59,828 bases of DNA from a virus (Duplodnaviria > Caudoviricetes), in IMG/VR virus record IMGVR_UViG_3300022602_000103, positions 1-59,828 of that record; one strand, 5' to 3'. The notes below the pieces were generated by a model. It was not told the DNA's origin. It worked only from the letters and a program-made list of their open reading frames with translations, and ran no database searches. This document shows positions 1 through 59,828 of this stretch, one piece after another. Within the stretch, counting starts at the first letter, position 1. Each line of letters starts with the position of its first letter. The position numbers were made by a program, and so were the translations under genes.

Positions 1-757
1 TTGCACCGATAGTGCCAGCCAATGCGACCATCGTAGCGTTATCGCCTAAGTAATCTCTATTCTTCACGATCACATCGCACTTAGCAAGAGAACGAGGAGA
101 ACAGAATGACAGGGCAGTCTTCTTAGGATTGAACACATACGGATTGTCGTCTTGGTTGCCATCACGATAGCTTGCCAACACACGAGGGAACATCGCAACG
201 AAAGCACGAACAACACGAGAGATACCATTAGCTGATGACCACTCTAACCATTCATTAACTGATGGCTTACTCATCTCCATGATGCACACACGATTACCAG
301 CATGAGCAAGCATTGTGTCGCCTACCCCATCGCTTGCATTGTTTGATGTCCCGAAAACTATTGATCCACGAGGTAGTGGTTCGTCGCCTACCATTCTTTC
401 CAACATCAGACGGGTGAAGATAACTTGCAATAGCTTGGGTGATTTCATGAACTCGTCAAGCAATATGACCTTTGGCTTAGGAGAGTCAAGCTTGAAGAGA
501 GATGAGACATAGTATTCCAACGACTTGGTTGCATGGTTTGGAATAGTCATACCGATGTCCGACATATCCTTAACAGGGCAGTCTACATAGATATAGTCAT
601 AGTCTTCGCCCAAATCCTCACGAATCATAGATAACAGAGAGGTCTTACCACAACCAGGTTCAGACAGTATGATTGGTGTGAGTAATGATCCTATTGTAGG
701 AATGGTTTTGCGTAACTCGTTGATGGTTACTGTGGAATTGAAATTTAATTTAGACAT
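1..757 (-). CDS. AAA+ ATPase (MoxR/CbbQ-like), 3' end beyond the window
   Basis: Not in the ORF track; translated by hand from ATG 757 (RBS AAGGAGAAG): MSKLNFNSTVTINELRK... Walker A EPGCGKT, Walker B ILLDE, sensor TSN, arginine-finger-like GNR, later SPRS. Open to the window edge. Confidence 0.85.
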   Translation of the reverse strand, partial: MSKLNFNSTVTINELRKTIPTIGSLLTPIILSEPGCGKTSLLSMIREDLGEDYDYIYVDCPVKDMSDIGMTIPNHATKSLEYYVSSLFKLDSPKPKVILLDEFMKSPKLLQVIFTRLMLERMVGDEPLPRGSIVFGTSNNASDGVGDTMLAHAGNRVCIMEMSKPSVNEWLEWSSANGISRVVRAFVAMFPRVLASYRDGNQDDNPYVFNPKKTALSFCSPRSLAKCDVIVKNRDYLGDNATMVALAGTIGA

Positions 758-782
758 TTGCTTCTCCTTATTTAGAATGTCA

Positions 783-1697
783 TTACTGCATGGATTGGAA
801 ACTACCGAACTTGGAAAGAATATCGTCTATCCCTTCCTTAACATGATGGCGCACCGCATCGGAATCACGGATGTCCTCTGCCTTTACACCATTTAAAACT
901 TTCTCTAGCGACGCACGAGCCAACTCTAGCCCTGAATCATTCTTAAGATTAAATCGCTTAAAACTTTCGATGTAATCTCTAGCCTTTTGTAGCGTTCCCT
1001 CGTAAATCTTTCTGCGCTTGGTTCGCACTTCGCCATTTACTTCTGACTCATCTACACCGCAACAATGACTGATGGACTCCATCACCTCGACCATGCGTTC
1101 TGACTGTTCCTCTGCAATCGAATCTATAATCCCTTGCGCTTGATTACTGAGTGTTGTAAATAAATCATCAGCGATGTCCTTAGCTATGCCACAGCGAAAG
1201 TCGTTCGTAGGCACTTCTGACACATATAGATTTAAGCTGAACTTTGCCTTGACTTGCTCTTTAGCTGGATAGTCTGTTCGATTGAACATATCACCTTGCT
1301 TGAAAGCCATGTCCGATACGATTGAGTCATAGTCCGTTACCAATGAATCCACTAGGGCATGGAAAGCTATTTCATGCTCGTGATACTCTTGCTTGAACTT
1401 AGGCACATCAATACTTGGCAGTAATTGTTGGGATTGATTCCATCTGTAAGTCCGACGCTGAAGCCAGTTATAGATGGTTTGCCGATAGTTAACGACCGCT
1501 TTATGTTTGGGATGATTAGCTAAGAGATTCTTAACATACCTGCCCGCGGACTTATCAGCGTTCTTTGAGGTAGTAACCTCATCACTGATACCCCGATCCT
1601 GTTTGGTTGCTGACCACACGCTGATGTCAACGCTGACTAGCACCGCACTACTCGCCAATGAGATTAAATGCTCAGGCATTTCTAGATTCATTTCCAT
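783..1697 (-). CDS. DUF3150-like phage protein
   Basis: 304 aa with RBS AAAGGAGAAG; sequence pattern (V.IS.WSA.K.D, DYP...V..KF) and position next to an AAA ATPase fit this family. Confidence 0.6.
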   Translation of the reverse strand: MEMNLEMPEHLISLASSAVLVSVDISVWSATKQDRGISDEVTTSKNADKSAGRYVKNLLANHPKHKAVVNYRQTIYNWLQRRTYRWNQSQQLLPSIDVPKFKQEYHEHEIAFHALVDSLVTDYDSIVSDMAFKQGDMFNRTDYPAKEQVKAKFSLNLYVSEVPTNDFRCGIAKDIADDLFTTLSNQAQGIIDSIAEEQSERMVEVMESISHCCGVDESEVNGEVRTKRRKIYEGTLQKARDYIESFKRFNLKNDSGLELARASLEKVLNGVKAEDIRDSDAVRHHVKEGIDDILSKFGSFQSMQ

Positions 1698-1708
1698 TTA
1701 CTTCTCCT

Positions 1709-1786
1709 TTACTTGATTAAATTGAAATCCACTACGACGTGGATCGCTATATAAAACCACACCAAAAACAAAAACAACTTGAACAT
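1709..1786 (-). CDS. 25-aa hydrophobic microprotein
   Basis: MFKLFLFLVWFYIAIHVVVDFNLIK, RBS AAGGGAG, directly after the promoter at 1810-1838. Confidence 0.45.
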   Translation of the reverse strand: MFKLFLFLVWFYIAIHVVVDFNLIK

Positions 1787-1809
1787 AAATTGCTCCCTTC
1801 ACTATGATA

Positions 1810-1858
1810 AGTATACTACAACTTTACATTTGAGTCAATGGTGATATATGACTTTTTT
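1810..1858 (-). promoter_or_regulatory. sigma70-type early promoter
   Basis: TTGACT-17-TATACT; upstream AAAAAAGTCATATA box shared with the promoter at 3703-3750. Confidence 0.75.
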
Positions 1859-1894
1859 ATATGACACTAGGTACTTCTTGGCGGTTAATTTGTT

Positions 1895-2320
1895 TCACAT
1901 CCAATCCACAATTACCTGACGTGATACAGACACCCAGTCATAATCGGCATTACCACCAACATCCTCGACAATATCTTGGGCATCCTCTCCAACCCTTGCA
2001 AACGCATAGCCTAAATACTGTGAGTGAGGGTTATCTTCCTCGATCCAGTCTCTTGCCATTTGCAGTAAGTCCTCATGGCATTTAACGTCGGCATAATCCT
2101 CATACCACTTCACGTCTTCGGCTAGAAAATTTATTGCGCACCCATCTACATCAACTGACAAGTTATCGCTATCGCTATCATCAAAACACCTAGCAGTATC
2201 TTCATGTTTCATAGCTTGGGTTAGGAATAACTCGAACGAGCCTTTCAATTCTTCCTGTTTAGTATCTTGGTTGTTAGGTGTAAAGCGTATTGAATACGCA
2301 ACTGTTGATCTATAACCCAC
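1895..2320 (-). CDS. hypothetical protein (MGYRS-type N-terminus)
   Basis: ORF 1895..2368; likelier start GTG 2320 with RBS AAAGGAG. Confidence 0.7.
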   Translation of the reverse strand: MGYRSTVAYSIRFTPNNQDTKQEELKGSFELFLTQAMKHEDTARCFDDSDSDNLSVDVDGCAINFLAEDVKWYEDYADVKCHEDLLQMARDWIEEDNPHSQYLGYAFARVGEDAQDIVEDVGGNADYDWVSVSRQVIVDWM

Positions 2321-2421
2321 GATTGACTCTCCTTTTATAAGTGTTAAATCGCTTTGGTTCTTTTCCACTATGTAATGGATAGTTAAATAGCACCCTTACC
2401 ATCCATGCCATCGCTTCGCTT

Positions 2422-2616
2422 TCATGCTTCATGTTCATCTCCTATGAATGTTTTAACCCAGTCTATGTAGACTTCGTCAAAGTAAAACCACCTCGCCTCT
2501 CGCTTGCGGTTAGGTTTATCTATGGGGTAATTAACTAATAGAGCATGGTCATCGCTACGCACTAGCTTGTAGAACTCAGGCTTATTAGGGTTGCGATATA
2601 GCTTGATGATTTTCAT
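2422..2616 (-). CDS. hypothetical protein
   Basis: 64 aa in a tightly coupled operon (ATGA overlap). Confidence 0.6.
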   Translation of the reverse strand: MKIIKLYRNPNKPEFYKLVRSDDHALLVNYPIDKPNRKREARWFYFDEVYIDWVKTFIGDEHEA

Positions 2617-2768
2617 TGTTGTTCCAGTTCTTTTTGTCTTTGCTCTATTACGGATAGCAATACTTTTTCTACTTCTGCTTTTTCAGCTTCAGTCATTTCT
2701 CTATCCTCAGCCTGTATTTTTTCTATAGACTTTATTACTTCTTTAATCTTATTGACTATGCTCTTCAT
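2613..2768 (-). CDS. hypothetical coiled-coil protein, 51 aa
   Basis: MKSIVNKIKEVIKSIEKIQAED...; ATGA overlaps with both neighbours; below the ORF-track cutoff. Confidence 0.6.
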   Translation of the reverse strand: MKSIVNKIKEVIKSIEKIQAEDREMTEAEKAEVEKVLLSVIEQRQKELEQQ

Positions 2769-2983
2769 TTCACCAACCCCCCTTTGTTATTGAGTCCTAC
2801 CAAGTCGGACTTGTCTGTGATAAGAACGTAATTACTCTTGTGCATGGGAGCAACTGTGCGAACCACCTTCTTTGCGATCTCATCACCGCATGGACAACAA
2901 ACTGCATAGCCCAGTCTGAACCGCTCCTCGTTGAACACATCACCGCATAGCTTGCACTGTGGTGTAAAAGTTTCATCAATCAT
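2765..2983 (-). CDS. small zinc-finger protein
   Basis: CKLC...CCPC and PMHKSNY motif. Confidence 0.65.
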   Translation of the reverse strand: MIDETFTPQCKLCGDVFNEERFRLGYAVCCPCGDEIAKKVVRTVAPMHKSNYVLITDKSDLVGLNNKGGLVK

Positions 2984-3201
2984 GATTTTATCCTTTCGGG
3001 TATTTGGTGGATTGCGCTACGGATTTGGTCGATTAACTCCTCGCCATACTTTTCTTCAAAGTAATTTTGGTCAGCGATAACTTTCTCGAATCGTTCCCAC
3101 TCAGCTTCACTATCATCTTGTTCTTCGGGAGCGCACAGGCAATACACAATGTCGCATATGTCACGACGTAGTGAGTTAAAAGTTTCTTGGCTGATAGTCA
3201 T
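2980..3201 (-). CDS. hypothetical protein
   Basis: 73 aa, RBS AAGGAG, ATGA coupling. Confidence 0.6.
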   Translation of the reverse strand: MTISQETFNSLRRDICDIVYCLCAPEEQDDSEAEWERFEKVIADQNYFEEKYGEELIDQIRSAIHQIPERIKS

Positions 3202-3386
3202 TTGGTTTCTCCTTGATTACCGAACGATGCTTCATACCTATCCAACCAGTCGTTGAACTCCGCTTCGTAGATCGCCCACTCTTCGTCGCTATCTACCATT
3301 CCACGCTTGCGTGGATCGAGGATTGGCTTTTGACTGCTGGCACGTTGTTCCTCGAAAGCAATCAATGCGTTTTTAAGTTTGCCCAT
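3198..3386 (-). CDS. hypothetical protein
   Basis: 62 aa, RBS GAGG, operon context. Confidence 0.6.
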   Translation of the reverse strand: MGKLKNALIAFEEQRASSQKPILDPRKRGMVDSDEEWAIYEAEFNDWLDRYEASFGNQGETK

Positions 3387-3388
3387 GA

Positions 3389-3586
3389 TTAAACCTCTTC
3401 TTTCATTGTTGGAATAAATTCATAGCCGACTGTTAATAAATCCACGAGGACATGGACTGTTAATAATTCCCCTCTGCAATACATCACGTCTTGCGTATCG
3501 GGATGCGCTAAGTCTTGCGCCAAATACAACCCCTCATTGAGGACAGGGTTAAATATCTGCACTTCTACCTCTTCTCTATTACTCAT
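3389..3586 (-). CDS. hypothetical protein
   Basis: Start revised to ATG 3586 (RBS AAAGGAGAAG). Confidence 0.6.
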   Translation of the reverse strand: MSNREEVEVQIFNPVLNEGLYLAQDLAHPDTQDVMYCRGELLTVHVLVDLLTVGYEFIPTMKEEV

Positions 3587-3702
3587 ATGCTTCTCCTTTA
3601 TTAGAGTCATACATCATCAAACGATTTCCACTACCTCGTGGAAAGCTAATTAACATCTCAGGGTGCCACTTGCTTCGTAAAAATGCGCCCATCGACATTA
3701 TT

Positions 3703-3750
3703 AGTATACCACAACTTGACATATAAATCAAGCTGGTATATGACTTTTTT
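3703..3750 (-). promoter_or_regulatory. sigma70-type early promoter
   Basis: TTGATT-17-TATACT with extended TG; AAAAAAGTCATATA upstream. Confidence 0.75.
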
Positions 3751-3766
3751 AAATGACAGGCTGTTC

Positions 3767-4105
3767 TTATTTCTGTGGTAATGCTTTTTTATGGGTATAT
3801 CTGCGTCTGAATAGGACATCACCTCGTTCGCCTTTGGCATAGCGTTGCGTTAATGTATTAACTCCTATGCCAATCTCCTCTGCCCATTCTTTAAGCGTTT
3901 TAGTTTCTTCTCCGTTGCCTGTGTCGTATGTAACAAAATCTAGATAGCTGGTTTCTATCTCGCATGGTCTGAGTAGGTCTGCACCTCTATCGCCTTTCTT
4001 CCATCGGTAGCGCAACACATTGATGTCTATGCCTGTCTCTTTTGCCCACTCTTTCATGGTCATCTCTTTGTGGTTGCGTAGTCTATAAATCATCTTAGTG
4101 AACAT
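3767..4105 (-). CDS. putative DNA-binding protein with two HTH-like repeats
   Basis: Internal repeat TMKEWAKETGI...RWKKGDRG / TLKEWAEEIGI...RYAKGERG; RBS GAAAGG. Confidence 0.6.
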   Translation of the reverse strand: MFTKMIYRLRNHKEMTMKEWAKETGIDINVLRYRWKKGDRGADLLRPCEIETSYLDFVTYDTGNGEETKTLKEWAEEIGIGVNTLTQRYAKGERGDVLFRRRYTHKKALPQK

Positions 4106-4129
4106 GGTTTACCTTTCTGTTTTGGGTGA

Positions 4130-4500
4130 TTAAAAATTCCGAAAAAAATTCCGTTGTTCCAAGTGTATTCTTAAAAATAAATAAATTCAAGAACTTTTTT
4201 GTAAGGGTGAAAACGGACAGGAAAGCCTTATAGTATATATAGATATATATAATATAATAATAAAAATAAAAATAAAGTTCTAAAGTTCTGTATGTTTTTG
4301 ATAGGGGACAATACCTTGCGTTACTTTTTTGCATTGGGAAAACAAGCCTTGCTCTCCCATCTTTTTATCTTTTTAGTCCACCCCCTGTGCTAAATCGACA
4401 GAACTTTAGAACTTTTTTACAAAGCCCAACATAATCAATAACTTGTAAGCGAAAAAAGTTCTTGAGTTTTACAAAAGTTCCGAGTCGGTTTTGGAATTTC
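4130..4500. other. AT-rich region with nested inverted repeats; putative replication origin
   Basis: Inverted repeats 4187-4200/4452-4465 and 4274-4291/4398-4415; AT tract ~4228-4276; IHF-consensus site at 4433-4445. Confidence 0.5.
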
Positions 4501-4639
4501 CACGCAAAACCATTTCCACTACATCGTGGAAAGCTAAATAGCGACCTTGCGCTATCAAATCTGATAATTCTAAATGACACAAAGTCCTTGCTTGCTCACG
4601 CGCGCGAAAACAAAGAACTGGTTTCAATTTGGGCAAGCC

Positions 4640-4670
4640 AAAAAAGGGGAGGCTTTCGCCTCCCCCTAGT
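4640..4670 (-). terminator. rho-independent terminator
   Basis: GGGGGAGGC-GAAA-GCCTCCCCC then T-tract. Confidence 0.85.
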
Positions 4671-4671
4671 C

Positions 4672-5247
4672 CTACTTGATAGCCTTCACTATCGCATTGA
4701 CTACTGAGTCATTCACAGTAGTATCACCACGTCCCTTTGCTGTCTTAGCTCGGGTCTTGATTGTATCCACAGTCTCTTTGAGCCATACCTCGAAATCCTT
4801 GGTGCTGGCACGGGTAGTGGTTTTACCCTCGAGTAAATCCTTGTATGCTTTGACATACTTGCGTAGGTCTGCCATACGATTGGATTTGTATGTCCCCCAA
4901 TCCTTGCGCCATTTGGCATGGACACCATGTTTAACAGGGTCTTCGGATTTCATACGTCCAAATTCCTGCTGGGAGTGAGACATTACTACATTGATGTCTA
5001 CTTTAATTGCTCCCTTGGTATCAGCACTACATGGGACATAATCTGTCGTGTAATACTGTGCTGGATGATTCTCATGGAATCGGAGCATTTGACCCTCTTC
5101 AATCTGAGCCTTAACCTCTTCGGGCACAGATTCAAGGAACATAGGGCATACGTTATAAATATACTGTCCGATGGTTTGACCACGTTCAGCGCTGATACAA
5201 CCTTGATACGATGCATCCTTTAAGGATGTGATTTCTACTTTAGACAT
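4672..5247 (-). CDS. early protein of unknown function, paralog of 5465..6109
   Basis: 191 aa, RBS GGAGG; shares ITSLKD, LRF.E..PA..Y, SQQE.G..K..DP.KH, Y.SNR..DL and RGDTT with its neighbour. Confidence 0.8.
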   Translation of the reverse strand: MSKVEITSLKDASYQGCISAERGQTIGQYIYNVCPMFLESVPEEVKAQIEEGQMLRFHENHPAQYYTTDYVPCSADTKGAIKVDINVVMSHSQQEFGRMKSEDPVKHGVHAKWRKDWGTYKSNRMADLRKYVKAYKDLLEGKTTTRASTKDFEVWLKETVDTIKTRAKTAKGRGDTTVNDSVVNAIVKAIK

Positions 5248-5293
5248 AATGTCCTCCGTTGTTAATCGGTGCTTAATTGCATCCGATATGATA

Positions 5294-5323
5294 GTTATAA
5301 CTGATAGCTAGACTGTTAATCAA
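5294..5323 (-). promoter_or_regulatory. early promoter
   Basis: TTGATT-18-TATAAC, TCAGT before -10. Confidence 0.65.
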
Positions 5324-5424
5324 GCTTTCACGGGGTAGTGGAACGCTATCTAAGCCACACGCACACGGACGCGCCCGAGAACAAGTAACTGGTTTCAAAT
5401 GGGGGGCTTGTGAAAATCAGGGCA

Positions 5425-5460
5425 AAAAAAAGCCCCACCAGTCAATGACTGGCAGGGCTA
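5425..5460 (-). terminator. rho-independent terminator
   Basis: GCCCTGCCAGTC-ATT-GACTGGTGGGGC then T7. Confidence 0.8.
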
Positions 5461-5464
5461 AGTC

Positions 5465-6109
5465 TTACTTATTCCATTGAACCATAAAGGCGTCAATAGC
5501 TAACTTCAGTCGCTTCTCATCAGCAGTGGTATCACCACGCTTGGAAGCATTTTTGCACTTCTGAATTAAACCCTGATCACCTTTGAATACTTCAATAATG
5601 CGGTGAGCAAAATCTAATGTAGCACCACGCTCTTTCTGTTTACCCTCATTGAGGATCGTACGAGCTTGACGCTTGAGATCACCTAAGCGATTAGAGCAAT
5701 AAGTGTTTACCTTATCACGCCATTCCTTGATGACTGCGTGCTTGTATGGATCGCTAGTCTTTAGCTTGCCATACTCTTGCTGACTAAACGCAAACACATA
5801 GTCAGTACCAATCAACACAACTTCCTTTTCCTTTTCAAGATCAGGATTAGAGCCGTCAATCAATAGGTAATGATCATTGACAACTGCGTACCGCTTGGCG
5901 GGATTGGTTTCGTTGAAGCGTAAACGATAGCCGTCATATAACTGCTCTTTGACTTCGTCGCTTACTTCGTCAGGGAAACCCTTACAAGTGGTTAAAACAT
6001 AGCGAGCAACGCCACGCATTTTGTCGCTTGCTACTGCTTGCTTGTAAGCACCATCTTTTAGACTGGTGATCTGATCTTTTACTTCTACTGCTAGGGCTTT
6101 AGTAGCCAT
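5465..6109 (-). CDS. early protein of unknown function, paralog of 4672..5247
   Basis: Start revised to ATG 6109 (MATKALAVE; RBS AGGAGAAG); the upstream part of the track ORF runs through a promoter. Confidence 0.8.
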   Translation of the reverse strand: MATKALAVEVKDQITSLKDGAYKQAVASDKMRGVARYVLTTCKGFPDEVSDEVKEQLYDGYRLRFNETNPAKRYAVVNDHYLLIDGSNPDLEKEKEVVLIGTDYVFAFSQQEYGKLKTSDPYKHAVIKEWRDKVNTYCSNRLGDLKRQARTILNEGKQKERGATLDFAHRIIEVFKGDQGLIQKCKNASKRGDTTADEKRLKLAIDAFMVQWNK

Positions 6110-6173
6110 TTTGCTTCTCCTCATAAAATGAAGTACTGCGTTGATGACAAGCGGAATTGCCTGCCATGTAATA

Positions 6174-6203
6174 CTTATAGCTGACACAAGGTCGTTAAGT
6201 AAA
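6174..6203 (-). promoter_or_regulatory. early promoter
   Basis: TTTACT-18-TATAAG, TCAGC before -10. Confidence 0.6.
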
Positions 6204-6311
6204 GTTTCACGCCTAAGTGGATAGCTAAGTAGCACGCTTGATCACGCACTCACAAAGCCACGCCCGACAACAAATAACTGGTATCAATCCCAGCTTGCGC
6301 TGGGATCTTGG

Positions 6312-6521
6312 TTACTTAGTTAAAACCCATCGAGCACCGAAGTCACCTTGCCATGCGTTGATCATCAGGTGTTGCTCATCCATACTGCGAACCCAAACCT
6401 TAGTCTCAAGGAACTTAGGTGTCTCGTTGATCTCCTCAACAGTCCAAGCACGATTACTGAAGTGAACTACATCACCGACTTGAACAGGTTGCATGTTGGT
6501 TGAATAGAATAGTTTGTACAT
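6312..6521 (-). CDS. small early protein
   Basis: 69 aa, RBS AAAGGAGAAG, followed by hairpin ATCCCAGC-GCAA-GCTGGGAT. Confidence 0.7.
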   Translation of the reverse strand: MYKLFYSTNMQPVQVGDVVHFSNRAWTVEEINETPKFLETKVWVRSMDEQHLMINAWQGDFGARWVLTK

Positions 6522-6564
6522 CTGCTTCTCCTTTGTAAGTGGCAGAACATACTGCCATATGATC

Positions 6565-6594
6565 TATATAGCTGACCCACCCCTTATAAGTCAA
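6565..6594 (-). promoter_or_regulatory. early promoter (first of the leftward series)
   Basis: TTGACT-18-TATATA, TCAGC before -10, followed by hairpin TGGCAG/CTGCCA. Confidence 0.65.
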
Positions 6595-6757
6595 GTTTGG
6601 GCGCGAAGTCCGACCCCCCACCCCCCGCTTTTTAGAAATGGTTCCATCCAGCCTCTCTACTCTAAGATTTACACAAATAACATCCCTAATTTCTCAAATT
6701 CAATATATAGGATTTAGATAGCACACCTAAACAAATCCTACAAAACCCTCCTTATTA

Positions 6758-6950
6758 TTTTGTTTTATAAAGCTTTTTTGCTTAAAACACACGACCCCCA
6801 GTTCGTTTATTTAAGGGTACTTATTGCCGATTTTTATTTTAAAAAACGTTGCAACTCTTTGTTCTATAAAGCTTTTCTTCTCAAACACACGACCTAAATT
6901 GCACCCATCTAATACTTTACATATTTATTAGGGTTAACACTTAAGGGTAC
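6758..6950 (+). repeat. imperfect direct repeats in the non-coding divergence region upstream of the terminase
   Basis: TTTGTTYTATAAAGCTTTT...AAACACACGACC at ~6759 and ~6858; TTAAGGGTAC at 6811 and 6941. Confidence 0.7.
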
Positions 6951-7200
6951 CCCCCTTACTCTTTATTCCCACACACGGGTGTCAATTTTGCAAAACGAAC
7001 TACCCCCCATAGGAGTCCCAAGTACCTATATAGAAAACCGTAAAATTTATGCATGTCCCAAAAACGTATATACTTTCTTTAATACACGTGAGGGTGTGTT
7101 CTTCGGGGACTTTAAGTTAATAGTCCCCACTTTTTTGGTTTATAGTTAGTGAGTAAAAATAATCTTTACACATACTTAACAATTAAGATACACTCTGCGC

Positions 7201-7767
7201 ATGGACACGTACATTCCAGACATTGAGCAGAACGTTCCTCTGCCAAAAAATGCCCAAGAAGCATTTCCTGCTCTCACGCCACAAGAAGAGCTAAACATGC
7301 GGGCTAATGTAGTAAAGCTAATGTCCGATCTAACAGGGCAGCCTATCACACCAAACCAAGAAAATGTTGAGCAAGCTAAGTCTTTAGCTGTGCAAATGGC
7401 ATCTGACCCTAAATTTAGACCAGAATTTAATGAATATCCCAATGAAACATTAGCAATGCTAGCTGGCATGGTTGCCCAGATGAATGTTTCTATTGTGGAT
7501 GAACTATCTGAACTAAAAACCTATGTAGTTAATCATCTATTGCATTCGGTTGAAGCATCTAAAGATGTAAAAACCAAGATTGCAGCCCTAAGAGCGCTTG
7601 GAGAGATAGATGGGGTCGATGCATTTAAGAAAAGAACCGAAGTTACTGTCAAAATCCAAACAAAAGAAGAAGTTGAGAGTGAATTATTATCACTTTTGGA
7701 CGAGGTTGAGGGTAAATATATAGATGTAGAAGCCAAAAACGTGGTTAATAAAGACAATGACAAGTAA
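7201..7767 (+). CDS. probable terminase small subunit
   Basis: 188 aa directly upstream of and overlapping TerL; C-terminal ALRALGEIDGVDAF pattern. Confidence 0.6.
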   Translation: MDTYIPDIEQNVPLPKNAQEAFPALTPQEELNMRANVVKLMSDLTGQPITPNQENVEQAKSLAVQMASDPKFRPEFNEYPNETLAMLAGMVAQMNVSIVDELSELKTYVVNHLLHSVEASKDVKTKIAALRALGEIDGVDAFKKRTEVTVKIQTKEEVESELLSLLDEVEGKYIDVEAKNVVNKDNDK

Positions 7768-9280
7768 ATTGTCCCAAGAACAGCTATTTAAGCTGCGTTT
7801 ATTGGCAGAAAACCCAAAAACACCCCTCGATGTTAAGCGAAAAGCCAAGGATTTAATTGAAAAATACGATGAATTTCTTACCCAAGAGCGAGGAAAAGTA
7901 TCCTTTTTGGACTTTGTTAAACACGTATACCCAGGCTATATGGTCGGGCAACATCATCTCAAACTGGCTCAAATTTTTGAAGATATTGCTAACGGTAAGA
8001 AAAAACGAGTCATTGTTAATATCGCTCCACGACACGGTAAGTCTGAACTCATATCCTACCTTGCTCCCGCCTGGTTCCTGGGAAAATACCCCCAGAAGAA
8101 GATTATCATGGCGTCTCACACAGCAGATTTGGCGGTTAACTTTGGTCGTCGCGTTAGAAACCTTGTCGGTTCAGACGACTATAAAGAGATATTTCCGCAA
8201 GTAGAACTGCAAGCTGACAGTAAATCAGCATCACGATGGGGAACAAATTTTAATGGTGAATATTTTGCAATCGGTGTCGGTGGCGCCCTTGCTGGTCGCG
8301 GGGCTGACTTGTTTATTATTGACGACCCGCACTCCGAGCAGGATGCTAAGACTGGAAGACCCGATGTATTTTTGCCTGCGTGGGAGTGGTTCCAGTCTGG
8401 TCCTCTCCAGCGTCTTATGCCTGGTGGTGCAATTGTTATTGTGATGACTCGTTGGTCAAAACTTGACTTAACAGGGCAGATAGAGAAACAGTTAGAGGCA
8501 AATGATGACGTAGATAAGTGGGAAGTGATTCAGTTTCCTGCAATTAAAGATGATGGCGAGAGCCTATGGCCCGAGTTTTGGCCTGTGGAAGAGTTACTAG
8601 CTAAGAAAGCAGCACTTGACATTAGGTATTGGAATGCCCAGTACTTACAAAACCCAGTATCAGAAGAGGGTGCGCTGATCAAACGGGAGTGGTGGAACAT
8701 CTGGGAAAAAGATACGCCGCCAGAGTGTGAGTTTATTATCATGTCGCTAGACGCGGCTCAGGAGGCAAATAACCGTGCGGACTATAACGCGCTCACGACG
8801 TGGGGCGTCTTCTTCAACGAAGAAGTCAATAATTACAACATCATTCTCCTTAATGCAATCAAAAAACGATTGGAGTTTCCAGAACTCAAGAAGCTTGTAC
8901 TTGAGGAGTATAGTGCGTGGCAACCAGATGCGTTCATGGTTGAGAAAAAGTCCAACGGGGCTGCGCTATATCAGGAGCTTAGGCGCATGGGTATACCTGT
9001 CGGCGAGTTCACACCTGGCAAGGGTCAGGATAAGATCGCGCGCGTTAACGCTATTTCAGACTTGTTTTCGGGTGGGGTTGTCTGGGCGCCGTCGCACCGC
9101 TGGGCGAAAGATGTGATTGAGGAATGTAATGATTTTCCTAGCGGATTGAACGATGACTTGGTAGACTCTACAACATTAGCTCTGTTAAGATTTCGGCAGG
9201 GTGGGTTTATTCGTCTACCCAATGATGAACCAGAAGACGACATGCTTTACAAATACCGCAAAAAAGCTGCGTATTATTAA
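7757..9280 (+). CDS. terL: terminase large subunit
   Basis: Walker A APRHGKS, Walker B FIIDDP, coupling motif MTRW, RNase H-like nuclease (SLD, VEKK, DDLVD). Confidence 0.95.
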   Translation: MTSKLSQEQLFKLRLLAENPKTPLDVKRKAKDLIEKYDEFLTQERGKVSFLDFVKHVYPGYMVGQHHLKLAQIFEDIANGKKKRVIVNIAPRHGKSELISYLAPAWFLGKYPQKKIIMASHTADLAVNFGRRVRNLVGSDDYKEIFPQVELQADSKSASRWGTNFNGEYFAIGVGGALAGRGADLFIIDDPHSEQDAKTGRPDVFLPAWEWFQSGPLQRLMPGGAIVIVMTRWSKLDLTGQIEKQLEANDDVDKWEVIQFPAIKDDGESLWPEFWPVEELLAKKAALDIRYWNAQYLQNPVSEEGALIKREWWNIWEKDTPPECEFIIMSLDAAQEANNRADYNALTTWGVFFNEEVNNYNIILLNAIKKRLEFPELKKLVLEEYSAWQPDAFMVEKKSNGAALYQELRRMGIPVGEFTPGKGQDKIARVNAISDLFSGGVVWAPSHRWAKDVIEECNDFPSGLNDDLVDSTTLALLRFRQGGFIRLPNDEPEDDMLYKYRKKAAYY

Positions 9281-9289
9281 GGATAAATT

Positions 9290-11863
9290 ATGGCAATAGA
9301 TAAGGCACTTTACTCAGCCCCTCAAGGACTAGATCAACTTGGCGAGGAGGGTGACGAGCCAGCGTTAGAAATATCTATTGAAGATCCAGAGGCTGTTGAG
9401 ATTGGGATTGATGGTCAGCCAATCATGCGTATAGAGAAAGATGAAGAGCCAGACGGCTTTGATGATAACTTAGCAGAACAATTAGATGACAGACTATTAG
9501 CTACATTAGCTAGTGATTTAACTTCCGACTTTGATAATGACATAGCCTCTAGAAAAGATTGGATACAAACTTATGTGGATGGTCTAGAACTTCTGGGCCT
9601 TAAAATTGAAGAGCGTGCTGAACCTTGGGAAGGCGCCTGTGGCGTGTACCATCCACTCCTCTCAGAAGCAGTAGTCAAGTTCCAAGCTGAGACCATGATG
9701 GAGACCATGCCAGCGGCAGGTCCAGTCAAGACACAGATCATTGGCAAAGAAACCCCAGATAAAAAAGCCGCGGCTGAACGTGTTCAAGATGACATGAACT
9801 ATCAGTTGATGGACGTGATGAAAGAGTTTAGACCTGAGCATGAGCGTATGCTGTGGGGCTTAGGCTTAGCGGGTAATGCGTTTAAAAAAGTCTATTACGA
9901 TCCAAGTTTGCAACGTCAAGTATCCATGTATGTTCCAGCAGAAGATGTGGTTGTCCCCTATGGAGCTTCTAGCCTAGAGTCAGCTGAGCGTGTCACGCAT
10001 GTGATGCGTAAGACAGAGAATGATGTGCGTCGCTTGCAGCATGAAGGTTTCTACCGAGACGTAGACTTGGGTGAGCCAGTTCAAGTAATGGACGAGATTG
10101 AGAAGAAGATTGCTGAGAAGCTTGGCTTTAGGGCAACTACAGATGATCGTTTTAAGTTATTAGAAATGCATGTGGAGCTTGACCTTGAAGGGTTTGAGCA
10201 TACAGATGAAGATGGTGAACCCACTGGCATTGGTCTACCTTATGTAGTCACAATCGAGAAGGGTACTAGTACTATTCTAGCAATCCGTCGCAACTGGAGA
10301 CCAGAAGATGAGAAACACCATAAGAGAAACCATTTCGTCCATTATCCATACATTCCAGGCTTTGGTTTTTATGCTTTTGGGCTTATTCACCTTATCGGCG
10401 CTTTTGCTAAGTCTGGTACTTCTCTTATCAGGCAATTGGTTGACGCTGGGACACTTTCAAATCTGCCAGGCGGCTTTAAGGCCCGTGGGATGCGAGTCAA
10501 AGGCGATGACACGCCAATAGCTCCAGGTGAATGGCGTGACGTAGATGTTCCAGCAGGGACAATGCGTGACAACTTGTTACCACTTCCATACAAAGAACCA
10601 AGCCAAGTTTTATATAGTTTGTTAGGAACTATTGTAGAAGAGGGTCGCAAGTTTGCTGGGTCTGCAGAGATTCAAGCATCTGACATGAGCGCTAATGCGC
10701 CAGTTGGAACAACACTAGCAATTCTAGAAAGAACATTGAAGTCAATGAGTGCGATACAAGCTCGTATCCACTACGCAATGAAGCAAGAGTTTAAGCTTCT
10801 TAAAGACATCATCAGAGATTACACACCAGAAGAATACTCATACGACCCAGTTGAAGGTGATCGTCGAGCAAAGCAATCAGACTATGACATGGTTGCTGTT
10901 ATTCCTGTGTCCGATCCCAACGCGGCTACTATGGCGCAAAAAGTCGTGCAGTATCAAGCAGCTCTACAACTCGCTCAAACCGCACCTCAGCTCTATGATC
11001 TTCCACTTCTGCATCGTCAGATGTTAGACGTGTTGGGAATCAAAAACTATCAAAAGCTTGTACCGATGCCCGAAGATATGAAGCCTCGTGACCCAGTTTC
11101 TGAGAATCAGAATATTTTGATGAATAAACCTGTCAAAGCATTCTTGGCGCAAGACCACCAATCTCATATCACGGTGCATATGAGTATGGCACAAGACCCA
11201 CATATCCAAATGTTGATACAACAAAACCCACAACTAGCTCAACAGATTCAAGCGGAGTTGTCTGCTCACGTAGCTGAACACTTGGGAATGGAGTATCGCA
11301 AACAGATGGAGCAACGGATGGGTACGCTATTGCCTGCAGTTCCACAAGACCCAGATGATGAGGAGCCAAATATGTCTCCACAGATGGAAGAGCAGATTTC
11401 TCAAATGGCAGCGCAAGCGGCAACACAGATGTTGCAACAGCATCAACAGGAAGCTCAACAACAGCAAGCGCAACAACAGGCTCAAGATCCAATCATCCAG
11501 TTACAACAACAAGAGTTACAGATTAAGATGGCTGAACAACAACGCAAAGCTAAAAAAGATCAAGATGACTTCCAGCTTAAGTTGCAACAGATCCAACTTG
11601 AAGCAAAACGGATTGCTGCCCAACAGGAAACTGAAGGAGCAAAGATGGCTATCCAAGCATCATTAGCTAAGCATAAAGAGAAGAACCAACAGGAAACTGA
11701 AGGCGCTCGCATGGCTATTGATCTAGGTAAACAACGTGAACAACACCAGCATCAAAAAGAAGTAACAACAATGCAGACGGATGTGCAAAGGGAGCTAGCT
11801 GCGAAACAAGCTGAAACCCAAGCGCAAACTAAAGAAATTAAAAAGGAAACGAAAGGTAAATAA
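9290..11863 (+). CDS. portal protein (P22-like, Gln-rich C-terminal barrel)
   Basis: 857 aa after TerL; long Q-rich coiled-coil tail. Confidence 0.85.
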   Translation: MAIDKALYSAPQGLDQLGEEGDEPALEISIEDPEAVEIGIDGQPIMRIEKDEEPDGFDDNLAEQLDDRLLATLASDLTSDFDNDIASRKDWIQTYVDGLELLGLKIEERAEPWEGACGVYHPLLSEAVVKFQAETMMETMPAAGPVKTQIIGKETPDKKAAAERVQDDMNYQLMDVMKEFRPEHERMLWGLGLAGNAFKKVYYDPSLQRQVSMYVPAEDVVVPYGASSLESAERVTHVMRKTENDVRRLQHEGFYRDVDLGEPVQVMDEIEKKIAEKLGFRATTDDRFKLLEMHVELDLEGFEHTDEDGEPTGIGLPYVVTIEKGTSTILAIRRNWRPEDEKHHKRNHFVHYPYIPGFGFYAFGLIHLIGAFAKSGTSLIRQLVDAGTLSNLPGGFKARGMRVKGDDTPIAPGEWRDVDVPAGTMRDNLLPLPYKEPSQVLYSLLGTIVEEGRKFAGSAEIQASDMSANAPVGTTLAILERTLKSMSAIQARIHYAMKQEFKLLKDIIRDYTPEEYSYDPVEGDRRAKQSDYDMVAVIPVSDPNAATMAQKVVQYQAALQLAQTAPQLYDLPLLHRQMLDVLGIKNYQKLVPMPEDMKPRDPVSENQNILMNKPVKAFLAQDHQSHITVHMSMAQDPHIQMLIQQNPQLAQQIQAELSAHVAEHLGMEYRKQMEQRMGTLLPAVPQDPDDEEPNMSPQMEEQISQMAAQAATQMLQQHQQEAQQQQAQQQAQDPIIQLQQQELQIKMAEQQRKAKKDQDDFQLKLQQIQLEAKRIAAQQETEGAKMAIQASLAKHKEKNQQETEGARMAIDLGKQREQHQHQKEVTTMQTDVQRELAAKQAETQAQTKEIKKETKGK

Positions 11864-12060
11864 TGGACGCAAGCCAAGCGCTGGCTCATATAACACGACA
11901 GTTAGATGAAAGAATTTTGCAACTCCAAGAAAGTCTAGCAGACGACAACTGCAAAACAATTGAAGAGTACAAGAAAGTATGCGGAGAAGTGAGAGGTCTC
12001 TTTACCGCACGAAACTTTATAACGGACCTTAATAAAACGATGGAGAACTCCGATGAGTGA
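11863..12060 (+). CDS. small conserved head-module protein
   Basis: 65 aa, EEYKKVCGEVRGL, between portal and GroES-like gene. Confidence 0.7.
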   Translation: MDASQALAHITRQLDERILQLQESLADDNCKTIEEYKKVCGEVRGLFTARNFITDLNKTMENSDE

Positions 12061-12466
12061 CCAAACGGTAGTAGATTTGAGTCAAGCAATTGACTTACGA
12101 GCGGTAATGAAAGAAGCTGAAGATAAAGCCAAACAGCTTCCAGAGCCAAAGGGTTATCGCATCTTGTGTGCAATCCCAGAAGCAGAAGAGGCTTTTGATA
12201 GTGGCATCCTTAAATCAGATGAAACTCGTCGGCATGATGAACTCCTAACTACAGTGTTATTTGTAGTCAAAATGGGACCAGATTGCTATAAAGACCCAGA
12301 GCGTTTTCCAACTGGCGCTTATTGCCAAGAGGGCGACTTTGTGTTGACCAGACCAAATGCAGGTACACGCCTTGTAATTCACGGTCGTGAGTTTCGCATT
12401 ATTAACGATGATTCCGTAGAGGCTGTAGTCCAAGATCCTCGTGGGATTACTCGCAAATTCATTTAA
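12053..12466 (+). CDS. groES: GroES/Cpn10-like co-chaperonin
   Basis: P.GYRIL, SGIL mobile-loop-like segment, VVKMGP, GDFV, GREFRIINDDSVEAVV. Confidence 0.8.
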   Translation: MSDQTVVDLSQAIDLRAVMKEAEDKAKQLPEPKGYRILCAIPEAEEAFDSGILKSDETRRHDELLTTVLFVVKMGPDCYKDPERFPTGAYCQEGDFVLTRPNAGTRLVIHGREFRIINDDSVEAVVQDPRGITRKFI

Positions 12467-12476
12467 GGAGCTATAA

Positions 12477-13451
12477 ATGCCAGACGAATTTAAATTTCCT
12501 GATGAAATAGAAGATCAGGGTAAACCCGTAGATACTAATCAAGATACTGATGATAATGATGATATTAGTATAGAGATAGTTGACGATACTCCTAAAGAAG
12601 ACCGTAATAGAAAGCCACTTGAGCCAGAAGCTAAGGCGCAATTGGAAAATCTAGATGAGTCTGAAGAGTATTCTAAGAATGTAAAAGACAAGTTTTCTCA
12701 GTATAAAAAGGCTTGGCATGAAGAAAGACGTGCTAAAGAAGCAGCGTTGCGCGAGCAACAAGAAGCTTTAGCGGCGGCGCAAGCCATCCTAGATGAGAAT
12801 AAACGACTCAAAAAACAGTTGCAATCAGGTGAAAAAGAGTTAAATACTGCGTCTAAAGATGCAGCAAAAGCTGAGTTAGAAAAAGCTAAAAAGGAATATA
12901 AGGATGCTTATGACTCTGGTGACTCTGATAAGTTATTAGATGCTCAAGAAAAGCTAACTAAAGCTCAGATCAAACTTGATAAAACTAAAAAAAGTAAAAA
13001 TACTGTACAAAATTCTCAAAATGATGTACAAATACCTCAAAGGGCTAATGCACAACCGCAACAGCCCCAGATGGATCCAAGAGTTGCAGAGTGGGTGTCA
13101 CGGAATCAGTGGTTTGTTGATCCGACCAAAAAGTCGATGCGCAAATATGCTGAAGGCGTTCACGAAGAACTTGCAGAGAAATATGGCATGGGCTTTATTG
13201 GTACCGATGAGTACTATAGGTCTATTGACAATGAAGTAAAACGTCGCTTCCCAGAGGAGTTTGACGCTGCATCAAGAAACGATGAGGACGATAAACCTCA
13301 GCGTACGAAAATGAGTACGGTCGTAGCTCCCGCGAAGAGAAGCACTTCTTCTAAAAGAGTGGTACTTACAAAGACGCAGGTAGCCTTGTCCAAAAAACTT
13401 GGTCTATCCCCAGAGCAATACGCCCGTGAACTTAGCAAATTGGAGGCCTAA
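12477..13451 (+). CDS. capsid scaffolding protein
   Basis: Acidic N-terminus, coiled coil, C-terminal KKLGLSPEQYA; position before the capsid genes. Confidence 0.7.
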   Translation: MPDEFKFPDEIEDQGKPVDTNQDTDDNDDISIEIVDDTPKEDRNRKPLEPEAKAQLENLDESEEYSKNVKDKFSQYKKAWHEERRAKEAALREQQEALAAAQAILDENKRLKKQLQSGEKELNTASKDAAKAELEKAKKEYKDAYDSGDSDKLLDAQEKLTKAQIKLDKTKKSKNTVQNSQNDVQIPQRANAQPQQPQMDPRVAEWVSRNQWFVDPTKKSMRKYAEGVHEELAEKYGMGFIGTDEYYRSIDNEVKRRFPEEFDAASRNDEDDKPQRTKMSTVVAPAKRSTSSKRVVLTKTQVALSKKLGLSPEQYARELSKLEA

Positions 13452-13453
13452 TA

Positions 13454-13906
13454 ATGGCAACAAATAGATTACAACGTGAGATGGAAAACCGTGAAATTAC
13501 AGAGCGTCCTAAGCAGTGGATGCCACCTGAACTTTTACCTGAGCCTGATAAACAAGCTGGTTTTGCCTATCGCTGGATTCGTGTATCAATGTTAAATGCT
13601 GCTGATCCTCGGAACATTTCTGCGAAATTTCGTGAGGGTTGGGAGCCAGTGCATGTAGACGAACAACCGAAATACAAACTGCTAGCCGCTCGTGAAGGTC
13701 AATATAAAGACAATATCGAGATCGGCGGGTTATTACTCTGCAAGATTCCAGAAGAACTTGTGCAGCAACGTATGGATTATGAAAATAACCAGACACAAGC
13801 TCAGACAGAAGCTGTAGATAATAATTTAATGCGCCAAAGTGATTCGAGAATGCCAATCTTTATGGAACGGAAATCCTCGGTGACCTTTGGTAAAGGTTCT
13901 CAATAA
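13454..13906 (+). CDS. conserved head-module hypothetical protein
   Basis: YRWIR...EGWEPV...GGLLLCKIP. Confidence 0.7.
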   Translation: MATNRLQREMENREITERPKQWMPPELLPEPDKQAGFAYRWIRVSMLNAADPRNISAKFREGWEPVHVDEQPKYKLLAAREGQYKDNIEIGGLLLCKIPEELVQQRMDYENNQTQAQTEAVDNNLMRQSDSRMPIFMERKSSVTFGKGSQ

Positions 13907-13920
13907 TTTAGGAGATTTAC

Positions 13921-14790
13921 ATGGCTTATCCTACAGTTTCGGCCCCTTACGGTCTAAAGCCTGTTAACCTCATTGGTGGACGTGTATTTGCGGGGTCTAC
14001 TCGTATGTTCCCAATCGTTAATGGCTATAACACCAGCCTATACAACGGCGACGTTGTTCAGCTTGGTACTGGCGCCAATATTGGTGCTTTAGTTGCCTCT
14101 ACTCTTACATACAACGCTTCTAGCGCTGTTGCAGGTACTATTGGCGTGTTTGTTGGTTGCGAGTATTCAACTACTGGCGGTCCAATTTACGGCAAAAACC
14201 GTTATCAGTTCTGGCAGTCTTCAACAACTGCTCCTGATGCACAAGGTTATGTTGTAGATGATCCTCAAGCTGTTTTCCAAGCTGCAGTTGTTGTAAGCCC
14301 AGCTGGTACTGGTGGTTCTACTACTATTCAGTACATTAACCCAGCTTTCATCGGTTCTAATGCTTATTACATTGGTGCTGCTGCTGGTAACACTGGTTCT
14401 ACTACAACAGGTGACTCACAAGCAGGTATTGCAGTTTCTGCAACTGCTACTGTAAGCACACCTATCACTACTTCTGCTGCTTTCCGTATCGTTGGTATGG
14501 TTCCTGCTTCAGCTGTTACTGTGACAAATAATGCTACATCTTCTAGCACTACTATCACTTTATCTGCTGCAAACAGTGCAATCCTTCCTGGTATGGCAGT
14601 AAATGGCCCTGGTATTAACCAAGGTTCAAATACTTATGTAACAGCAGTATCTGGCACTACTGTAACTATCAACACAGCAGTTTCTACTGCTCAGTCGACA
14701 GCTGCACAGTTTTCTTTCACTGGCTACCCAGAAGCATTAGTAACATGGAACGCAGGTTACCATGGTTACAACAATGCAACTGGCGTTTAA
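13921..14790 (+). CDS. putative capsid decoration/cement protein
   Basis: APYGLKPV...VVDDP, Thr/Ala/Gly-rich, directly upstream of the major capsid gene. Confidence 0.6.
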   Translation: MAYPTVSAPYGLKPVNLIGGRVFAGSTRMFPIVNGYNTSLYNGDVVQLGTGANIGALVASTLTYNASSAVAGTIGVFVGCEYSTTGGPIYGKNRYQFWQSSTTAPDAQGYVVDDPQAVFQAAVVVSPAGTGGSTTIQYINPAFIGSNAYYIGAAAGNTGSTTTGDSQAGIAVSATATVSTPITTSAAFRIVGMVPASAVTVTNNATSSSTTITLSAANSAILPGMAVNGPGINQGSNTYVTAVSGTTVTINTAVSTAQSTAAQFSFTGYPEALVTWNAGYHGYNNATGV

Positions 14791-14805
14791 TTAAGGAGCT
14801 TTTAA

Positions 14806-15708
14806 ATGGCTATTTCACGCGCACAACTACTGAAAGAGTTGCTCCCTGGATTGAACGCATTGTTCGGTTTAGAGTATGCTCGCTACGGTGAAGAACACAA
14901 AGAGATCTATGAAACAGAGACTTCTGAGCGTTCTTTTGAAGAAGAAACAAAACTGTCAGGCTTCTCAGCTGCACCAGTCAAAAACGAAGGCCAAGCCATC
15001 GCGTATGACAATGCACAAGAAGCATGGACAGCTCGCTACAACCACGAAACTATCGCCCTTGGCTTTAGCTTGACTGAAGAGGCAATTGAGGACAACCTCT
15101 ACGACTCTTTATCTGCTCGCTACACCAAAGGTCTAGCTCGTGCTATGGCTTATACCAAACAGGTAAAAGCGGCAGCAGTTTTGAATAACGGCTTTAATAG
15201 TCAAGTTACCTACGGTGACGGACAGCCTTTGTTCTCTACAGCACATCCGTTGATTTCTGGTGGTACTAACGCCAACACTCCATCTACTCCTGCTGACTTG
15301 AACGAAACTGCGTTGGAAAACGCTGTTATTCAAATTGCAGCTTGGACTGATGAACGTGGTCTGTTGATCGCTGCTCGTCCTAAGAAACTTGTAGTTCCAC
15401 CAGCATTGCAATTCGTTGCTACCCGTTTGCTCGACACAGAACTCCGTGTTGGTACAAACAACAACGATATCAACGCTATTAAGAACAACGGTTCTGTTCC
15501 AGAAGGTTACACAATTAACCACTTCTTGACCGCAACCAATGCATGGTTCTTGACAACTGATGTACCAAACGGTTTGAAACACTTTGTTCGTATTCCATTG
15601 CAAAACAGCATGGACGGTGACTTTGACACTGGTAACGTACGTTACAAATCCCGTGAGCGTTATAGCTTCGGCGTTTCTGATCCATTAGGTGTATACGGTT
15701 CATACTAA
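14806..15708 (+). CDS. major capsid protein
   Basis: MAISRAQLLKELLPGLNALFG; GDGQPLFSTAHP; LVVPPAL; C-terminal RERYSFG; followed by a terminator. Confidence 0.9.
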   Translation: MAISRAQLLKELLPGLNALFGLEYARYGEEHKEIYETETSERSFEEETKLSGFSAAPVKNEGQAIAYDNAQEAWTARYNHETIALGFSLTEEAIEDNLYDSLSARYTKGLARAMAYTKQVKAAAVLNNGFNSQVTYGDGQPLFSTAHPLISGGTNANTPSTPADLNETALENAVIQIAAWTDERGLLIAARPKKLVVPPALQFVATRLLDTELRVGTNNNDINAIKNNGSVPEGYTINHFLTATNAWFLTTDVPNGLKHFVRIPLQNSMDGDFDTGNVRYKSRERYSFGVSDPLGVYGSY

Positions 15709-15716
15709 GTAGTGTG

Positions 15717-15748
15717 GAGGGGGCATAAAAAACCCCCTCTTTTTCTTT
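15717..15748 (+). terminator. rho-independent terminator after the capsid gene
   Basis: GAGGGGG...CCCCCTC then T-tract. Confidence 0.8.
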
Positions 15749-15769
15749 TATTTGTTGTATGATTTAAAT

Positions 15770-15846
15770 ACTGGGTGATTACTCATAACACCACTGCCCC
15801 AGCAGACGATGCAAAGATCCGTTATGAGTACTTTTGCATAAGGAGT
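15770..15846 (+). ncRNA. candidate double-pseudoknot cis-regulatory leader
   Basis: Three crossing helices 15771-75/15798-802, 15780-89/15821-30 and 15809-15/15833-39, ending next to the SD AAGGAG. Confidence 0.55.
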
Positions 15847-15851
15847 CCATT

Positions 15852-16553
15852 ATGGGACGTAGTACATTTGATGGTCCGATTCTATCGGGTGATAATCGTT
15901 TTGGTCCACAACGTGACGTTGGTCCAGTCTTATTGGCTCAACAAGCCTTTTTAGATTTTTCTGTAACTTCCGCAGGTCAAGCTGGTTATGGTGGCGGTTC
16001 TGGTGTATTTGTTACTTCTGACAATATTCCTAACCAAGCAGCAACTATTTGGAACCCACAGTCTGGTGTTTATAGCACTAGTGGTCCTACTGTTGCTACT
16101 GCTCCTACAGCAGATGCTTCTGGAACTATTTATCGTGGCGTATCATTTTTGGTTCCACAAGGTTCAAACATTACTGATGTAATCATTGATGTTGGAGTAT
16201 TGCCAACTGACGGAACAGTAACTGCTAACTCTATTCAACCATATGTTTCTAACAAATTTGCTACCGCTACAGGCGTGTATGCAACGATGGCTGCTATTAC
16301 TTCAGCAACTCGTGGCACTGCAACATTTGTAGGTACACAGTTAGATTACGCTTATGGCACATTACAAGACGTTCAAAATATTCAACCTGGTCAACAGCCT
16401 ACATGGTTTAGCCAGATTGTTGTGACATTGAAGATTACTAATACCAGCTTGACCGCTCCTACATCTGGTCAAATTGCTGTTACATTGAAATATGCACAAC
16501 AAGATATGAACATTGGTAATGCGACAACTTACCCATACGGTAACTTTGACTAA
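15852..16553 (+). CDS. virion structural protein
   Basis: Start ATG 15852 (MGRSTFDGP, SD AAGGAG); beta-rich. Confidence 0.7.
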   Translation: MGRSTFDGPILSGDNRFGPQRDVGPVLLAQQAFLDFSVTSAGQAGYGGGSGVFVTSDNIPNQAATIWNPQSGVYSTSGPTVATAPTADASGTIYRGVSFLVPQGSNITDVIIDVGVLPTDGTVTANSIQPYVSNKFATATGVYATMAAITSATRGTATFVGTQLDYAYGTLQDVQNIQPGQQPTWFSQIVVTLKITNTSLTAPTSGQIAVTLKYAQQDMNIGNATTYPYGNFD

Positions 16554-16561
16554 TTAATCCT

Positions 16562-16590
16562 CTTGGGGGGTGTAAAAGCCCCCCTCTTTT
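16562..16590 (+). terminator. rho-independent terminator
   Basis: GGGGGGTGTAAAAGCCCCCCTCTTTT. Confidence 0.6.
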
Positions 16591-16608
16591 AAAACTTAGG
16601 AGATTAAT

Positions 16609-17463
16609 ATGGCACAAAGCCCAAGTGGAATACCAAGCACCAATAACTCGGTGCAGTCGATTAGCCGTCAGGCTAAGTATGAGCCATTTGATTTGCAAGT
16701 ATCACGCAATCAAATTACTGGTCATACACCTGTAAGTATTTTTGGTTATGGAACAACTGGCACAACTGCTGGTTTATTTGTAACCATGTGGGAAAACTCT
16801 CCCACCACCAATTATGTATTCCCAGTAGCAGCACAAGTAATGTATGTTGCAAGTACAGTAGGCGCAGGGGATGCTGGTGCGTTAATTCAAGTTACTGGAT
16901 TAGATGCAAACTATAACCCAATTTCTGAAGTTGTTGCATTAGGCGCAACCGCAGGTACAGGCGTAGCAACCGTTAAATCATATTACCGTATTAACAACAT
17001 TGCCGTAGCTTTTGCTAGTACTGTAAACCCAACTGGCGTAATTACTATTCAAAACCAAGCTGCAACGTCTGGTGCTGTTGAATATGCACAGATCAATACA
17101 ACTACTTACAACGGTAGCACTATCAGTATTGGCACATCCCAAATGTCTGTTTACACAGTTCCAGCAAACACCACTTTGCAATTGACAAGATTTACTGCAA
17201 ATAGTTCGTTTACTGGTAATACTGCAAACTACGGCACATATAGGGTTGTAGCACAGTACCCATCTGTTTTAAATTCATCGGCAACATTAGTTCGTAGAGT
17301 AATTTTAAATACTCCATTTGTACAACAGTTCAATATTCAACGTACTTTCCCATTTGCTTATCCAGCTGGTACGGATGTTCAATGGCAAATTGCTCCTAGT
17401 GGTACTGTTGCTTGTACTGTAGGTATTAATATTGGCGGCGTTTTGATTGATAGCGGCAGCTAA
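16609..17463 (+). CDS. virion structural protein
   Basis: 284 aa, Thr/Gly/Val-rich, VTGLDANY motif. Confidence 0.65.
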   Translation: MAQSPSGIPSTNNSVQSISRQAKYEPFDLQVSRNQITGHTPVSIFGYGTTGTTAGLFVTMWENSPTTNYVFPVAAQVMYVASTVGAGDAGALIQVTGLDANYNPISEVVALGATAGTGVATVKSYYRINNIAVAFASTVNPTGVITIQNQAATSGAVEYAQINTTTYNGSTISIGTSQMSVYTVPANTTLQLTRFTANSSFTGNTANYGTYRVVAQYPSVLNSSATLVRRVILNTPFVQQFNIQRTFPFAYPAGTDVQWQIAPSGTVACTVGINIGGVLIDSGS

Positions 17464-17464
17464 A

Positions 17465-17725
17465 ATGGCAACCAAGAAAAAAAGTCCTTCTCTTGCAATT
17501 GGTCGTGGTGAAAAGCTACCTGTATCTAAGGGCGCTGGGCTTACCGCCAAGGGTCGTGCTAAATATAATGCAGCTACTGGCTCGCATTTGAAAGCCCCAC
17601 AACCTGAAGGTGGTGCCCGTAAGCGTTCATTTTGTGCTCGTATGTCTGGCATGCCAGGACCGATGAAAGATGAGAATGGTAAACCAACTCGTAAAGCAGC
17701 TTCTTTAAAGAGATGGAAATGCTAA
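17465..17725 (+). CDS. small basic protein (DUF6321-like)
   Basis: GLTAKGR..YN...GS.LKAP...RKRSFCARM...SLKRWKC. Confidence 0.7.
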   Translation: MATKKKSPSLAIGRGEKLPVSKGAGLTAKGRAKYNAATGSHLKAPQPEGGARKRSFCARMSGMPGPMKDENGKPTRKAASLKRWKC

Positions 17726-17965
17726 ATGTCAGTATTCGAGATATTAACTTTGGTTTCGTACCTATTGGGTGGTATTGTGGCTTTTATCGTCAAAGATAAA
17801 TCTGACGAACTTAAACGTCAGGGTATTCTTTTAAATAAAACTCGTGAGGAATTAGCTCGTGAATACATTACTAAAATTGAAGTACGTACAGATATGGAAC
17901 GGATTATTAACCGTTTTGACAGGATTGAAGAAAAGCTTGACCGATTTATTGAAGGGCATAAATAA
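17726..17965 (+). CDS. membrane-anchored coiled-coil protein
   Basis: N-terminal hydrophobic segment, C-terminal RFDRIEEKLDR. Confidence 0.65.
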   Translation: MSVFEILTLVSYLLGGIVAFIVKDKSDELKRQGILLNKTREELAREYITKIEVRTDMERIINRFDRIEEKLDRFIEGHK

Positions 17966-18258
17966 TGCCAAGTAAATCAAAAAAGCAGCATAATCTGATG
18001 GAGATGGTAGCTCATAACCCTAAGATGGCTAAAAAAGTTGGTATTCCTCAGTCAGTAGGTAAAGAGTTTGTAGCTGCTGATAAGGGCAAGAAGTTTGGTA
18101 CAGGTGGCGGTGTTGGTGTAACTCGAGGCGGTAAAGGTATGATTAATCGTCAAGAGACAAGGTTTGGTAGCGTTCTAGGGCAAGAAAAGAATGTGCCAAA
18201 TGTTAATTTAAACAAATACGTCGGAAAAAAGACTGGCGGAAAGGTGAAGAAAAAATGA
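17965..18258 (+). CDS. small basic protein
   Basis: MPSKSKKQHNLM...GIPQSVGKEFVAADK. Confidence 0.7.
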   Translation: MPSKSKKQHNLMEMVAHNPKMAKKVGIPQSVGKEFVAADKGKKFGTGGGVGVTRGGKGMINRQETRFGSVLGQEKNVPNVNLNKYVGKKTGGKVKKK

Positions 18259-18431
18259 TGGCAACTAAAAAATTCTCTCAAAAAGAGACAATGGGTAGCG
18301 AGTCTATGGGCAAAGTTAAAACTGGCGCTCCTAGCATTGATGGTATTGCAGAACGTGGCAAGACCAAAACTAAATACCCAAAGATGGCTGGTAACACTAT
18401 TGGCAATGGTCCTTTGGTTCATTGTAAATAA
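18255..18431 (+). CDS. small basic protein, 58 aa
   Basis: MMATKKFSQKET...SIDGIAERGKTK; ATGA coupling; below the ORF-track cutoff. Confidence 0.6.
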   Translation: MMATKKFSQKETMGSESMGKVKTGAPSIDGIAERGKTKTKYPKMAGNTIGNGPLVHCK

Positions 18432-18433
18432 TC

Positions 18434-18775
18434 ATGACTCCAGAACAGCAAAAGAAGTACTATGCTGATAATGCAGCTAAGTACGACAAGATAGAAAAAG
18501 ATAAAGACTACGAAATCTTTGGATCTCGTGGTGACGCCGCTCGTAAGGGCATGGAAGAAAGTCGTATGGATCAAATGGGCAATGCCTATAAGAAAGGTGG
18601 AAAAGCTATGGAACACAAACACAACGTTGAGCACGTAAAACAACACGCTGCTGGTCACATGCACGAACAAGAAAAAGTAGCTAAGCATTATGGTAGCGAA
18701 GGTCATAAGATGCATCATGACCATGTAAAAGCTATGTGCGGCGGCGGCATGAGCTACGGTAAAAAAGCAAAATGA
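18434..18775 (+). CDS. small protein with His-rich C-terminal half
   Basis: 113 aa; YKKGG separates the two halves. Confidence 0.65.
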   Translation: MTPEQQKKYYADNAAKYDKIEKDKDYEIFGSRGDAARKGMEESRMDQMGNAYKKGGKAMEHKHNVEHVKQHAAGHMHEQEKVAKHYGSEGHKMHHDHVKAMCGGGMSYGKKAK

Positions 18776-19032
18776 TGGCAAGCCGAGGTATGGGCGCAGT
18801 TGCGCCTTCAAAAATGCCTAAAGCTAAAACGATTGTCCGCAAAGACAATCCTGATGACGTCACTATGTACAAAAAAGGTGGCGAAGTCTGGGATAAACCC
18901 CGTCCAAAAGGGCTTGGCAAACCTAAAAAAATGTCAGCAGCTAAAAAGTCTAGCGCTAAAGCTATGGCTAAGGCAGCTGGTAGACCGTATCCCAATCTAG
19001 TTGATAATATGAGAGCCGCGAGGAAAAAATGA
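18772..19032 (+). CDS. small basic protein
   Basis: MMASRGMGA...YKKGG...AGRPYPNLVDNM. Confidence 0.7.
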   Translation: MMASRGMGAVAPSKMPKAKTIVRKDNPDDVTMYKKGGEVWDKPRPKGLGKPKKMSAAKKSSAKAMAKAAGRPYPNLVDNMRAARKK

Positions 19033-19385
19033 CTTTATTTGATCACGTACTAGGCTACGTTAAAAGCGTAGGACATGCAGTAGAAGGTGAAGAGCATAAG
19101 CTATTACAAGAGTTTGTTACCTATTTGGCTAGCAATTCTGTAGTTGCTGGGTTCTTTCAATACTCAGGAACTGACAAAGAAAAAGAAGTGGTAGCTAATT
19201 TTGCTTCTACTTTAATGCCAGCTGAACAGTTTGTGGCTCCTGCTATTCCTGAGCCTATTGTCGAAGTTGCTCCAGAACCTGCTCCAGTAGAAGAACCTGC
19301 TCCAGTAGAAGAACCTGCTCCAGTAGAAGAACCTGCTCCAGTAGAAGAACCTGTTGCACCAGCAGTAGAACCTACTCAGGAGTAA
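19029..19385 (+). CDS. hypothetical protein with EPAPVE repeats
   Basis: 118 aa, acidic Pro-rich tail. Confidence 0.65.
   Translation: MTLFDHVLGYVKSVGHAVEGEEHKLLQEFVTYLASNSVVAGFFQYSGTDKEKEVVANFASTLMPAEQFVAPAIPEPIVEVAPEPAPVEEPAPVEEPAPVEEPAPVEEPVAPAVEPTQE
19275..19353 (+). repeat. 18-bp tandem repeat x4
   Basis: GAACCTGCTCCAGTAGAA, four perfect copies plus a partial fifth. Confidence 0.95.
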
Positions 19386-19388
19386 GTA

Positions 19389-19568
19389 ATGGCTACTAAA
19401 AACTGGATTAAAGGCGCTATTAAAAAACCTGGCGCTTTACGTGCTTCATTAGGAGTTAAAAAAGGCGAGCCTATTCCTGAGAAAAAACTTGTTGCAGCAG
19501 CTAAAAAACCTGGCAAACTAGGTCAAAGAGCACGCTTGGCTGAAACGCTTAAAGGCATGAAAAAATGA
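19389..19568 (+). CDS. small basic protein, 59 aa
   Basis: MATKNWIKGAIKKPGALRASLG...RARLAETLKGMKK; below the ORF-track cutoff. Confidence 0.7.
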   Translation: MATKNWIKGAIKKPGALRASLGVKKGEPIPEKKLVAAAKKPGKLGQRARLAETLKGMKK

Positions 19569-20512
19569 CAACGTCATCCACTACGCTATTTAATTTAGAT
19601 ATGGGTGACCTCATTGAGGAAGCCTTTGAGCGTTGTGGTACGCAACTACGATCTGGCTATGACTTTAGAACCGCCCGCCGTAGTGTCAATATGCTTACTA
19701 TTGAGTGGGCAAATCGCGGGATTAACCTATGGACTATTGAGCAGGGGCAAATTCCTATCAATATCAATGCTGGGCAAATTAGTTACCCAATTCCAGTTGA
19801 TACCATTGACCTATATGACCAAGTTATTCGTCAAGGCACTGGGCAAAATCAAGTTGATATTAATCTTACTCGCATATCTGGGGATACATATCTCACAATA
19901 CCTACTAAAAACGCTTATGGTCGTCCTATTCAAGTCTGGATTGATAGGCAGTCAGGTAACGTAGATGCTCTTCCTGTAACGGCTTTAACACAAGCTGCAT
20001 CGGCAACTGATACTACTTTGTATGTAACATCTACTGCTAATATGCGTAGCCAAGGCTATATCAACATAGACGGCGAAACAATCCTTTATCAAAACCTTGG
20101 GCAAGCTAACTCTAGTAACGCAAATCAGTTACTAAATTGCTATCGTGGGGTTAACAATACTACGGCAACTGCCCATAATTTAGGGGCTAGTGCCTATAAT
20201 AATTTCTTGCCAAACGTCAATATTTGGCCTACTGGCAATCCTGGAACCCAATATACGTTGATTTACTGGCGTATGCGTCGCATGCAGGATGCTGGCACAG
20301 GTGTAACTACTGAAGATATTCCATTCCGTTTTATTCCATGTATGGCTGCAGGTCTTGCTTATTACTTGTCTATGAAGTTGATGGACATTAATCCTCAGCG
20401 CATTCCAATGTTAAAAGCGGATTATGAACAACAGTTCCAGTTTGCGTCAGAAGAAGATAGAGAGAAAGCGCCTTTGCGATTTGTGCCCCGCAACATGAAT
20501 TACTATAGATAA
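19565..20512 (+). CDS. head-tail adaptor / tail tubular protein A-like
   Basis: LIEEAFERCG...EWANRGINLW...GLAYYL, with an inserted beta-rich domain. Confidence 0.6.
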   Translation: MTTSSTTLFNLDMGDLIEEAFERCGTQLRSGYDFRTARRSVNMLTIEWANRGINLWTIEQGQIPININAGQISYPIPVDTIDLYDQVIRQGTGQNQVDINLTRISGDTYLTIPTKNAYGRPIQVWIDRQSGNVDALPVTALTQAASATDTTLYVTSTANMRSQGYINIDGETILYQNLGQANSSNANQLLNCYRGVNNTTATAHNLGASAYNNFLPNVNIWPTGNPGTQYTLIYWRMRRMQDAGTGVTTEDIPFRFIPCMAAGLAYYLSMKLMDINPQRIPMLKADYEQQFQFASEEDREKAPLRFVPRNMNYYR

Positions 20513-20514
20513 TC

Positions 20515-20943
20515 ATGCCAAATAAGTTCGCCTCTGGTAAACACTCAATAGCGGAATGTGACCGTTGTGGACAGCGGTATAAGTTGCATGAGTTAAAAAC
20601 TCAAGTACTTAAAACTAAACCTTATAAAGTTAAAGTCTGTCCACCTTGCTGGGATCCTGATCAACCACAACTACAACTTGGTATGTATCCTGTATCTGAT
20701 CCACAAGGTGTACGGGAACCGCGCCCTGATGTGAGTTATTATTCATCAGGAAACACAGGGTTATACATAAACCCAAATGCTAGTAATAATGTAAATAATG
20801 CTGGGTATCCTAGCGATGGCAGTAGGGAGTTTCAGTGGGCTTGGAACCCTGTAGGAGGAGCTAGTTATTTTGATAGATATTTAACTCCAAATAGCTTGAT
20901 TCCAGTAATAACAATCGGTACAGTCACAATATCAACCACTTAG
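20515..20943 (+). CDS. zinc-finger structural-module protein
   Basis: CDRC...CPPC, DPQ..REPRPD. Confidence 0.65.
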   Translation: MPNKFASGKHSIAECDRCGQRYKLHELKTQVLKTKPYKVKVCPPCWDPDQPQLQLGMYPVSDPQGVREPRPDVSYYSSGNTGLYINPNASNNVNNAGYPSDGSREFQWAWNPVGGASYFDRYLTPNSLIPVITIGTVTISTT

Positions 20944-20953
20944 GAGCATTAAA

Positions 20954-21160
20954 ATGGCAAAAATGAAACATGACGACGTTGCAGAAGACAAAAAATTAAT
21001 CAAAAGCATGATGAAACCTGATGCTATGAAAGCTGGCATGAAAAAAGGTGGTAAGGCTAAAAAAATGGCTAAAGGCGGCGTAACTAGCATGCAAGAAAAA
21101 ACTATGGGTCGTAATATGGCTCGTGCTATGAATCAAAAATCTGGCTCAAGAGGTCGTTAA
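20954..21160 (+). CDS. small basic protein
   Basis: MKKGG and MAKGG motifs; SD AGGAG. Confidence 0.65.
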   Translation: MAKMKHDDVAEDKKLIKSMMKPDAMKAGMKKGGKAKKMAKGGVTSMQEKTMGRNMARAMNQKSGSRGR

Positions 21161-21161
21161 T

Positions 21162-21464
21162 ATGGCAACTCAAATTAAACCAACTAGCAAAAACAGTTCG
21201 CCTATGCGTACTGGACATGCTAAAAACAACGGTCCTGCAGAGCAATATGAAGCTAATGGCACAGGCGTAGCAGCTATGCGCAAGGCTACTGGTCATGATG
21301 CAAAAGACCCAAATACTTTACGCGCTGATGAAGTTACTCCAAAAACTGTACCTATGCGTGTAAGCATTGGTGATCGTGCTCGTGGTCCTAAAACTGATGG
21401 TATCGAAGTACGTGGTTCTGGTGCAGCTACTAAAGGTCGTATGGCTAGAGGTCCAATGGCATGA
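21162..21464 (+). CDS. small basic protein
   Basis: C-terminal GIEVRGSGAATKG..ARGPMA. Confidence 0.65.
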   Translation: MATQIKPTSKNSSPMRTGHAKNNGPAEQYEANGTGVAAMRKATGHDAKDPNTLRADEVTPKTVPMRVSIGDRARGPKTDGIEVRGSGAATKGRMARGPMA

Positions 21465-21664
21465 GCTTAGATCCAAAAACTCAAGTTAAAGTTGATTTAA
21501 CTATTGAGGATATAGATTTTGTTATTACGGCTCTTGGTGAAATGCCAGCTAAGACCAACGCGTTTGGTTTAATAATGAAAATTCGCGCCCAAGTAATGAC
21601 ACAAATTCCACAAGAACCACAAGTTCAAGACGCTAAATCTGAAGATATTAAACCAACAGAATGA
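21461..21664 (+). CDS. hypothetical protein
   Basis: 67 aa, ATGA-coupled. Confidence 0.55.
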   Translation: MSLDPKTQVKVDLTIEDIDFVITALGEMPAKTNAFGLIMKIRAQVMTQIPQEPQVQDAKSEDIKPTE

Positions 21665-22611
21665 ACTACGAACAGTTATATAACAATATCCAAGCCTACG
21701 CTGAGAACACTGAACAGTTGTTCGTAGCAAATATTCCAGTCTTTGTGATGGAGGCTGAAGAGCGTATATATAACTCAGTTCAATTACCATCATTGCGTAA
21801 AAACGTAACAGGAACTTTAACCGCTGGTAATCAGTATTTAGCGCTTCCAAATGACTATTTATCTACGTTTTCCTTTGCGGTTATTGATAGTTCTAATAAC
21901 TACAATTTTTTGTTAAATAAAGACGTTAACTTTTTACGTGAAGCCTATCCATCTACTGTAGTAACAAGTGGTACTTATCAAGGGACACCAGGTGGAATAC
22001 CTAAATACTATGCTTTATTTGGGTCTCAAAACGGATATGGTGGGGCTAATATTGATGAGTTAACTTTTATGGTTGCTCCTACTCCAGATGCTAATTACAC
22101 AGTAGAGATGCATTATTTTTACTACCCACCCACCATTGTACAAGGTCAAATTGCTACATTAGGGACTATTACGGCTGGCTCTTTATATACCAATGGTATA
22201 TACCAAAACGTATCTTTAACAGGAGGTTCAGGTGCTAATGCAACTGCTGATATCCTTATTGCCTCAGGTGCAGTGGTCTCCTGCAGCCTTAAGTTTGGCG
22301 GTAATTTTTATATTGCTGGTGATATATTGTCTTGTTCTTCTTTGGGGTCTACTGGTAGCGGTTTTTCAGTCACTGTAGCTACTGTATCTAACTCTACAGG
22401 TCAAAGTTGGCTTGGTGATAACTATGACCCAGTCCTATTTTATGGGGCTATGCGTGAAGCTATGATTTTTATGAAGGGTGAAGCTGACATGGTTAAGTAC
22501 TATGAAGATAAGTACACCGAAGCTCTTGCTCAGCTCAATCGTCTTGGAACTGGTCTCGAGCGTGGTGACGCCTATAGAGATGGTCAAGCTCGTATCAAGG
22601 TTAATCCATGA
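21661..22611 (+). CDS. neck/tail connector-like virion protein
   Basis: FVMEAEERIY, PKYYA, APTPD..Y.VE..Y, LFYGAMREA; internal Gly/Thr-rich insert. Confidence 0.6.
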   Translation: MNYEQLYNNIQAYAENTEQLFVANIPVFVMEAEERIYNSVQLPSLRKNVTGTLTAGNQYLALPNDYLSTFSFAVIDSSNNYNFLLNKDVNFLREAYPSTVVTSGTYQGTPGGIPKYYALFGSQNGYGGANIDELTFMVAPTPDANYTVEMHYFYYPPTIVQGQIATLGTITAGSLYTNGIYQNVSLTGGSGANATADILIASGAVVSCSLKFGGNFYIAGDILSCSSLGSTGSGFSVTVATVSNSTGQSWLGDNYDPVLFYGAMREAMIFMKGEADMVKYYEDKYTEALAQLNRLGTGLERGDAYRDGQARIKVNP

Positions 22612-23063
22612 TAGTTCAAGGCTCTACTACTACCTTTGCCCAGAATTTATTAAATGGCAATGAAAACTTTACTACAGGTACTTACTATATTGCCCTGTAT
22701 AACGCTAATGCTAATTTGAATAATACGACACAGTCTTATACAACTACTAATGAAGTTGTTGGTACTGGGTATACAGCGGGTGGCCAGCCCTTAACTATTA
22801 CAGTAACACCAACTGTAGACAATACTTATAACCTTGTGTATTTATCGTTTGCTAATGTAACTTGGAACCCTGCAGCGTTTACTTGTAGAGGCGCATTAGT
22901 CTACAATTACACAACAAAGGCAGCGTGTTTTGTTTTAAATTTTGGGTCTGATAAGACTTGTAATAATAGTTTTACTGTGCAGTTCCCAGCAGCGACTAGT
23001 ACGTCTGCTATTTTGTCTATTGGTAGCTATACTAGTGCTACTGTTGTAAGTTCTGGAGATTAA
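22608..23063 (+). CDS. tail structural protein
   Basis: YIALY...NEV.GTGYTAGG...RGALVYN...FGSDK. Confidence 0.65.
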   Translation: MIVQGSTTTFAQNLLNGNENFTTGTYYIALYNANANLNNTTQSYTTTNEVVGTGYTAGGQPLTITVTPTVDNTYNLVYLSFANVTWNPAAFTCRGALVYNYTTKAACFVLNFGSDKTCNNSFTVQFPAATSTSAILSIGSYTSATVVSSGD

Positions 23064-23065
23064 TT

Positions 23066-23677
23066 ATGCAAAAAGAATTAGCAAGCTGTGGTGACCAAGC
23101 AGAGATTACTTTGCAAGCAAACGCAAACATTCCCGAAGGTATGGGTGTCGATGGATACTACCACGTCGAATGTCGTGATAAAGAAGGCAATCTAAAATGG
23201 ACTGAAGAGTTTCCTAACTTAGTCGTTGCTGTAGGTAAGCAGTTATTGCTTGATACTTTATTGCGAACTTCAGGCACATACACTACTGTTGGACCATACC
23301 TTGGTCTTACTAAGGTTAGCTTGACTCCAGCTGCTACAGATACCATGACTACTTTGGTAACTACTAATGCTGCTGAGTTTACTAACTATACAGTTGGCGG
23401 TTCCGCAGTTCGTGGTACAGCTGTATTTGGTGCTTCTACTTCAAGTGGATCTACACCATCTAACGTAACTACTTCTTCAGCTTCTGCAATTACTTACACC
23501 ATTACTGGTGCAGGTGGTACTGTATATGGTTGTTTTTTAGTTACTGGCTCGGGTGCAAGTTCAACCCAGAGCAATACTAGCGGTACTTTGTATTCTGAAG
23601 GTAACTTTTCTACAGCTAAAGTTACAACTGCTGGTGATACAGTAAGCGTTACATACAGCACAACTGCAACTTCTTAA
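23066..23677 (+). CDS. tail structural protein
   Basis: NLVV..GK...GTLYSEG.F...GDTVSVTY. Confidence 0.65.
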   Translation: MQKELASCGDQAEITLQANANIPEGMGVDGYYHVECRDKEGNLKWTEEFPNLVVAVGKQLLLDTLLRTSGTYTTVGPYLGLTKVSLTPAATDTMTTLVTTNAAEFTNYTVGGSAVRGTAVFGASTSSGSTPSNVTTSSASAITYTITGAGGTVYGCFLVTGSGASSTQSNTSGTLYSEGNFSTAKVTTAGDTVSVTYSTTATS

Positions 23678-23687
23678 GGAGTCCTAA

Positions 23688-25721
23688 ATGGCTCTGGCGT
23701 TATATGATCGTGTACAGGAAACCACGAGCACTACTGGTACGGGGTCAATAACCCTAGCTGGTGCTGTATCGGGCTATCAGTCTTTTGCTGCAGTAGGCAA
23801 TGGAAATACTACCTATTACACAATAGTTAATGGTTCTGCGTGGGAAGTAGGTATTGGCACGTACTCAACTACGGGGCCAACTTTAGCTAGAACTACAGTT
23901 CTTTCGAACTCCAATGGTAATACATCGCCTATTACTTTGTCTGGCGCATCAAGCGTATTTGTTACTTATCCAGCTGAAAAGTCAATTAACTACGATGCTA
24001 ATGGTGTTGCAACTATTGGTTCTATTCTTGGCTATTCTGATACTGGCATTATTGCTTCATTTGCCTCGACAGTAGCTAACTACAATCAAGTTATTCTTCA
24101 GAATAAAAGCAACGCTACAAATGCGTCTTGTAACTTTAACGTATCAAACGATGTAGGCACTTCTGGCGCAAACTTTGCCGAGTTTGGTATTAACTCAAGT
24201 ACTTTTTCTGGTACAGGTGCATTTAATATTGCTGGCGCAGCTTATTTAGCTTCTGCATCTACAGATTTAGCTATTGGTACATATGGTGCTTACAACATAC
24301 ACTTTGTAACAAACAGCAGCACTACCGATGCAATGACCATTTACAACTCAGGTGGTGTTTCATTAGGTGGTCAACCAGATCCTGGCTTAGGAACTTTATA
24401 TGCCAATAACGTATATATTGGTTTTACTACAGTTACAGCAGCGGCGGGTACCACAGTACTTACAAATTCCTCTTCGGGTTGGATACAAGTAGTTGGAACA
24501 ACAACTCAAACCATTCAGTTACCAAATGCTACAACGCTATATAAAGGCTTAGCATACACAATTGCAAACAATTCAACTGGCAACGTAACTATTAAAGATA
24601 ATGCTGGTACTACAATTGATACTACCGTTAATGGTGGTTCATCTATTTTAGTTTTAACTGCTAATGGTACATCGGCAGGAACTTGGGTTGCCTATAGTTA
24701 TATTCCAGCATCCTATGATTTTAGTTCTTCCACCGCTAACTTTGGTACTGCTACATTAACTAATGGTACTTGGCAAGGAAATACTGTTGCTACAGGCTAT
24801 GGTGGCACAGGACTTACAACATTCTCTGCGGCTAACAACGCTCTTTATTCCACATCTTCTTCGGCTTTAACTGCGGGTACTTTACCTGTCGCTGCAGGCG
24901 GTACTGGAAATACAACCAACACTTTAAATGGCGTTGTTTATGGAAATGGAACAAGTGCGATAGGCACAACCGCTGCTGGTACTACGGGGCAATTTTTAAT
25001 TGGGAATACTGGCGCAGCTCCTTCTTGGGGAACAATTTCTAGCTCTTTAGTTAGCTCGTTTTCTGCTGGTACTACTGGATTTACTCCTTCCACTGCAACT
25101 ACTGGCGCAGTTACTTTAGCTGGTACTTTAAACGTTGCTAACGGCGGTACTGGTGTAACAACATCTACTGGCTCAGGTTCTAATGTTTTAAGCACAAGTC
25201 CAACTTTAGTAACGCCTAATCTTGGCACTCCATCTGCTATTAATTTAAGTAATGCTACTGCTTTACCTCGGTCTGCATTGCCTTCAGGTTCGGTTTTAAA
25301 GGTTCAGCAATTTACAGATACTGGAAGTGGAACTACATCAGGAACTTTAGTAAATTTAAATAATGCTGGGTTTGGATATACCCCAGTAAGCACAAACTCA
25401 ACTTTGTACATTATGTGCAGTTTTTATGCCTATTTAAGCCCTACAACTGGTTATGGTGCTGGTAGTTGCTATGGTTTTTATAACATGGGTGAATACAATG
25501 GCTCATCTTATGTAGCTTTTGCAAATACTGGATATTTATGGAACTATCAATATTCTACTGGTTATGCCCAATCTATAGGCATTCAAAGTAATTTAATGTT
25601 TTCAAGGTCTAATTCAGCATTAACTTCTAGAAGTTTTGACTTAATGGGAGCCGTAACAAATAGTAACTTTCCATTTTATGCAAACAGTATTGTTATGACA
25701 ATTATTGAGGTAGCAAACTAA
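23688..25721 (+). CDS. tail fibre protein
   Basis: DRVQETT.TTGTG N-terminus, repeated V..GGTG fibre motifs, distinct C-terminal tip domain. Confidence 0.75.
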   Translation: MALALYDRVQETTSTTGTGSITLAGAVSGYQSFAAVGNGNTTYYTIVNGSAWEVGIGTYSTTGPTLARTTVLSNSNGNTSPITLSGASSVFVTYPAEKSINYDANGVATIGSILGYSDTGIIASFASTVANYNQVILQNKSNATNASCNFNVSNDVGTSGANFAEFGINSSTFSGTGAFNIAGAAYLASASTDLAIGTYGAYNIHFVTNSSTTDAMTIYNSGGVSLGGQPDPGLGTLYANNVYIGFTTVTAAAGTTVLTNSSSGWIQVVGTTTQTIQLPNATTLYKGLAYTIANNSTGNVTIKDNAGTTIDTTVNGGSSILVLTANGTSAGTWVAYSYIPASYDFSSSTANFGTATLTNGTWQGNTVATGYGGTGLTTFSAANNALYSTSSSALTAGTLPVAAGGTGNTTNTLNGVVYGNGTSAIGTTAAGTTGQFLIGNTGAAPSWGTISSSLVSSFSAGTTGFTPSTATTGAVTLAGTLNVANGGTGVTTSTGSGSNVLSTSPTLVTPNLGTPSAINLSNATALPRSALPSGSVLKVQQFTDTGSGTTSGTLVNLNNAGFGYTPVSTNSTLYIMCSFYAYLSPTTGYGAGSCYGFYNMGEYNGSSYVAFANTGYLWNYQYSTGYAQSIGIQSNLMFSRSNSALTSRSFDLMGAVTNSNFPFYANSIVMTIIEVAN

Positions 25722-25990
25722 TGAATGATATTTCTCAAGCATTATTAAACATTGTTCCAGGTGCACAATGGACTTTGCGAGGTGATACATATGACGATCT
25801 TGAATGGCATGATGACAAAATAGCAAAGCCAACAGAAACTGAAATAGCTAATGCAGTAGCAGATTTGCCAAACCAACAAGCAAAATTAGAAGCAGAAAAA
25901 CAAGCACAAGAAGCAGCAAAGGCTTCTGCAATAGCTAAATTAGCTGCACTTGGTTTAACTGAAGACGAAGTAAAAGCGTTAGTAGGGTAA
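25721..25990 (+). CDS. tail fibre chaperone-like protein (XkdW-like)
   Basis: PGAQW...LEW...KPTE..I; AKLAALGLT tail; follows the fibre gene. Confidence 0.55.
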   Translation: MNDISQALLNIVPGAQWTLRGDTYDDLEWHDDKIAKPTETEIANAVADLPNQQAKLEAEKQAQEAAKASAIAKLAALGLTEDEVKALVG

Positions 25991-26901
25991 TGTTTGGTAT
26001 ATCAACGTTCGCCCAAACAACCTATGCTGGACTAGCTGGGGGAAACCAATTTGTCTTTTCTATTACAGAAAACTTTACTTCTGCGGACAATAACTCACAA
26101 ACTTGGGCGTTTTTACAGTCTATAACTGAACCCGCCACAATGGCGGATGTAATTAATAATAGCGGTAGTAACTTTTTTGGTAGTACAACAGAAATTATAA
26201 CTTCTGGGGATTCCAGCGTCCAAGCGTCCACCTTTTTGCAATCCATAGCAGAAAACTTTAACCCTACCGATGCCCCTACAATAACAGCGCAATTTGTTGC
26301 AGCGCAAACAGAAAACTTTAAACCTGCTGATTCTAATATTCAATACTTTGCCGCTTTAGAAACCCGCTCTGAACCAATTGATTCAGTACAAGACTCAAGT
26401 ACTCAATCTTCAGTATTTGGCCAAACCATAACTGAGACAATTACTTCTGGTAACACCCAAGCCATTACTGCCCAGTTTGCCTCTAGCATTACCGAGAACA
26501 TCGCTAGTGCAGATATTATTGTAATAGCCGCTCAGTTTGCTTCGTCTATTACTGAAAATTTGAATCTGGCTGATGTAAGTACGATTGTTAATGCGTTCTT
26601 TTTAAGCATTATTGAAAACTTAAACCCCGCAGATACCATTACGATAATTCAAGTATTCACTGACAGGATTACCGAAAACTTAAATTCTGGGGATTCTATT
26701 TCTGTCCAAGCAGCTTTTTTGGCCGCCATTACGGAAAATGTTTTCTTGCTAGACTCGCTAATTGCCCGTGGTTGGATTAAAATCAACGATAATCAAAGCA
26801 CTACTTGGAACGCTATTAACAATTCTGGGGGCGAAAGCTGGAACATAGTTAATAATGCACAAACTACGGACTGGAATCCAGTCGACAATTCGCAAGGATA
26901 A
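25990..26901 (+). CDS. repetitive tail-associated protein
   Basis: About 19-aa period (S/T)I(T/A)EN...(A/G)D repeats; C-terminal W..(I/V)(N/D)N repeats. Confidence 0.65.
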   Translation: MFGISTFAQTTYAGLAGGNQFVFSITENFTSADNNSQTWAFLQSITEPATMADVINNSGSNFFGSTTEIITSGDSSVQASTFLQSIAENFNPTDAPTITAQFVAAQTENFKPADSNIQYFAALETRSEPIDSVQDSSTQSSVFGQTITETITSGNTQAITAQFASSITENIASADIIVIAAQFASSITENLNLADVSTIVNAFFLSIIENLNPADTITIIQVFTDRITENLNSGDSISVQAAFLAAITENVFLLDSLIARGWIKINDNQSTTWNAINNSGGESWNIVNNAQTTDWNPVDNSQG

Positions 26902-26904
26902 AAT

Positions 26905-28203
26905 ATGGCATCTACGTATACAACTAATCTAAAAATCCAAGAAATTGGTAACGGCGAACAATCGGGTGTTTGGGGGTCAACAACCAATACTAACTGGACT
27001 TTAATTGAACAAGCTGTGGCTGGTGTTCAGACAATTACAATGTCTAATGCTAACTACACACTGACCAATTTAAACGGTCTTTTAGACGAAGCTCGTAATA
27101 TGGTGCTTGTTGTACAAGGCACAAATTCAGGGATTTACAAGGTTATTGCTCCACTAAATCAGTCAAAAATGTATGTTGTGTCTAACCAAACTTCTGGGGG
27201 ATATGCAATTACTATAGGCGCTTCTACTGGCTCTTATATCACTATCCCTAATGGAGTAACAGCTCAAGTATATACAGATGGTACAAATTTTTATTCTGCC
27301 CAAACAGGATCTGCCGGTGATTTTAATGTAAACGGTACTTTGACCGCTACCGGTGTTACCGATACTGGGGCTTTATCGTGTCTATCATTAACTGTTTCCA
27401 GTGGGTTAGGTTCATACTTTGCAAGTTCTGTTACTGGTTCTATTTCTGGAACAACGCTAACTGTAACTGCAGTTGCTAGCGGGCAGTTGTTTGTTGGACA
27501 AACAATTTCAGGTGCTGGGATTACTTCTGGTACTACGATAACTGCATTTGGTACGGGTACTGGAGGATTAGGAACTTACACTGTAAGCACATCCCAAACG
27601 GTATCAAGCACAACTATTACAGGTGCTGCGGGTACAGTAGCTACTACGCCAACAGCGGGAGATAATACAACAAAAGTGGCTACTACTGCTTTTGTAACTA
27701 CCGCTATTGCAGCTGCTGCTGTTATTACGGGGTCTATTGTTATGTGGCCGACAAGTTCCGCCCCATCTGGCTACTTAAACTGTGATGGCACTGCAGTTTC
27801 TCGTACTACTTATGCTGCCTTATTTGCAGTAGTAGGTACTACCTTTGGTGTAGGTGATGGTTCTACTACATTTAATGTACCAAACTATACAAACCGTATG
27901 CCTTATGGCACAACTATCGGTGCAACAGGCGGCTCTGCAACATCAACCATAGCCAAAGCCAACTTACCAGACTATAACCTAAACATAAACGACCCAGGCC
28001 ATGCTCACGTTGAACAATATAATGGCGGTACATCTGGTGCTGGTAATGGTATTTCAGATAGTTCTGTTTCTGTAAGCCCAACAGCAAGTTCTGTAAGCAC
28101 AGCAACGGCAACTACTGGAATTACGGTTGGTTTAGGTGGTTCTGGTACTCCATTAAGTACTATTTCTCCATACCTCGGTATTAATTTTATCATTAAGGCT
28201 TAA
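26905..28203 (+). CDS. tail fibre protein with tail-collar domain
   Basis: GSIVMWP...[21 protein letters not shown]...[10 protein letters not shown]...INFIIK. Confidence 0.8.
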
Positions 28204-28212
28204 GGATAAATC

Positions 28213-28431
28213 ATGGGTCAATTTACAATTACTGGCGATACAAGTGGTACTTTAACTTTAGCGGCTTCATCTGCTGCAGGTACACCAACAATTACTTTTC
28301 CAACAGTTTCTGGTAACGCTTTGGCTTCTACTGGAGTTACTGCATCCACAACAAATACTGTAACTAATAAGATTGCTGTCAATATTGGTGGCACAGTTTA
28401 TTACTTATTGGCTTCTACATCAGGAACTTAA
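28213..28431 (+). CDS. small fibre-like protein
   Basis: 72 aa, Thr/Gly-rich, SD AAGGA. Confidence 0.6.
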   Translation: MGQFTITGDTSGTLTLAASSAAGTPTITFPTVSGNALASTGVTASTTNTVTNKIAVNIGGTVYYLLASTSGT

Positions 28432-28432
28432 T

Positions 28433-29278
28433 ATGGCTACTACACTTAATGCTGGCACTACAACAAGTACCGCTCTTGCTATAACTACAGATACGTCTGG
28501 TGCAATGGTCATCCAGACTAGTGGCGCTAATGCAATATCAATTAGTGCTTCTCAAGCAGTTACTTTAGCCAATCCTCTTCCAGTAGGATCAGGTGGTACA
28601 GGACTTACATCACTAGGCACTGGAGTCGCTACAGCCTTGGGTCAAAACACTACAGGTACTGGTGGATTAGTTTCTGCAGCAAGTCCGACATTGACAGGAA
28701 CTCCTTTAGCCCCAACTGCAACTTCTGGTACAAATACTACCCAAATAGCTACTACAGCGTTTGTTCAAACAGCCGCCACTTTAGCCGTCCCAACAGGCAC
28801 AATTAATATGTGGGCAACAGGTAGTACCCCATCAGGATACTTACTTTGTGATGGCTCTGCCGTTTCTAGAACTACTTACGCAGCATTATTTTCAGCAATT
28901 GGCACTTATTTTGGTTCTGGTAATGGTTCAACTACCTTTAATTTACCAAACTTTACGGATAGATTCCCTGCCGGTGCAGGTTATACTATTGGGTTTGCAG
29001 CAACCGGTGGTAGCAAAGATGCGGTAGTTGTAAATCATACCCATACTGCAAATTCTTATGATGCTGGACATACCCATGTGGAGCAATTTAATGGTGGCAC
29101 TTCTGGGGCTGGTAATGGTATTTCAGATAGTTCTGTTTCTGTAAGCCCAACAGCAAGCTCTGTAAGTACAGCAACTGGTTTTGCAAATATTTCTACATTT
29201 GTTGTTGCTACTGGTGTAAGTGGCACTAATGCAAACCTACCTCCATATCTTGGTCTTTATTTTATTATCAAAACATAA
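28433..29278 (+). CDS. second tail-collar domain fibre protein
   Basis: Start revised to 28433; [21 protein letters not shown]...NLPPYL..YFIIKT. Confidence 0.8.
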   Translation: MATTLNAGTTTSTALAITTDTSGAMVIQTSGANAISISASQAVTLANPLPVGSGGTGLTSLGTGVATALGQNTTGTGGLVSAASPTLTGTPLAPTATSGTNTTQIATTAFVQTAATLAVPTGTINMWATGSTPSGYLLCDGSAVSRTTYAALFSAIGTYFGSGNGSTTFNLPNFTDRFPAGAGYTIGFAATGGSKDAVVVNHTHTANSYDAGHTHVEQFNGGTSGAGNGISDSSVSVSPTASSVSTATGFANISTFVVATGVSGTNANLPPYLGLYFIIKT

Positions 29279-29331
29279 TGAACGAAATCCTCAATCATCT
29301 TCTTACTGGTAAAGATAACCACTATGACTAA
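29278..29331 (+). pseudogene. truncated gene remnant (17 aa)
   Basis: MNEILNHLLTGKDNHYD, TAATG-coupled to the fibre gene and cut short by the next gene. Confidence 0.4.
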
Positions 29332-29683
29332 TCAAACCTATATTGAAACCGCAAAAGAAGTAGCTGGTAAAGCTATTGGAAAACATGGCTTAATTTATAT
29401 CACCATTATTGTTATTGTTGGTGTTGGCGCTTCAATCGTTCTAGAAGAATCCAAAATGGCTGCTGTCATGGGTTTATTAGGTGCTTCTTTAACAGCGTTA
29501 ATTTCCATGCTAAACAATGTAGCTGGAGCTAATGATAAAGAAGAAAAGCCTGAGTTTGAAATTATGAAAGAGTTAATTGCTCGCTTAGATAGCATGGCTG
29601 ATCGTGACCCTATGTCAGTAAACGTAGACGGTGAAAAGGTAACGGTTCGTAAAGGTAGTAACGAAACCCAAATAGGAAAATGA
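29324..29683 (+). CDS. two-TM membrane protein (holin-like)
   Basis: Two hydrophobic helices, in the lysis cassette. Confidence 0.55.
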   Translation: MTNQTYIETAKEVAGKAIGKHGLIYITIIVIVGVGASIVLEESKMAAVMGLLGASLTALISMLNNVAGANDKEEKPEFEIMKELIARLDSMADRDPMSVNVDGEKVTVRKGSNETQIGK

Positions 29684-29684
29684 T

Positions 29685-30182
29685 ATGGAATGGCTTAAAC
29701 AAATTGCACCTACTATTGCTACTTGCCTTGGTGGTCCTCTTGCTGGCTTGGCTGTATCAGCAGTATCAAAAGCCTTGGGAATAGATGAATCTCAAGTACA
29801 AGACACTATAGATAGTGGTAAATTAAATTCAGATCAGATAGCCTCTATCAAACAAGCTGAGATTGAACTACAAAAATCAGCTCAAGAACTAGGTTTAAAT
29901 TTTGAGCAACTGGCTGTACAAGATCGTGCTTCTGCTCGTGATATGCAATCTCAGACTAAGTCTATTGTTCCACCTGTATTAGCGTTTGGTGTTACTTTAG
30001 GGTTCTTTGGTATTTTATTTGGTCTAATGACTGGCAAAGTAGATTCAACTAATCAAGCTTTAATGATTATGTTAGGAAGTCTTGGCACCGCTTGGGTGTC
30101 AATAATTAGTTTTTATTTTGGTTCTTCTGCTGGCTCTCAAGCAAAAGATAAATTAATCTATAACGCTACCCCTACTAAATAA
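29685..30182 (+). CDS. holin (3TM / GTA-holin-like)
   Basis: IAPTIAT.LGGP, DRASARDM, IISFYFGSS. Confidence 0.75.
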   Translation: MEWLKQIAPTIATCLGGPLAGLAVSAVSKALGIDESQVQDTIDSGKLNSDQIASIKQAEIELQKSAQELGLNFEQLAVQDRASARDMQSQTKSIVPPVLAFGVTLGFFGILFGLMTGKVDSTNQALMIMLGSLGTAWVSIISFYFGSSAGSQAKDKLIYNATPTK

Positions 30183-30328
30183 TGGATATGGTAGATGTTT
30201 TAGCTAAGATTTGGCCTATGGTTATAGGTTTTGTAGCTTTAGTCATTGCCTTGGCAAAGATGGATGTTCGCATCGGTGTACTAGAAGAAAAAGTTAAAAG
30301 TTTATTTGAGCTATGGAATAAAAAATGA
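30182..30328 (+). CDS. 48-aa single-TM coiled-coil protein
   Basis: MDMVDVLAKIWPMVIGFVALVIALAK...LEEKVK; coupled to both holin and lysin. Confidence 0.6.
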   Translation: MDMVDVLAKIWPMVIGFVALVIALAKMDVRIGVLEEKVKSLFELWNKK

Positions 30329-30918
30329 CATATGATCAACTGCAAGCGCTTGATATTGACGAAAAGTGGCTAGAGCCAATCAATGAGACTTTTCAAAAGT
30401 ACGATATTTCTACCCCCGCAAGGCAGGCTTCTTTTATAGGACAGTGCCAACATGAATCTGATAATTTTAGAACTTTGGAAGAAAACCTTCATTACTCCGC
30501 TCCTCGACTTATGGCTGTTTGGCCCAGTAGATTTCCTAGTCTTGATGTGGCTGCGCAGTATGCAAACAACCCCGAAAAGCTAGCTAACAAAATATATTCT
30601 GGGCGCATGGGTAATGGCGATGAGGAGTCTGGTGAGGGTTACGCTTACAGAGGAAGAGGTCTTATACAGATGACTGGCAAGGAGTCGTATGCAAACTGCG
30701 GATCTGGTCTGGGTGTGGATCTTGTTGGGAATCCTAATTGGTTGGTTGATCCTAAATATGCGGCTCTAAGCGCTGGTTGGTTCTGGAACAAAAAAGGACT
30801 AAACAGCTTGGCAGACGTGCAAGATTACGAGACAATGACTAAAAGAATTAATGGGGGCTTAAATGGTTTAGATGACCGCAAAGCCAAAATTGCGAAAGCA
30901 CTATCCGTATTAGGGTAA
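30325..30918 (+). CDS. endolysin, glycoside hydrolase family 19
   Basis: QCQHES, EENLHYS, YRGRGLIQMTGK, TKRINGG.NGLDDR. Confidence 0.9.
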   Translation: MTYDQLQALDIDEKWLEPINETFQKYDISTPARQASFIGQCQHESDNFRTLEENLHYSAPRLMAVWPSRFPSLDVAAQYANNPEKLANKIYSGRMGNGDEESGEGYAYRGRGLIQMTGKESYANCGSGLGVDLVGNPNWLVDPKYAALSAGWFWNKKGLNSLADVQDYETMTKRINGGLNGLDDRKAKIAKALSVLG

Positions 30919-30924
30919 TCCCGT

Positions 30925-33417
30925 ATGCCATTACAGAAACTACAATTTAGACCTGGTCTTAACCGAGAAGGCACTATCTACTCTAATGAGGGTGGCTGGT
31001 ATGACGGAGATAAGGTGCGGTTTCGTTCTGGACTTGCTGAAAAAATAGGTGGCTGGACGCAGTTTTCCCCCAACGTATTTATTGGTATTTGTCGTTCTAT
31101 TTGGGTATGGTCAGATGGTGATGCGGGCGTTGGCAACCTTTATACTGGGCTTGGAACCAATATTAAATACTATATCTATTCTGCTGGTATTTATAACGAT
31201 ATTACTCCAATTATTCAAACTGATACACTTACAAATCCGTTTCAAACTACTCTTGATTCGACCACCGTTACAGTAACAGACCCATCTTATAACCCTAATA
31301 TCGGGGACTATGTAATATTTTCTGGGGGTTCTATAGTAGGCGGGCTTACTATTACTGGTGAATATGTAGTAACAGCGATTACCGGTGTATCAAGTTATAC
31401 AATTCAATCTATAAACCCAGCTACATCTACAGCTACCGGTGGTGGAACTGTTACAGTTCAATACGAATATCCAAAAGGGGCAGAAATTTTTAGCGTTGGT
31501 ACTGGTTGGGGCGCAGGTCCTTGGTCTCCTACCAATTTGGTTACATTGCCTAACAATCCGTTTACAACAACGGCTGGTAGTAATGTAGTTATAGTTAATC
31601 AACCTAATCATGGATTAACTACTGGGCAATATGTTGCGTTTACTAATGTATCTACATTGGTTACGCCTAATATAACCTATGGTTTTACACCAAGTACCTA
31701 TAGTATTTCAGCCCCTAGGGGTATGAGTATGAATGCTTTAATATTTGATACTGTGCCAAATAACTATTTAAATGGCACGTTCCAAATTACTTATGTAGAT
31801 GCAAACACATATACCATTACTATGCAAAAAACAGCTATTACCGGAATTGTCGGTGGTGGAACTAATGTAATTGTATATCCGCAGTATGGTACTCGTGGTT
31901 GGGGCGATGCATACGTTACTGGTATTGGATCACAACTAAGGCTTTGGTCTAGCGATAACTATGGTGCAGATCTTGTTATTGCTCCACGTGGCGGCGGTAT
32001 TTTTTACTGGTCAGATGCTGGAACAGTAGCTCAGAGAGCCAAACCACTATCTACTGTTGCTAATTCAACTACTGCGGTCACTGATGCATCTACATTTGGC
32101 TCTGGCGCAACATCTATTACTGTTACTTCAGCTAATGCGCCATATATTTACCCGTACATGGTTATTACTGGTACTGGAATCCCGACTGGCACTAAAGTTG
32201 CTTCTAATTATATTACTGGCGCTACAACAGTACCAATTACTACTACTACTACTAGTTCTAGCTCTAACAACTATAACTTTTCTTATGCTGGCGCATATGT
32301 GCCAATTGATACGTATCAAGTAATTACTTCGGAAGTTCAAGAATTTGTTATTGCTTTTGGCGCTAATAACTATGTGCCTGGAAATGCAAATTCACCGTTT
32401 AACCCAATGTTAGTACGTTGGTCAGATCAAGCTAATCAATTTCAATGGGTACCAGAACTAACTAACCAGTCAGGCGAATATACCCTAACTAACGGCTCTT
32501 TCATTATGGGCGCACGAGCAACCCGCCAAGAAATTTTGGTATGGACTGATTCAGCTATTTATTCTATGCAGTATATTGGCGCTCCTTATGTTTGGGGCTT
32601 CCAAATCTTGATGGATAACATTTCTATCATGTCGCCTAATTGCATGATTACGGTCAATAACATAACGTACTGGATGGGTAAAGACCGCTTTTATATGTAT
32701 GACGGATCAGTAAAAACCTTACCTTGTTCATTAAAACAATACATCTTTGAAGACATTAATCAAGACCAAGCCTACCAAGTATTTGCAGGGGCTAATGAAG
32801 GATTTAATGAAATTTGGTGGTTCTATTGTTCTGTTGATGGTAATGGCGGTACCCGTGCAAACCCTAATAATGCGGTAGATAAATACGTCATTTATAACTA
32901 TTTAGATCAAGTTTGGTACTACGGCACTATGGCTAGAACGGCTTGGTTGCAAACTGGTACGCAACCTTATCCTATTGCTGCTGACTATAATAACCGTCTT
33001 TTAAACCATGAAAATGGTAATGATGATCTGTCTACCGCAGTTACTTTGCCTATAGACGCATACATTCAGTCTTCTGATTTTGATATTGGTGATGGACAGC
33101 AGTTTGGTTTTGTATGGCGTATGTTGCCAGACGTAAATTTTAATAGCTCTACTACTAATCAGCCTTCAATAACAATGCAATTGCTGCCACGCCAAAACTC
33201 AGGTAGTGTCTACAATACATCCGTTGATAATCTACAAGTTCAAAGTCCACAAAACTTTACTAACATCCCAGCGTACACAGTCAATCAATTTACTGGTCAG
33301 GTATATACCCGTGTGCGGGGGCGTCAAATGGCTATTCGGATTGAGTCTACTGGCACTGGAGTAGCTTGGCAGTTGGGCGCTCCTCGTATAGATATTAGAC
33401 CTGATGGACGCAGATAA
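30925..33417 (+). CDS. tail nozzle / tubular protein B-like (P22 gp10-like)
   Basis: 830 aa beta-rich; VRWSDQ, EIWWFY, C-terminal RVRGRQ...IRPDGRR. Confidence 0.65.
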   Translation: MPLQKLQFRPGLNREGTIYSNEGGWYDGDKVRFRSGLAEKIGGWTQFSPNVFIGICRSIWVWSDGDAGVGNLYTGLGTNIKYYIYSAGIYNDITPIIQTDTLTNPFQTTLDSTTVTVTDPSYNPNIGDYVIFSGGSIVGGLTITGEYVVTAITGVSSYTIQSINPATSTATGGGTVTVQYEYPKGAEIFSVGTGWGAGPWSPTNLVTLPNNPFTTTAGSNVVIVNQPNHGLTTGQYVAFTNVSTLVTPNITYGFTPSTYSISAPRGMSMNALIFDTVPNNYLNGTFQITYVDANTYTITMQKTAITGIVGGGTNVIVYPQYGTRGWGDAYVTGIGSQLRLWSSDNYGADLVIAPRGGGIFYWSDAGTVAQRAKPLSTVANSTTAVTDASTFGSGATSITVTSANAPYIYPYMVITGTGIPTGTKVASNYITGATTVPITTTTTSSSSNNYNFSYAGAYVPIDTYQVITSEVQEFVIAFGANNYVPGNANSPFNPMLVRWSDQANQFQWVPELTNQSGEYTLTNGSFIMGARATRQEILVWTDSAIYSMQYIGAPYVWGFQILMDNISIMSPNCMITVNNITYWMGKDRFYMYDGSVKTLPCSLKQYIFEDINQDQAYQVFAGANEGFNEIWWFYCSVDGNGGTRANPNNAVDKYVIYNYLDQVWYYGTMARTAWLQTGTQPYPIAADYNNRLLNHENGNDDLSTAVTLPIDAYIQSSDFDIGDGQQFGFVWRMLPDVNFNSSTTNQPSITMQLLPRQNSGSVYNTSVDNLQVQSPQNFTNIPAYTVNQFTGQVYTRVRGRQMAIRIESTGTGVAWQLGAPRIDIRPDGRR

Positions 33418-33719
33418 TGACTATTCCAGATTATCAATCCTATAACGGCACTCCATTAAATCCAGCGCCGCCAAACTTACAAAATGCGCCACAAAGCTAT
33501 AGTGCCGAGTTTGAAAACCGTTTACTAAACCAATTACGTTTGTACTTTAACCAGCTAAATAACTATACACAGGCTACAGCAGCCCCAGATTACGGCAAAA
33601 CAACCCAAAGACCTACTGCTAATCAACAAATTGGTCAGTTTTACTTTGATACAACTCTTGGGTATCCTATATGGTGGAACGGTACTAAATGGGTAAACTA
33701 TAATGGCACAGTAGTATGA
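33417..33719 (+). CDS. small tail protein
   Basis: LRLYFNQL; RP...GQFYFDTTLG.PIWWNG. Confidence 0.6.
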   Translation: MTIPDYQSYNGTPLNPAPPNLQNAPQSYSAEFENRLLNQLRLYFNQLNNYTQATAAPDYGKTTQRPTANQQIGQFYFDTTLGYPIWWNGTKWVNYNGTVV

Positions 33720-34108
33720 ACAAACTTTTATATACCCCCCATAAACGCATAGAGTCTTTAATGCCTCAGCTGCGGGCTGCTCCCCAAGTAGACTGTATTG
33801 AAAAACATCATTTTGGCCCAGGGATATATGTAAAAGAAGTCACAATGCCCGCTGGCTCTGTGATTGTAGGGAAACCCCATAAAGTAGAACATTTATGCGT
33901 CATGCTACAAGGACGTATGAAATTAGTAAAAGAAGACGGTGAAGTTATAGAAGTTAGCGCCCCTGCTACATTTGTAGGTAAACCTGGGCGTAAAATAGCT
34001 TATATCATTGAAACAGTAGTATTTCAGAATATTTATGCAACCGATGAAACTGATGTAGAAAAGTTAGAACTGATGTTTATCGAGACTCCAGCATTGGAAG
34101 GAAACTAA
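33716..34108 (+). CDS. cupin-fold protein
   Basis: HHF.PGIY.KE...PAG...GK.HK.EH. Confidence 0.6.
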   Translation: MNKLLYTPHKRIESLMPQLRAAPQVDCIEKHHFGPGIYVKEVTMPAGSVIVGKPHKVEHLCVMLQGRMKLVKEDGEVIEVSAPATFVGKPGRKIAYIIETVVFQNIYATDETDVEKLELMFIETPALEGN

Positions 34109-34109
34109 T

Positions 34110-35573
34110 ATGGCATTCGTTGACGCAGCTTTAGCAGTTGGTACATTTGTAGGAGCTGATGCTCTTGGCGCTGGTGCAGCTACTTTAATTGGTGGTGGAC
34201 TTATGGGCGCTGGCGCAGGTGCTCTTTTTGGTGGACTTACTGGTGGCAACATTGGGCAAGACGCATTAAAAGGCGCTGGGATTGGGGCTTTAGGTGCTGG
34301 GGCTGCTTCTGCTATGGGTGCTGGCGCCGCTAGTGCCGCTGAACCTCTTGCCGCTGCTGGTCCTGCCGCTACTACTTATTCAACTGCTATGGGTGAAATG
34401 GCTACCGCACCTTCAGCTACTAGTGCTTTTAGTCCATATGCTCAAGCTTTAGGTTCTTCTGCGGAAACAACCGCAGCAAATGCTGGTGAGTATATGAATG
34501 CTATTGGTCAAGCTGGTAATGCTCCTATTGTTTCTGACGCTGCATCTGCGGCTCTTAATGCTGGTTCTGGCTCATCATTAGGGTCTGGTTTTAGTCAAGC
34601 TTTAAGTTGGATGGGGCAACATCCTGGAATTACTGCAGCTGGGGGGCTTTTAGGTATTTCAGCTTTAGGTGGTACTAAACCAACTACATTCCAAACTCCA
34701 GGCCAAACAACAATGAATACTGGGTACTTTAAATTAGACCCTTCAAAGTTTCAACCTACTAGAATGCAGCCTACAACCCCATTAGGTGGTTTTAAACCAA
34801 CTTATCCTGATTATGTTGCTAACCCTTATCAACCTACTCAAGGTTACGCACAAGGTGGAATTGCTAGTTTTAGTGCTGGTGGTGATGCAATGAGTAAGTA
34901 CAGAGACTACCAGGATACTGCTCAAATGCTTAATAGCTACGAGTCTATGTTAACTGGACAACCAGCAATGGGCAGTTCTTATGCGCAACAACCTGTGCCA
35001 AGTTATATAAGTAATCCAACTATACCAGCTGATAATCAATTAATTGATGCAAATACTAAAGGTATGTCTCCTTATGATGCAGCTAAATATCGCTTAGCGC
35101 AATCGTACGCAAGTGCGGGAGCACCAACTAATGCTGGTATTGGGCTTGCAAATAGAGCTAATCCTTCTTATGGACAAGTAAATACAGACCCTGCTATGGT
35201 TCAAGCAGCTATGGCAGCTCAGCAACAACAAGTACAAGGCGCTGCGCAAGGCGGTATTATGGGTTATGCAGGTGGTGGACAAACAGAATATAGCTTAGGA
35301 GGCTACGCAGATGGTGGTAACCCCCGTTTACTTAAAGGTCCTGGCGACGGCATGTCTGATAATATTCCTGCCACTATTGCTGGTAGGCAGCCTGCTCGTT
35401 TGGCTGATGGAGAATTTGTTGTTCCTGCGGATGTGGTTTCTCATCTCGGTAATGGTTCTACTGACGCTGGTGCTAAAAAGTTACATAGCATGATGGATAA
35501 AGTACGGATGTCTCGTACAGGTAAAAAGAAACAAGCACCACAAGTAAAAACGGATAAATTTATTCCAACATGA
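34110..35573 (+). CDS. internal virion/ejection protein
   Basis: Gly/Ala-rich hydrophobic N-terminus, AxGG motifs, C-terminal GPGDGMSDNIPA...LADGEFVVPA domain. Confidence 0.65.
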   Translation: MAFVDAALAVGTFVGADALGAGAATLIGGGLMGAGAGALFGGLTGGNIGQDALKGAGIGALGAGAASAMGAGAASAAEPLAAAGPAATTYSTAMGEMATAPSATSAFSPYAQALGSSAETTAANAGEYMNAIGQAGNAPIVSDAASAALNAGSGSSLGSGFSQALSWMGQHPGITAAGGLLGISALGGTKPTTFQTPGQTTMNTGYFKLDPSKFQPTRMQPTTPLGGFKPTYPDYVANPYQPTQGYAQGGIASFSAGGDAMSKYRDYQDTAQMLNSYESMLTGQPAMGSSYAQQPVPSYISNPTIPADNQLIDANTKGMSPYDAAKYRLAQSYASAGAPTNAGIGLANRANPSYGQVNTDPAMVQAAMAAQQQQVQGAAQGGIMGYAGGGQTEYSLGGYADGGNPRLLKGPGDGMSDNIPATIAGRQPARLADGEFVVPADVVSHLGNGSTDAGAKKLHSMMDKVRMSRTGKKKQAPQVKTDKFIPT

Positions 35574-35989
35574 GTTTAGAGATTAGAAAGGTAAGCATTG
35601 AAAATATTGCGCAAATCTTTCCGTCAGTTAAAAGTTATATTGAACAAGGTTTAAAACGCTCAGACGATTGTACGATTGATCAAGTAAAACTTTATTTGAT
35701 GAACGGGTCTTGGGAATTGTTAGTTGTAGTAGATGAAAAGAATGCAATTAATGGTTGTTATGTTTTATCGCTAGTGAATTCTCCTAATGATAGAACTGCT
35801 ATGATTGTATCGGCGGCTGGAAAAGGGTTAGCTGGTCAAGAAATATTTGACCAAGTTTGTATGTATGTAAAAGGATTAGGAGCTACTAGGATACAAGCAT
35901 TAGCTAGTGAATCAGCAGCTCGCTTGTATAAACGTGTTGGCTTAACTGAAAAAGCAATTTTGGTGGAGAAAAAATTATGGGTGGAATAG
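35570..35989 (+). CDS. GNAT-fold-like tail assembly protein
   Basis: C-terminal A..LYKRVG GNAT-like motif, between ejection genes. Confidence 0.5.
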   Translation: MSLEIRKVSIENIAQIFPSVKSYIEQGLKRSDDCTIDQVKLYLMNGSWELLVVVDEKNAINGCYVLSLVNSPNDRTAMIVSAAGKGLAGQEIFDQVCMYVKGLGATRIQALASESAARLYKRVGLTEKAILVEKKLWVE

Positions 35990-38637
35990 TAAATTCAATT
36001 TTTGGCGGTGGGGGCGGTGGCGGTGGCGGCTCTCAACAAGCTGCACCCCAACAAACTAGTAGCAACGTATATCAAACAAATATACCTGATTATGCACAGC
36101 CTTATGTGCAGAACATGCTCAATGCTACTCAAGCTCAATTATTTAATACTGATTCTAGTGGCAACATAACAGGGTTTAATCAATACCAGCCATACACTGG
36201 TATGACTCAAGATCAATTAACTGCAGCGCAATCTGCTGTAGCTGGGTTTTCACCGCTCCAACAACAAGCTCAATCTTCCGCCGCTAACTTACAAGTGCCT
36301 GGTCAATATGGCGCTGCTACTGGTCAAACTATGCGCGGTATTATGGGGGCTAACCAGATAGGTAGACAAATGCAAGGTCTTGCTGCGTCTGCTACTCCGC
36401 AAGATTTTCAAAATCAAGTAGGTGGTTATATGAACCCCTACATTCAACAATCTTTAGCCCCACAATTACAACTAGCTAACCAACAATATGGTATGGCTGG
36501 ACAACAGATGGCTGGTCAAGCTACTGGTGCTGGTGCTTTTGGTGGGTCTCGTAATGCGTTGCAACAAAGTTTAAATCAACAGAATCAAATGTTGGCGCAA
36601 AACCAATTAATTAGCCAAGGCTATAACACCGCATTTACTGCAGCGCAAAACCAGTATAACCAAAGCGGTGCGTTCCAATTACAAGGTTTACAAGGTGCGC
36701 TTGGCGCACAGCAACAAGGTATGGCTGGTGCAGCTCAGTTAGGTAGTTTAGGTCAAGCTCAGCTTGCAGCACAACAAGGCATTCTTGGTACACAAAACCA
36801 ATTGGGTGCGCAACAACAGGCTAATGCTCAACAAGTTATTAACCAAGGTATTCAGAACTACGCTACTGCACAGCAGTATCCACTCATGCAGTTGGGTACT
36901 ATGTCTAATATGTTGCGTGGTCTACCATTGCAATCATCTACTACTCAATCTTATCAAGCTGCGCCTAGCGCATTAACCCAAGCTGTGGGCGCTGCAGGTA
37001 CTGGTGCTATGTTGGGTTCTATGTATGCTGCTAAAGGCGGACTACTTAAAACTAAAAAAATGGCAGCTGGTGGTATAGCTAGCTATGGCGCTGGCGATAT
37101 TGTTGAAAGCACTGAGTCTGATTTAGAACAAATGCCTAGTAATGCTTTAAATAAAGAACTGGCTTCAACTACAAGCGACTTAGTTAAATCTAAAATCCGT
37201 GGCATCTTACAAGCTCGTGCTGGCGCACAATATGCGGGCGGTGGCATTATTGCATTTGCTGATGGTAATGATGGTCAAGCTATTAGTGCTGACCCAGCTA
37301 TGGTTCGTCAAGCTTATGTTGATGCTGCTAATTTACAAGCTGCACAAAACCCTCCTTCAGATACCCCTGTTGCTCCAACTAATACTTCTAGATTTAGCCA
37401 AATGGGTCCTCAGACTTCTAGATTTAGTCCGCAAGGTATTACTGCAGCAGCACCTACTGATCCCAATGCGCCAGTTTTAGCTGGTCGTGGTGTTCCAGTA
37501 CAACCAACTATTAGTCCTCGTATGCAAGCTGCTTTGGCTGATCAAGCTAGAACGCAGCAAGTTCAAACTCCTCCTGCAGCTTCTGGGTCACTTGGGCTAA
37601 CTCCTAATGAGTCAGTAGTTCAACCTAACGCTGCCCCTGCTCCAGTTGCTGCTGCCCCAGCTGGTGTTAAAGCCGCTCCTAGCCCAGAACAAACAGTTAC
37701 TGCGGTTCAAAAACAAGCTACTAACCAAACTATTGCAAGAGCTACTGATCCTACTTCAACCAGTTGGATGGACTTATTATTACCAAAAGACAAAAGCGAA
37801 ACTATTAAACAGTACTTAGCTGAAAAAGAAAAGTATGTTGGTCCTGATACTTCTGAAGCAAATAAAGCGTCTTTAGAAGCTCGTAAAGAGCGTGAGCAAA
37901 AGTCCTATGACCAAATGGATAAATTAGTCAAAGCACAGATGTTTGCAAAAATGGGTACAACTCCTGGTTCATTATTAACTGCTGCTTTAACTGGGTTTCA
38001 AGCTGGCGTACCAGCTTTAGTTTCTAACATTCAAAAACGCGATGAAATTATGAATCAGATTGATGATTCTATTATGAACATTGATAAAGCTAAGCGTTTA
38101 GAACGTGCTGGTAATTTTGATGAATCTTATAAGTTTGCAGATAAAGGCATAGATCAATCCATCCAAGCTCATAAAGCATTATGGGAACACATGGATAAAC
38201 AAGCTGAAGTTAGTGCTAAATTTGCGCAAACTGGTTTAGATAAAAGTATCTTGCAGTATCAAAAAGCTCAAGGTCAGTACCAAACCGAAGTAGAAAAAAT
38301 AGCTACTGAAAAACAAAAAGATACTCAGTATGGTATGGATAAACGCATGCAAGAGATGTATGCTACTCGCCTTAAACAAAATCCTAACGATACAGAAGCA
38401 AAAACTAAATACGATGAAATTTCTAGAAGAATAGCACCTAAAGAAACTGATTGGAATAATCGTATAAATGAAATTCGTGAGTATAGAGATAGGTTTGATA
38501 CAGGCAGAGTTCCTCCAAAACAAGGAATTACTCAAGCTGCGCCTCAACAAAATATGCCGTTGTATGCATCTAATGGAAAAGATCGTATAGTATCTAATGA
38601 TGGTGGTAGAACATGGCAACCTGTCGGAGTTAAATAA
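35977..38637 (+). CDS. ejection (DNA transfer) protein
   Basis: Gln/Gly/Ala-rich; YMNPY and GAFGGSR motifs. Confidence 0.65.
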   Translation: MGGIVNSIFGGGGGGGGGSQQAAPQQTSSNVYQTNIPDYAQPYVQNMLNATQAQLFNTDSSGNITGFNQYQPYTGMTQDQLTAAQSAVAGFSPLQQQAQSSAANLQVPGQYGAATGQTMRGIMGANQIGRQMQGLAASATPQDFQNQVGGYMNPYIQQSLAPQLQLANQQYGMAGQQMAGQATGAGAFGGSRNALQQSLNQQNQMLAQNQLISQGYNTAFTAAQNQYNQSGAFQLQGLQGALGAQQQGMAGAAQLGSLGQAQLAAQQGILGTQNQLGAQQQANAQQVINQGIQNYATAQQYPLMQLGTMSNMLRGLPLQSSTTQSYQAAPSALTQAVGAAGTGAMLGSMYAAKGGLLKTKKMAAGGIASYGAGDIVESTESDLEQMPSNALNKELASTTSDLVKSKIRGILQARAGAQYAGGGIIAFADGNDGQAISADPAMVRQAYVDAANLQAAQNPPSDTPVAPTNTSRFSQMGPQTSRFSPQGITAAAPTDPNAPVLAGRGVPVQPTISPRMQAALADQARTQQVQTPPAASGSLGLTPNESVVQPNAAPAPVAAAPAGVKAAPSPEQTVTAVQKQATNQTIARATDPTSTSWMDLLLPKDKSETIKQYLAEKEKYVGPDTSEANKASLEARKEREQKSYDQMDKLVKAQMFAKMGTTPGSLLTAALTGFQAGVPALVSNIQKRDEIMNQIDDSIMNIDKAKRLERAGNFDESYKFADKGIDQSIQAHKALWEHMDKQAEVSAKFAQTGLDKSILQYQKAQGQYQTEVEKIATEKQKDTQYGMDKRMQEMYATRLKQNPNDTEAKTKYDEISRRIAPKETDWNNRINEIREYRDRFDTGRVPPKQGITQAAPQQNMPLYASNGKDRIVSNDGGRTWQPVGVK

Positions 38638-41600
38638 TGGCACTTCCTGCTGGATTTGAACTTGAAAAGCCGCAATTACCAGAAGGATTTAAGCTTGAAG
38701 ATCAGCCTAAACCTGATGCTCTGGGTAGATTTGTAGCTGACCAAACCGCACCGCAAGAAGGTCCTGTTCAAGTAGGCGAGAATGCGCCTGACTTTACCCG
38801 TGGTTTAACTAATGAATTAGGTAGTCTCCAAAATGTATATGGCGGGGCTAAAGTATTAGCAGGTAAAGTTCTTGGCAGTCAAAGCTTAATGCAATCTGGT
38901 TTAGAAAGCATGAAAGCTGGAGAAGCTAAAACTGAGGTTAAACCCACTGATGATTTAACAGATGCTTTTAAAAAAGGTATTGGTTCTGTAGTTGGTGATT
39001 GGTTGCCATATCAAATAGGTTCTGGCGTTGGTAATATTCTTGAGACCCTTGGTTTTATGGGTATTGGAGCTGGTGTCGGTGCTTTAACTGGAGCAGGTGC
39101 TGGAGCATTACCTGGCGCTGTAGCAGGTGCAGTAGAAAAATCACTAGTTAAAAAAGGTGTTCAGTTAGCCGCAGAAAATGTTTTAAAAGAAACATTAGCT
39201 AAAGAATTAGCCGCTGGGACTGAAAAAGCCGCAGCAAAAGAAGTAGCAAAAACTGCTGCTGAGAAATATGTAGCTGAACATGCAATAGATATGTTAGCTC
39301 AAATTGATGCTAAAGCCGCTGCTCAATCTGCTGCAAGAAATATTGGTGGTAATTTAGGTATTGTTAGCCAAGCTGGTTTGCACGGCGCAGGTGAAGTTAC
39401 TGGGCAAGCTGTCCAACAAGCTGAAGCTGAAGGTCGTGCCCCTACTGATATTAATATGACCCGCGTAGTACCTGCTGCATTGGTACACGGCGTAGCAGAT
39501 TTCTTTGCAGAAAAGATTGGTTTACATGCTTTAGATGGTATGGCGTTAAATTCGTCTGGCAAAATGGTTCAAGATATTGCTAAAGCAATTGCACTGACTG
39601 GTACTAAAGAAGTTGTTCCAGAAACAATCCAAGAAATTGCTCAGCGCTATGGCGCTAATATGTCTCTTACCGATGCAGATGCGCTAAAAGATTATTTAAA
39701 CACAGTTGGTGCTTCATATGCTATGTCAGTTGTTCCAGCTGGCATTGGTGGTGTTCGTGCTAATTTGGCCCATAGAGCGGCTGAAATACCAGATCAAACA
39801 AATACTTTACAAGACTCTTTAGCAACTAAAGTAGCTACAGCCCCTGGTTTATTAGATGCAAATGGTAAACCGATTGTTGCTCCAGACCAAACTGAAACAA
39901 CTTTGTCAGCTGCTCCACCTCAAGAATCTATTTATGATGTGCCTAAAAAAGAAGCAGCTGACTATCTTGCAAAAATAGATTCTGGTGAAGTACAACCTAA
40001 TGCTTCTATTCTTAAAAAACACTTAGCTGCTACTGGCGCTGAAATGCCTGAGACTGGAAAAGGTTTTAGAGATAGAGCTTTAGAAGCACTAAAAACTCAT
40101 TTAGCACCGCAAGGAGAACAAAATGTCGGGACAACTAGCACTGTCAATGGAACAGATAGAAGTAGCGCTGAAGTACTTGGACAGCAAACAGATAGCACCG
40201 CCACCACAGGAACTACCACAGTTGGAGACCAAGGACTGGGAAGAGTTACACCACCTGCTAACGTGTCTCAAGCTGGAAAAGGAACAGAGCGTACTGCATT
40301 AAGCCAAACAGCTACAGATGAAGAGTTACGTGCAGCGCTTGAAAAAGACCAAGCACAAGCTGCCGCTACAGAAGCACAACGTCAAGCTGCACTGCAAGAA
40401 GTGGCTGGCAAAAATATTCCTCAGACTAAAACTGATGAACAAATACGTGATGAATATGAGCTAGCAAGACAGGCTCATACAGATACTCAAACTAAACTAA
40501 GCGCTAGCATTGATGAGTTAAATGCGCAGCGTGACGCATTAGTTAAAGAAGAAAATGCCCCTGGCAATGAAGATATTGACAATGGTGAAAAGATTGCCAA
40601 AATTGATGACCAGTTAACTAATCTAGAAAACCAACGCTTAGGTGCTATTCCTGCATGGGAAAATTTAGCAGCTGATGAAAAAGATACTTATTTAGGTAGC
40701 CTTAAAACTAATCCATCCGCTCAAGACTTTGACAATGCAGCTAAAGCACTAGCTTCTTATAAAGAACAGAAAAAAGGTTCTGGACTCAAACCAACTGAAC
40801 AACGTGTAGTTAATGGATACGAAGATAGTCGTTCAGCTTATCAGCGCTCTTTGGGCATGGATTTACCAGCATGGGGTCAATTATCACCAGCTGCGCAAGC
40901 TGCATACACTAGTAACGTAAAAAATAATACAGTTGCTGAGCAAGATGTTGGCTTTAATGCCGTAGCTGACCAGTTAGAAAAAGAAGGTAGAAGCATAAGA
41001 GGTGTATCTCGTGCTGGCATGGAGACCCTCAAACTTAAAGGTACTGAGCAAGAGGCGCAAGCTAAAGCGCAAGAGCGCACTGCCAAAGAAAGAGTTGCAG
41101 CTAGTGAAGCTGTTGGCAAAGGCAAGCCTGTAGCCCAAGATGTTAAGATTGCTCTTGAGAATAATGACATCAATGGTGCGCTTCAAGTTCTGATTGATAC
41201 TGGAGAAGGTCTAAAGATTGGCCCACAAGAAGGCGAGACTGGCGCAATTAAACAGTTAGCTCAACGCCAATCTATCCTAACTAAATTTGTAAATCGGTTC
41301 TTAGCTCGTTCCTTAAGTGGTGTTAAGTTTAACTCTACAGTTGTTACTGACCAGAACAATGAAGTTATCCAGCGCTTAGAGAAACAAGGCAAGCTGGCAG
41401 AGTATGACCCAAAAACAGATACATTCTATTTCACTAAGGATGGGTTTGATGAAGCTACCGTCTTGCATGAGATTGTTCACGCTGGCACTGTTAAGCTTAT
41501 TAATCAGTTTTTAACTAACCCAGCTAGCATGGCTCCGTACCAACGTGAAGCTATGGAGCATCTCCAAAAGATATTTAATTTTGCTAAGAATCGTCTGGGT

Positions 41601-44600
41601 AAAAAGTATCCTAACGCATTTGAAAACTTGTATGAGTTTGTTAGCTATGCATTAACTGACTCTAAATTCCAAAACGAGCTAGCTAATACCCAAGTTCGTC
41701 CTCTAGCTAAATATACTGTGGGCGCAGTTAAAACTTTATGGGATAACCTAACTCAAGCGTTTGCCAAACTCTATAACTTAGTTACTGCAGGTCCTGTTCG
41801 CACACAAGTACGCCCAGAGTTATTTGATGCCATATCCAAAGGCTTAGCGCCGATGAATAAAGAAGGGCTTTACGAAGCTACTGAAGAAGGTATCACCACT
41901 ACTGAAGTTGGTGAGATGGTGCCAGGTCGTGAAGCAGAAGTTAAAGAAAAGAAGCAAAAGTACAAACCAGGCAAAGTGTTTTTAGGGTTAGAGCCTGGGT
42001 TTGAAGGCAATCTATTGTTAGAAGTATCTGAAGCTTTTAGCGACATTTTAGATGCCCCGCAAAAAGGTATTGAGGTTGCGCCACTTGCAGTTAAAAAAGC
42101 TGAAACCAAAATGGATAACGGCAGTATTCTGCCTAGCAAAGACAAACCTGGAAGTATTACTAAAGAGCAACAGCCACGCAATATCAAGTACTTTAAAGAC
42201 CTATTGTTTACCCGCCAAGGCTGGAGACGAATTGCCACTGCTGTACAAAATGATCGCTATGAAGTTAAGCACTGGCAGGATATGCGCGATTTGGCTGGTC
42301 AGATTTACTATGAAGGCAAAGACAAAATCAATAACGTCTATGGTCAGTTAGCTCGTGCTCCTGCACAAGGCATGAATTTATACCGCTCTTTAATTGAAGG
42401 AACGTATGAGAAGCTAGATAAATCTATTTCTGACTTGTCTAAAGCAACTGGTTTTGATATTAAAGATACTTTAGAGCTACTGCATAACGTTGCGGTGGGT
42501 ATGCACGACTATGAACGTCGCCTTGTTAAGTATTTAAAGATTGTGCCGCTATCTGAAAAGAAAAACTTAAAGTACAGCGGTCAGATGATTAGCGCTGCTG
42601 ACTTCCGTAAGATGGCATTTGAAAAGCTAAACGACAATAAAACTACAGAAGCTGAAGCCCGTCAGTTGCGCCACGAGTTAGATGCTATTGTATTTACCAA
42701 AAACACTAAAGGTGAATTGCAGCCTAATACTAAATACGTAAGCGAACTTGGAGATAGCCCTCGTCAAGTAACAGATAAAGGTGGTGTTCGTAAAGGTGTT
42801 AACACTGAGCTTGATAACCCTATATATGACGTATCGTTGCTTACTTATAAAGAAGCCCAGCAACGTATGGATGAGTACCATAAATTTCAACATAAAGGAT
42901 TAGTTGATACTGCGTTGCAACAAGTACGAGAGTTGCATCATACAACTACTGAGCTTAATAAGATGGCTAACTATTGGTCTCAGCCAGTAAGTAACCACGT
43001 AGCATTTTATGGGTGGGATAACTATGTACCTTTGGCTGGCTATCATAGCGAAGAAGATGAGGGTCTAAACCTTAACGGCAAACATATGGGTCGTGAGTTG
43101 CAAGATATGGCTCACTCATTTGAAGGTCGTGTATCTGAATCTAATAACACCATTTTGCAATCAATGACTGACGCTGTGCGTTCTGCTATGCGAGCAGGGC
43201 GTAAAGACTTAACCCAGTCTATTAAAAATGCATCTAAGTATGACAAAAAACTTAATCCTAACGGTACAGGCATACTGCCAACAGCCAAAGTATGGGGACG
43301 GATTACTTTTGAAGAGCGTCGCAATAAAGAAGTTGTTGACTCATTGCCACGTGAAAATACTATCTTTCACTATAACGAGGATGGCAGTATTGACATCATT
43401 GAGATTGCAGATAACAAATTAAGGGAATCAATTCGTCGTAGTTTTAAAGATACTAATCCGTTAGTTACTATGGCTAATAATATTACTAGCCGACTCGGTA
43501 TGATGCATACCCGTTATAACTTTAACTTTGCACCTTTAAATTTTGTACGTGATGCATTGACTAATGCTTGGGCTATTGGCGCTGAACTAGGACCACTTCA
43601 ATCAGCTAAATATATTGCTGATATTGCTACTAAAGTTACAACTCAAAATAGTCTTGGTAAGGCTTTAAAAGTTGCGGCTCTTTATGAAAGCAAAGACTAT
43701 AACCAGATTAAAATATTAGCTGCTAAAGACCCAATCATCAAGGATATGTATGACTTTGTTGAGAAGGGTGGTATGGTGGACTATCTGCAAGGTTTATCAT
43801 TAAAGTCTAATTTCCAAAGATTACACAAAGAACTTGGTCGTAGTGGCGTAATAAAAAATGTCACCCAGCTAAATAGATTTGTTGATATCTGGACAGACAT
43901 GTTTGAATTGTCTAGCCGTTCTGCTGCATATGCTATCGCCAAACAAAATTTTAAATCACGCGGTTTAAGTGAAGAAGCAGCTACAACTAAAGCCGTTGAA
44001 TATGCTAAAAACTTAGCCAACTTTGAACAAGTAGGTCAGTATGGTAAAGAGCTTGGCGCTGTATTTATGTTCTTCCGCCCATCTGCAACAGGTGCTGTTC
44101 GTGCAATTGAAGCAGTTGCTCCAGCATTCCAAAATGTAAAAAGCGCTTTAAGAGATTTACCGCCAGGCACTAGCGAAGAAGCTATAGCTACATTTAAAAC
44201 TAACTTTGCAGAGCGCCAAAGAAATGCACGATACATGACTGCTGCTTTAATGGGTCTTGGCGCATTGGCATACACAATGTCTAGCATGATGGCTGGTGAT
44301 GATGACTTGGGGCGTAATAGAGTAGCTAATGATGATCCTGCACAGTGGACACGTTTTGCTAGATTCTTTACTCCATTTAGTGATAACCCAATTCAATTGC
44401 CTTGGGGCTTTGGTCTAGGTTCATTTGCTGCGGCTGGCGCACAATTAGCAGCTGTAGGTAGCGGACACCAATCATTTGGTGGTGCTATGGGTAATATTTT
44501 GACTCAGATTTCATTGGATTCATTTGTTCCTATTCCAGTATCCCGTATGCCTATCCAAGATAATCCAGCGCTATGGATGCTAGACTCATTAACACCTAGC

Positions 44601-45266
44601 ATGCTACGCCCTGCTATGGAGTTTGTAGTTAACAAAAATGGTTTAGGTCAAAGCATTTATAGCGATGCTAATCGCCGTATGGGTGATGCCTACTTAGGTG
44701 GTAATAATATCCCAGAAATTTACAAAACAATTGCACGTCAGTTGTTTGACTCTTCAGCAGGTGCTATTGACTTTTCACCTAATAGTATTTATTTCCTTGC
44801 CAATAGTTATATGGATGGCCCTGCACGTATTATAGAATCTACTACTAATGGTATGTATTTGGCATCGGGTCAAGCTGAAGAAAAAGATGCTATAGCAAGG
44901 ATGAAAGGTACACCATTTATTGGCTCGTTTATTGGTTCTGTACCTAATGTGGATAGTCGTGAGTTCTCATCTATAGAAAATCAAATTAAAGACAAACAAA
45001 AAATTTACACACAGGCGCAATTAAATCCAGAAGTAGAAGCTAAATACGTAGATAAAAACCCATTAGACCCTGAGATTATTGATTACTATAACCATGTTGT
45101 TAATGGTAGGTTAAAAGAATTACGTTCTCAAGCTAATCAAATTAGACTAATGCAAGGTGTATCTCCAAAAGATAGAGCTTCAATGCTAAAAGAAATTAAT
45201 AAAGAACAAAATCTTGTTAAGTATGATTTAGTACAACAATTTAAATCCTATGGTATGAAACCCTAG
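38637..45266 (+). CDS. large polyvalent ejection protein with zincin motif
   Basis: 2209 aa; VLHEIVHAG (HExxH) with downstream YEFVS; LPD38-like C-terminal region. Confidence 0.7.
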   Translation: MALPAGFELEKPQLPEGFKLEDQPKPDALGRFVADQTAPQEGPVQVGENAPDFTRGLTNELGSLQNVYGGAKVLAGKVLGSQSLMQSGLESMKAGEAKTEVKPTDDLTDAFKKGIGSVVGDWLPYQIGSGVGNILETLGFMGIGAGVGALTGAGAGALPGAVAGAVEKSLVKKGVQLAAENVLKETLAKELAAGTEKAAAKEVAKTAAEKYVAEHAIDMLAQIDAKAAAQSAARNIGGNLGIVSQAGLHGAGEVTGQAVQQAEAEGRAPTDINMTRVVPAALVHGVADFFAEKIGLHALDGMALNSSGKMVQDIAKAIALTGTKEVVPETIQEIAQRYGANMSLTDADALKDYLNTVGASYAMSVVPAGIGGVRANLAHRAAEIPDQTNTLQDSLATKVATAPGLLDANGKPIVAPDQTETTLSAAPPQESIYDVPKKEAADYLAKIDSGEVQPNASILKKHLAATGAEMPETGKGFRDRALEALKTHLAPQGEQNVGTTSTVNGTDRSSAEVLGQQTDSTATTGTTTVGDQGLGRVTPPANVSQAGKGTERTALSQTATDEELRAALEKDQAQAAATEAQRQAALQEVAGKNIPQTKTDEQIRDEYELARQAHTDTQTKLSASIDELNAQRDALVKEENAPGNEDIDNGEKIAKIDDQLTNLENQRLGAIPAWENLAADEKDTYLGSLKTNPSAQDFDNAAKALASYKEQKKGSGLKPTEQRVVNGYEDSRSAYQRSLGMDLPAWGQLSPAAQAAYTSNVKNNTVAEQDVGFNAVADQLEKEGRSIRGVSRAGMETLKLKGTEQEAQAKAQERTAKERVAASEAVGKGKPVAQDVKIALENNDINGALQVLIDTGEGLKIGPQEGETGAIKQLAQRQSILTKFVNRFLARSLSGVKFNSTVVTDQNNEVIQRLEKQGKLAEYDPKTDTFYFTKDGFDEATVLHEIVHAGTVKLINQFLTNPASMAPYQREAMEHLQKIFNFAKNRLGKKYPNAFENLYEFVSYALTDSKFQNELANTQVRPLAKYTVGAVKTLWDNLTQAFAKLYNLVTAGPVRTQVRPELFDAISKGLAPMNKEGLYEATEEGITTTEVGEMVPGREAEVKEKKQKYKPGKVFLGLEPGFEGNLLLEVSEAFSDILDAPQKGIEVAPLAVKKAETKMDNGSILPSKDKPGSITKEQQPRNIKYFKDLLFTRQGWRRIATAVQNDRYEVKHWQDMRDLAGQIYYEGKDKINNVYGQLARAPAQGMNLYRSLIEGTYEKLDKSISDLSKATGFDIKDTLELLHNVAVGMHDYERRLVKYLKIVPLSEKKNLKYSGQMISAADFRKMAFEKLNDNKTTEAEARQLRHELDAIVFTKNTKGELQPNTKYVSELGDSPRQVTDKGGVRKGVNTELDNPIYDVSLLTYKEAQQRMDEYHKFQHKGLVDTALQQVRELHHTTTELNKMANYWSQPVSNHVAFYGWDNYVPLAGYHSEEDEGLNLNGKHMGRELQDMAHSFEGRVSESNNTILQSMTDAVRSAMRAGRKDLTQSIKNASKYDKKLNPNGTGILPTAKVWGRITFEERRNKEVVDSLPRENTIFHYNEDGSIDIIEIADNKLRESIRRSFKDTNPLVTMANNITSRLGMMHTRYNFNFAPLNFVRDALTNAWAIGAELGPLQSAKYIADIATKVTTQNSLGKALKVAALYESKDYNQIKILAAKDPIIKDMYDFVEKGGMVDYLQGLSLKSNFQRLHKELGRSGVIKNVTQLNRFVDIWTDMFELSSRSAAYAIAKQNFKSRGLSEEAATTKAVEYAKNLANFEQVGQYGKELGAVFMFFRPSATGAVRAIEAVAPAFQNVKSALRDLPPGTSEEAIATFKTNFAERQRNARYMTAALMGLGALAYTMSSMMAGDDDLGRNRVANDDPAQWTRFARFFTPFSDNPIQLPWGFGLGSFAAAGAQLAAVGSGHQSFGGAMGNILTQISLDSFVPIPVSRMPIQDNPALWMLDSLTPSMLRPAMEFVVNKNGLGQSIYSDANRRMGDAYLGGNNIPEIYKTIARQLFDSSAGAIDFSPNSIYFLANSYMDGPARIIESTTNGMYLASGQAEEKDAIARMKGTPFIGSFIGSVPNVDSREFSSIENQIKDKQKIYTQAQLNPEVEAKYVDKNPLDPEIIDYYNHVVNGRLKELRSQANQIRLMQGVSPKDRASMLKEINKEQNLVKYDLVQQFKSYGMKP

Positions 45267-45472
45267 GCGGTACGCCAACAACGTACCCCTAGGTGACTGT
45301 CTTTAGTTGTAACGTACGACTTTACACGCACTCCAGCGCGCTTTGCGCCACAGTCTAAAGAGTAAATTAACTCCGCTGGGCGAAGGGTAGGGATAAAAAA
45401 ACTCTCCCCAACCTCCATGCCTTCAAACGGTAGCAGCCATTCTGGTTCAATGATCTGCGTGGGGTTTATCAT
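45263..45472 (-). CDS. small putative DNA-binding protein
   Basis: PFEGMEVGESFFIP...GVRCWR. Confidence 0.65.
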   Translation of the reverse strand: MINPTQIIEPEWLLPFEGMEVGESFFIPTLRPAELIYSLDCGAKRAGVRVKSYVTTKDSHLGVRCWRTA

Positions 45473-48344
45473 CCGTGAACTCCATTGTATTTTTGAATAA
45501 ATAAACGTTGGTAGCTTTGGTAGTAGTCGTTGCCTTCCAGCCAGTCTCCAAATGCTTCTTGGCGCCTTTGTCTATCATGTCGCCAGACTCTATCATCGAC
45601 TTCTCAAACTCTCGTGGAGAAATCTTTTTCTTCTGCAAGTATTCTTTGAACGCTTCTTTAGATATGCGAGTAGGTTCATCGGTAGCAACCCTTGCAACTA
45701 ACTTGCCACGTGGTTCATCAATCACCTTGCTATCCTTGATACGTAGGATGTTACCCATATTCTCGTAGATAAAGTCATTAAGAACAGCAGAGTAGTCAGT
45801 ACTATTAACTTTGACCACATTAAGCTTGATGTTGATAAGCTCATGGATTACCTTGCGATAAATACGTTCTAAGTCATACTTCACAATACCTGCATCGTTC
45901 AGAATCTCCCCTGCCGTAAACACAGCTGCTACAAAGTTTTGGTGGAAGCGGTAAGCTGAATCGCCACCTGTGTCAGTTAAATATCTATTAATCCAATGAC
46001 CAATCCGCATTTGGATATGAGCATCGCCAATCTGATAGACCTGCTGGATAAACATCGGTCCTGCATGACCATAGTTATGTTTGAACGCATCAAAGATATG
46101 AACACCTAGCTTTGCGCCCTCTGCCCCTTTTAAGTCCTCTGGTTGTTCAATCAAGAACTCAATCAGACGAGCTACTTCTCCGTCAGGGCTTCCCTTAAGA
46201 ACCTCAAACTTGTTGTAAACAGATTCGTTGGTGGTTAACACCGCTATTAAAGATGCCATCATCTCGGTAACCCGTTCAGCATTGACTGATGCTTGCATAC
46301 GAATCTTGGCTTTACCGTTAGATACGTTATGAACTAACTGAGATAGTGGCTTAGGGTCTTTATTGCCAACCTCGTCAACTCCAAACATCAAGTTCTTAAG
46401 ACCAAGCATACGACCAGTCAAACCGTTGTCCGTACTTTCAAATACGCTTAGCGCATCGGGGTCACCAAAAGCACTAATGCCAGCATACATAGCACCAGTC
46501 TTAGCGCTACCTGATCTACCCAACAAAGATATTACAACACCAGGTGTAGACATATAGGACATGAGTGTGGTTCCAAAACCAGCCATGCAGACCATAGCAT
46601 GCAACTCAAACCCAAGACGGTTTAATTCATTAGCAGACTCTTGCCAACGTTCAAAAGTTCCAACTGTTTTAAAGTGTTTAGATACTCCACGAATGTAGGG
46701 CGAGATAGGTGCTTCAACTAATTGTCCGTCGTGGGTAATCTCTTTATCGCCTACAACAAAACTACGTTTATTCCATTCTTCAGAGTTCTTAGACTCTGTC
46801 CAACCTAACTGCATACGCATCTGTTGCGCTTTACTCATGAGAATCATATATTTGCTCCATGTGACAATGTATTCTTGTATGTGATTGATGTGCTTCGGAC
46901 TATAAATAACTTGGTGAAATGACAGCGTCTTCTTAAATTCTTCTAACGCATATACAGACTTCATAGGTAGTAAAAACTCTTTAAGACCATCATTAGGAAG
47001 AATCAAATGCATAGTCAAGCACTCACCATCTAGAGGACTAAATAGTCTGCGTGTGGGGTATAACAGTTGTGCAAGAATTTCAAATGGGTCTTCGTAATGA
47101 ACCTGCCCCTTCTTATCAGCTTTCGGTAAAGGTACAAAATAAACACCACCACTAGCGCCTATTACATAGGGGGTTGGTAATTTTGGAATTTTTTGGGTAT
47201 TCGATGTCTCCCGAACTGATTCCTTTTCATCGGTTTGTATTCCGAGGGCGGCGTTAATGTCGCTGGCGGATTGTTCTCCTGCTGGGGTGATGATAATTTC
47301 GTCGGTTGCTTCCTTAATAACTTTTCCCAAAACGATTGGGGTTTTAATTTTTCCACGGTGTTTGCATCCTTTGCATCTGTCAGGGTAGTTATCTTCAAAC
47401 CATTCGCATGTGCGAGGGGCTGGAAAGTCTTTAGCTTTCTTCTCTGTTTCTTCGTATGAATAAGTGGGATAGTCTTCTGATATTAGATGTATGGCTTTTG
47501 CACCATCAGTACAGAACTTAGCTATAGATAGACCAGCATGCCATAGTGGCTCTTCTAGCGTTGCAGCTTCAACTAATATGTGCTCAATCTGCGCACAGCC
47601 ATCACCAGCAAGTGTACGTTCCGCAATCTTTTGAAAGCTCCACTCGTAGTCATCTATCTTTTTCATAGCTAGCGCATCTTCGTCCAAGCCTTTGCGTACA
47701 TTAGCAAATGGGTCTACGGTCTTAGCTTGTTCAACAACTTCAAAAGAATCTAAGAATGCTTTAAACTCATCCCAGTCATAGCTAGAAATCTCATCACCAA
47801 TAACTGATGTAGGTTCTGGGGGATTAAACTTATGATTGAATGTGTCAGGGCAACGCATGATCCTAGCTGGATCAGCCATCACCATTGGATCAGCGCCTAT
47901 CCTTGCTAATGCAAATGTCTTGAACTTCTGTGCATAGGGAAGGTACTCTTCAATTGGGATATCCCTATCCATAATCCAATAGGCATGCAGACCACCGCCA
48001 GAATCAATACACACAGGATCAGGCAGACCTGTTTCACCAAGGAATTTCCATAAGGCTGTTTGCGCCTCGCCTTTGTCACCATAAGCTTTACCCTCTCCAA
48101 CATCGAGATCAACAAAGAACGACTTATAAAAGATGCAGTTCTCCGCTTTACGGCTAAACCCATCAAACGACCCAGGTGCTACAAATACATTTAACTGCTG
48201 ACTTTTTAACTTCTCGACTAATTTAAATACATCTTCAAGTGTTTCTGCAAAGCGGTTGACTGTTTTCTTTGTTGTTTGTTCTATACCACTTACACAATAA
48301 ACACCCTGCGATGGCAATGCTTTCTCATAGAATTGTTTTAACAT
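45447..48344 (-). CDS. primase-helicase (RepB-like primase + DUF927)
   Basis: FFVDLD, DSGGGLHAYW, RIMRCP; W..GLS..KFC and TC...C..C; Walker-like GRSGSAKT, VDEV; NYGHAG. Confidence 0.8.
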   Translation of the reverse strand: MLKQFYEKALPSQGVYCVSGIEQTTKKTVNRFAETLEDVFKLVEKLKSQQLNVFVAPGSFDGFSRKAENCIFYKSFFVDLDVGEGKAYGDKGEAQTALWKFLGETGLPDPVCIDSGGGLHAYWIMDRDIPIEEYLPYAQKFKTFALARIGADPMVMADPARIMRCPDTFNHKFNPPEPTSVIGDEISSYDWDEFKAFLDSFEVVEQAKTVDPFANVRKGLDEDALAMKKIDDYEWSFQKIAERTLAGDGCAQIEHILVEAATLEEPLWHAGLSIAKFCTDGAKAIHLISEDYPTYSYEETEKKAKDFPAPRTCEWFEDNYPDRCKGCKHRGKIKTPIVLGKVIKEATDEIIITPAGEQSASDINAALGIQTDEKESVRETSNTQKIPKLPTPYVIGASGGVYFVPLPKADKKGQVHYEDPFEILAQLLYPTRRLFSPLDGECLTMHLILPNDGLKEFLLPMKSVYALEEFKKTLSFHQVIYSPKHINHIQEYIVTWSKYMILMSKAQQMRMQLGWTESKNSEEWNKRSFVVGDKEITHDGQLVEAPISPYIRGVSKHFKTVGTFERWQESANELNRLGFELHAMVCMAGFGTTLMSYMSTPGVVISLLGRSGSAKTGAMYAGISAFGDPDALSVFESTDNGLTGRMLGLKNLMFGVDEVGNKDPKPLSQLVHNVSNGKAKIRMQASVNAERVTEMMASLIAVLTTNESVYNKFEVLKGSPDGEVARLIEFLIEQPEDLKGAEGAKLGVHIFDAFKHNYGHAGPMFIQQVYQIGDAHIQMRIGHWINRYLTDTGGDSAYRFHQNFVAAVFTAGEILNDAGIVKYDLERIYRKVIHELINIKLNVVKVNSTDYSAVLNDFIYENMGNILRIKDSKVIDEPRGKLVARVATDEPTRISKEAFKEYLQKKKISPREFEKSMIESGDMIDKGAKKHLETGWKATTTTKATNVYLFKNTMEFTDDKPHADH

Positions 48345-48357
48345 ATGCGCAGAGTCT

Positions 48358-48380
48358 AAAAAGGCGGATTACTCCGCCTT
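48358..48380 (-). terminator. terminator-like hairpin upstream of the primase
   Basis: AAGGCGGA-GTAA-TCCGCCTT then T-tract. Confidence 0.65.
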
Positions 48381-48408
48381 GGTTAATTCATGGGGTTTCC
48401 CCCGCCCT

Positions 48409-48723
48409 TTAAATCTTTTGACCGATCATGTCCTCTATATAAGCCTTAGCTTGGGCGGTGCTCTTAGCTGGCAATACGCCATCGTCTAAGTCCTTCTCTA
48501 CTAAAGATGTAAATGCAGCAATCAATCGGCGCTTCTTATCACGGATAGGATTGCCACGGAACCAGCTATGAACCGACATCCGAGTTACTTCTAGTGCGAC
48601 AGCAACGTACTTTGCGGGGAGGTTCGCTCTCACACAAGCCTTTGCCAACTGCACCCCTGTAGTATCAAATGGGCGCAGTCCACCTAACTCTTTAATAAAT
48701 TCTTTGCTATACGTCCGTGGCAT
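48409..48723 (-). CDS. HTH transcriptional regulator-like protein
   Basis: AKYVAVALEVTRMSVHSWFRG. Confidence 0.65.
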   Translation of the reverse strand: MPRTYSKEFIKELGGLRPFDTTGVQLAKACVRANLPAKYVAVALEVTRMSVHSWFRGNPIRDKKRRLIAAFTSLVEKDLDDGVLPAKSTAQAKAYIEDMIGQKI

Positions 48724-48731
48724 TTTTATCC

Positions 48732-49577
48732 TTACTTCTTAGACCATTTTTTAACAATATCCGATACGTCGGACGCTTTTTCACCAGCGGAAGCTTTTGA
48801 TTCACGCTTGACTGGTTCTGCAACTTCTGGCTCTGCAACCTCTGGAGCTTCACCAGCGCTATCTGTTTGATAGACATTTAACTTAATGGCTTGTTCAGCC
48901 GTTGGGCTTTTAGCTTGACGAGCAATAATTTCTAAATCGCTATCAGACACAGCACCAACTGGAGAGAACAATACTTTTGGCGTAGGAGATTTTGTATCGA
49001 AAGCCATCTTAGTAACAACGCGGCCCGCTGACACATTGTGTGACGCTAGGTGTTGAATGTACGGACGGAAAGGCCAACGACCATTATCTTCTTTGCCAAA
49101 AGACGAAGTAGCGGGTAGAACTAACTGCATAACATCACCTGCTGGGTCGTTCGGTAAAACGACTGCGGTGCGCCATGACAGTCTGCATTTTGCGCTTGTA
49201 CCATTATCGCTAGAACCCTTCGCACTATTCGGACATGCCGAGCAACTGGATGCAACTGGATTTTTAACATCTTCATCAGGCTTGTTAGAGTCAGAAGACC
49301 AGCAAGCTGGAGATACCTTCTCACCTTCTTTGTAGCCCTTGTCATAAAACATACGTGAGGCATTGTGTGCCATCTTAACAATGATGACATTCATATAGCG
49401 GTCTTCAATAGCACCGATCTCTTTACCACCTGCATACTTACGGAAGACTCCGCCCTTAATAGAAATACGCTTATTGCCTTGGCGATTGCCACCAGCAACG
49501 GCTAATGTATCTTCATCTAATCCGCCAACCGTAGCCAACGCACCGAGGGCACTTAAATTAACTAATTCTGTACTCAT
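48732..49577 (-). CDS. putative ssDNA-binding/recombination protein
   Basis: RISIKGGVFR, PACWS, C..CP, acidic tail; replication-module context. Confidence 0.5.
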   Translation of the reverse strand: MSTELVNLSALGALATVGGLDEDTLAVAGGNRQGNKRISIKGGVFRKYAGGKEIGAIEDRYMNVIIVKMAHNASRMFYDKGYKEGEKVSPACWSSDSNKPDEDVKNPVASSCSACPNSAKGSSDNGTSAKCRLSWRTAVVLPNDPAGDVMQLVLPATSSFGKEDNGRWPFRPYIQHLASHNVSAGRVVTKMAFDTKSPTPKVLFSPVGAVSDSDLEIIARQAKSPTAEQAIKLNVYQTDSAGEAPEVAEPEVAEPVKRESKASAGEKASDVSDIVKKWSKK

Positions 49578-49605
49578 TTAAAACTCCTTATTTAACTGTA
49601 TTTAA

Positions 49606-50019
49606 CTAATCTTGAGTGGGTTTATATACTACTGCGGTAAACTCTCTCATTACATTCACGCCAGGCGGCAAGCCATCACCTGCATGCTCAGCCATGAATT
49701 CTTTAAAGTTTGTTTGGTGTATGCGCCCTTCAAACAACTCAGGCATTTCCTTCTCCATAACAAACTTACGAAAGCTATCTCCATCAGATATGGTGTAGCG
49801 TTCATTTAACTTTTTAACCACTCGACCTTCTTTGGTTTTAATACTGGTTGCGTTTGTTTCGTTGCACACTGCAAGCATTTGCTGACCTAAAACTACCAAA
49901 TCATTCTCAAATACTTTGTCTTGTACTTTCCACTCTGCAGCAATTCTTTCACGCTCTGCTCTTATTGTCAAGTAAGTTTTTACTAATTCATCTAAATTAA
50001 CTTCAGTCATTGTTGTCAT
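49606..50019 (-). CDS. conserved replication-module protein
   Basis: LVKTYLTIR...SIKT..G...LPPGVN. Confidence 0.65.
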   Translation of the reverse strand: MTTMTEVNLDELVKTYLTIRAERERIAAEWKVQDKVFENDLVVLGQQMLAVCNETNATSIKTKEGRVVKKLNERYTISDGDSFRKFVMEKEMPELFEGRIHQTNFKEFMAEHAGDGLPPGVNVMREFTAVVYKPTQD

Positions 50020-51580
50020 CTTCTATTCCTAACTCTTCTCTATACAGGTCAACCAGCTTCTCGTGGCTATCAACTTTAGACTGAAGCATCGCATACATCT
50101 TTCGTTCAATTTCTGAACCTTGCAAGTGTACGACAGTCATCTTGTTAACCTGACCAACACGGTCAATACGGGCTACGCACTGCAGATATGTTTCCACACT
50201 CATTACTGGAGACCAAAATACTACTGTGTCTGCGGCAGTTAGAGTCACACCATGCGATGCAGCTTGTGGTTGAATAATTAACACTCGTGGAAATTCTGAA
50301 TTTTGAAACCGACTAATAATTTCCGATCGCTCTTTAGCGGCTACGCTTCCTCTAATAATTTCATTAGTGACTCCTTCTCCTTGTAAATGTTTAGCAACTA
50401 AATCAATAGTGTGACCGTAGGGAACAAAGATAATAACTTTATGTTCCGTCTCATCAAGCACTTCCATTAGGGCATTTAATCGTGGAGACACATCAAACTC
50501 CACAACTTCACGGGTATCTGTATAGACAGCCCCTCCCGAAATTTGTAACAATTTTGTTAACTTTGCCGCAGCGTTAACAGCGCTAATTTTTTCTCCTGCC
50601 GCTTCAATAAGCATCTGACTCTTGATGACTTGGTAATACTTATTAACTTGAACGCTAAGGGGTACTATGCGAGTCTGGTACATCACAGGCGGTAGGTCTA
50701 AGCATTGAGCCTTCTCAAAACGAATGGCTGGTTGTAGAGCGTTGTAAACATCTTGCCGTGCATTAGGCTTTGGTACATACTTAAAGCGGGTTACTTGGTG
50801 CATTACCTTATCTCGCCACGCAGTAAAATACTTAGGCACATTCCCAGGAGATACAAGCCTTGCAAGCCCAAACGCATCAAGCGGGGACTGCGAAGCGGGA
50901 GTGCCAGTAAGCATCCAAAGTTTTGTTGAGGGCTTCATTATTTTTGCTAGTGTTTTCCATCTTTTGGTCGTAACTGTTTTATAAGCGTTAGCTTCATCAA
51001 TTACTATTAGGTCAAACCCTAGTTTACTTATTTCTTCTTTAACAATGTTCACACCATCATAGTTAATGATGACAAACTCATAGACTCCATTAAGAACTTT
51101 CTTGCGTTTATCTGCATCGCCATAAGCTACAGCTACGCTTCTGTGCATGGCAGTTTTAAAGATATCTGCTTGCCATGCTGAATACATAATAGATAGTGGG
51201 CAGATGATTAAAACGCGCTTAATCAAGCCTTGCGTCATTAGATAGTCGGCAGCCCATATAACCGATGAAGTCTTGCCTGTACCCGCTTCATTAAAGCAGA
51301 ATGCGCGTTGTTGTAGTGAAAGGAATGAGGCAGTAGTTTCTTGGTGTTTGAATGGCGTGTACATTCCAGGCCAAGTGTAATCTCTTTGCATCGGTGAAGG
51401 AACTTTATCCCCATACACTTTGACCATGTGTTGCATCTCTTCGATGCCCCAATACACTAAAACTTCTGCGTGGTTGCCGTTGTCTTCTACGACTTCGCTT
51501 TTTTCTAGGTAGTCCGTAATCAGGTTGACTTCGTCTGATTTGATCCTAAATTTAACGGCTTGGTTATCAACTATTTCCAC
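50003..51580 (-). CDS. SNF2-family helicase
   Basis: GTGKT, VIDEA, LTGTP, HGVTLT, Q...RIDR.GQ. Confidence 0.9.
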   Translation of the reverse strand: MEIVDNQAVKFRIKSDEVNLITDYLEKSEVVEDNGNHAEVLVYWGIEEMQHMVKVYGDKVPSPMQRDYTWPGMYTPFKHQETTASFLSLQQRAFCFNEAGTGKTSSVIWAADYLMTQGLIKRVLIICPLSIMYSAWQADIFKTAMHRSVAVAYGDADKRKKVLNGVYEFVIINYDGVNIVKEEISKLGFDLIVIDEANAYKTVTTKRWKTLAKIMKPSTKLWMLTGTPASQSPLDAFGLARLVSPGNVPKYFTAWRDKVMHQVTRFKYVPKPNARQDVYNALQPAIRFEKAQCLDLPPVMYQTRIVPLSVQVNKYYQVIKSQMLIEAAGEKISAVNAAAKLTKLLQISGGAVYTDTREVVEFDVSPRLNALMEVLDETEHKVIIFVPYGHTIDLVAKHLQGEGVTNEIIRGSVAAKERSEIISRFQNSEFPRVLIIQPQAASHGVTLTAADTVVFWSPVMSVETYLQCVARIDRVGQVNKMTVVHLQGSEIERKMYAMLQSKVDSHEKLVDLYREELGIEDDNND

Positions 51581-51607
51581 AACTATCCTCTAACTAAAAT
51601 TTAACTG

Positions 51608-51742
51608 TGACCCCTTACGGGGGTTAGTCGGTCAAGCCTGTCGTGCAAAGGAGAAGTGCAAATGAACTTCATAACACCGCCTGACTGACATGGTTATAAG
51701 GGGAAGTCAATACCCTACCGCCCACTCATGCCTTACAGCGGT
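51608..51742 (-). ncRNA. candidate structured RNA with pseudoknot and anti-RBS loop
   Basis: Four hairpins plus a 6-bp pseudoknot; loop contains CAUUUGCACUUCUCCUUU. Confidence 0.55.
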
Positions 51743-51798
51743 AACTTTACAATCCTACTTCTTTAACTTTACAATCCTACTTCTTTAACTTTACAATC
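51742..51798. repeat. 22-bp tandem repeat x2.6
   Basis: TAACTTTACAATCCTACTTCTT twice, then TAACTTTACAATC. Confidence 0.9.
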
Positions 51799-52124
51799 TT
51801 GCTCAATTTTTTCTCTCCGCCCTTTTCTTTCTTGGACTTCTCAGAAACTAAATTGCCTTTTGAATCTCTTTTAAACGAGCGGTTACCGTGCGCGCTCTCA
51901 ATAAACACACCAGCTTTATTTGAACCACCTTTGTCCAAAGCTTTAACGTGAGCCACATCTTTGCCTTCACGAATATCTGCTTTTTTATTTTTATCTTTGT
52001 CAGGATACATCTTATCAATCGCACGACGGGCGCGCTGTCTTTCCATTCGACGTTCATGTTCACCACGGGCTTTCTCTTGTTGGTATTCTTTAGCATAGGG
52101 TCTAGGTTTATTAACGTAAGGCAT
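51777..52124 (-). CDS. HNH-like small basic protein
   Basis: GKDVAHVKALDKGGSN...NRSF. Confidence 0.65.
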   Translation of the reverse strand: MPYVNKPRPYAKEYQQEKARGEHERRMERQRARRAIDKMYPDKDKNKKADIREGKDVAHVKALDKGGSNKAGVFIESAHGNRSFKRDSKGNLVSEKSKKEKGGEKKLSKIVKLKK

Positions 52125-52777
52125 TATCTCTCCTTGTGAAACTCACAGGTTCTAACAGGACACCAGCCACATAGCGGTGTAGGATTTGGATTCCATACAT
52201 CATTTTCGTAGGATATGTTTAATCTTTCAAGGTCTGTACTAAATTGATTCCACAACTTAGGAATCTGATCCCGTGTGTATTCTTCGTCTATGAAACTCTC
52301 GTGCATCACAAACAGTAGACCAGCTTTGATACGCTTGACTTCGGGAAAATGCTCAAAGGTCATCAGCGCCATCAGCTTTAACTGTTTAGGGTCAGGGTAA
52401 CGATTAGACCCAGTCTTGTAGTCCACAATGAATGCTTGCTCACCATCCACAATCAGCAAATCCACGATGCCACGTACCCAGTAGCCCTTACCAAAAGCAC
52501 ATGCTTTTTTATTGGCATCTAGTCCCATTCTATGTTCGGGATATTTAATCCCAGGGATTTCCCTAAGTGAATCTAATACAGGCTGAAACCGCTTGTAGTT
52601 TTCAGCTAGGGGTTTACCCTCACCCACATAGTCTTCACAGGCTTTATGGACTTCCGTGCCATAGCGCATCTGTTCTGTTGGGTATTTAACAAAGTGCTTT
52701 AATACTTTAACTTCCTGATACTGCTTAGGACAGTTAACGTAGTCTTTGAGAGAGGAGAATGACCAAGTAAAGTTCAT
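52124..52777 (-). CDS. PD-(D/E)XK exonuclease (RecB/Cas4-like)
   Basis: WSFSSL...CP, G.EVH, RGIVDL, VDYKTG, QLKL, C..CP...C. Confidence 0.85.
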   Translation of the reverse strand: MNFTWSFSSLKDYVNCPKQYQEVKVLKHFVKYPTEQMRYGTEVHKACEDYVGEGKPLAENYKRFQPVLDSLREIPGIKYPEHRMGLDANKKACAFGKGYWVRGIVDLLIVDGEQAFIVDYKTGSNRYPDPKQLKLMALMTFEHFPEVKRIKAGLLFVMHESFIDEEYTRDQIPKLWNQFSTDLERLNISYENDVWNPNPTPLCGWCPVRTCEFHKER

Positions 52778-52786
52778 GTTTACATA

Positions 52787-52978
52787 TTACAACAAATCGT
52801 CTTTGTTGTATCCCCTTTTGAACAACTCTTTGCGAATTTTTTTAAATGCACTAGCTTCTATATTGCGCACAGTCTGACGACTAACTCCCATAACTGATGC
52901 TATGTCTTCTTGAGTCATCATAGGTGATGGCTCATCATCAACTTCAATAAAACCTACAAAAGGGATAGGCTCTTTCAT
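52787..52978 (-). CDS. sigma70 region-4-like HTH protein
   Basis: MTQEDIASVMGVSRQTVRNIEASAFKKIR. Confidence 0.7.
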   Translation of the reverse strand: MKEPIPFVGFIEVDDEPSPMMTQEDIASVMGVSRQTVRNIEASAFKKIRKELFKRGYNKDDLL

Positions 52979-53265
52979 TTCATAGCCTTCTTTTTCATGC
53001 CAATAGCTTTGCGTAAATCATGACTATGAAGTTTTTTACCAACTGACTTTGGAACTTCGCCAGCAGCTTCAGCTACTTTTGCGGCGCGTTTGCGATTAGC
53101 AATCTCACCATCGGACAAAACAAATTCATGTTTAGCGCCCTTTGCTTTCTTACCTTCTTTAGCAATTAACTCATCATGTGAATATGACTTGTTTGGAGCT
53201 TTAACTATTTTGCCCGATTTTTCTTTGATGGCGGGGGCTTTTACCGTCAATTTTTTAGATGCCAT
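52975..53265 (-). CDS. small Lys-rich protein
   Basis: Start revised to ATG 53265 (SD AAGGAG); F..SDG...NRK.A...A...G...LHSHDL. Confidence 0.65.
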   Translation of the reverse strand: MASKKLTVKAPAIKEKSGKIVKAPNKSYSHDELIAKEGKKAKGAKHEFVLSDGEIANRKRAAKVAEAAGEVPKSVGKKLHSHDLRKAIGMKKKAMK

Positions 53266-53266
53266 A

Positions 53267-54034
53267 CTAGACTCCTTTAAGGATGTTTGGGTTAATTGCC
53301 CCAATGTTTTCAAGGTTCCGATCAGGGTAATCGTTTTTTAATAATACATACTGCATACTAGCAATCCTAGCACTTCTTTTACAATCAGATTGTACTTGTA
53401 TCCACGGACATTCTTTAGTGCTAGTCTTATCAAGCATCTGTATTTTTGCTTTGGTATATTCATCCCACATAGTTTGACTAGCAACATCTATCGGGCTGAG
53501 CTTGCCTTGCTTGAGCGGGTGCGTTTCACGTTCTTGGAAGCGACGGGCTTGCTCTTTTTTGCTGACGGAGTACCAGAACTTGATAATTTTAATTCCTCCT
53601 TCGACCCAGATTTTTTCAAGGACGGGCGTTTCTTTGAAGAACTGCTTGGTTTGGTTAACTGTGCAGAAACCCATGACAGGCTCGACTCCTGCTCGGTTGT
53701 ACCATGACCTATCCCAGAACGTGATTTCTCCTGCTTTAGGAAACTCTTTGATGTAGCGTTGCCAGTACCACTCTTTCGCTTCTTGCTCTGTGGGCTTGGA
53801 GAGGGCAACGACTCTTGCGGTTCTTGGGTTGAGGTGTTCCATGAATCGCTTAATTGACCCACCTTTACCTGCGGCATCGCGCCCTTCAAAAATAATGATA
53901 TGTTGTGTATTAGTTTCTTTAACATGGTTTTGCCATTTCAAAAGTTCTACTTGTAATAAATACTTTTTTGCCTCGTACTCCTTGAGACTAATCAAGTTCC
54001 GTGGTGATTCTTCTGACTGATCTATTGTACTCAC
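53267..54034 (-). CDS. ppk2: polyphosphate kinase 2
   Basis: Walker A FEGRDAAGKGG, DRSWYNR Walker B, EPVMGFC, lid EQ.RRF..R...PLK..KLSP.D; GTG start 54034 overlaps the polymerase stop. Confidence 0.92.
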   Translation of the reverse strand: MSTIDQSEESPRNLISLKEYEAKKYLLQVELLKWQNHVKETNTQHIIIFEGRDAAGKGGSIKRFMEHLNPRTARVVALSKPTEQEAKEWYWQRYIKEFPKAGEITFWDRSWYNRAGVEPVMGFCTVNQTKQFFKETPVLEKIWVEGGIKIIKFWYSVSKKEQARRFQERETHPLKQGKLSPIDVASQTMWDEYTKAKIQMLDKTSTKECPWIQVQSDCKRSARIASMQYVLLKNDYPDRNLENIGAINPNILKGV

Positions 54035-55917
54035 GCTTTCCACTCCTCCATCTCACCATAATTCTTACCAAAGTGAGCTTCACAAGCTACTGGTAAACCC
54101 TTAGCCCATTCTGGTGGTGTTGACATGACCTCGACGATCCATGCACAAGCCTCATCTACTTCATCCTCGGGAACTACGCACACCGCCGCATCATGCACAG
54201 TTAGCACGGGTCGATAGCGCTCCGTTAATTTAATCATCTGCTGACCTACAATAATCCTAGCTAACGCTTGAACTACGTTCTCCACAACTGAACCGCCCCA
54301 TAGAGACACGGGGCCTTTGCGTGACTTGTATTGGTATCCGCCTTTAGAGTCATCAGTGATCTGTAAGTCAGGGTAGCGGATGTATAGTCCGTTTGGCAGT
54401 TCAATCCCTTCTTTAGTAACCCGCACACACTTGTGTTTGCCATAGGCAAACGGCTTTTGTTTAGGTTGCCAATCAGCTAACCGCTTAAGAGCGTCGTCGC
54501 CTTCTCGCCATAGCTTAACAATCATATCGTTGGTGTCTCTGTATAGATTAACTATTTCCTTACACTTATCCTCTGTGAGGTCTGCGCCTGGCGGACTAGT
54601 CTTTAGTGTGTGCTGTAACTTTAACGCACCAGTCCCATAGCCCAATCCAAGGATGCAGGTTTTACCCACAAACCTTTCAACGGGGTCTTTTTTGGTAATG
54701 GTTCTTTCATAGATTTTCGACGCAAAGACGGAATAAACATCATTCCCTTTGGCGAAGTCTTTGACCAAATCTTCCTGACCCGAAAGCCATGCGAGTACTC
54801 TTGCTTCAATCTGAGACGAGTCGCAGTTGATAACCATATATCCCTCGGGGGCAACCACCGCATTCTTAAGAGCCTTTTTCTTCTTGTCTCGACTCGGTAG
54901 GTTTTGGAAATTAACCTTATCCGACCCTGCCCAACGACCCGTATGCGCCCCGTAATATTTAAGCGGGATAGGTAATCTACCTTTGTTGCGTGAACCGACA
55001 TCTATGAACCTTTCTATTCTTGACTCTTCAATGGTTGATTTAGTCCCCAGTCGCACGGCAGCGAGTTGTTGGATGATAGGGTCTTCGTGTTCTGTTAGCG
55101 CTATGAACCCTTCGTCATTTTTTGCCAGCGCAAAGGTCTGCTTGCCAGTTGTCTTGCTCTCCTTCATCGGTGGCTCGACTCCAAACTCCTTTAGCACGGC
55201 AGCGAATTGTTTATTACTAGCTAACTTCTTGCGTACTTGCTCTTCGTTCTCACATTGCAAGGTAGCTTTGAGTGTCCCTAATAACTGTAATTTCTCATGC
55301 TTAAGTTCCTCTAGTCGGTCATTGAGTAGCGCATCGTCAACCTCTAGGATTGGATTGATAAACATTTTTAAAGTCATATCTATCAAAAGCAATTCATCAG
55401 GTGGAAACGCACTCGACAATACTTGGAAGAGCTTAAAAGTTAACTCCACATCGTTGATGCAGTATGAACCGTAGGCTGTGAGTTCGGCTGAAGTGAAACC
55501 AGTTATTTGCTTACCTTCTGCCAACACAACCTCGTGACCCTTGACACCTAGCTTATAACGCTCGGCAAGATAGGATAAAGAACCCCCGACATCTACCCCA
55601 TTCGTAGCCCGACCCATGCACAATGTATCAAGATAAAAAGATGGCTTGATACCAAACTTCCACGCAAGAATAGAGCCGTCAAATAAAGTATTGTGGCAAA
55701 GCAAAGCAGAATCTTTCCACGGGAGTGTGGAAAGGTATTTTTGGATGTCGAGGTGTGAACCAGAAAACCATTCAGTCACACCTTCACCTACCTTGACACC
55801 AACACCGATTACTTCAAAGCGCTTGTCTCTGATGTATTCCTCAGTCGTCTGATGCTTAAAACCAAGCTTGATCTTGGAGTCGTAGTAGGTTTCAAAATCC
55901 AAAACTATTAAGTTCAT
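54031..55917 (-). CDS. polA: DNA polymerase family A with 3'-5' exonuclease
   Basis: ExoI LDFET, HN..FD, YC.ND; HTGRW, NFQNLP, motif A DSSQIEAR, motif B R..GK...LGLGYG, motif C VHD. Confidence 0.92.
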   Translation of the reverse strand: MNLIVLDFETYYDSKIKLGFKHQTTEEYIRDKRFEVIGVGVKVGEGVTEWFSGSHLDIQKYLSTLPWKDSALLCHNTLFDGSILAWKFGIKPSFYLDTLCMGRATNGVDVGGSLSYLAERYKLGVKGHEVVLAEGKQITGFTSAELTAYGSYCINDVELTFKLFQVLSSAFPPDELLLIDMTLKMFINPILEVDDALLNDRLEELKHEKLQLLGTLKATLQCENEEQVRKKLASNKQFAAVLKEFGVEPPMKESKTTGKQTFALAKNDEGFIALTEHEDPIIQQLAAVRLGTKSTIEESRIERFIDVGSRNKGRLPIPLKYYGAHTGRWAGSDKVNFQNLPSRDKKKKALKNAVVAPEGYMVINCDSSQIEARVLAWLSGQEDLVKDFAKGNDVYSVFASKIYERTITKKDPVERFVGKTCILGLGYGTGALKLQHTLKTSPPGADLTEDKCKEIVNLYRDTNDMIVKLWREGDDALKRLADWQPKQKPFAYGKHKCVRVTKEGIELPNGLYIRYPDLQITDDSKGGYQYKSRKGPVSLWGGSVVENVVQALARIIVGQQMIKLTERYRPVLTVHDAAVCVVPEDEVDEACAWIVEVMSTPPEWAKGLPVACEAHFGKNYGEMEEWKA

Positions 55918-56396
55918 TTGTACGATTCCCCACGAACCACTAAACTAATTACTCTTTGGCTTACACCAAATTCTTTTGCTAACGGCACTTGATATTCTCC
56001 TTTGGTATAGCGTTTGCGTATTTGAATTACTTGTTTAGCTGATAGTTTCGCATTGACATGATTAGCCCCTTTAGGTTGCGCTTTACGCTTTTTGGTATAA
56101 GCGTCTTTCATATTGTCTGAAAAATTACCTATAAAGAAATGGCTAGGGTTACAGCATTTGCGGTTGTCACACTTATGCAAAACATACCCTTTTTCCGTTG
56201 TATGTTTTGGTGCACTAGGATCAGATATGAGTCCACTTAACCACGCAGAAATGCGGTGTGAGACATATATTTTCCCATCCCACGCTACATTACCATACCC
56301 GACACTATTGCAAGCTCCTTGCCATTCCCAGCAATCTGACTTTTTGCCAATACTTACCCTAGCCCAAAAAGACTCAGAGGTCTGTTTTCTACTCAC
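55914..56396 (-). CDS. HNH endonuclease with C-terminal HTH (homing type)
   Basis: CWEW.G...GYG, SHR, VLHKCDNRKCCNPSH...N..D, LAKEFGVSQ. Confidence 0.85.
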   Translation of the reverse strand: MSRKQTSESFWARVSIGKKSDCWEWQGACNSVGYGNVAWDGKIYVSHRISAWLSGLISDPSAPKHTTEKGYVLHKCDNRKCCNPSHFFIGNFSDNMKDAYTKKRKAQPKGANHVNAKLSAKQVIQIRKRYTKGEYQVPLAKEFGVSQRVISLVVRGESYK

Positions 56397-56433
56397 ACTA
56401 GACTCCTAATACGTTTTACCAGTCTAGAGTATA

Positions 56434-56970
56434 TCATAGGTAATTAAATAACTTTCCGAATATGGTTTTGTGTTTCTTTTCTTTTTTTGCTAAATCTTTT
56501 TGTGCTTTCACTAGGTCATATTGCGCTTCGAGTTGCTCATTATAGAAACGTAGTTGTTGATCCACAGTAGAGATAGCGGTAGTACCCCATGTCCCGCCGT
56601 TAGAGATAGCATTAGTGTTAAGTGATACTGTTGACTGCCCCGCACTCGTAGTCATACCAAGTGGAACTGACCCTAAGTGGTATGGATTGGTGCTGGTGAT
56701 TCTGACTGGCTTTCCCATTTCACTCACTTCGTCCTCGCCAGTAAGTGCTTTCATGATGCGCTCGGTAAAGTTCTCACGTATCGCATCGTTAAAGGCTGTC
56801 CTGACCGCTTGCTTTTCTTCGTCGGTAAAGTACTCTGTATTAAGAACCTCACTTAAGAAAGGACTCCATATATTTTTCTTAGGATCATGATGATACATCG
56901 TAGGGTCTACTGAAAAGTCCTCGGGTCTATCTTTCATCCGTTGTAAAAGTATTTCAACTCCTGAGTTCAT
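56434..56970 (-). CDS. hypothetical protein, paralog family GV.I.L.RM...PE.F (copy 3)
   Basis: MNSGVEILLQRMKDRPEDF. Confidence 0.7.
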   Translation of the reverse strand: MNSGVEILLQRMKDRPEDFSVDPTMYHHDPKKNIWSPFLSEVLNTEYFTDEEKQAVRTAFNDAIRENFTERIMKALTGEDEVSEMGKPVRITSTNPYHLGSVPLGMTTSAGQSTVSLNTNAISNGGTWGTTAISTVDQQLRFYNEQLEAQYDLVKAQKDLAKKEKKHKTIFGKLFNYL

Positions 56971-57209
56971 TTAAATTTCTCCATTAGTTCTTTGTCTTCT
57001 CTTTCTTCGCCAATTAACTTGCCCATCACCTTCTGTGTGAACTCTTCTTGACGACACTTAGCTATGCCTTCTTCTAACAACTTATACTCGGCTGGGTCTA
57101 GTGAACGCTCAAAGTCCATAATGAGATTGTTCCATCGGCTACCATGATTAAAAAACTCTTCGGGGTGAGTCTCCATCCTCGCTAATAATATTTCTACTCC
57201 GCCGTTCAT
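56967..57209 (-). CDS. hypothetical protein, same paralog family (copy 2)
   Basis: MNGGVEILLARMETHPEEF. Confidence 0.7.
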   Translation of the reverse strand: MNGGVEILLARMETHPEEFFNHGSRWNNLIMDFERSLDPAEYKLLEEGIAKCRQEEFTQKVMGKLIGEEREDKELMEKFK

Positions 57210-57577
57210 ACCTTGTATCTCCCTTTACCAGCATAAGAAATTGCACTACCTTGAGCTTTTGCTACTGCACGACCAAATGGGCTATCGTCTTCTTCTGTCT
57301 CGCACTCTTCTTCCTCGGGTGGGACTAGGGTCTGCAACACCATCTGATTAAACTCGTTCTTGCGAATCTGTTTAATTTTGTCAAAGATCATACCCTTCTC
57401 GGTCTCGTTCATAGCGTCTCGGAAATAATCTTTATAGATGAACTTCCACTTATCACTATTGGCATGGAACTCTTCGGGATGCGTGTCCATCCTTGCCAGC
57501 ACGATGCCTACACCGCCACCGCAGATACCAGCTAGGTCTACGCTCTCTTCTTCCATCTTCTTAATGTCTTCACTCAT
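57206..57577 (-). CDS. hypothetical protein, same paralog family (copy 1)
   Basis: GGVGIVLARMDTHPEEF; RBS AAGGAGAAG. Confidence 0.7.
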   Translation of the reverse strand: MSEDIKKMEEESVDLAGICGGGVGIVLARMDTHPEEFHANSDKWKFIYKDYFRDAMNETEKGMIFDKIKQIRKNEFNQMVLQTLVPPEEEECETEEDDSPFGRAVAKAQGSAISYAGKGRYKV

Positions 57578-57610
57578 TTACTTCTCCTTAAATAACGTCT
57601 TGTATAGTTA

Positions 57611-57647
57611 CAAAAAAAGGGAGCAAGGCATAGCCTAAACTCCCTTG
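57611..57647 (-). terminator. rho-independent terminator
   Basis: AAGGGAG...CTCCCTT then T-tract. Confidence 0.7.
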
Positions 57648-57650
57648 GGT

Positions 57651-58076
57651 TTACTTCTTACTTAGTTTGCCAACTTCACGATTGAGATACCATTGGGCTT
57701 TCTTCAAATCTTCTAACTTGTTCCCCTTGTGGTCTGCACGAGTAATATACTTCACCACATTACCGAGGTTATAGTTAAGAGACTTTGCTTCGATGAAATC
57801 AATCGTCTCGATCCCGCCTGTCTTGTAGTGGGGTGGATGGTTGACGTTATCGGTCTTCACAACAGTCTTAGGTTTTCTTCCACGCTTGGGTGGATACTTA
57901 ATTAGAACTGCTGGTGATGCGCTCATGGTGAGGGCTTGATCTTTCTTTGATTTATGAATTATCTGATACACACTATTGGGTGTAACACCAATCGCCTTTG
58001 CTATTTCGATTGCTTTTGCATTGGGGTTGTTCTTAACATAAGCCAATACCTTTGCAGTTTTAGTTAACTTCTTCAT
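57651..58076 (-). CDS. HTH + DUF3310 (SaV-like) protein
   Basis: EIAKAIGVT HTH; DNVNHPPHY..GGIETIDFI...GNVVKY..R...K...EDLKKAQWYL. Confidence 0.8.
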   Translation of the reverse strand: MKKLTKTAKVLAYVKNNPNAKAIEIAKAIGVTPNSVYQIIHKSKKDQALTMSASPAVLIKYPPKRGRKPKTVVKTDNVNHPPHYKTGGIETIDFIEAKSLNYNLGNVVKYITRADHKGNKLEDLKKAQWYLNREVGKLSKK

Positions 58077-58266
58077 CTTTACTTCTCCTTTTTGGTTTTA
58101 CTGCGGTTATCCCGATGTCGGGGGTTTTACTTCTTGCTTCGAGCATAGCGTCTGCTATTCTGTAACATCTTTCTGCCCCACCACTGTATGCACAATCCGT
58201 ATCCCCAAATGACATACGCAACAACGCAAACATCGCAAAGCAATCTCTTAGGTCTTGTTCATTCAT
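58060..58266 (-). CDS. small phage protein
   Basis: LRDCFA...Y.IADAMLEAR. Confidence 0.65.
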   Translation of the reverse strand: MNEQDLRDCFAMFALLRMSFGDTDCAYSGGAERCYRIADAMLEARSKTPDIGITAVKPKRRSKDEEVN

Positions 58267-58468
58267 CGGTTAGGTCTCGATTCTTTTTAAATAGGTAATC
58301 CATTCGGTACTCGGATGGCGGAACAAAACCATGTCGCTTAAAAGTCTTCATCACGTCAGCACCTTTAGTCCAAACAAACTTGGAATCTTTATCGGTTAGT
58401 TTTGGTTTGACTTCTTTCTTGGGTGGTTCTACTACCTGATACCTACGCAAAACGGATGCCAGTTTCAT
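58259..58468 (-). CDS. hypothetical protein
   Basis: DVMKTFKRHGFVPPSE. Confidence 0.6.
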   Translation of the reverse strand: MKLASVLRRYQVVEPPKKEVKPKLTDKDSKFVWTKGADVMKTFKRHGFVPPSEYRMDYLFKKNRDLTDE

Positions 58469-58596
58469 GATCTTCTCCCTGTTACTAGACTTGGTATTGA
58501 ACGGAACTCATCAATGCGGTGTTGCATCGGATGAGGTGCTGGTTTGTACGGCTTTAAATCATCAAAGGTTAAATACTTTTTCTTACTTGCTTTCAT
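58465..58596 (-). CDS. hypothetical 43-aa protein
   Basis: MKASKKKYLTFDDLKPY...RSIPSL; fills the gap with ATGA coupling. Confidence 0.5.
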   Translation of the reverse strand: MKASKKKYLTFDDLKPYKPAPHPMQHRIDEFRSIPSLVTGRRS

Positions 58597-58822
58597 TTTT
58601 CTCTTGTGCCTTTCCAATCATCCAGTTAGCCATATTCAAATCGTTTTGTAGGGCTACATTTTCGTTTTTTAAATCACGAACTTGACAAGCCAATTCGTTT
58701 GCCCTAGTGCATTGTTTTCCGTATGCTTCTCCTAACTTTTCAATGCGCTCTTGTTGTTCTTGTATCAATTCGGTGCAACTGTGATATTCACCACAATTAG
58801 GACATGGTTCATTTGCGTTCAT
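58583..58822 (-). CDS. hypothetical zinc-ribbon/coiled-coil protein
   Basis: Start revised to 58822 (MNANEPCPNC); ends KAQEKNESK. Confidence 0.6.
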   Translation of the reverse strand: MNANEPCPNCGEYHSCTELIQEQQERIEKLGEAYGKQCTRANELACQVRDLKNENVALQNDLNMANWMIGKAQEKNESK

Positions 58823-58956
58823 TTCTCTTGTACCTTTCTTTCTGCCCAATATACAAGACTATTCATTCCACTTACTTCCATTTCCAACGGCAACTTTTTT
58901 AGTTCATCAATCAGTTCTTGTATAGTCATTCTTAGTTCGCCATTGACTTCTCTCAT
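58819..58956 (-). CDS. hypothetical 45-aa protein
   Basis: MREVNGELRMTIQELIDELKK...RKVQEK; ATGA overlaps at both ends. Confidence 0.55.
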   Translation of the reverse strand: MREVNGELRMTIQELIDELKKLPLEMEVSGMNSLVYWAERKVQEK

Positions 58957-59207
58957 TTCTCTTGTGCCTTTCTTAGTATTGCTTGTTCAACGGCTCTGCC
59001 TAAACCGCACTTGATTCCTGACCAATCTTTTTCGTAAATGCCAATCATTTCCTCATCTGTTAGTGTCTTTGCTGGATGGGTGTAGAGCGGATAAGGATGA
59101 TGACTAATTTTCATATCCCTTGTTGGTTTTTCAAAAGTTATAAAATCAGGGCAATGCAAACTTGGTTCTCTTGCTTTCATCATCCAAGCTACTGGTTCAT
59201 TATTCAT
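58953..59207 (-). CDS. hypothetical protein
   Basis: MNNEPVAW...PLYTHP.KTLTDEE...AILRKAQEK. Confidence 0.65.
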   Translation of the reverse strand: MNNEPVAWMMKAREPSLHCPDFITFEKPTRDMKISHHPYPLYTHPAKTLTDEEMIGIYEKDWSGIKCGLGRAVEQAILRKAQEK

Positions 59208-59512
59208 CAGCATCTCCCATCTTCGTCACTAAATAGTTTCACCATAGTCGCATCAACATTATTCTCATCAACGACAACTGCGATTCCACCACCCTGTGTA
59301 ATCCTATTCATATGCTCTGCCTGTAATGCGGTTGGCTTGTTACCACCAGCCTTACACTCTATCGCTATGAACTTTCCTTTATAGCACACAAGAATATCGG
59401 GAACACCACTTGCGCCGTAACCAGCAGTAAACGGCATTGTGAAATAAATATCATTTAACTTTAAAAACTTCTTAACCTTATCTTTAACTTTCGCTTCGGG
59501 GGTTGATGCCAT
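59207..59512 (-). CDS. VRR-NUC domain nuclease
   Basis: TPEAKVK, GVPDIL, IECKAG..KPTALQ. Confidence 0.85.
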   Translation of the reverse strand: MASTPEAKVKDKVKKFLKLNDIYFTMPFTAGYGASGVPDILVCYKGKFIAIECKAGGNKPTALQAEHMNRITQGGGIAVVVDENNVDATMVKLFSDEDGRC

Positions 59513-59828
59513 CAGCTTTCTCCTCTTAGTTTCATTAGTGATGGATACGGCAATACAATCACAAACCAACTGTCGCTTGATCGCCAGCCCACCTCTTGCA
59601 TATCCTCATCTTGGCAAGTGGATAACAATTCTATCTCCCTTACTTCATGGTCTTGCAAGATTTGTTTATGCCTTGCAAGAATCATCGCCATCTTAGATTT
59701 GATTTCATCAGGCAAAGTGTTTTCATCAAACTCTCTGGTAAATCCATCAGCAACATACAAGGTGTAATGGTTTCCTACACGACGTAGTGGCACACGATAC
59801 AAGTCCCAGTTATATTGATGCACGACTG
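59512..59828 (-). CDS. hypothetical protein, probably 5'-truncated by the window edge
   Basis: Frame open to the end of the window. Confidence 0.55.
   Translation of the reverse strand, partial: VVHQYNWDLYRVPLRRVGNHYTLYVADGFTREFDENTLPDEIKSKMAMILARHKQILQDHEVREIELLSTCQDEDMQEVGWRSSDSWFVIVLPYPSLMKLRGES

What the first reader, a model, noticed from the sequence alone, without database searches (positions are those of the whole stretch)
51608..51742. Pseudoknotted RNA candidate whose loop is antisense to the phage's own translation-start signature
Seen: the intergenic gap upstream of the SNF2 helicase folds on the minus (transcribed) strand. P1 is ACCGCU/GGCGGU (51742-37/51722-17); its loop GGCAUG pairs with downstream CAUGUC (51692-87) as a pseudoknot. 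P2 is AGGG/CCCU. The long P3 stem is GUCAGGC..UGUUAUG / CACGACA..GCUUGAC, and P4 is ACCCC/GGGGU. The P3 loop reads AAGUUCAUUUGCACUUCUCCUUUG, the reverse complement of CAAAGGAGAAGTGCAAATGAACTT. Seven minus-strand genes carry the extended RBS AGGAGAAG(C/T)A (starts 757, 1697, 3586, 6109, 6521, 57577, 58076). The loop also pairs 13 of 14 nt with the polA start (GTACAAATGAACTT, 55910-55923), 16 of 19 nt with the start at 56970 and 8 nt with the exonuclease start at 52777. Inference: a multi-target trans-acting sRNA, or 16S-tail mimic, that turns off early and replication gene translation. That would be an RNA-based temporal switch.
Basis: partly seen in the sequence, partly recalled or inferred. 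Interest (0 to 1): 0.82.

Follow-up and report, generated by a model that had tools for sequence, protein, structure and literature searches.

The report
Conserved pseudoknotted phage RNA with anti-RBS tip
The gap upstream of this lake phage's helicase gene encodes a real, evolutionarily conserved, pseudoknotted RNA belonging to a family that matches no Rfam family, and its exposed tip is complementary to ribosome-binding sites, but what it does is still unproven.

Summary
Window 51608-51744 (minus strand) is one member of a phage RNA family. It was found upstream of the SNF2 helicase in 75 of 80 related viral contigs, and at other intergenic sites in more distant phages. Covariation supports P1, the loop-to-downstream pseudoknot, P3 and P4: 96.4% of cells pair, against 31-40% when partners are slid, and 23 of 27 pairs show compensatory changes. 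All 6 pseudoknot pairs covary in the wider set. G.U counts place the fold on the gene-sense strand. No Rfam 15 family matches. The element is single copy per genome and rare in cellular genomes. The P3 tip carries an exposed anti-Shine-Dalgarno tract in most members. In the window's clade the tract pairs 9-12 nt with 8-11 early-gene RBSs. Across 16 genomes, tip-RBS co-variation is mixed. The adjacent helicase RBS is a poor partner, which argues against cis sequestration. The neighbouring gene varies (helicase, polA, nuclease, primase, tRNA arrays). The conserved core therefore probably has a role beyond antisense pairing. The best guess is an operon-embedded RBS-masking RNA (confidence 0.35). 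Antitermination or processing, a riboswitch and a ribozyme remain open.

The parts
51608..51744 (-). Whole RNA element (137 nt), from P1 to P4
   Evidence: Covariance model R1 scores 133.1 bits, E 3.4e-37. It is the only match in the window. Its boundaries come from alignment A2.
51717..51742 (-). P1 hairpin: 6-bp stem (51742-51737 with 51722-51717) and a 14-nt loop GUAAGGCAUGAGUG
   Evidence: All 6 pairs show compensatory changes. The helix is 92.5% paired. Loop letters are invariant or nearly so.
51687..51732 (-). H-type pseudoknot: loop GGCAUG (51732-51727) pairs with CAUGUC (51692-51687). The invariant AAC at 51695-51693 lies just 5' of the pseudoknot's 3' strand.
   Evidence: 98.4% paired with 4 of 6 pairs compensatory. 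97.6% paired with 6 of 6 compensatory in the wider set. Examples: GGUACG/CGUACC, GGCGUG/CACGUC, AACAUG/CAUGUU.
51699..51716 (-). P2, a variable hairpin (AGGG...CCCU) enclosed by the pseudoknot
   Evidence: Its length and sequence vary among relatives, with G-run/C-run arms. It is absent in L013 and L022. Pair counts were not made for it.
51631..51685 (-). P3: P3a (51685-51679 with 51637-51631), P3b (51677-51675 with 51645-51643), and apical stem GAAGU/ACUUC (51670-51666 with 51657-51653)
   Evidence: P3a has 7 of 7 pairs compensatory and P3b 3 of 3. The apical stem comes from constrained folding.
51646..51656 (-). Anti-SD / anti-RBS tract CUUCUCCUUUG at the P3 tip
   Evidence: Its antisense AAGGAGAAG lies at 51648-51656 on the plus strand. 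Mean predicted unpaired probability of the best hexamer is 0.66 in the window and 0.77 over 83 members. It is enriched over controls.
51625..51630 (-). J3/4 junction CGACUA (family consensus CCGAYU, counting the last C of P3a)
   Evidence: The letters C, G and U are invariant in the 64-sequence alignments.
51610..51624 (-). P4: 5-bp stem ACCCC/GGGGU with pentaloop CGUAA
   Evidence: 100% paired. The outer pair switches A-U/G-C (34 vs 28), and the inner pairs are almost invariant. No U tract follows, and the terminator scan does not call it.
51578..51590 (-). Helicase SD (GAGGA, 51590-51586) and GTG start (51580-51578)
   Evidence: ORF list. Pfam assigns SNF2-rel_dom and Helicase_C. Duplex with the P3 tip is only -9.3 kcal/mol, rank 41 of 73.
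51742..51798 (.). Perfect 22-nt tandem repeat (2.6 copies) abutting P1 and covering the stop codon of the upstream 115-aa ORF. It is flanking context, not part of the conserved RNA.
   Evidence: Tandem Repeats Finder score 114, 100% matches. The upstream sequences of the closest relatives printed do not show it.

Best explanation
The window encodes one member of a phage-specific family of 110-180-nt RNAs. The RNA is made as part of the leftward early/replication transcript. It folds into a compact core: the P1 loop is locked by a pseudoknot to the base of P3, and the invariant P4 hairpin follows.

The top of P3 presents a single-stranded pyrimidine tract (UCUCCUU and variants) that is complementary to purine-rich ribosome-binding sites. 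I think it most likely acts as an RBS-masking regulatory RNA. Once the replication operon is transcribed, the tip would pair with AAGGAGA(AG)-type RBSs of the phage's own early-strand genes and lower their translation. The conserved core would then serve as a stable scaffold or as a recognition platform for a partner, such as a protein or an RNase.

Shown: the fold, its strand, its conservation, single copy per genome, the exposed tract, and its complementarity to early-gene RBSs in the window's clade.

Inferred: that the RNA accumulates, that pairing occurs in vivo, and that it represses translation.
For: Fold and strand:
- Covariation supports the fold.
- 175 G.U cells against 12 A.C cells place it on the gene-sense strand.

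Copy number and range:
- One copy in the window and in each of 5 further complete or near-complete genomes (CheckV 95-100%).
- 85 sources gave 85 matches.
It gave 15 hits in 596 Gb of cellular genomes, and the 5 full-length ones are all on short MAG contigs.

The tract:
- A perfect anti-SD hexamer is present in 50 of 83 tips and a 5-of-6 match or better in 76 of 83. Random same-strand windows give 1% and 14%.
- The tract is predicted mostly unpaired, mean 0.77.

RBS complementarity:
- Window: 8 minus-strand early genes have 8-11 nt of perfect complementarity.
- Relatives G003 and G004 carry the same tip and have 10 and 9 gene-sense AAGGAGAAG sites. Three genomes with other tips have 0-2 per strand.
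- G001's different tip matches one RBS at 15 of 16 positions, by my hand comparison of the RBS string with the tip. Its duplex energy is -28.2 kcal/mol.
- The best partners lie on the element's strand in 6 to 8 of the top 8 (5 of the 6 genomes).
- AAGGAGA RBSs: 42 of 216 same-strand genes against 6 of 211 opposite-strand genes.
- The adjacent helicase RBS is a weak partner, ranks 69/72, 70/78, 49/67, 38/75 and 41/73. If the tract pairs with RBSs at all, the targets are elsewhere.

Gene context:
- The element behaves like a gene of its own. It lies at different intergenic sites and next to tRNA arrays.
Against: - Tip-RBS specificity is not general. In the 16 x 16 test the genome's own RNA ranks 1-2 in 6 genomes, 3-5 in 3 (the window ranks 5) and 10-16 in 7. 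G003, G004 and the window are close kin, and five of the genomes are only 48-69% complete.
- Distant members (G005-G009) have CU-rich but not clearly RBS-matched tips.
- Most members have no sigma-70 promoter of their own, and P4 is not a terminator. Any free RNA would therefore need processing.
- An antisense function does not explain the invariant P1-loop, UAAC, CCGACU and P4 letters across phages of 42-70% G+C.
- A shorter module (hairpin + CGACU + P4) without any CU tract exists on its own in other phages.
- My gene calls were crude and required an SD. That biases RBS statistics, although equally on both strands.
Confidence: 0.35

Rival explanations
1. Operon-level cis element. The folded nascent RNA acts on its own transcript. 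It could work as a processive antiterminator (put-, EAR- or nut-like), as a processing site, or as a stabiliser. It would secure expression of whatever lies downstream, whether replication genes or tRNA arrays.
For: - The element is always in sense orientation, single copy, and independent of the identity of the next gene: helicase, polA, nuclease, primase, unrelated small ORFs, or 6-tRNA arrays.
- In L127 it starts about 7 nt after a TTGACA-16-TATGAT promoter that follows a terminator. L059 has TTGACT-16-TATAGT just upstream. In L108 it follows a region of repeated palindromes.
- A core conserved across phages of very different G+C fits a conserved host partner such as RNA polymerase.
- P4 has the format of a boxB hairpin (5-bp stem plus pentaloop). 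The boxB format is recalled, not from a call.
- From search listings only: HK022 put RNA acts alone on RNA polymerase (abstract of PMC9378689), and boxA is bound by NusB:NusE (abstract of PMC2800207).
Against: - In the helicase family the element sits mid-operon, 2-35 nt after a stop codon, with no promoter.
- Sigma-70 promoters are not enriched upstream: 1 of 44 sequences scores 10 or more, against 1% of background.
- No strong terminators are predicted downstream in the window's replication block.
- The tract matches anti-SD hexamers rather than the recalled boxA consensus.
- No similarity to Rfam families, EAR (epsC) included.
Confidence: 0.2
2. The conserved core is a ligand-sensing aptamer (riboswitch) or a self-cleaving ribozyme of a class not yet described. 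The P3 tip would be peripheral or would form an expression platform.
For: - The features are typical of such RNAs. Junction and loop nucleotides are invariant (GUWAGG..GAGUG, AAC, CCGAYU, CGUAA). There is a pseudoknot, and P2 and apical P3 are inserts of variable length.
- The element lies in intercistronic or 5'-leader positions, 19-35 nt before the next start codon.
- It lies close to tRNA arrays.
Against: - No match to any riboswitch or ribozyme model in Rfam 15.
- The downstream genes share no metabolic theme beyond DNA replication, and they include tRNAs.
- The SD of the next gene is not a good partner of the anti-SD tract.
- The MI scan of A3 consensus columns, which leaves out the variable apical P3, showed no covarying pairs outside the modelled helices, so nothing there hints at an alternative (switching) structure.
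Confidence: 0.15
3. Cis-acting translational operator. The anti-SD tract sequesters the SD of the adjacent helicase gene, possibly with a bound protein, and so sets helicase translation.
For: - The element ends 19-35 nt before the start codon in most members.
- UCCUU can pair with AAGGA or GAGGA of the helicase RBS (sequence).
Against: - The helicase RBS is among the weakest duplex partners of the tip: ranks 69/72, 70/78, 49/67, 38/75 and 41/73, with energies of -5.5 to -10.2 kcal/mol against a median of -6 to -10 for random windows.
- The downstream gene is not conserved, and in L086, L108, L097 and L114 tRNA genes follow.
- L138 has the helicase without the element, and carries the element elsewhere.
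Confidence: 0.12
4. A DNA-level signal, such as a replication origin or a single-strand initiation site, or the SD of a plus-strand mini-ORF (MNFITPPD), rather than an RNA.
For: - One copy per genome, mostly inside the replication module.
- In the window the antisense of the tip reads as an RBS plus ATG.
Against: - Strand-specific G.U pairs: 175 against 12 A.C. Pairing is 96.4% on the sense strand and 86.6% on the other.
- Pseudoknot covariation.
- The element is always in sense orientation.
- 56 of 83 members lack an antisense SD plus start, only 12 of 83 have ATG, and the peptides are unrelated.
Confidence: 0.03

Closest known systems
P1/P7 c4 antisense RNA (immI operon c4-icd-ant)
   Same: A phage RNA encoded in the same operon as protein genes. 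It represses expression by antisense pairing within the phage's own transcripts (passages read in PMC8198154). Pairing at an RBS and processing out of the operon transcript are recalled from memory, not from a call.
   Different: No match to any Rfam model, C4 included. The present RNA has a conserved pseudoknotted core and an invariant 3' hairpin. Its best predicted targets are many early-gene RBSs upstream in the transcription order, not one downstream gene. Its function is untested.
C-rich-loop sRNAs of Staphylococcus (RNAIII, RsaE type) that pair with SD sequences (recalled)
   Same: An exposed pyrimidine-rich loop is complementary to SD sequences, which allows several targets.
   Different: Those are stand-alone genes with a promoter and terminator, and they have no conserved pseudoknot. 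Here the RNA is embedded in an operon and phage-encoded. The comparison comes from memory only.
Processive antitermination RNAs: HK022 put, lambda nut (boxA+boxB), Bacillus EAR
   Same: A cis-encoded structured RNA lies early in, or inside, long operons and is independent of the downstream gene. P4 resembles boxB in format. Only the abstracts of PMC9378689 and PMC2800207 were seen, in the search listing.
   Different: No sequence or model similarity. The boxA consensus is not matched (recalled). There is no evidence for terminators that need to be overridden.
T4 RegA / RegB control of early mRNAs (review PMC3014915, search listing only)
   Same: The proposed outcome is the same: shut-off of early-gene translation through their ribosome-binding sites.
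   Different: RegA and RegB are proteins. Here the proposed effector is an RNA.
Candidate structured RNAs catalogued from IMG/VR (PMC10690425)
   Same: The same data source and the same kind of object. The family may be among the more than 10,000 unnamed candidates.
   Different: The main text has 0 occurrences of 'helicase' and of 'polymerase'. Only two passages were seen. The supplementary tables that could list the motif are closed.

Membership tests
Any Rfam 15 family (riboswitches, ribozymes, C4, epsC/EAR, phage RNAs) | Score at or near the family's gathering threshold with its covariance model | tested here: not met
   The E-value scan of 51000-52300 gave 3 weak, unrelated hits (E 1.4-9.3), none in 51608-51744. 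The gathering scan of 13 divergent member loci (138,773 bases) gave only tRNAs and one int-alpA elsewhere.
Trans-acting antisense sRNA | Own promoter and intrinsic terminator, or evidence of a processed stable species | tested here: inconclusive
   Promoters lie immediately upstream only in L127 and L059. There is no general enrichment. P4 lacks a U tract. Processing cannot be tested here.
Trans-acting antisense sRNA | Accessible seed with extended complementarity to targets that co-varies with them | tested here: inconclusive
   The seed is exposed. Matches of 9-12 nt reach 8-11 RBSs in the window's clade. The own-RNA rank is 1-2 in 6 of 16 genomes, 3-5 in 3 and 10-16 in 7.
Translational riboswitch / cis operator | The anti-SD pairs with the SD of the regulated downstream gene | tested here: not met
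   The helicase RBS ranks 69/72, 70/78, 49/67, 38/75 and 41/73 among duplex partners of the tip.
Translational riboswitch / cis operator | Consistent association with one gene family or pathway | tested here: not met
   Downstream genes are helicase, polA, a nuclease, a primase operon, unrelated small ORFs and tRNA arrays.
Riboswitch / ribozyme in general | Conserved core nucleotides in junctions, a pseudoknot, and variable peripheral stems | tested here: met
   This is a resemblance in architecture only. Ligand binding and cleavage are not testable with these tools.
Intrinsic terminator | G+C-rich hairpin followed directly by a U tract | tested here: not met
   P4 is followed by UCACAGUU... 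No minus-strand terminator is called in 51000-52300.
nut site (boxA + boxB) | boxA consensus upstream of a 5-bp hairpin with a GNRA-like pentaloop, plus an N-type protein | tested here: inconclusive
   The hairpin format is met: 5-bp stem with CGUAA loop, and GCAA in L038. The CU tract is anti-SD-like rather than boxA-like, a comparison with a consensus recalled from memory. An N-like protein was not searched for.
CRISPR-repeat mimic (RNA anti-CRISPR) | Sequence and structure of a host CRISPR repeat, often in arrays | not tested
   Only the 12-nt P4 hairpin string recurs in papers on Thermus CRISPR-Cas systems (search listing). The element is single copy. The host and its repeats are unknown.

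The most novel reading that the evidence does not exclude
A widespread phage RNA family works as an RNA-only temporal switch. Its pseudoknotted scaffold presents a 16S-tail-like, anti-RBS tract. That tract titrates the specialised RBSs of early genes once the replication operon is transcribed. Alternatively, the invariant core is a new ribozyme or riboswitch class that couples this masking to a signal.
Probability: 0.3. Interest if true: 0.85.

Novelty: new variant of a known kind. Interest (0 to 1): 0.7.

Why it matters
Structured RNAs with covariation this clear, including a verified pseudoknot, are rare finds. This one is abundant in uncultured lake and other environmental phages, occurs once per genome, and matches no Rfam family.

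If the tip really masks early-gene ribosome-binding sites, it would be an RNA counterpart of T4 RegA/RegB. It would also be a compact, portable translational off-switch. If the core binds a ligand, RNA polymerase or a nuclease, or if it cleaves itself, it would define a new functional RNA class.

In either case the 137-nt sequence, its alignment and the covariance model make the question directly testable in vitro.

Tried and rejected
- Single-sequence thermodynamics. The minus strand gives z = +0.41 and the plus strand z = -1.43. This is uninformative either way.
- Near-identity and distant blastn searches against cultured phages found no member. The window region gave no megablast match. The element gave 2 trivial hits. 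Two divergent members gave only short hits.
- The covariance model found nothing in about 41-kb regions of the four nearest cultured relatives by helicase similarity: Rollin, RHph_TM3_14A, Effie and Xp15.
- Expression. No RNA holder is listed among 22 sequencing runs; all holders are DNA contigs.
- Sigma-70 promoter upstream. There is none in the helicase family and no enrichment in 44 other loci.
- Host assignment from cellular genomes. Full-length hits lie only on short MAG contigs of discordant taxa. This line was rejected.
- Further tertiary pairs. The mutual-information scan found none beyond the model.
- The 115-aa upstream protein. A relaxed Pfam scan gave no credible family. An HNH idea was dropped.
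- Small ORFs downstream of the element in other phages are not homologous to one another.
- Extension of P3 by GUC/GAC as an alternative to the pseudoknot. It was rejected because CGAC stays constant when the pseudoknot strand changes.
- Literature. The string search found only papers on Thermus CRISPR-Cas systems. Two keyword searches found no description of this motif. The supplements of PMC10690425 could list it and were closed.

Full report
**Setting.** The window is a 59,828-base IMG/VR viral record with an estimated completeness of 91%. It contains a plus-strand structural block (7201-45266). A minus-strand early/replication block runs off both ends of the record. The finding lies in the 196-nt gap between a 115-aa ORF (51777-52124) and an SNF2-family helicase (50003-51580, GTG start). 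PD-(D/E)XK exonuclease, PPK2 and family-A DNA polymerase genes lie upstream, and a primase-helicase lies downstream. Megablast found no close cultured relative. The nearest helicases in GenBank phages are 38-40% identical.

**Is the structure real?**
- The window alone gives no sign of it. The minus-strand MFE of the gap is no better than shuffles: z = +0.41, and 128 of 200 shuffles fold as well.
- Homologues decide the matter. A protein-guided scan with the helicase found 424 relatives and kept 80 loci at 73-97% identity.
- 75 of the 80 loci carry the same element immediately upstream of the helicase. That is 64 of 66 distinct upstream sequences, counting the window. L030-L033 and L063 have a short unrelated hairpin instead.
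- RNAalifold recovered P1, P3 and P4 on its own, with 15 of 17 pairs compensatory.
- I then counted my full model, pseudoknot included, on 63 distinct sequences. 96.4% of cells pair, against 31.4-40.2% for slid partners. 23 of 27 pairs change on both sides, and no shuffle out of 500 reaches the observed values. The pseudoknot is 98.4% paired, with 4 of 6 pairs compensatory.
- On a model-built alignment of 83 distinct members that includes distant ones, the values are 94.4% against 31.0-38.9%. All 6 pseudoknot pairs show compensatory changes. The pseudoknot was not part of the covariance model, so these counts are not fitted to it.
- A structure-blind mutual-information scan put 14 known pairs in its top 14.
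- 175 G.U cells against 12 A.C cells place the fold on the gene-sense (window minus) strand.

**What family is it?** No Rfam 15 model matches the window region, even at E = 10, nor 13 divergent member loci at gathering thresholds.
It hit only 15 stretches in 596 Gb of cellular genomes. By my own estimate that is about the number expected by chance.
- The five full-length cellular hits sit on short MAG contigs (1-11.7 kb) of discordant taxa.
- Of the 120 viral loci, 69 have a helicase relative beside the match and 47 have neither the helicase nor the 115-aa ORF.
- Among the 48 loci without an adjacent helicase that went into the call, the model found full-length elements in 20. It found partial P3+P4 matches in 9 further loci, and P4-only matches in the rest.
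- Each of five further complete or near-complete genomes (CheckV 95-100%), like the window, holds exactly one copy.

**Context.** The distant members mostly belong to phages with a homologous replication module, but the element sits at different intergenic sites:
- before polA (L119, L121);
- before a nuclease gene followed by polA (L127);
- after the nuclease gene and before a 77-aa ORF, in a phage whose helicase has no element (L138);
- after polA (L087);
- before a 110-aa ORF and the primase (L093).

The small downstream ORFs are unrelated to one another. In L086 and L108 a six-tRNA array follows within 64-105 nt. In L097 and L114 a tRNA-Met lies about 450 nt downstream.

The element always lies in the sense orientation. 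In the helicase family the upstream stop codon lies 2-35 nt before P1, with no sigma-70 promoter. L127 and L059 do have a good promoter that ends just before P1. Promoters are not generally enriched upstream.

**The tip of P3.**
- The apical part of P3 varies in length from 6 to 64 nt.
- In 50 of 83 distinct members it holds a perfect anti-SD-type hexamer (CUCCUU, CCUCCU, UCUCCU or UCCUUU). In 76 of 83 it holds a 5-of-6 match or better.
- Controls for the perfect hexamer are 1% of random same-strand windows, 6% of reversed tips and 0% of reverse complements.
- Constrained folding predicts the tract to be mostly unpaired (mean 0.77). It lies either in an 11-12-nt terminal loop or in a 3' internal loop beside an inserted hairpin.
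- The plus-strand reading fails. 56 of 83 members have no antisense SD plus start, only 12 have ATG, and MNFITPPD is unique to the window.

**Does the tip track the phage's RBSs?**
- In the window, AGGAGAAGYA occurs 8 times, all on the minus strand in the early region, against 0.23 expected. 8 predicted RBSs show 8-11 nt of perfect complementarity to the tip.
- G003 and G004 have the same tip and carry 10 and 9 gene-sense AAGGAGAAG sites. G001, G002 and G005 have other tips and carry 0-2 per strand.
- G001's tip UCUCUCUCUCCUUUCG faces an RBS reading CGAAAGGGAGAGAGA, with a duplex energy of -28.2 kcal/mol. G002's tip faces two AAAGGAGCAA-type RBSs.
- AAGGAGA RBSs are seven-fold more frequent on the element's strand: 42 of 216 genes, against 6 of 211.
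- The pre-stated cross test used the 16-nt tip and the mean of the three best duplexes, over 16 RNAs and 16 genomes. The genome's own RNA ranks 1-2 in G001-G004, G010 and G012. It ranks 3-5 in the window, G006 and G014, and 10-16 in the other seven.
- Five of those genomes are only 48-69% complete and may lack their early regions. Three of the positive ones are close kin.
- I read this as suggestive, not established.
They depend on window-specific loop letters.

**Cis or trans?** The helicase RBS is a poor partner of the tip. It ranks 69/72, 70/78, 49/67, 38/75 and 41/73, with energies close to those of random windows. Together with the changing downstream gene and the tRNA arrays, this argues against simple SD sequestration of the next gene.

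**What the antisense model does not explain.**
- The P1-loop letters, UAAC, CCGAYU and the P4 hairpin are nearly invariant in phages from 42 to 70% G+C.
- A shorter module (hairpin + CGACU + P4) without a CU tract occurs alone in other phages. One example is the cultured Synechococcus phage S-N03, where it lies about 45 nt downstream of a TTGACA-17-TATGCT promoter.
- The core therefore probably binds something conserved, or has an activity of its own.
- For these reasons I keep three alternatives open: an operon-level cis function (antitermination, processing or stability), a riboswitch, and a ribozyme.

**Verdict.** The object is a previously undescribed phage RNA family, as far as Rfam 15 and three literature searches show. 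It may appear unnamed in the closed supplements of PMC10690425.

My best mechanistic guess is an operon-embedded RBS-masking RNA that acts on early-gene RBSs (confidence 0.35). The closest known analogue is the P1 c4 RNA, which represses genes of its own operon (passages read in PMC8198154).

Noticed in passing
window 51742-51798: A perfect 22-nt tandem repeat (2.6 copies) spans the stop codon of the 115-aa ORF and abuts P1. On the plus strand it creates two TTTACA-18-TACAAT promoter-like sites. It seems specific to the window.
   Followed up: partly
L085, L115, L152, L150, L107, L130, L104 and others; L268:2447-2523 (Synechococcus phage S-N03): A shorter module occurs alone in unrelated, often high-G+C phages, commonly 1-13 nt after a stop codon. 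It consists of a short hairpin, CGACU, and the CCCC-CGUAA-GGGG hairpin. L085 and L115 share the loop AGUUACAG on covarying stems. In S-N03 the module follows a TTGACA-17-TATGCT promoter.
   Followed up: partly
L108:8300-8470: At least four copies of a palindrome built on GATACCGGTATC (operator- or iteron-like) lie just upstream of the element, and a six-tRNA array follows it.
   Followed up: no
L097:3352-3372 and 3659-3783 (minus strand): One contig carries a full element and, about 290 nt downstream, a second P4-type module. A tRNA-Met gene follows.
   Followed up: no
window 53267-54043 (minus strand): A PPK2 (polyphosphate kinase 2) gene lies inside the phage replication module, Pfam E 1.4e-84.
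   Followed up: no
window 5431-5459 and 4644-4667 (minus strand): Two strong intrinsic-terminator-like hairpins (13 and 10 bp, each with a T run) lie inside the early region that carries the AAGGAGAAG RBS genes.
   Followed up: no
L030-L033, L063 (upstream of the helicase): Five of 80 helicase relatives lack the element. They have a short hairpin in its place, although the 115-aa ORF is kept. The element is therefore dispensable or replaceable.
   Followed up: partly
window 38637-45266 (plus strand): A 2209-aa protein carries an LPD38 (large polyvalent protein) domain at the end of the structural block.
   Followed up: no
window 57651-58076 (minus strand): An early-region protein with a DUF3310 domain and weak HTH or sigma-70 region 3/4 matches is one of the genes with the AAGGAGAAGU RBS.
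   Followed up: no
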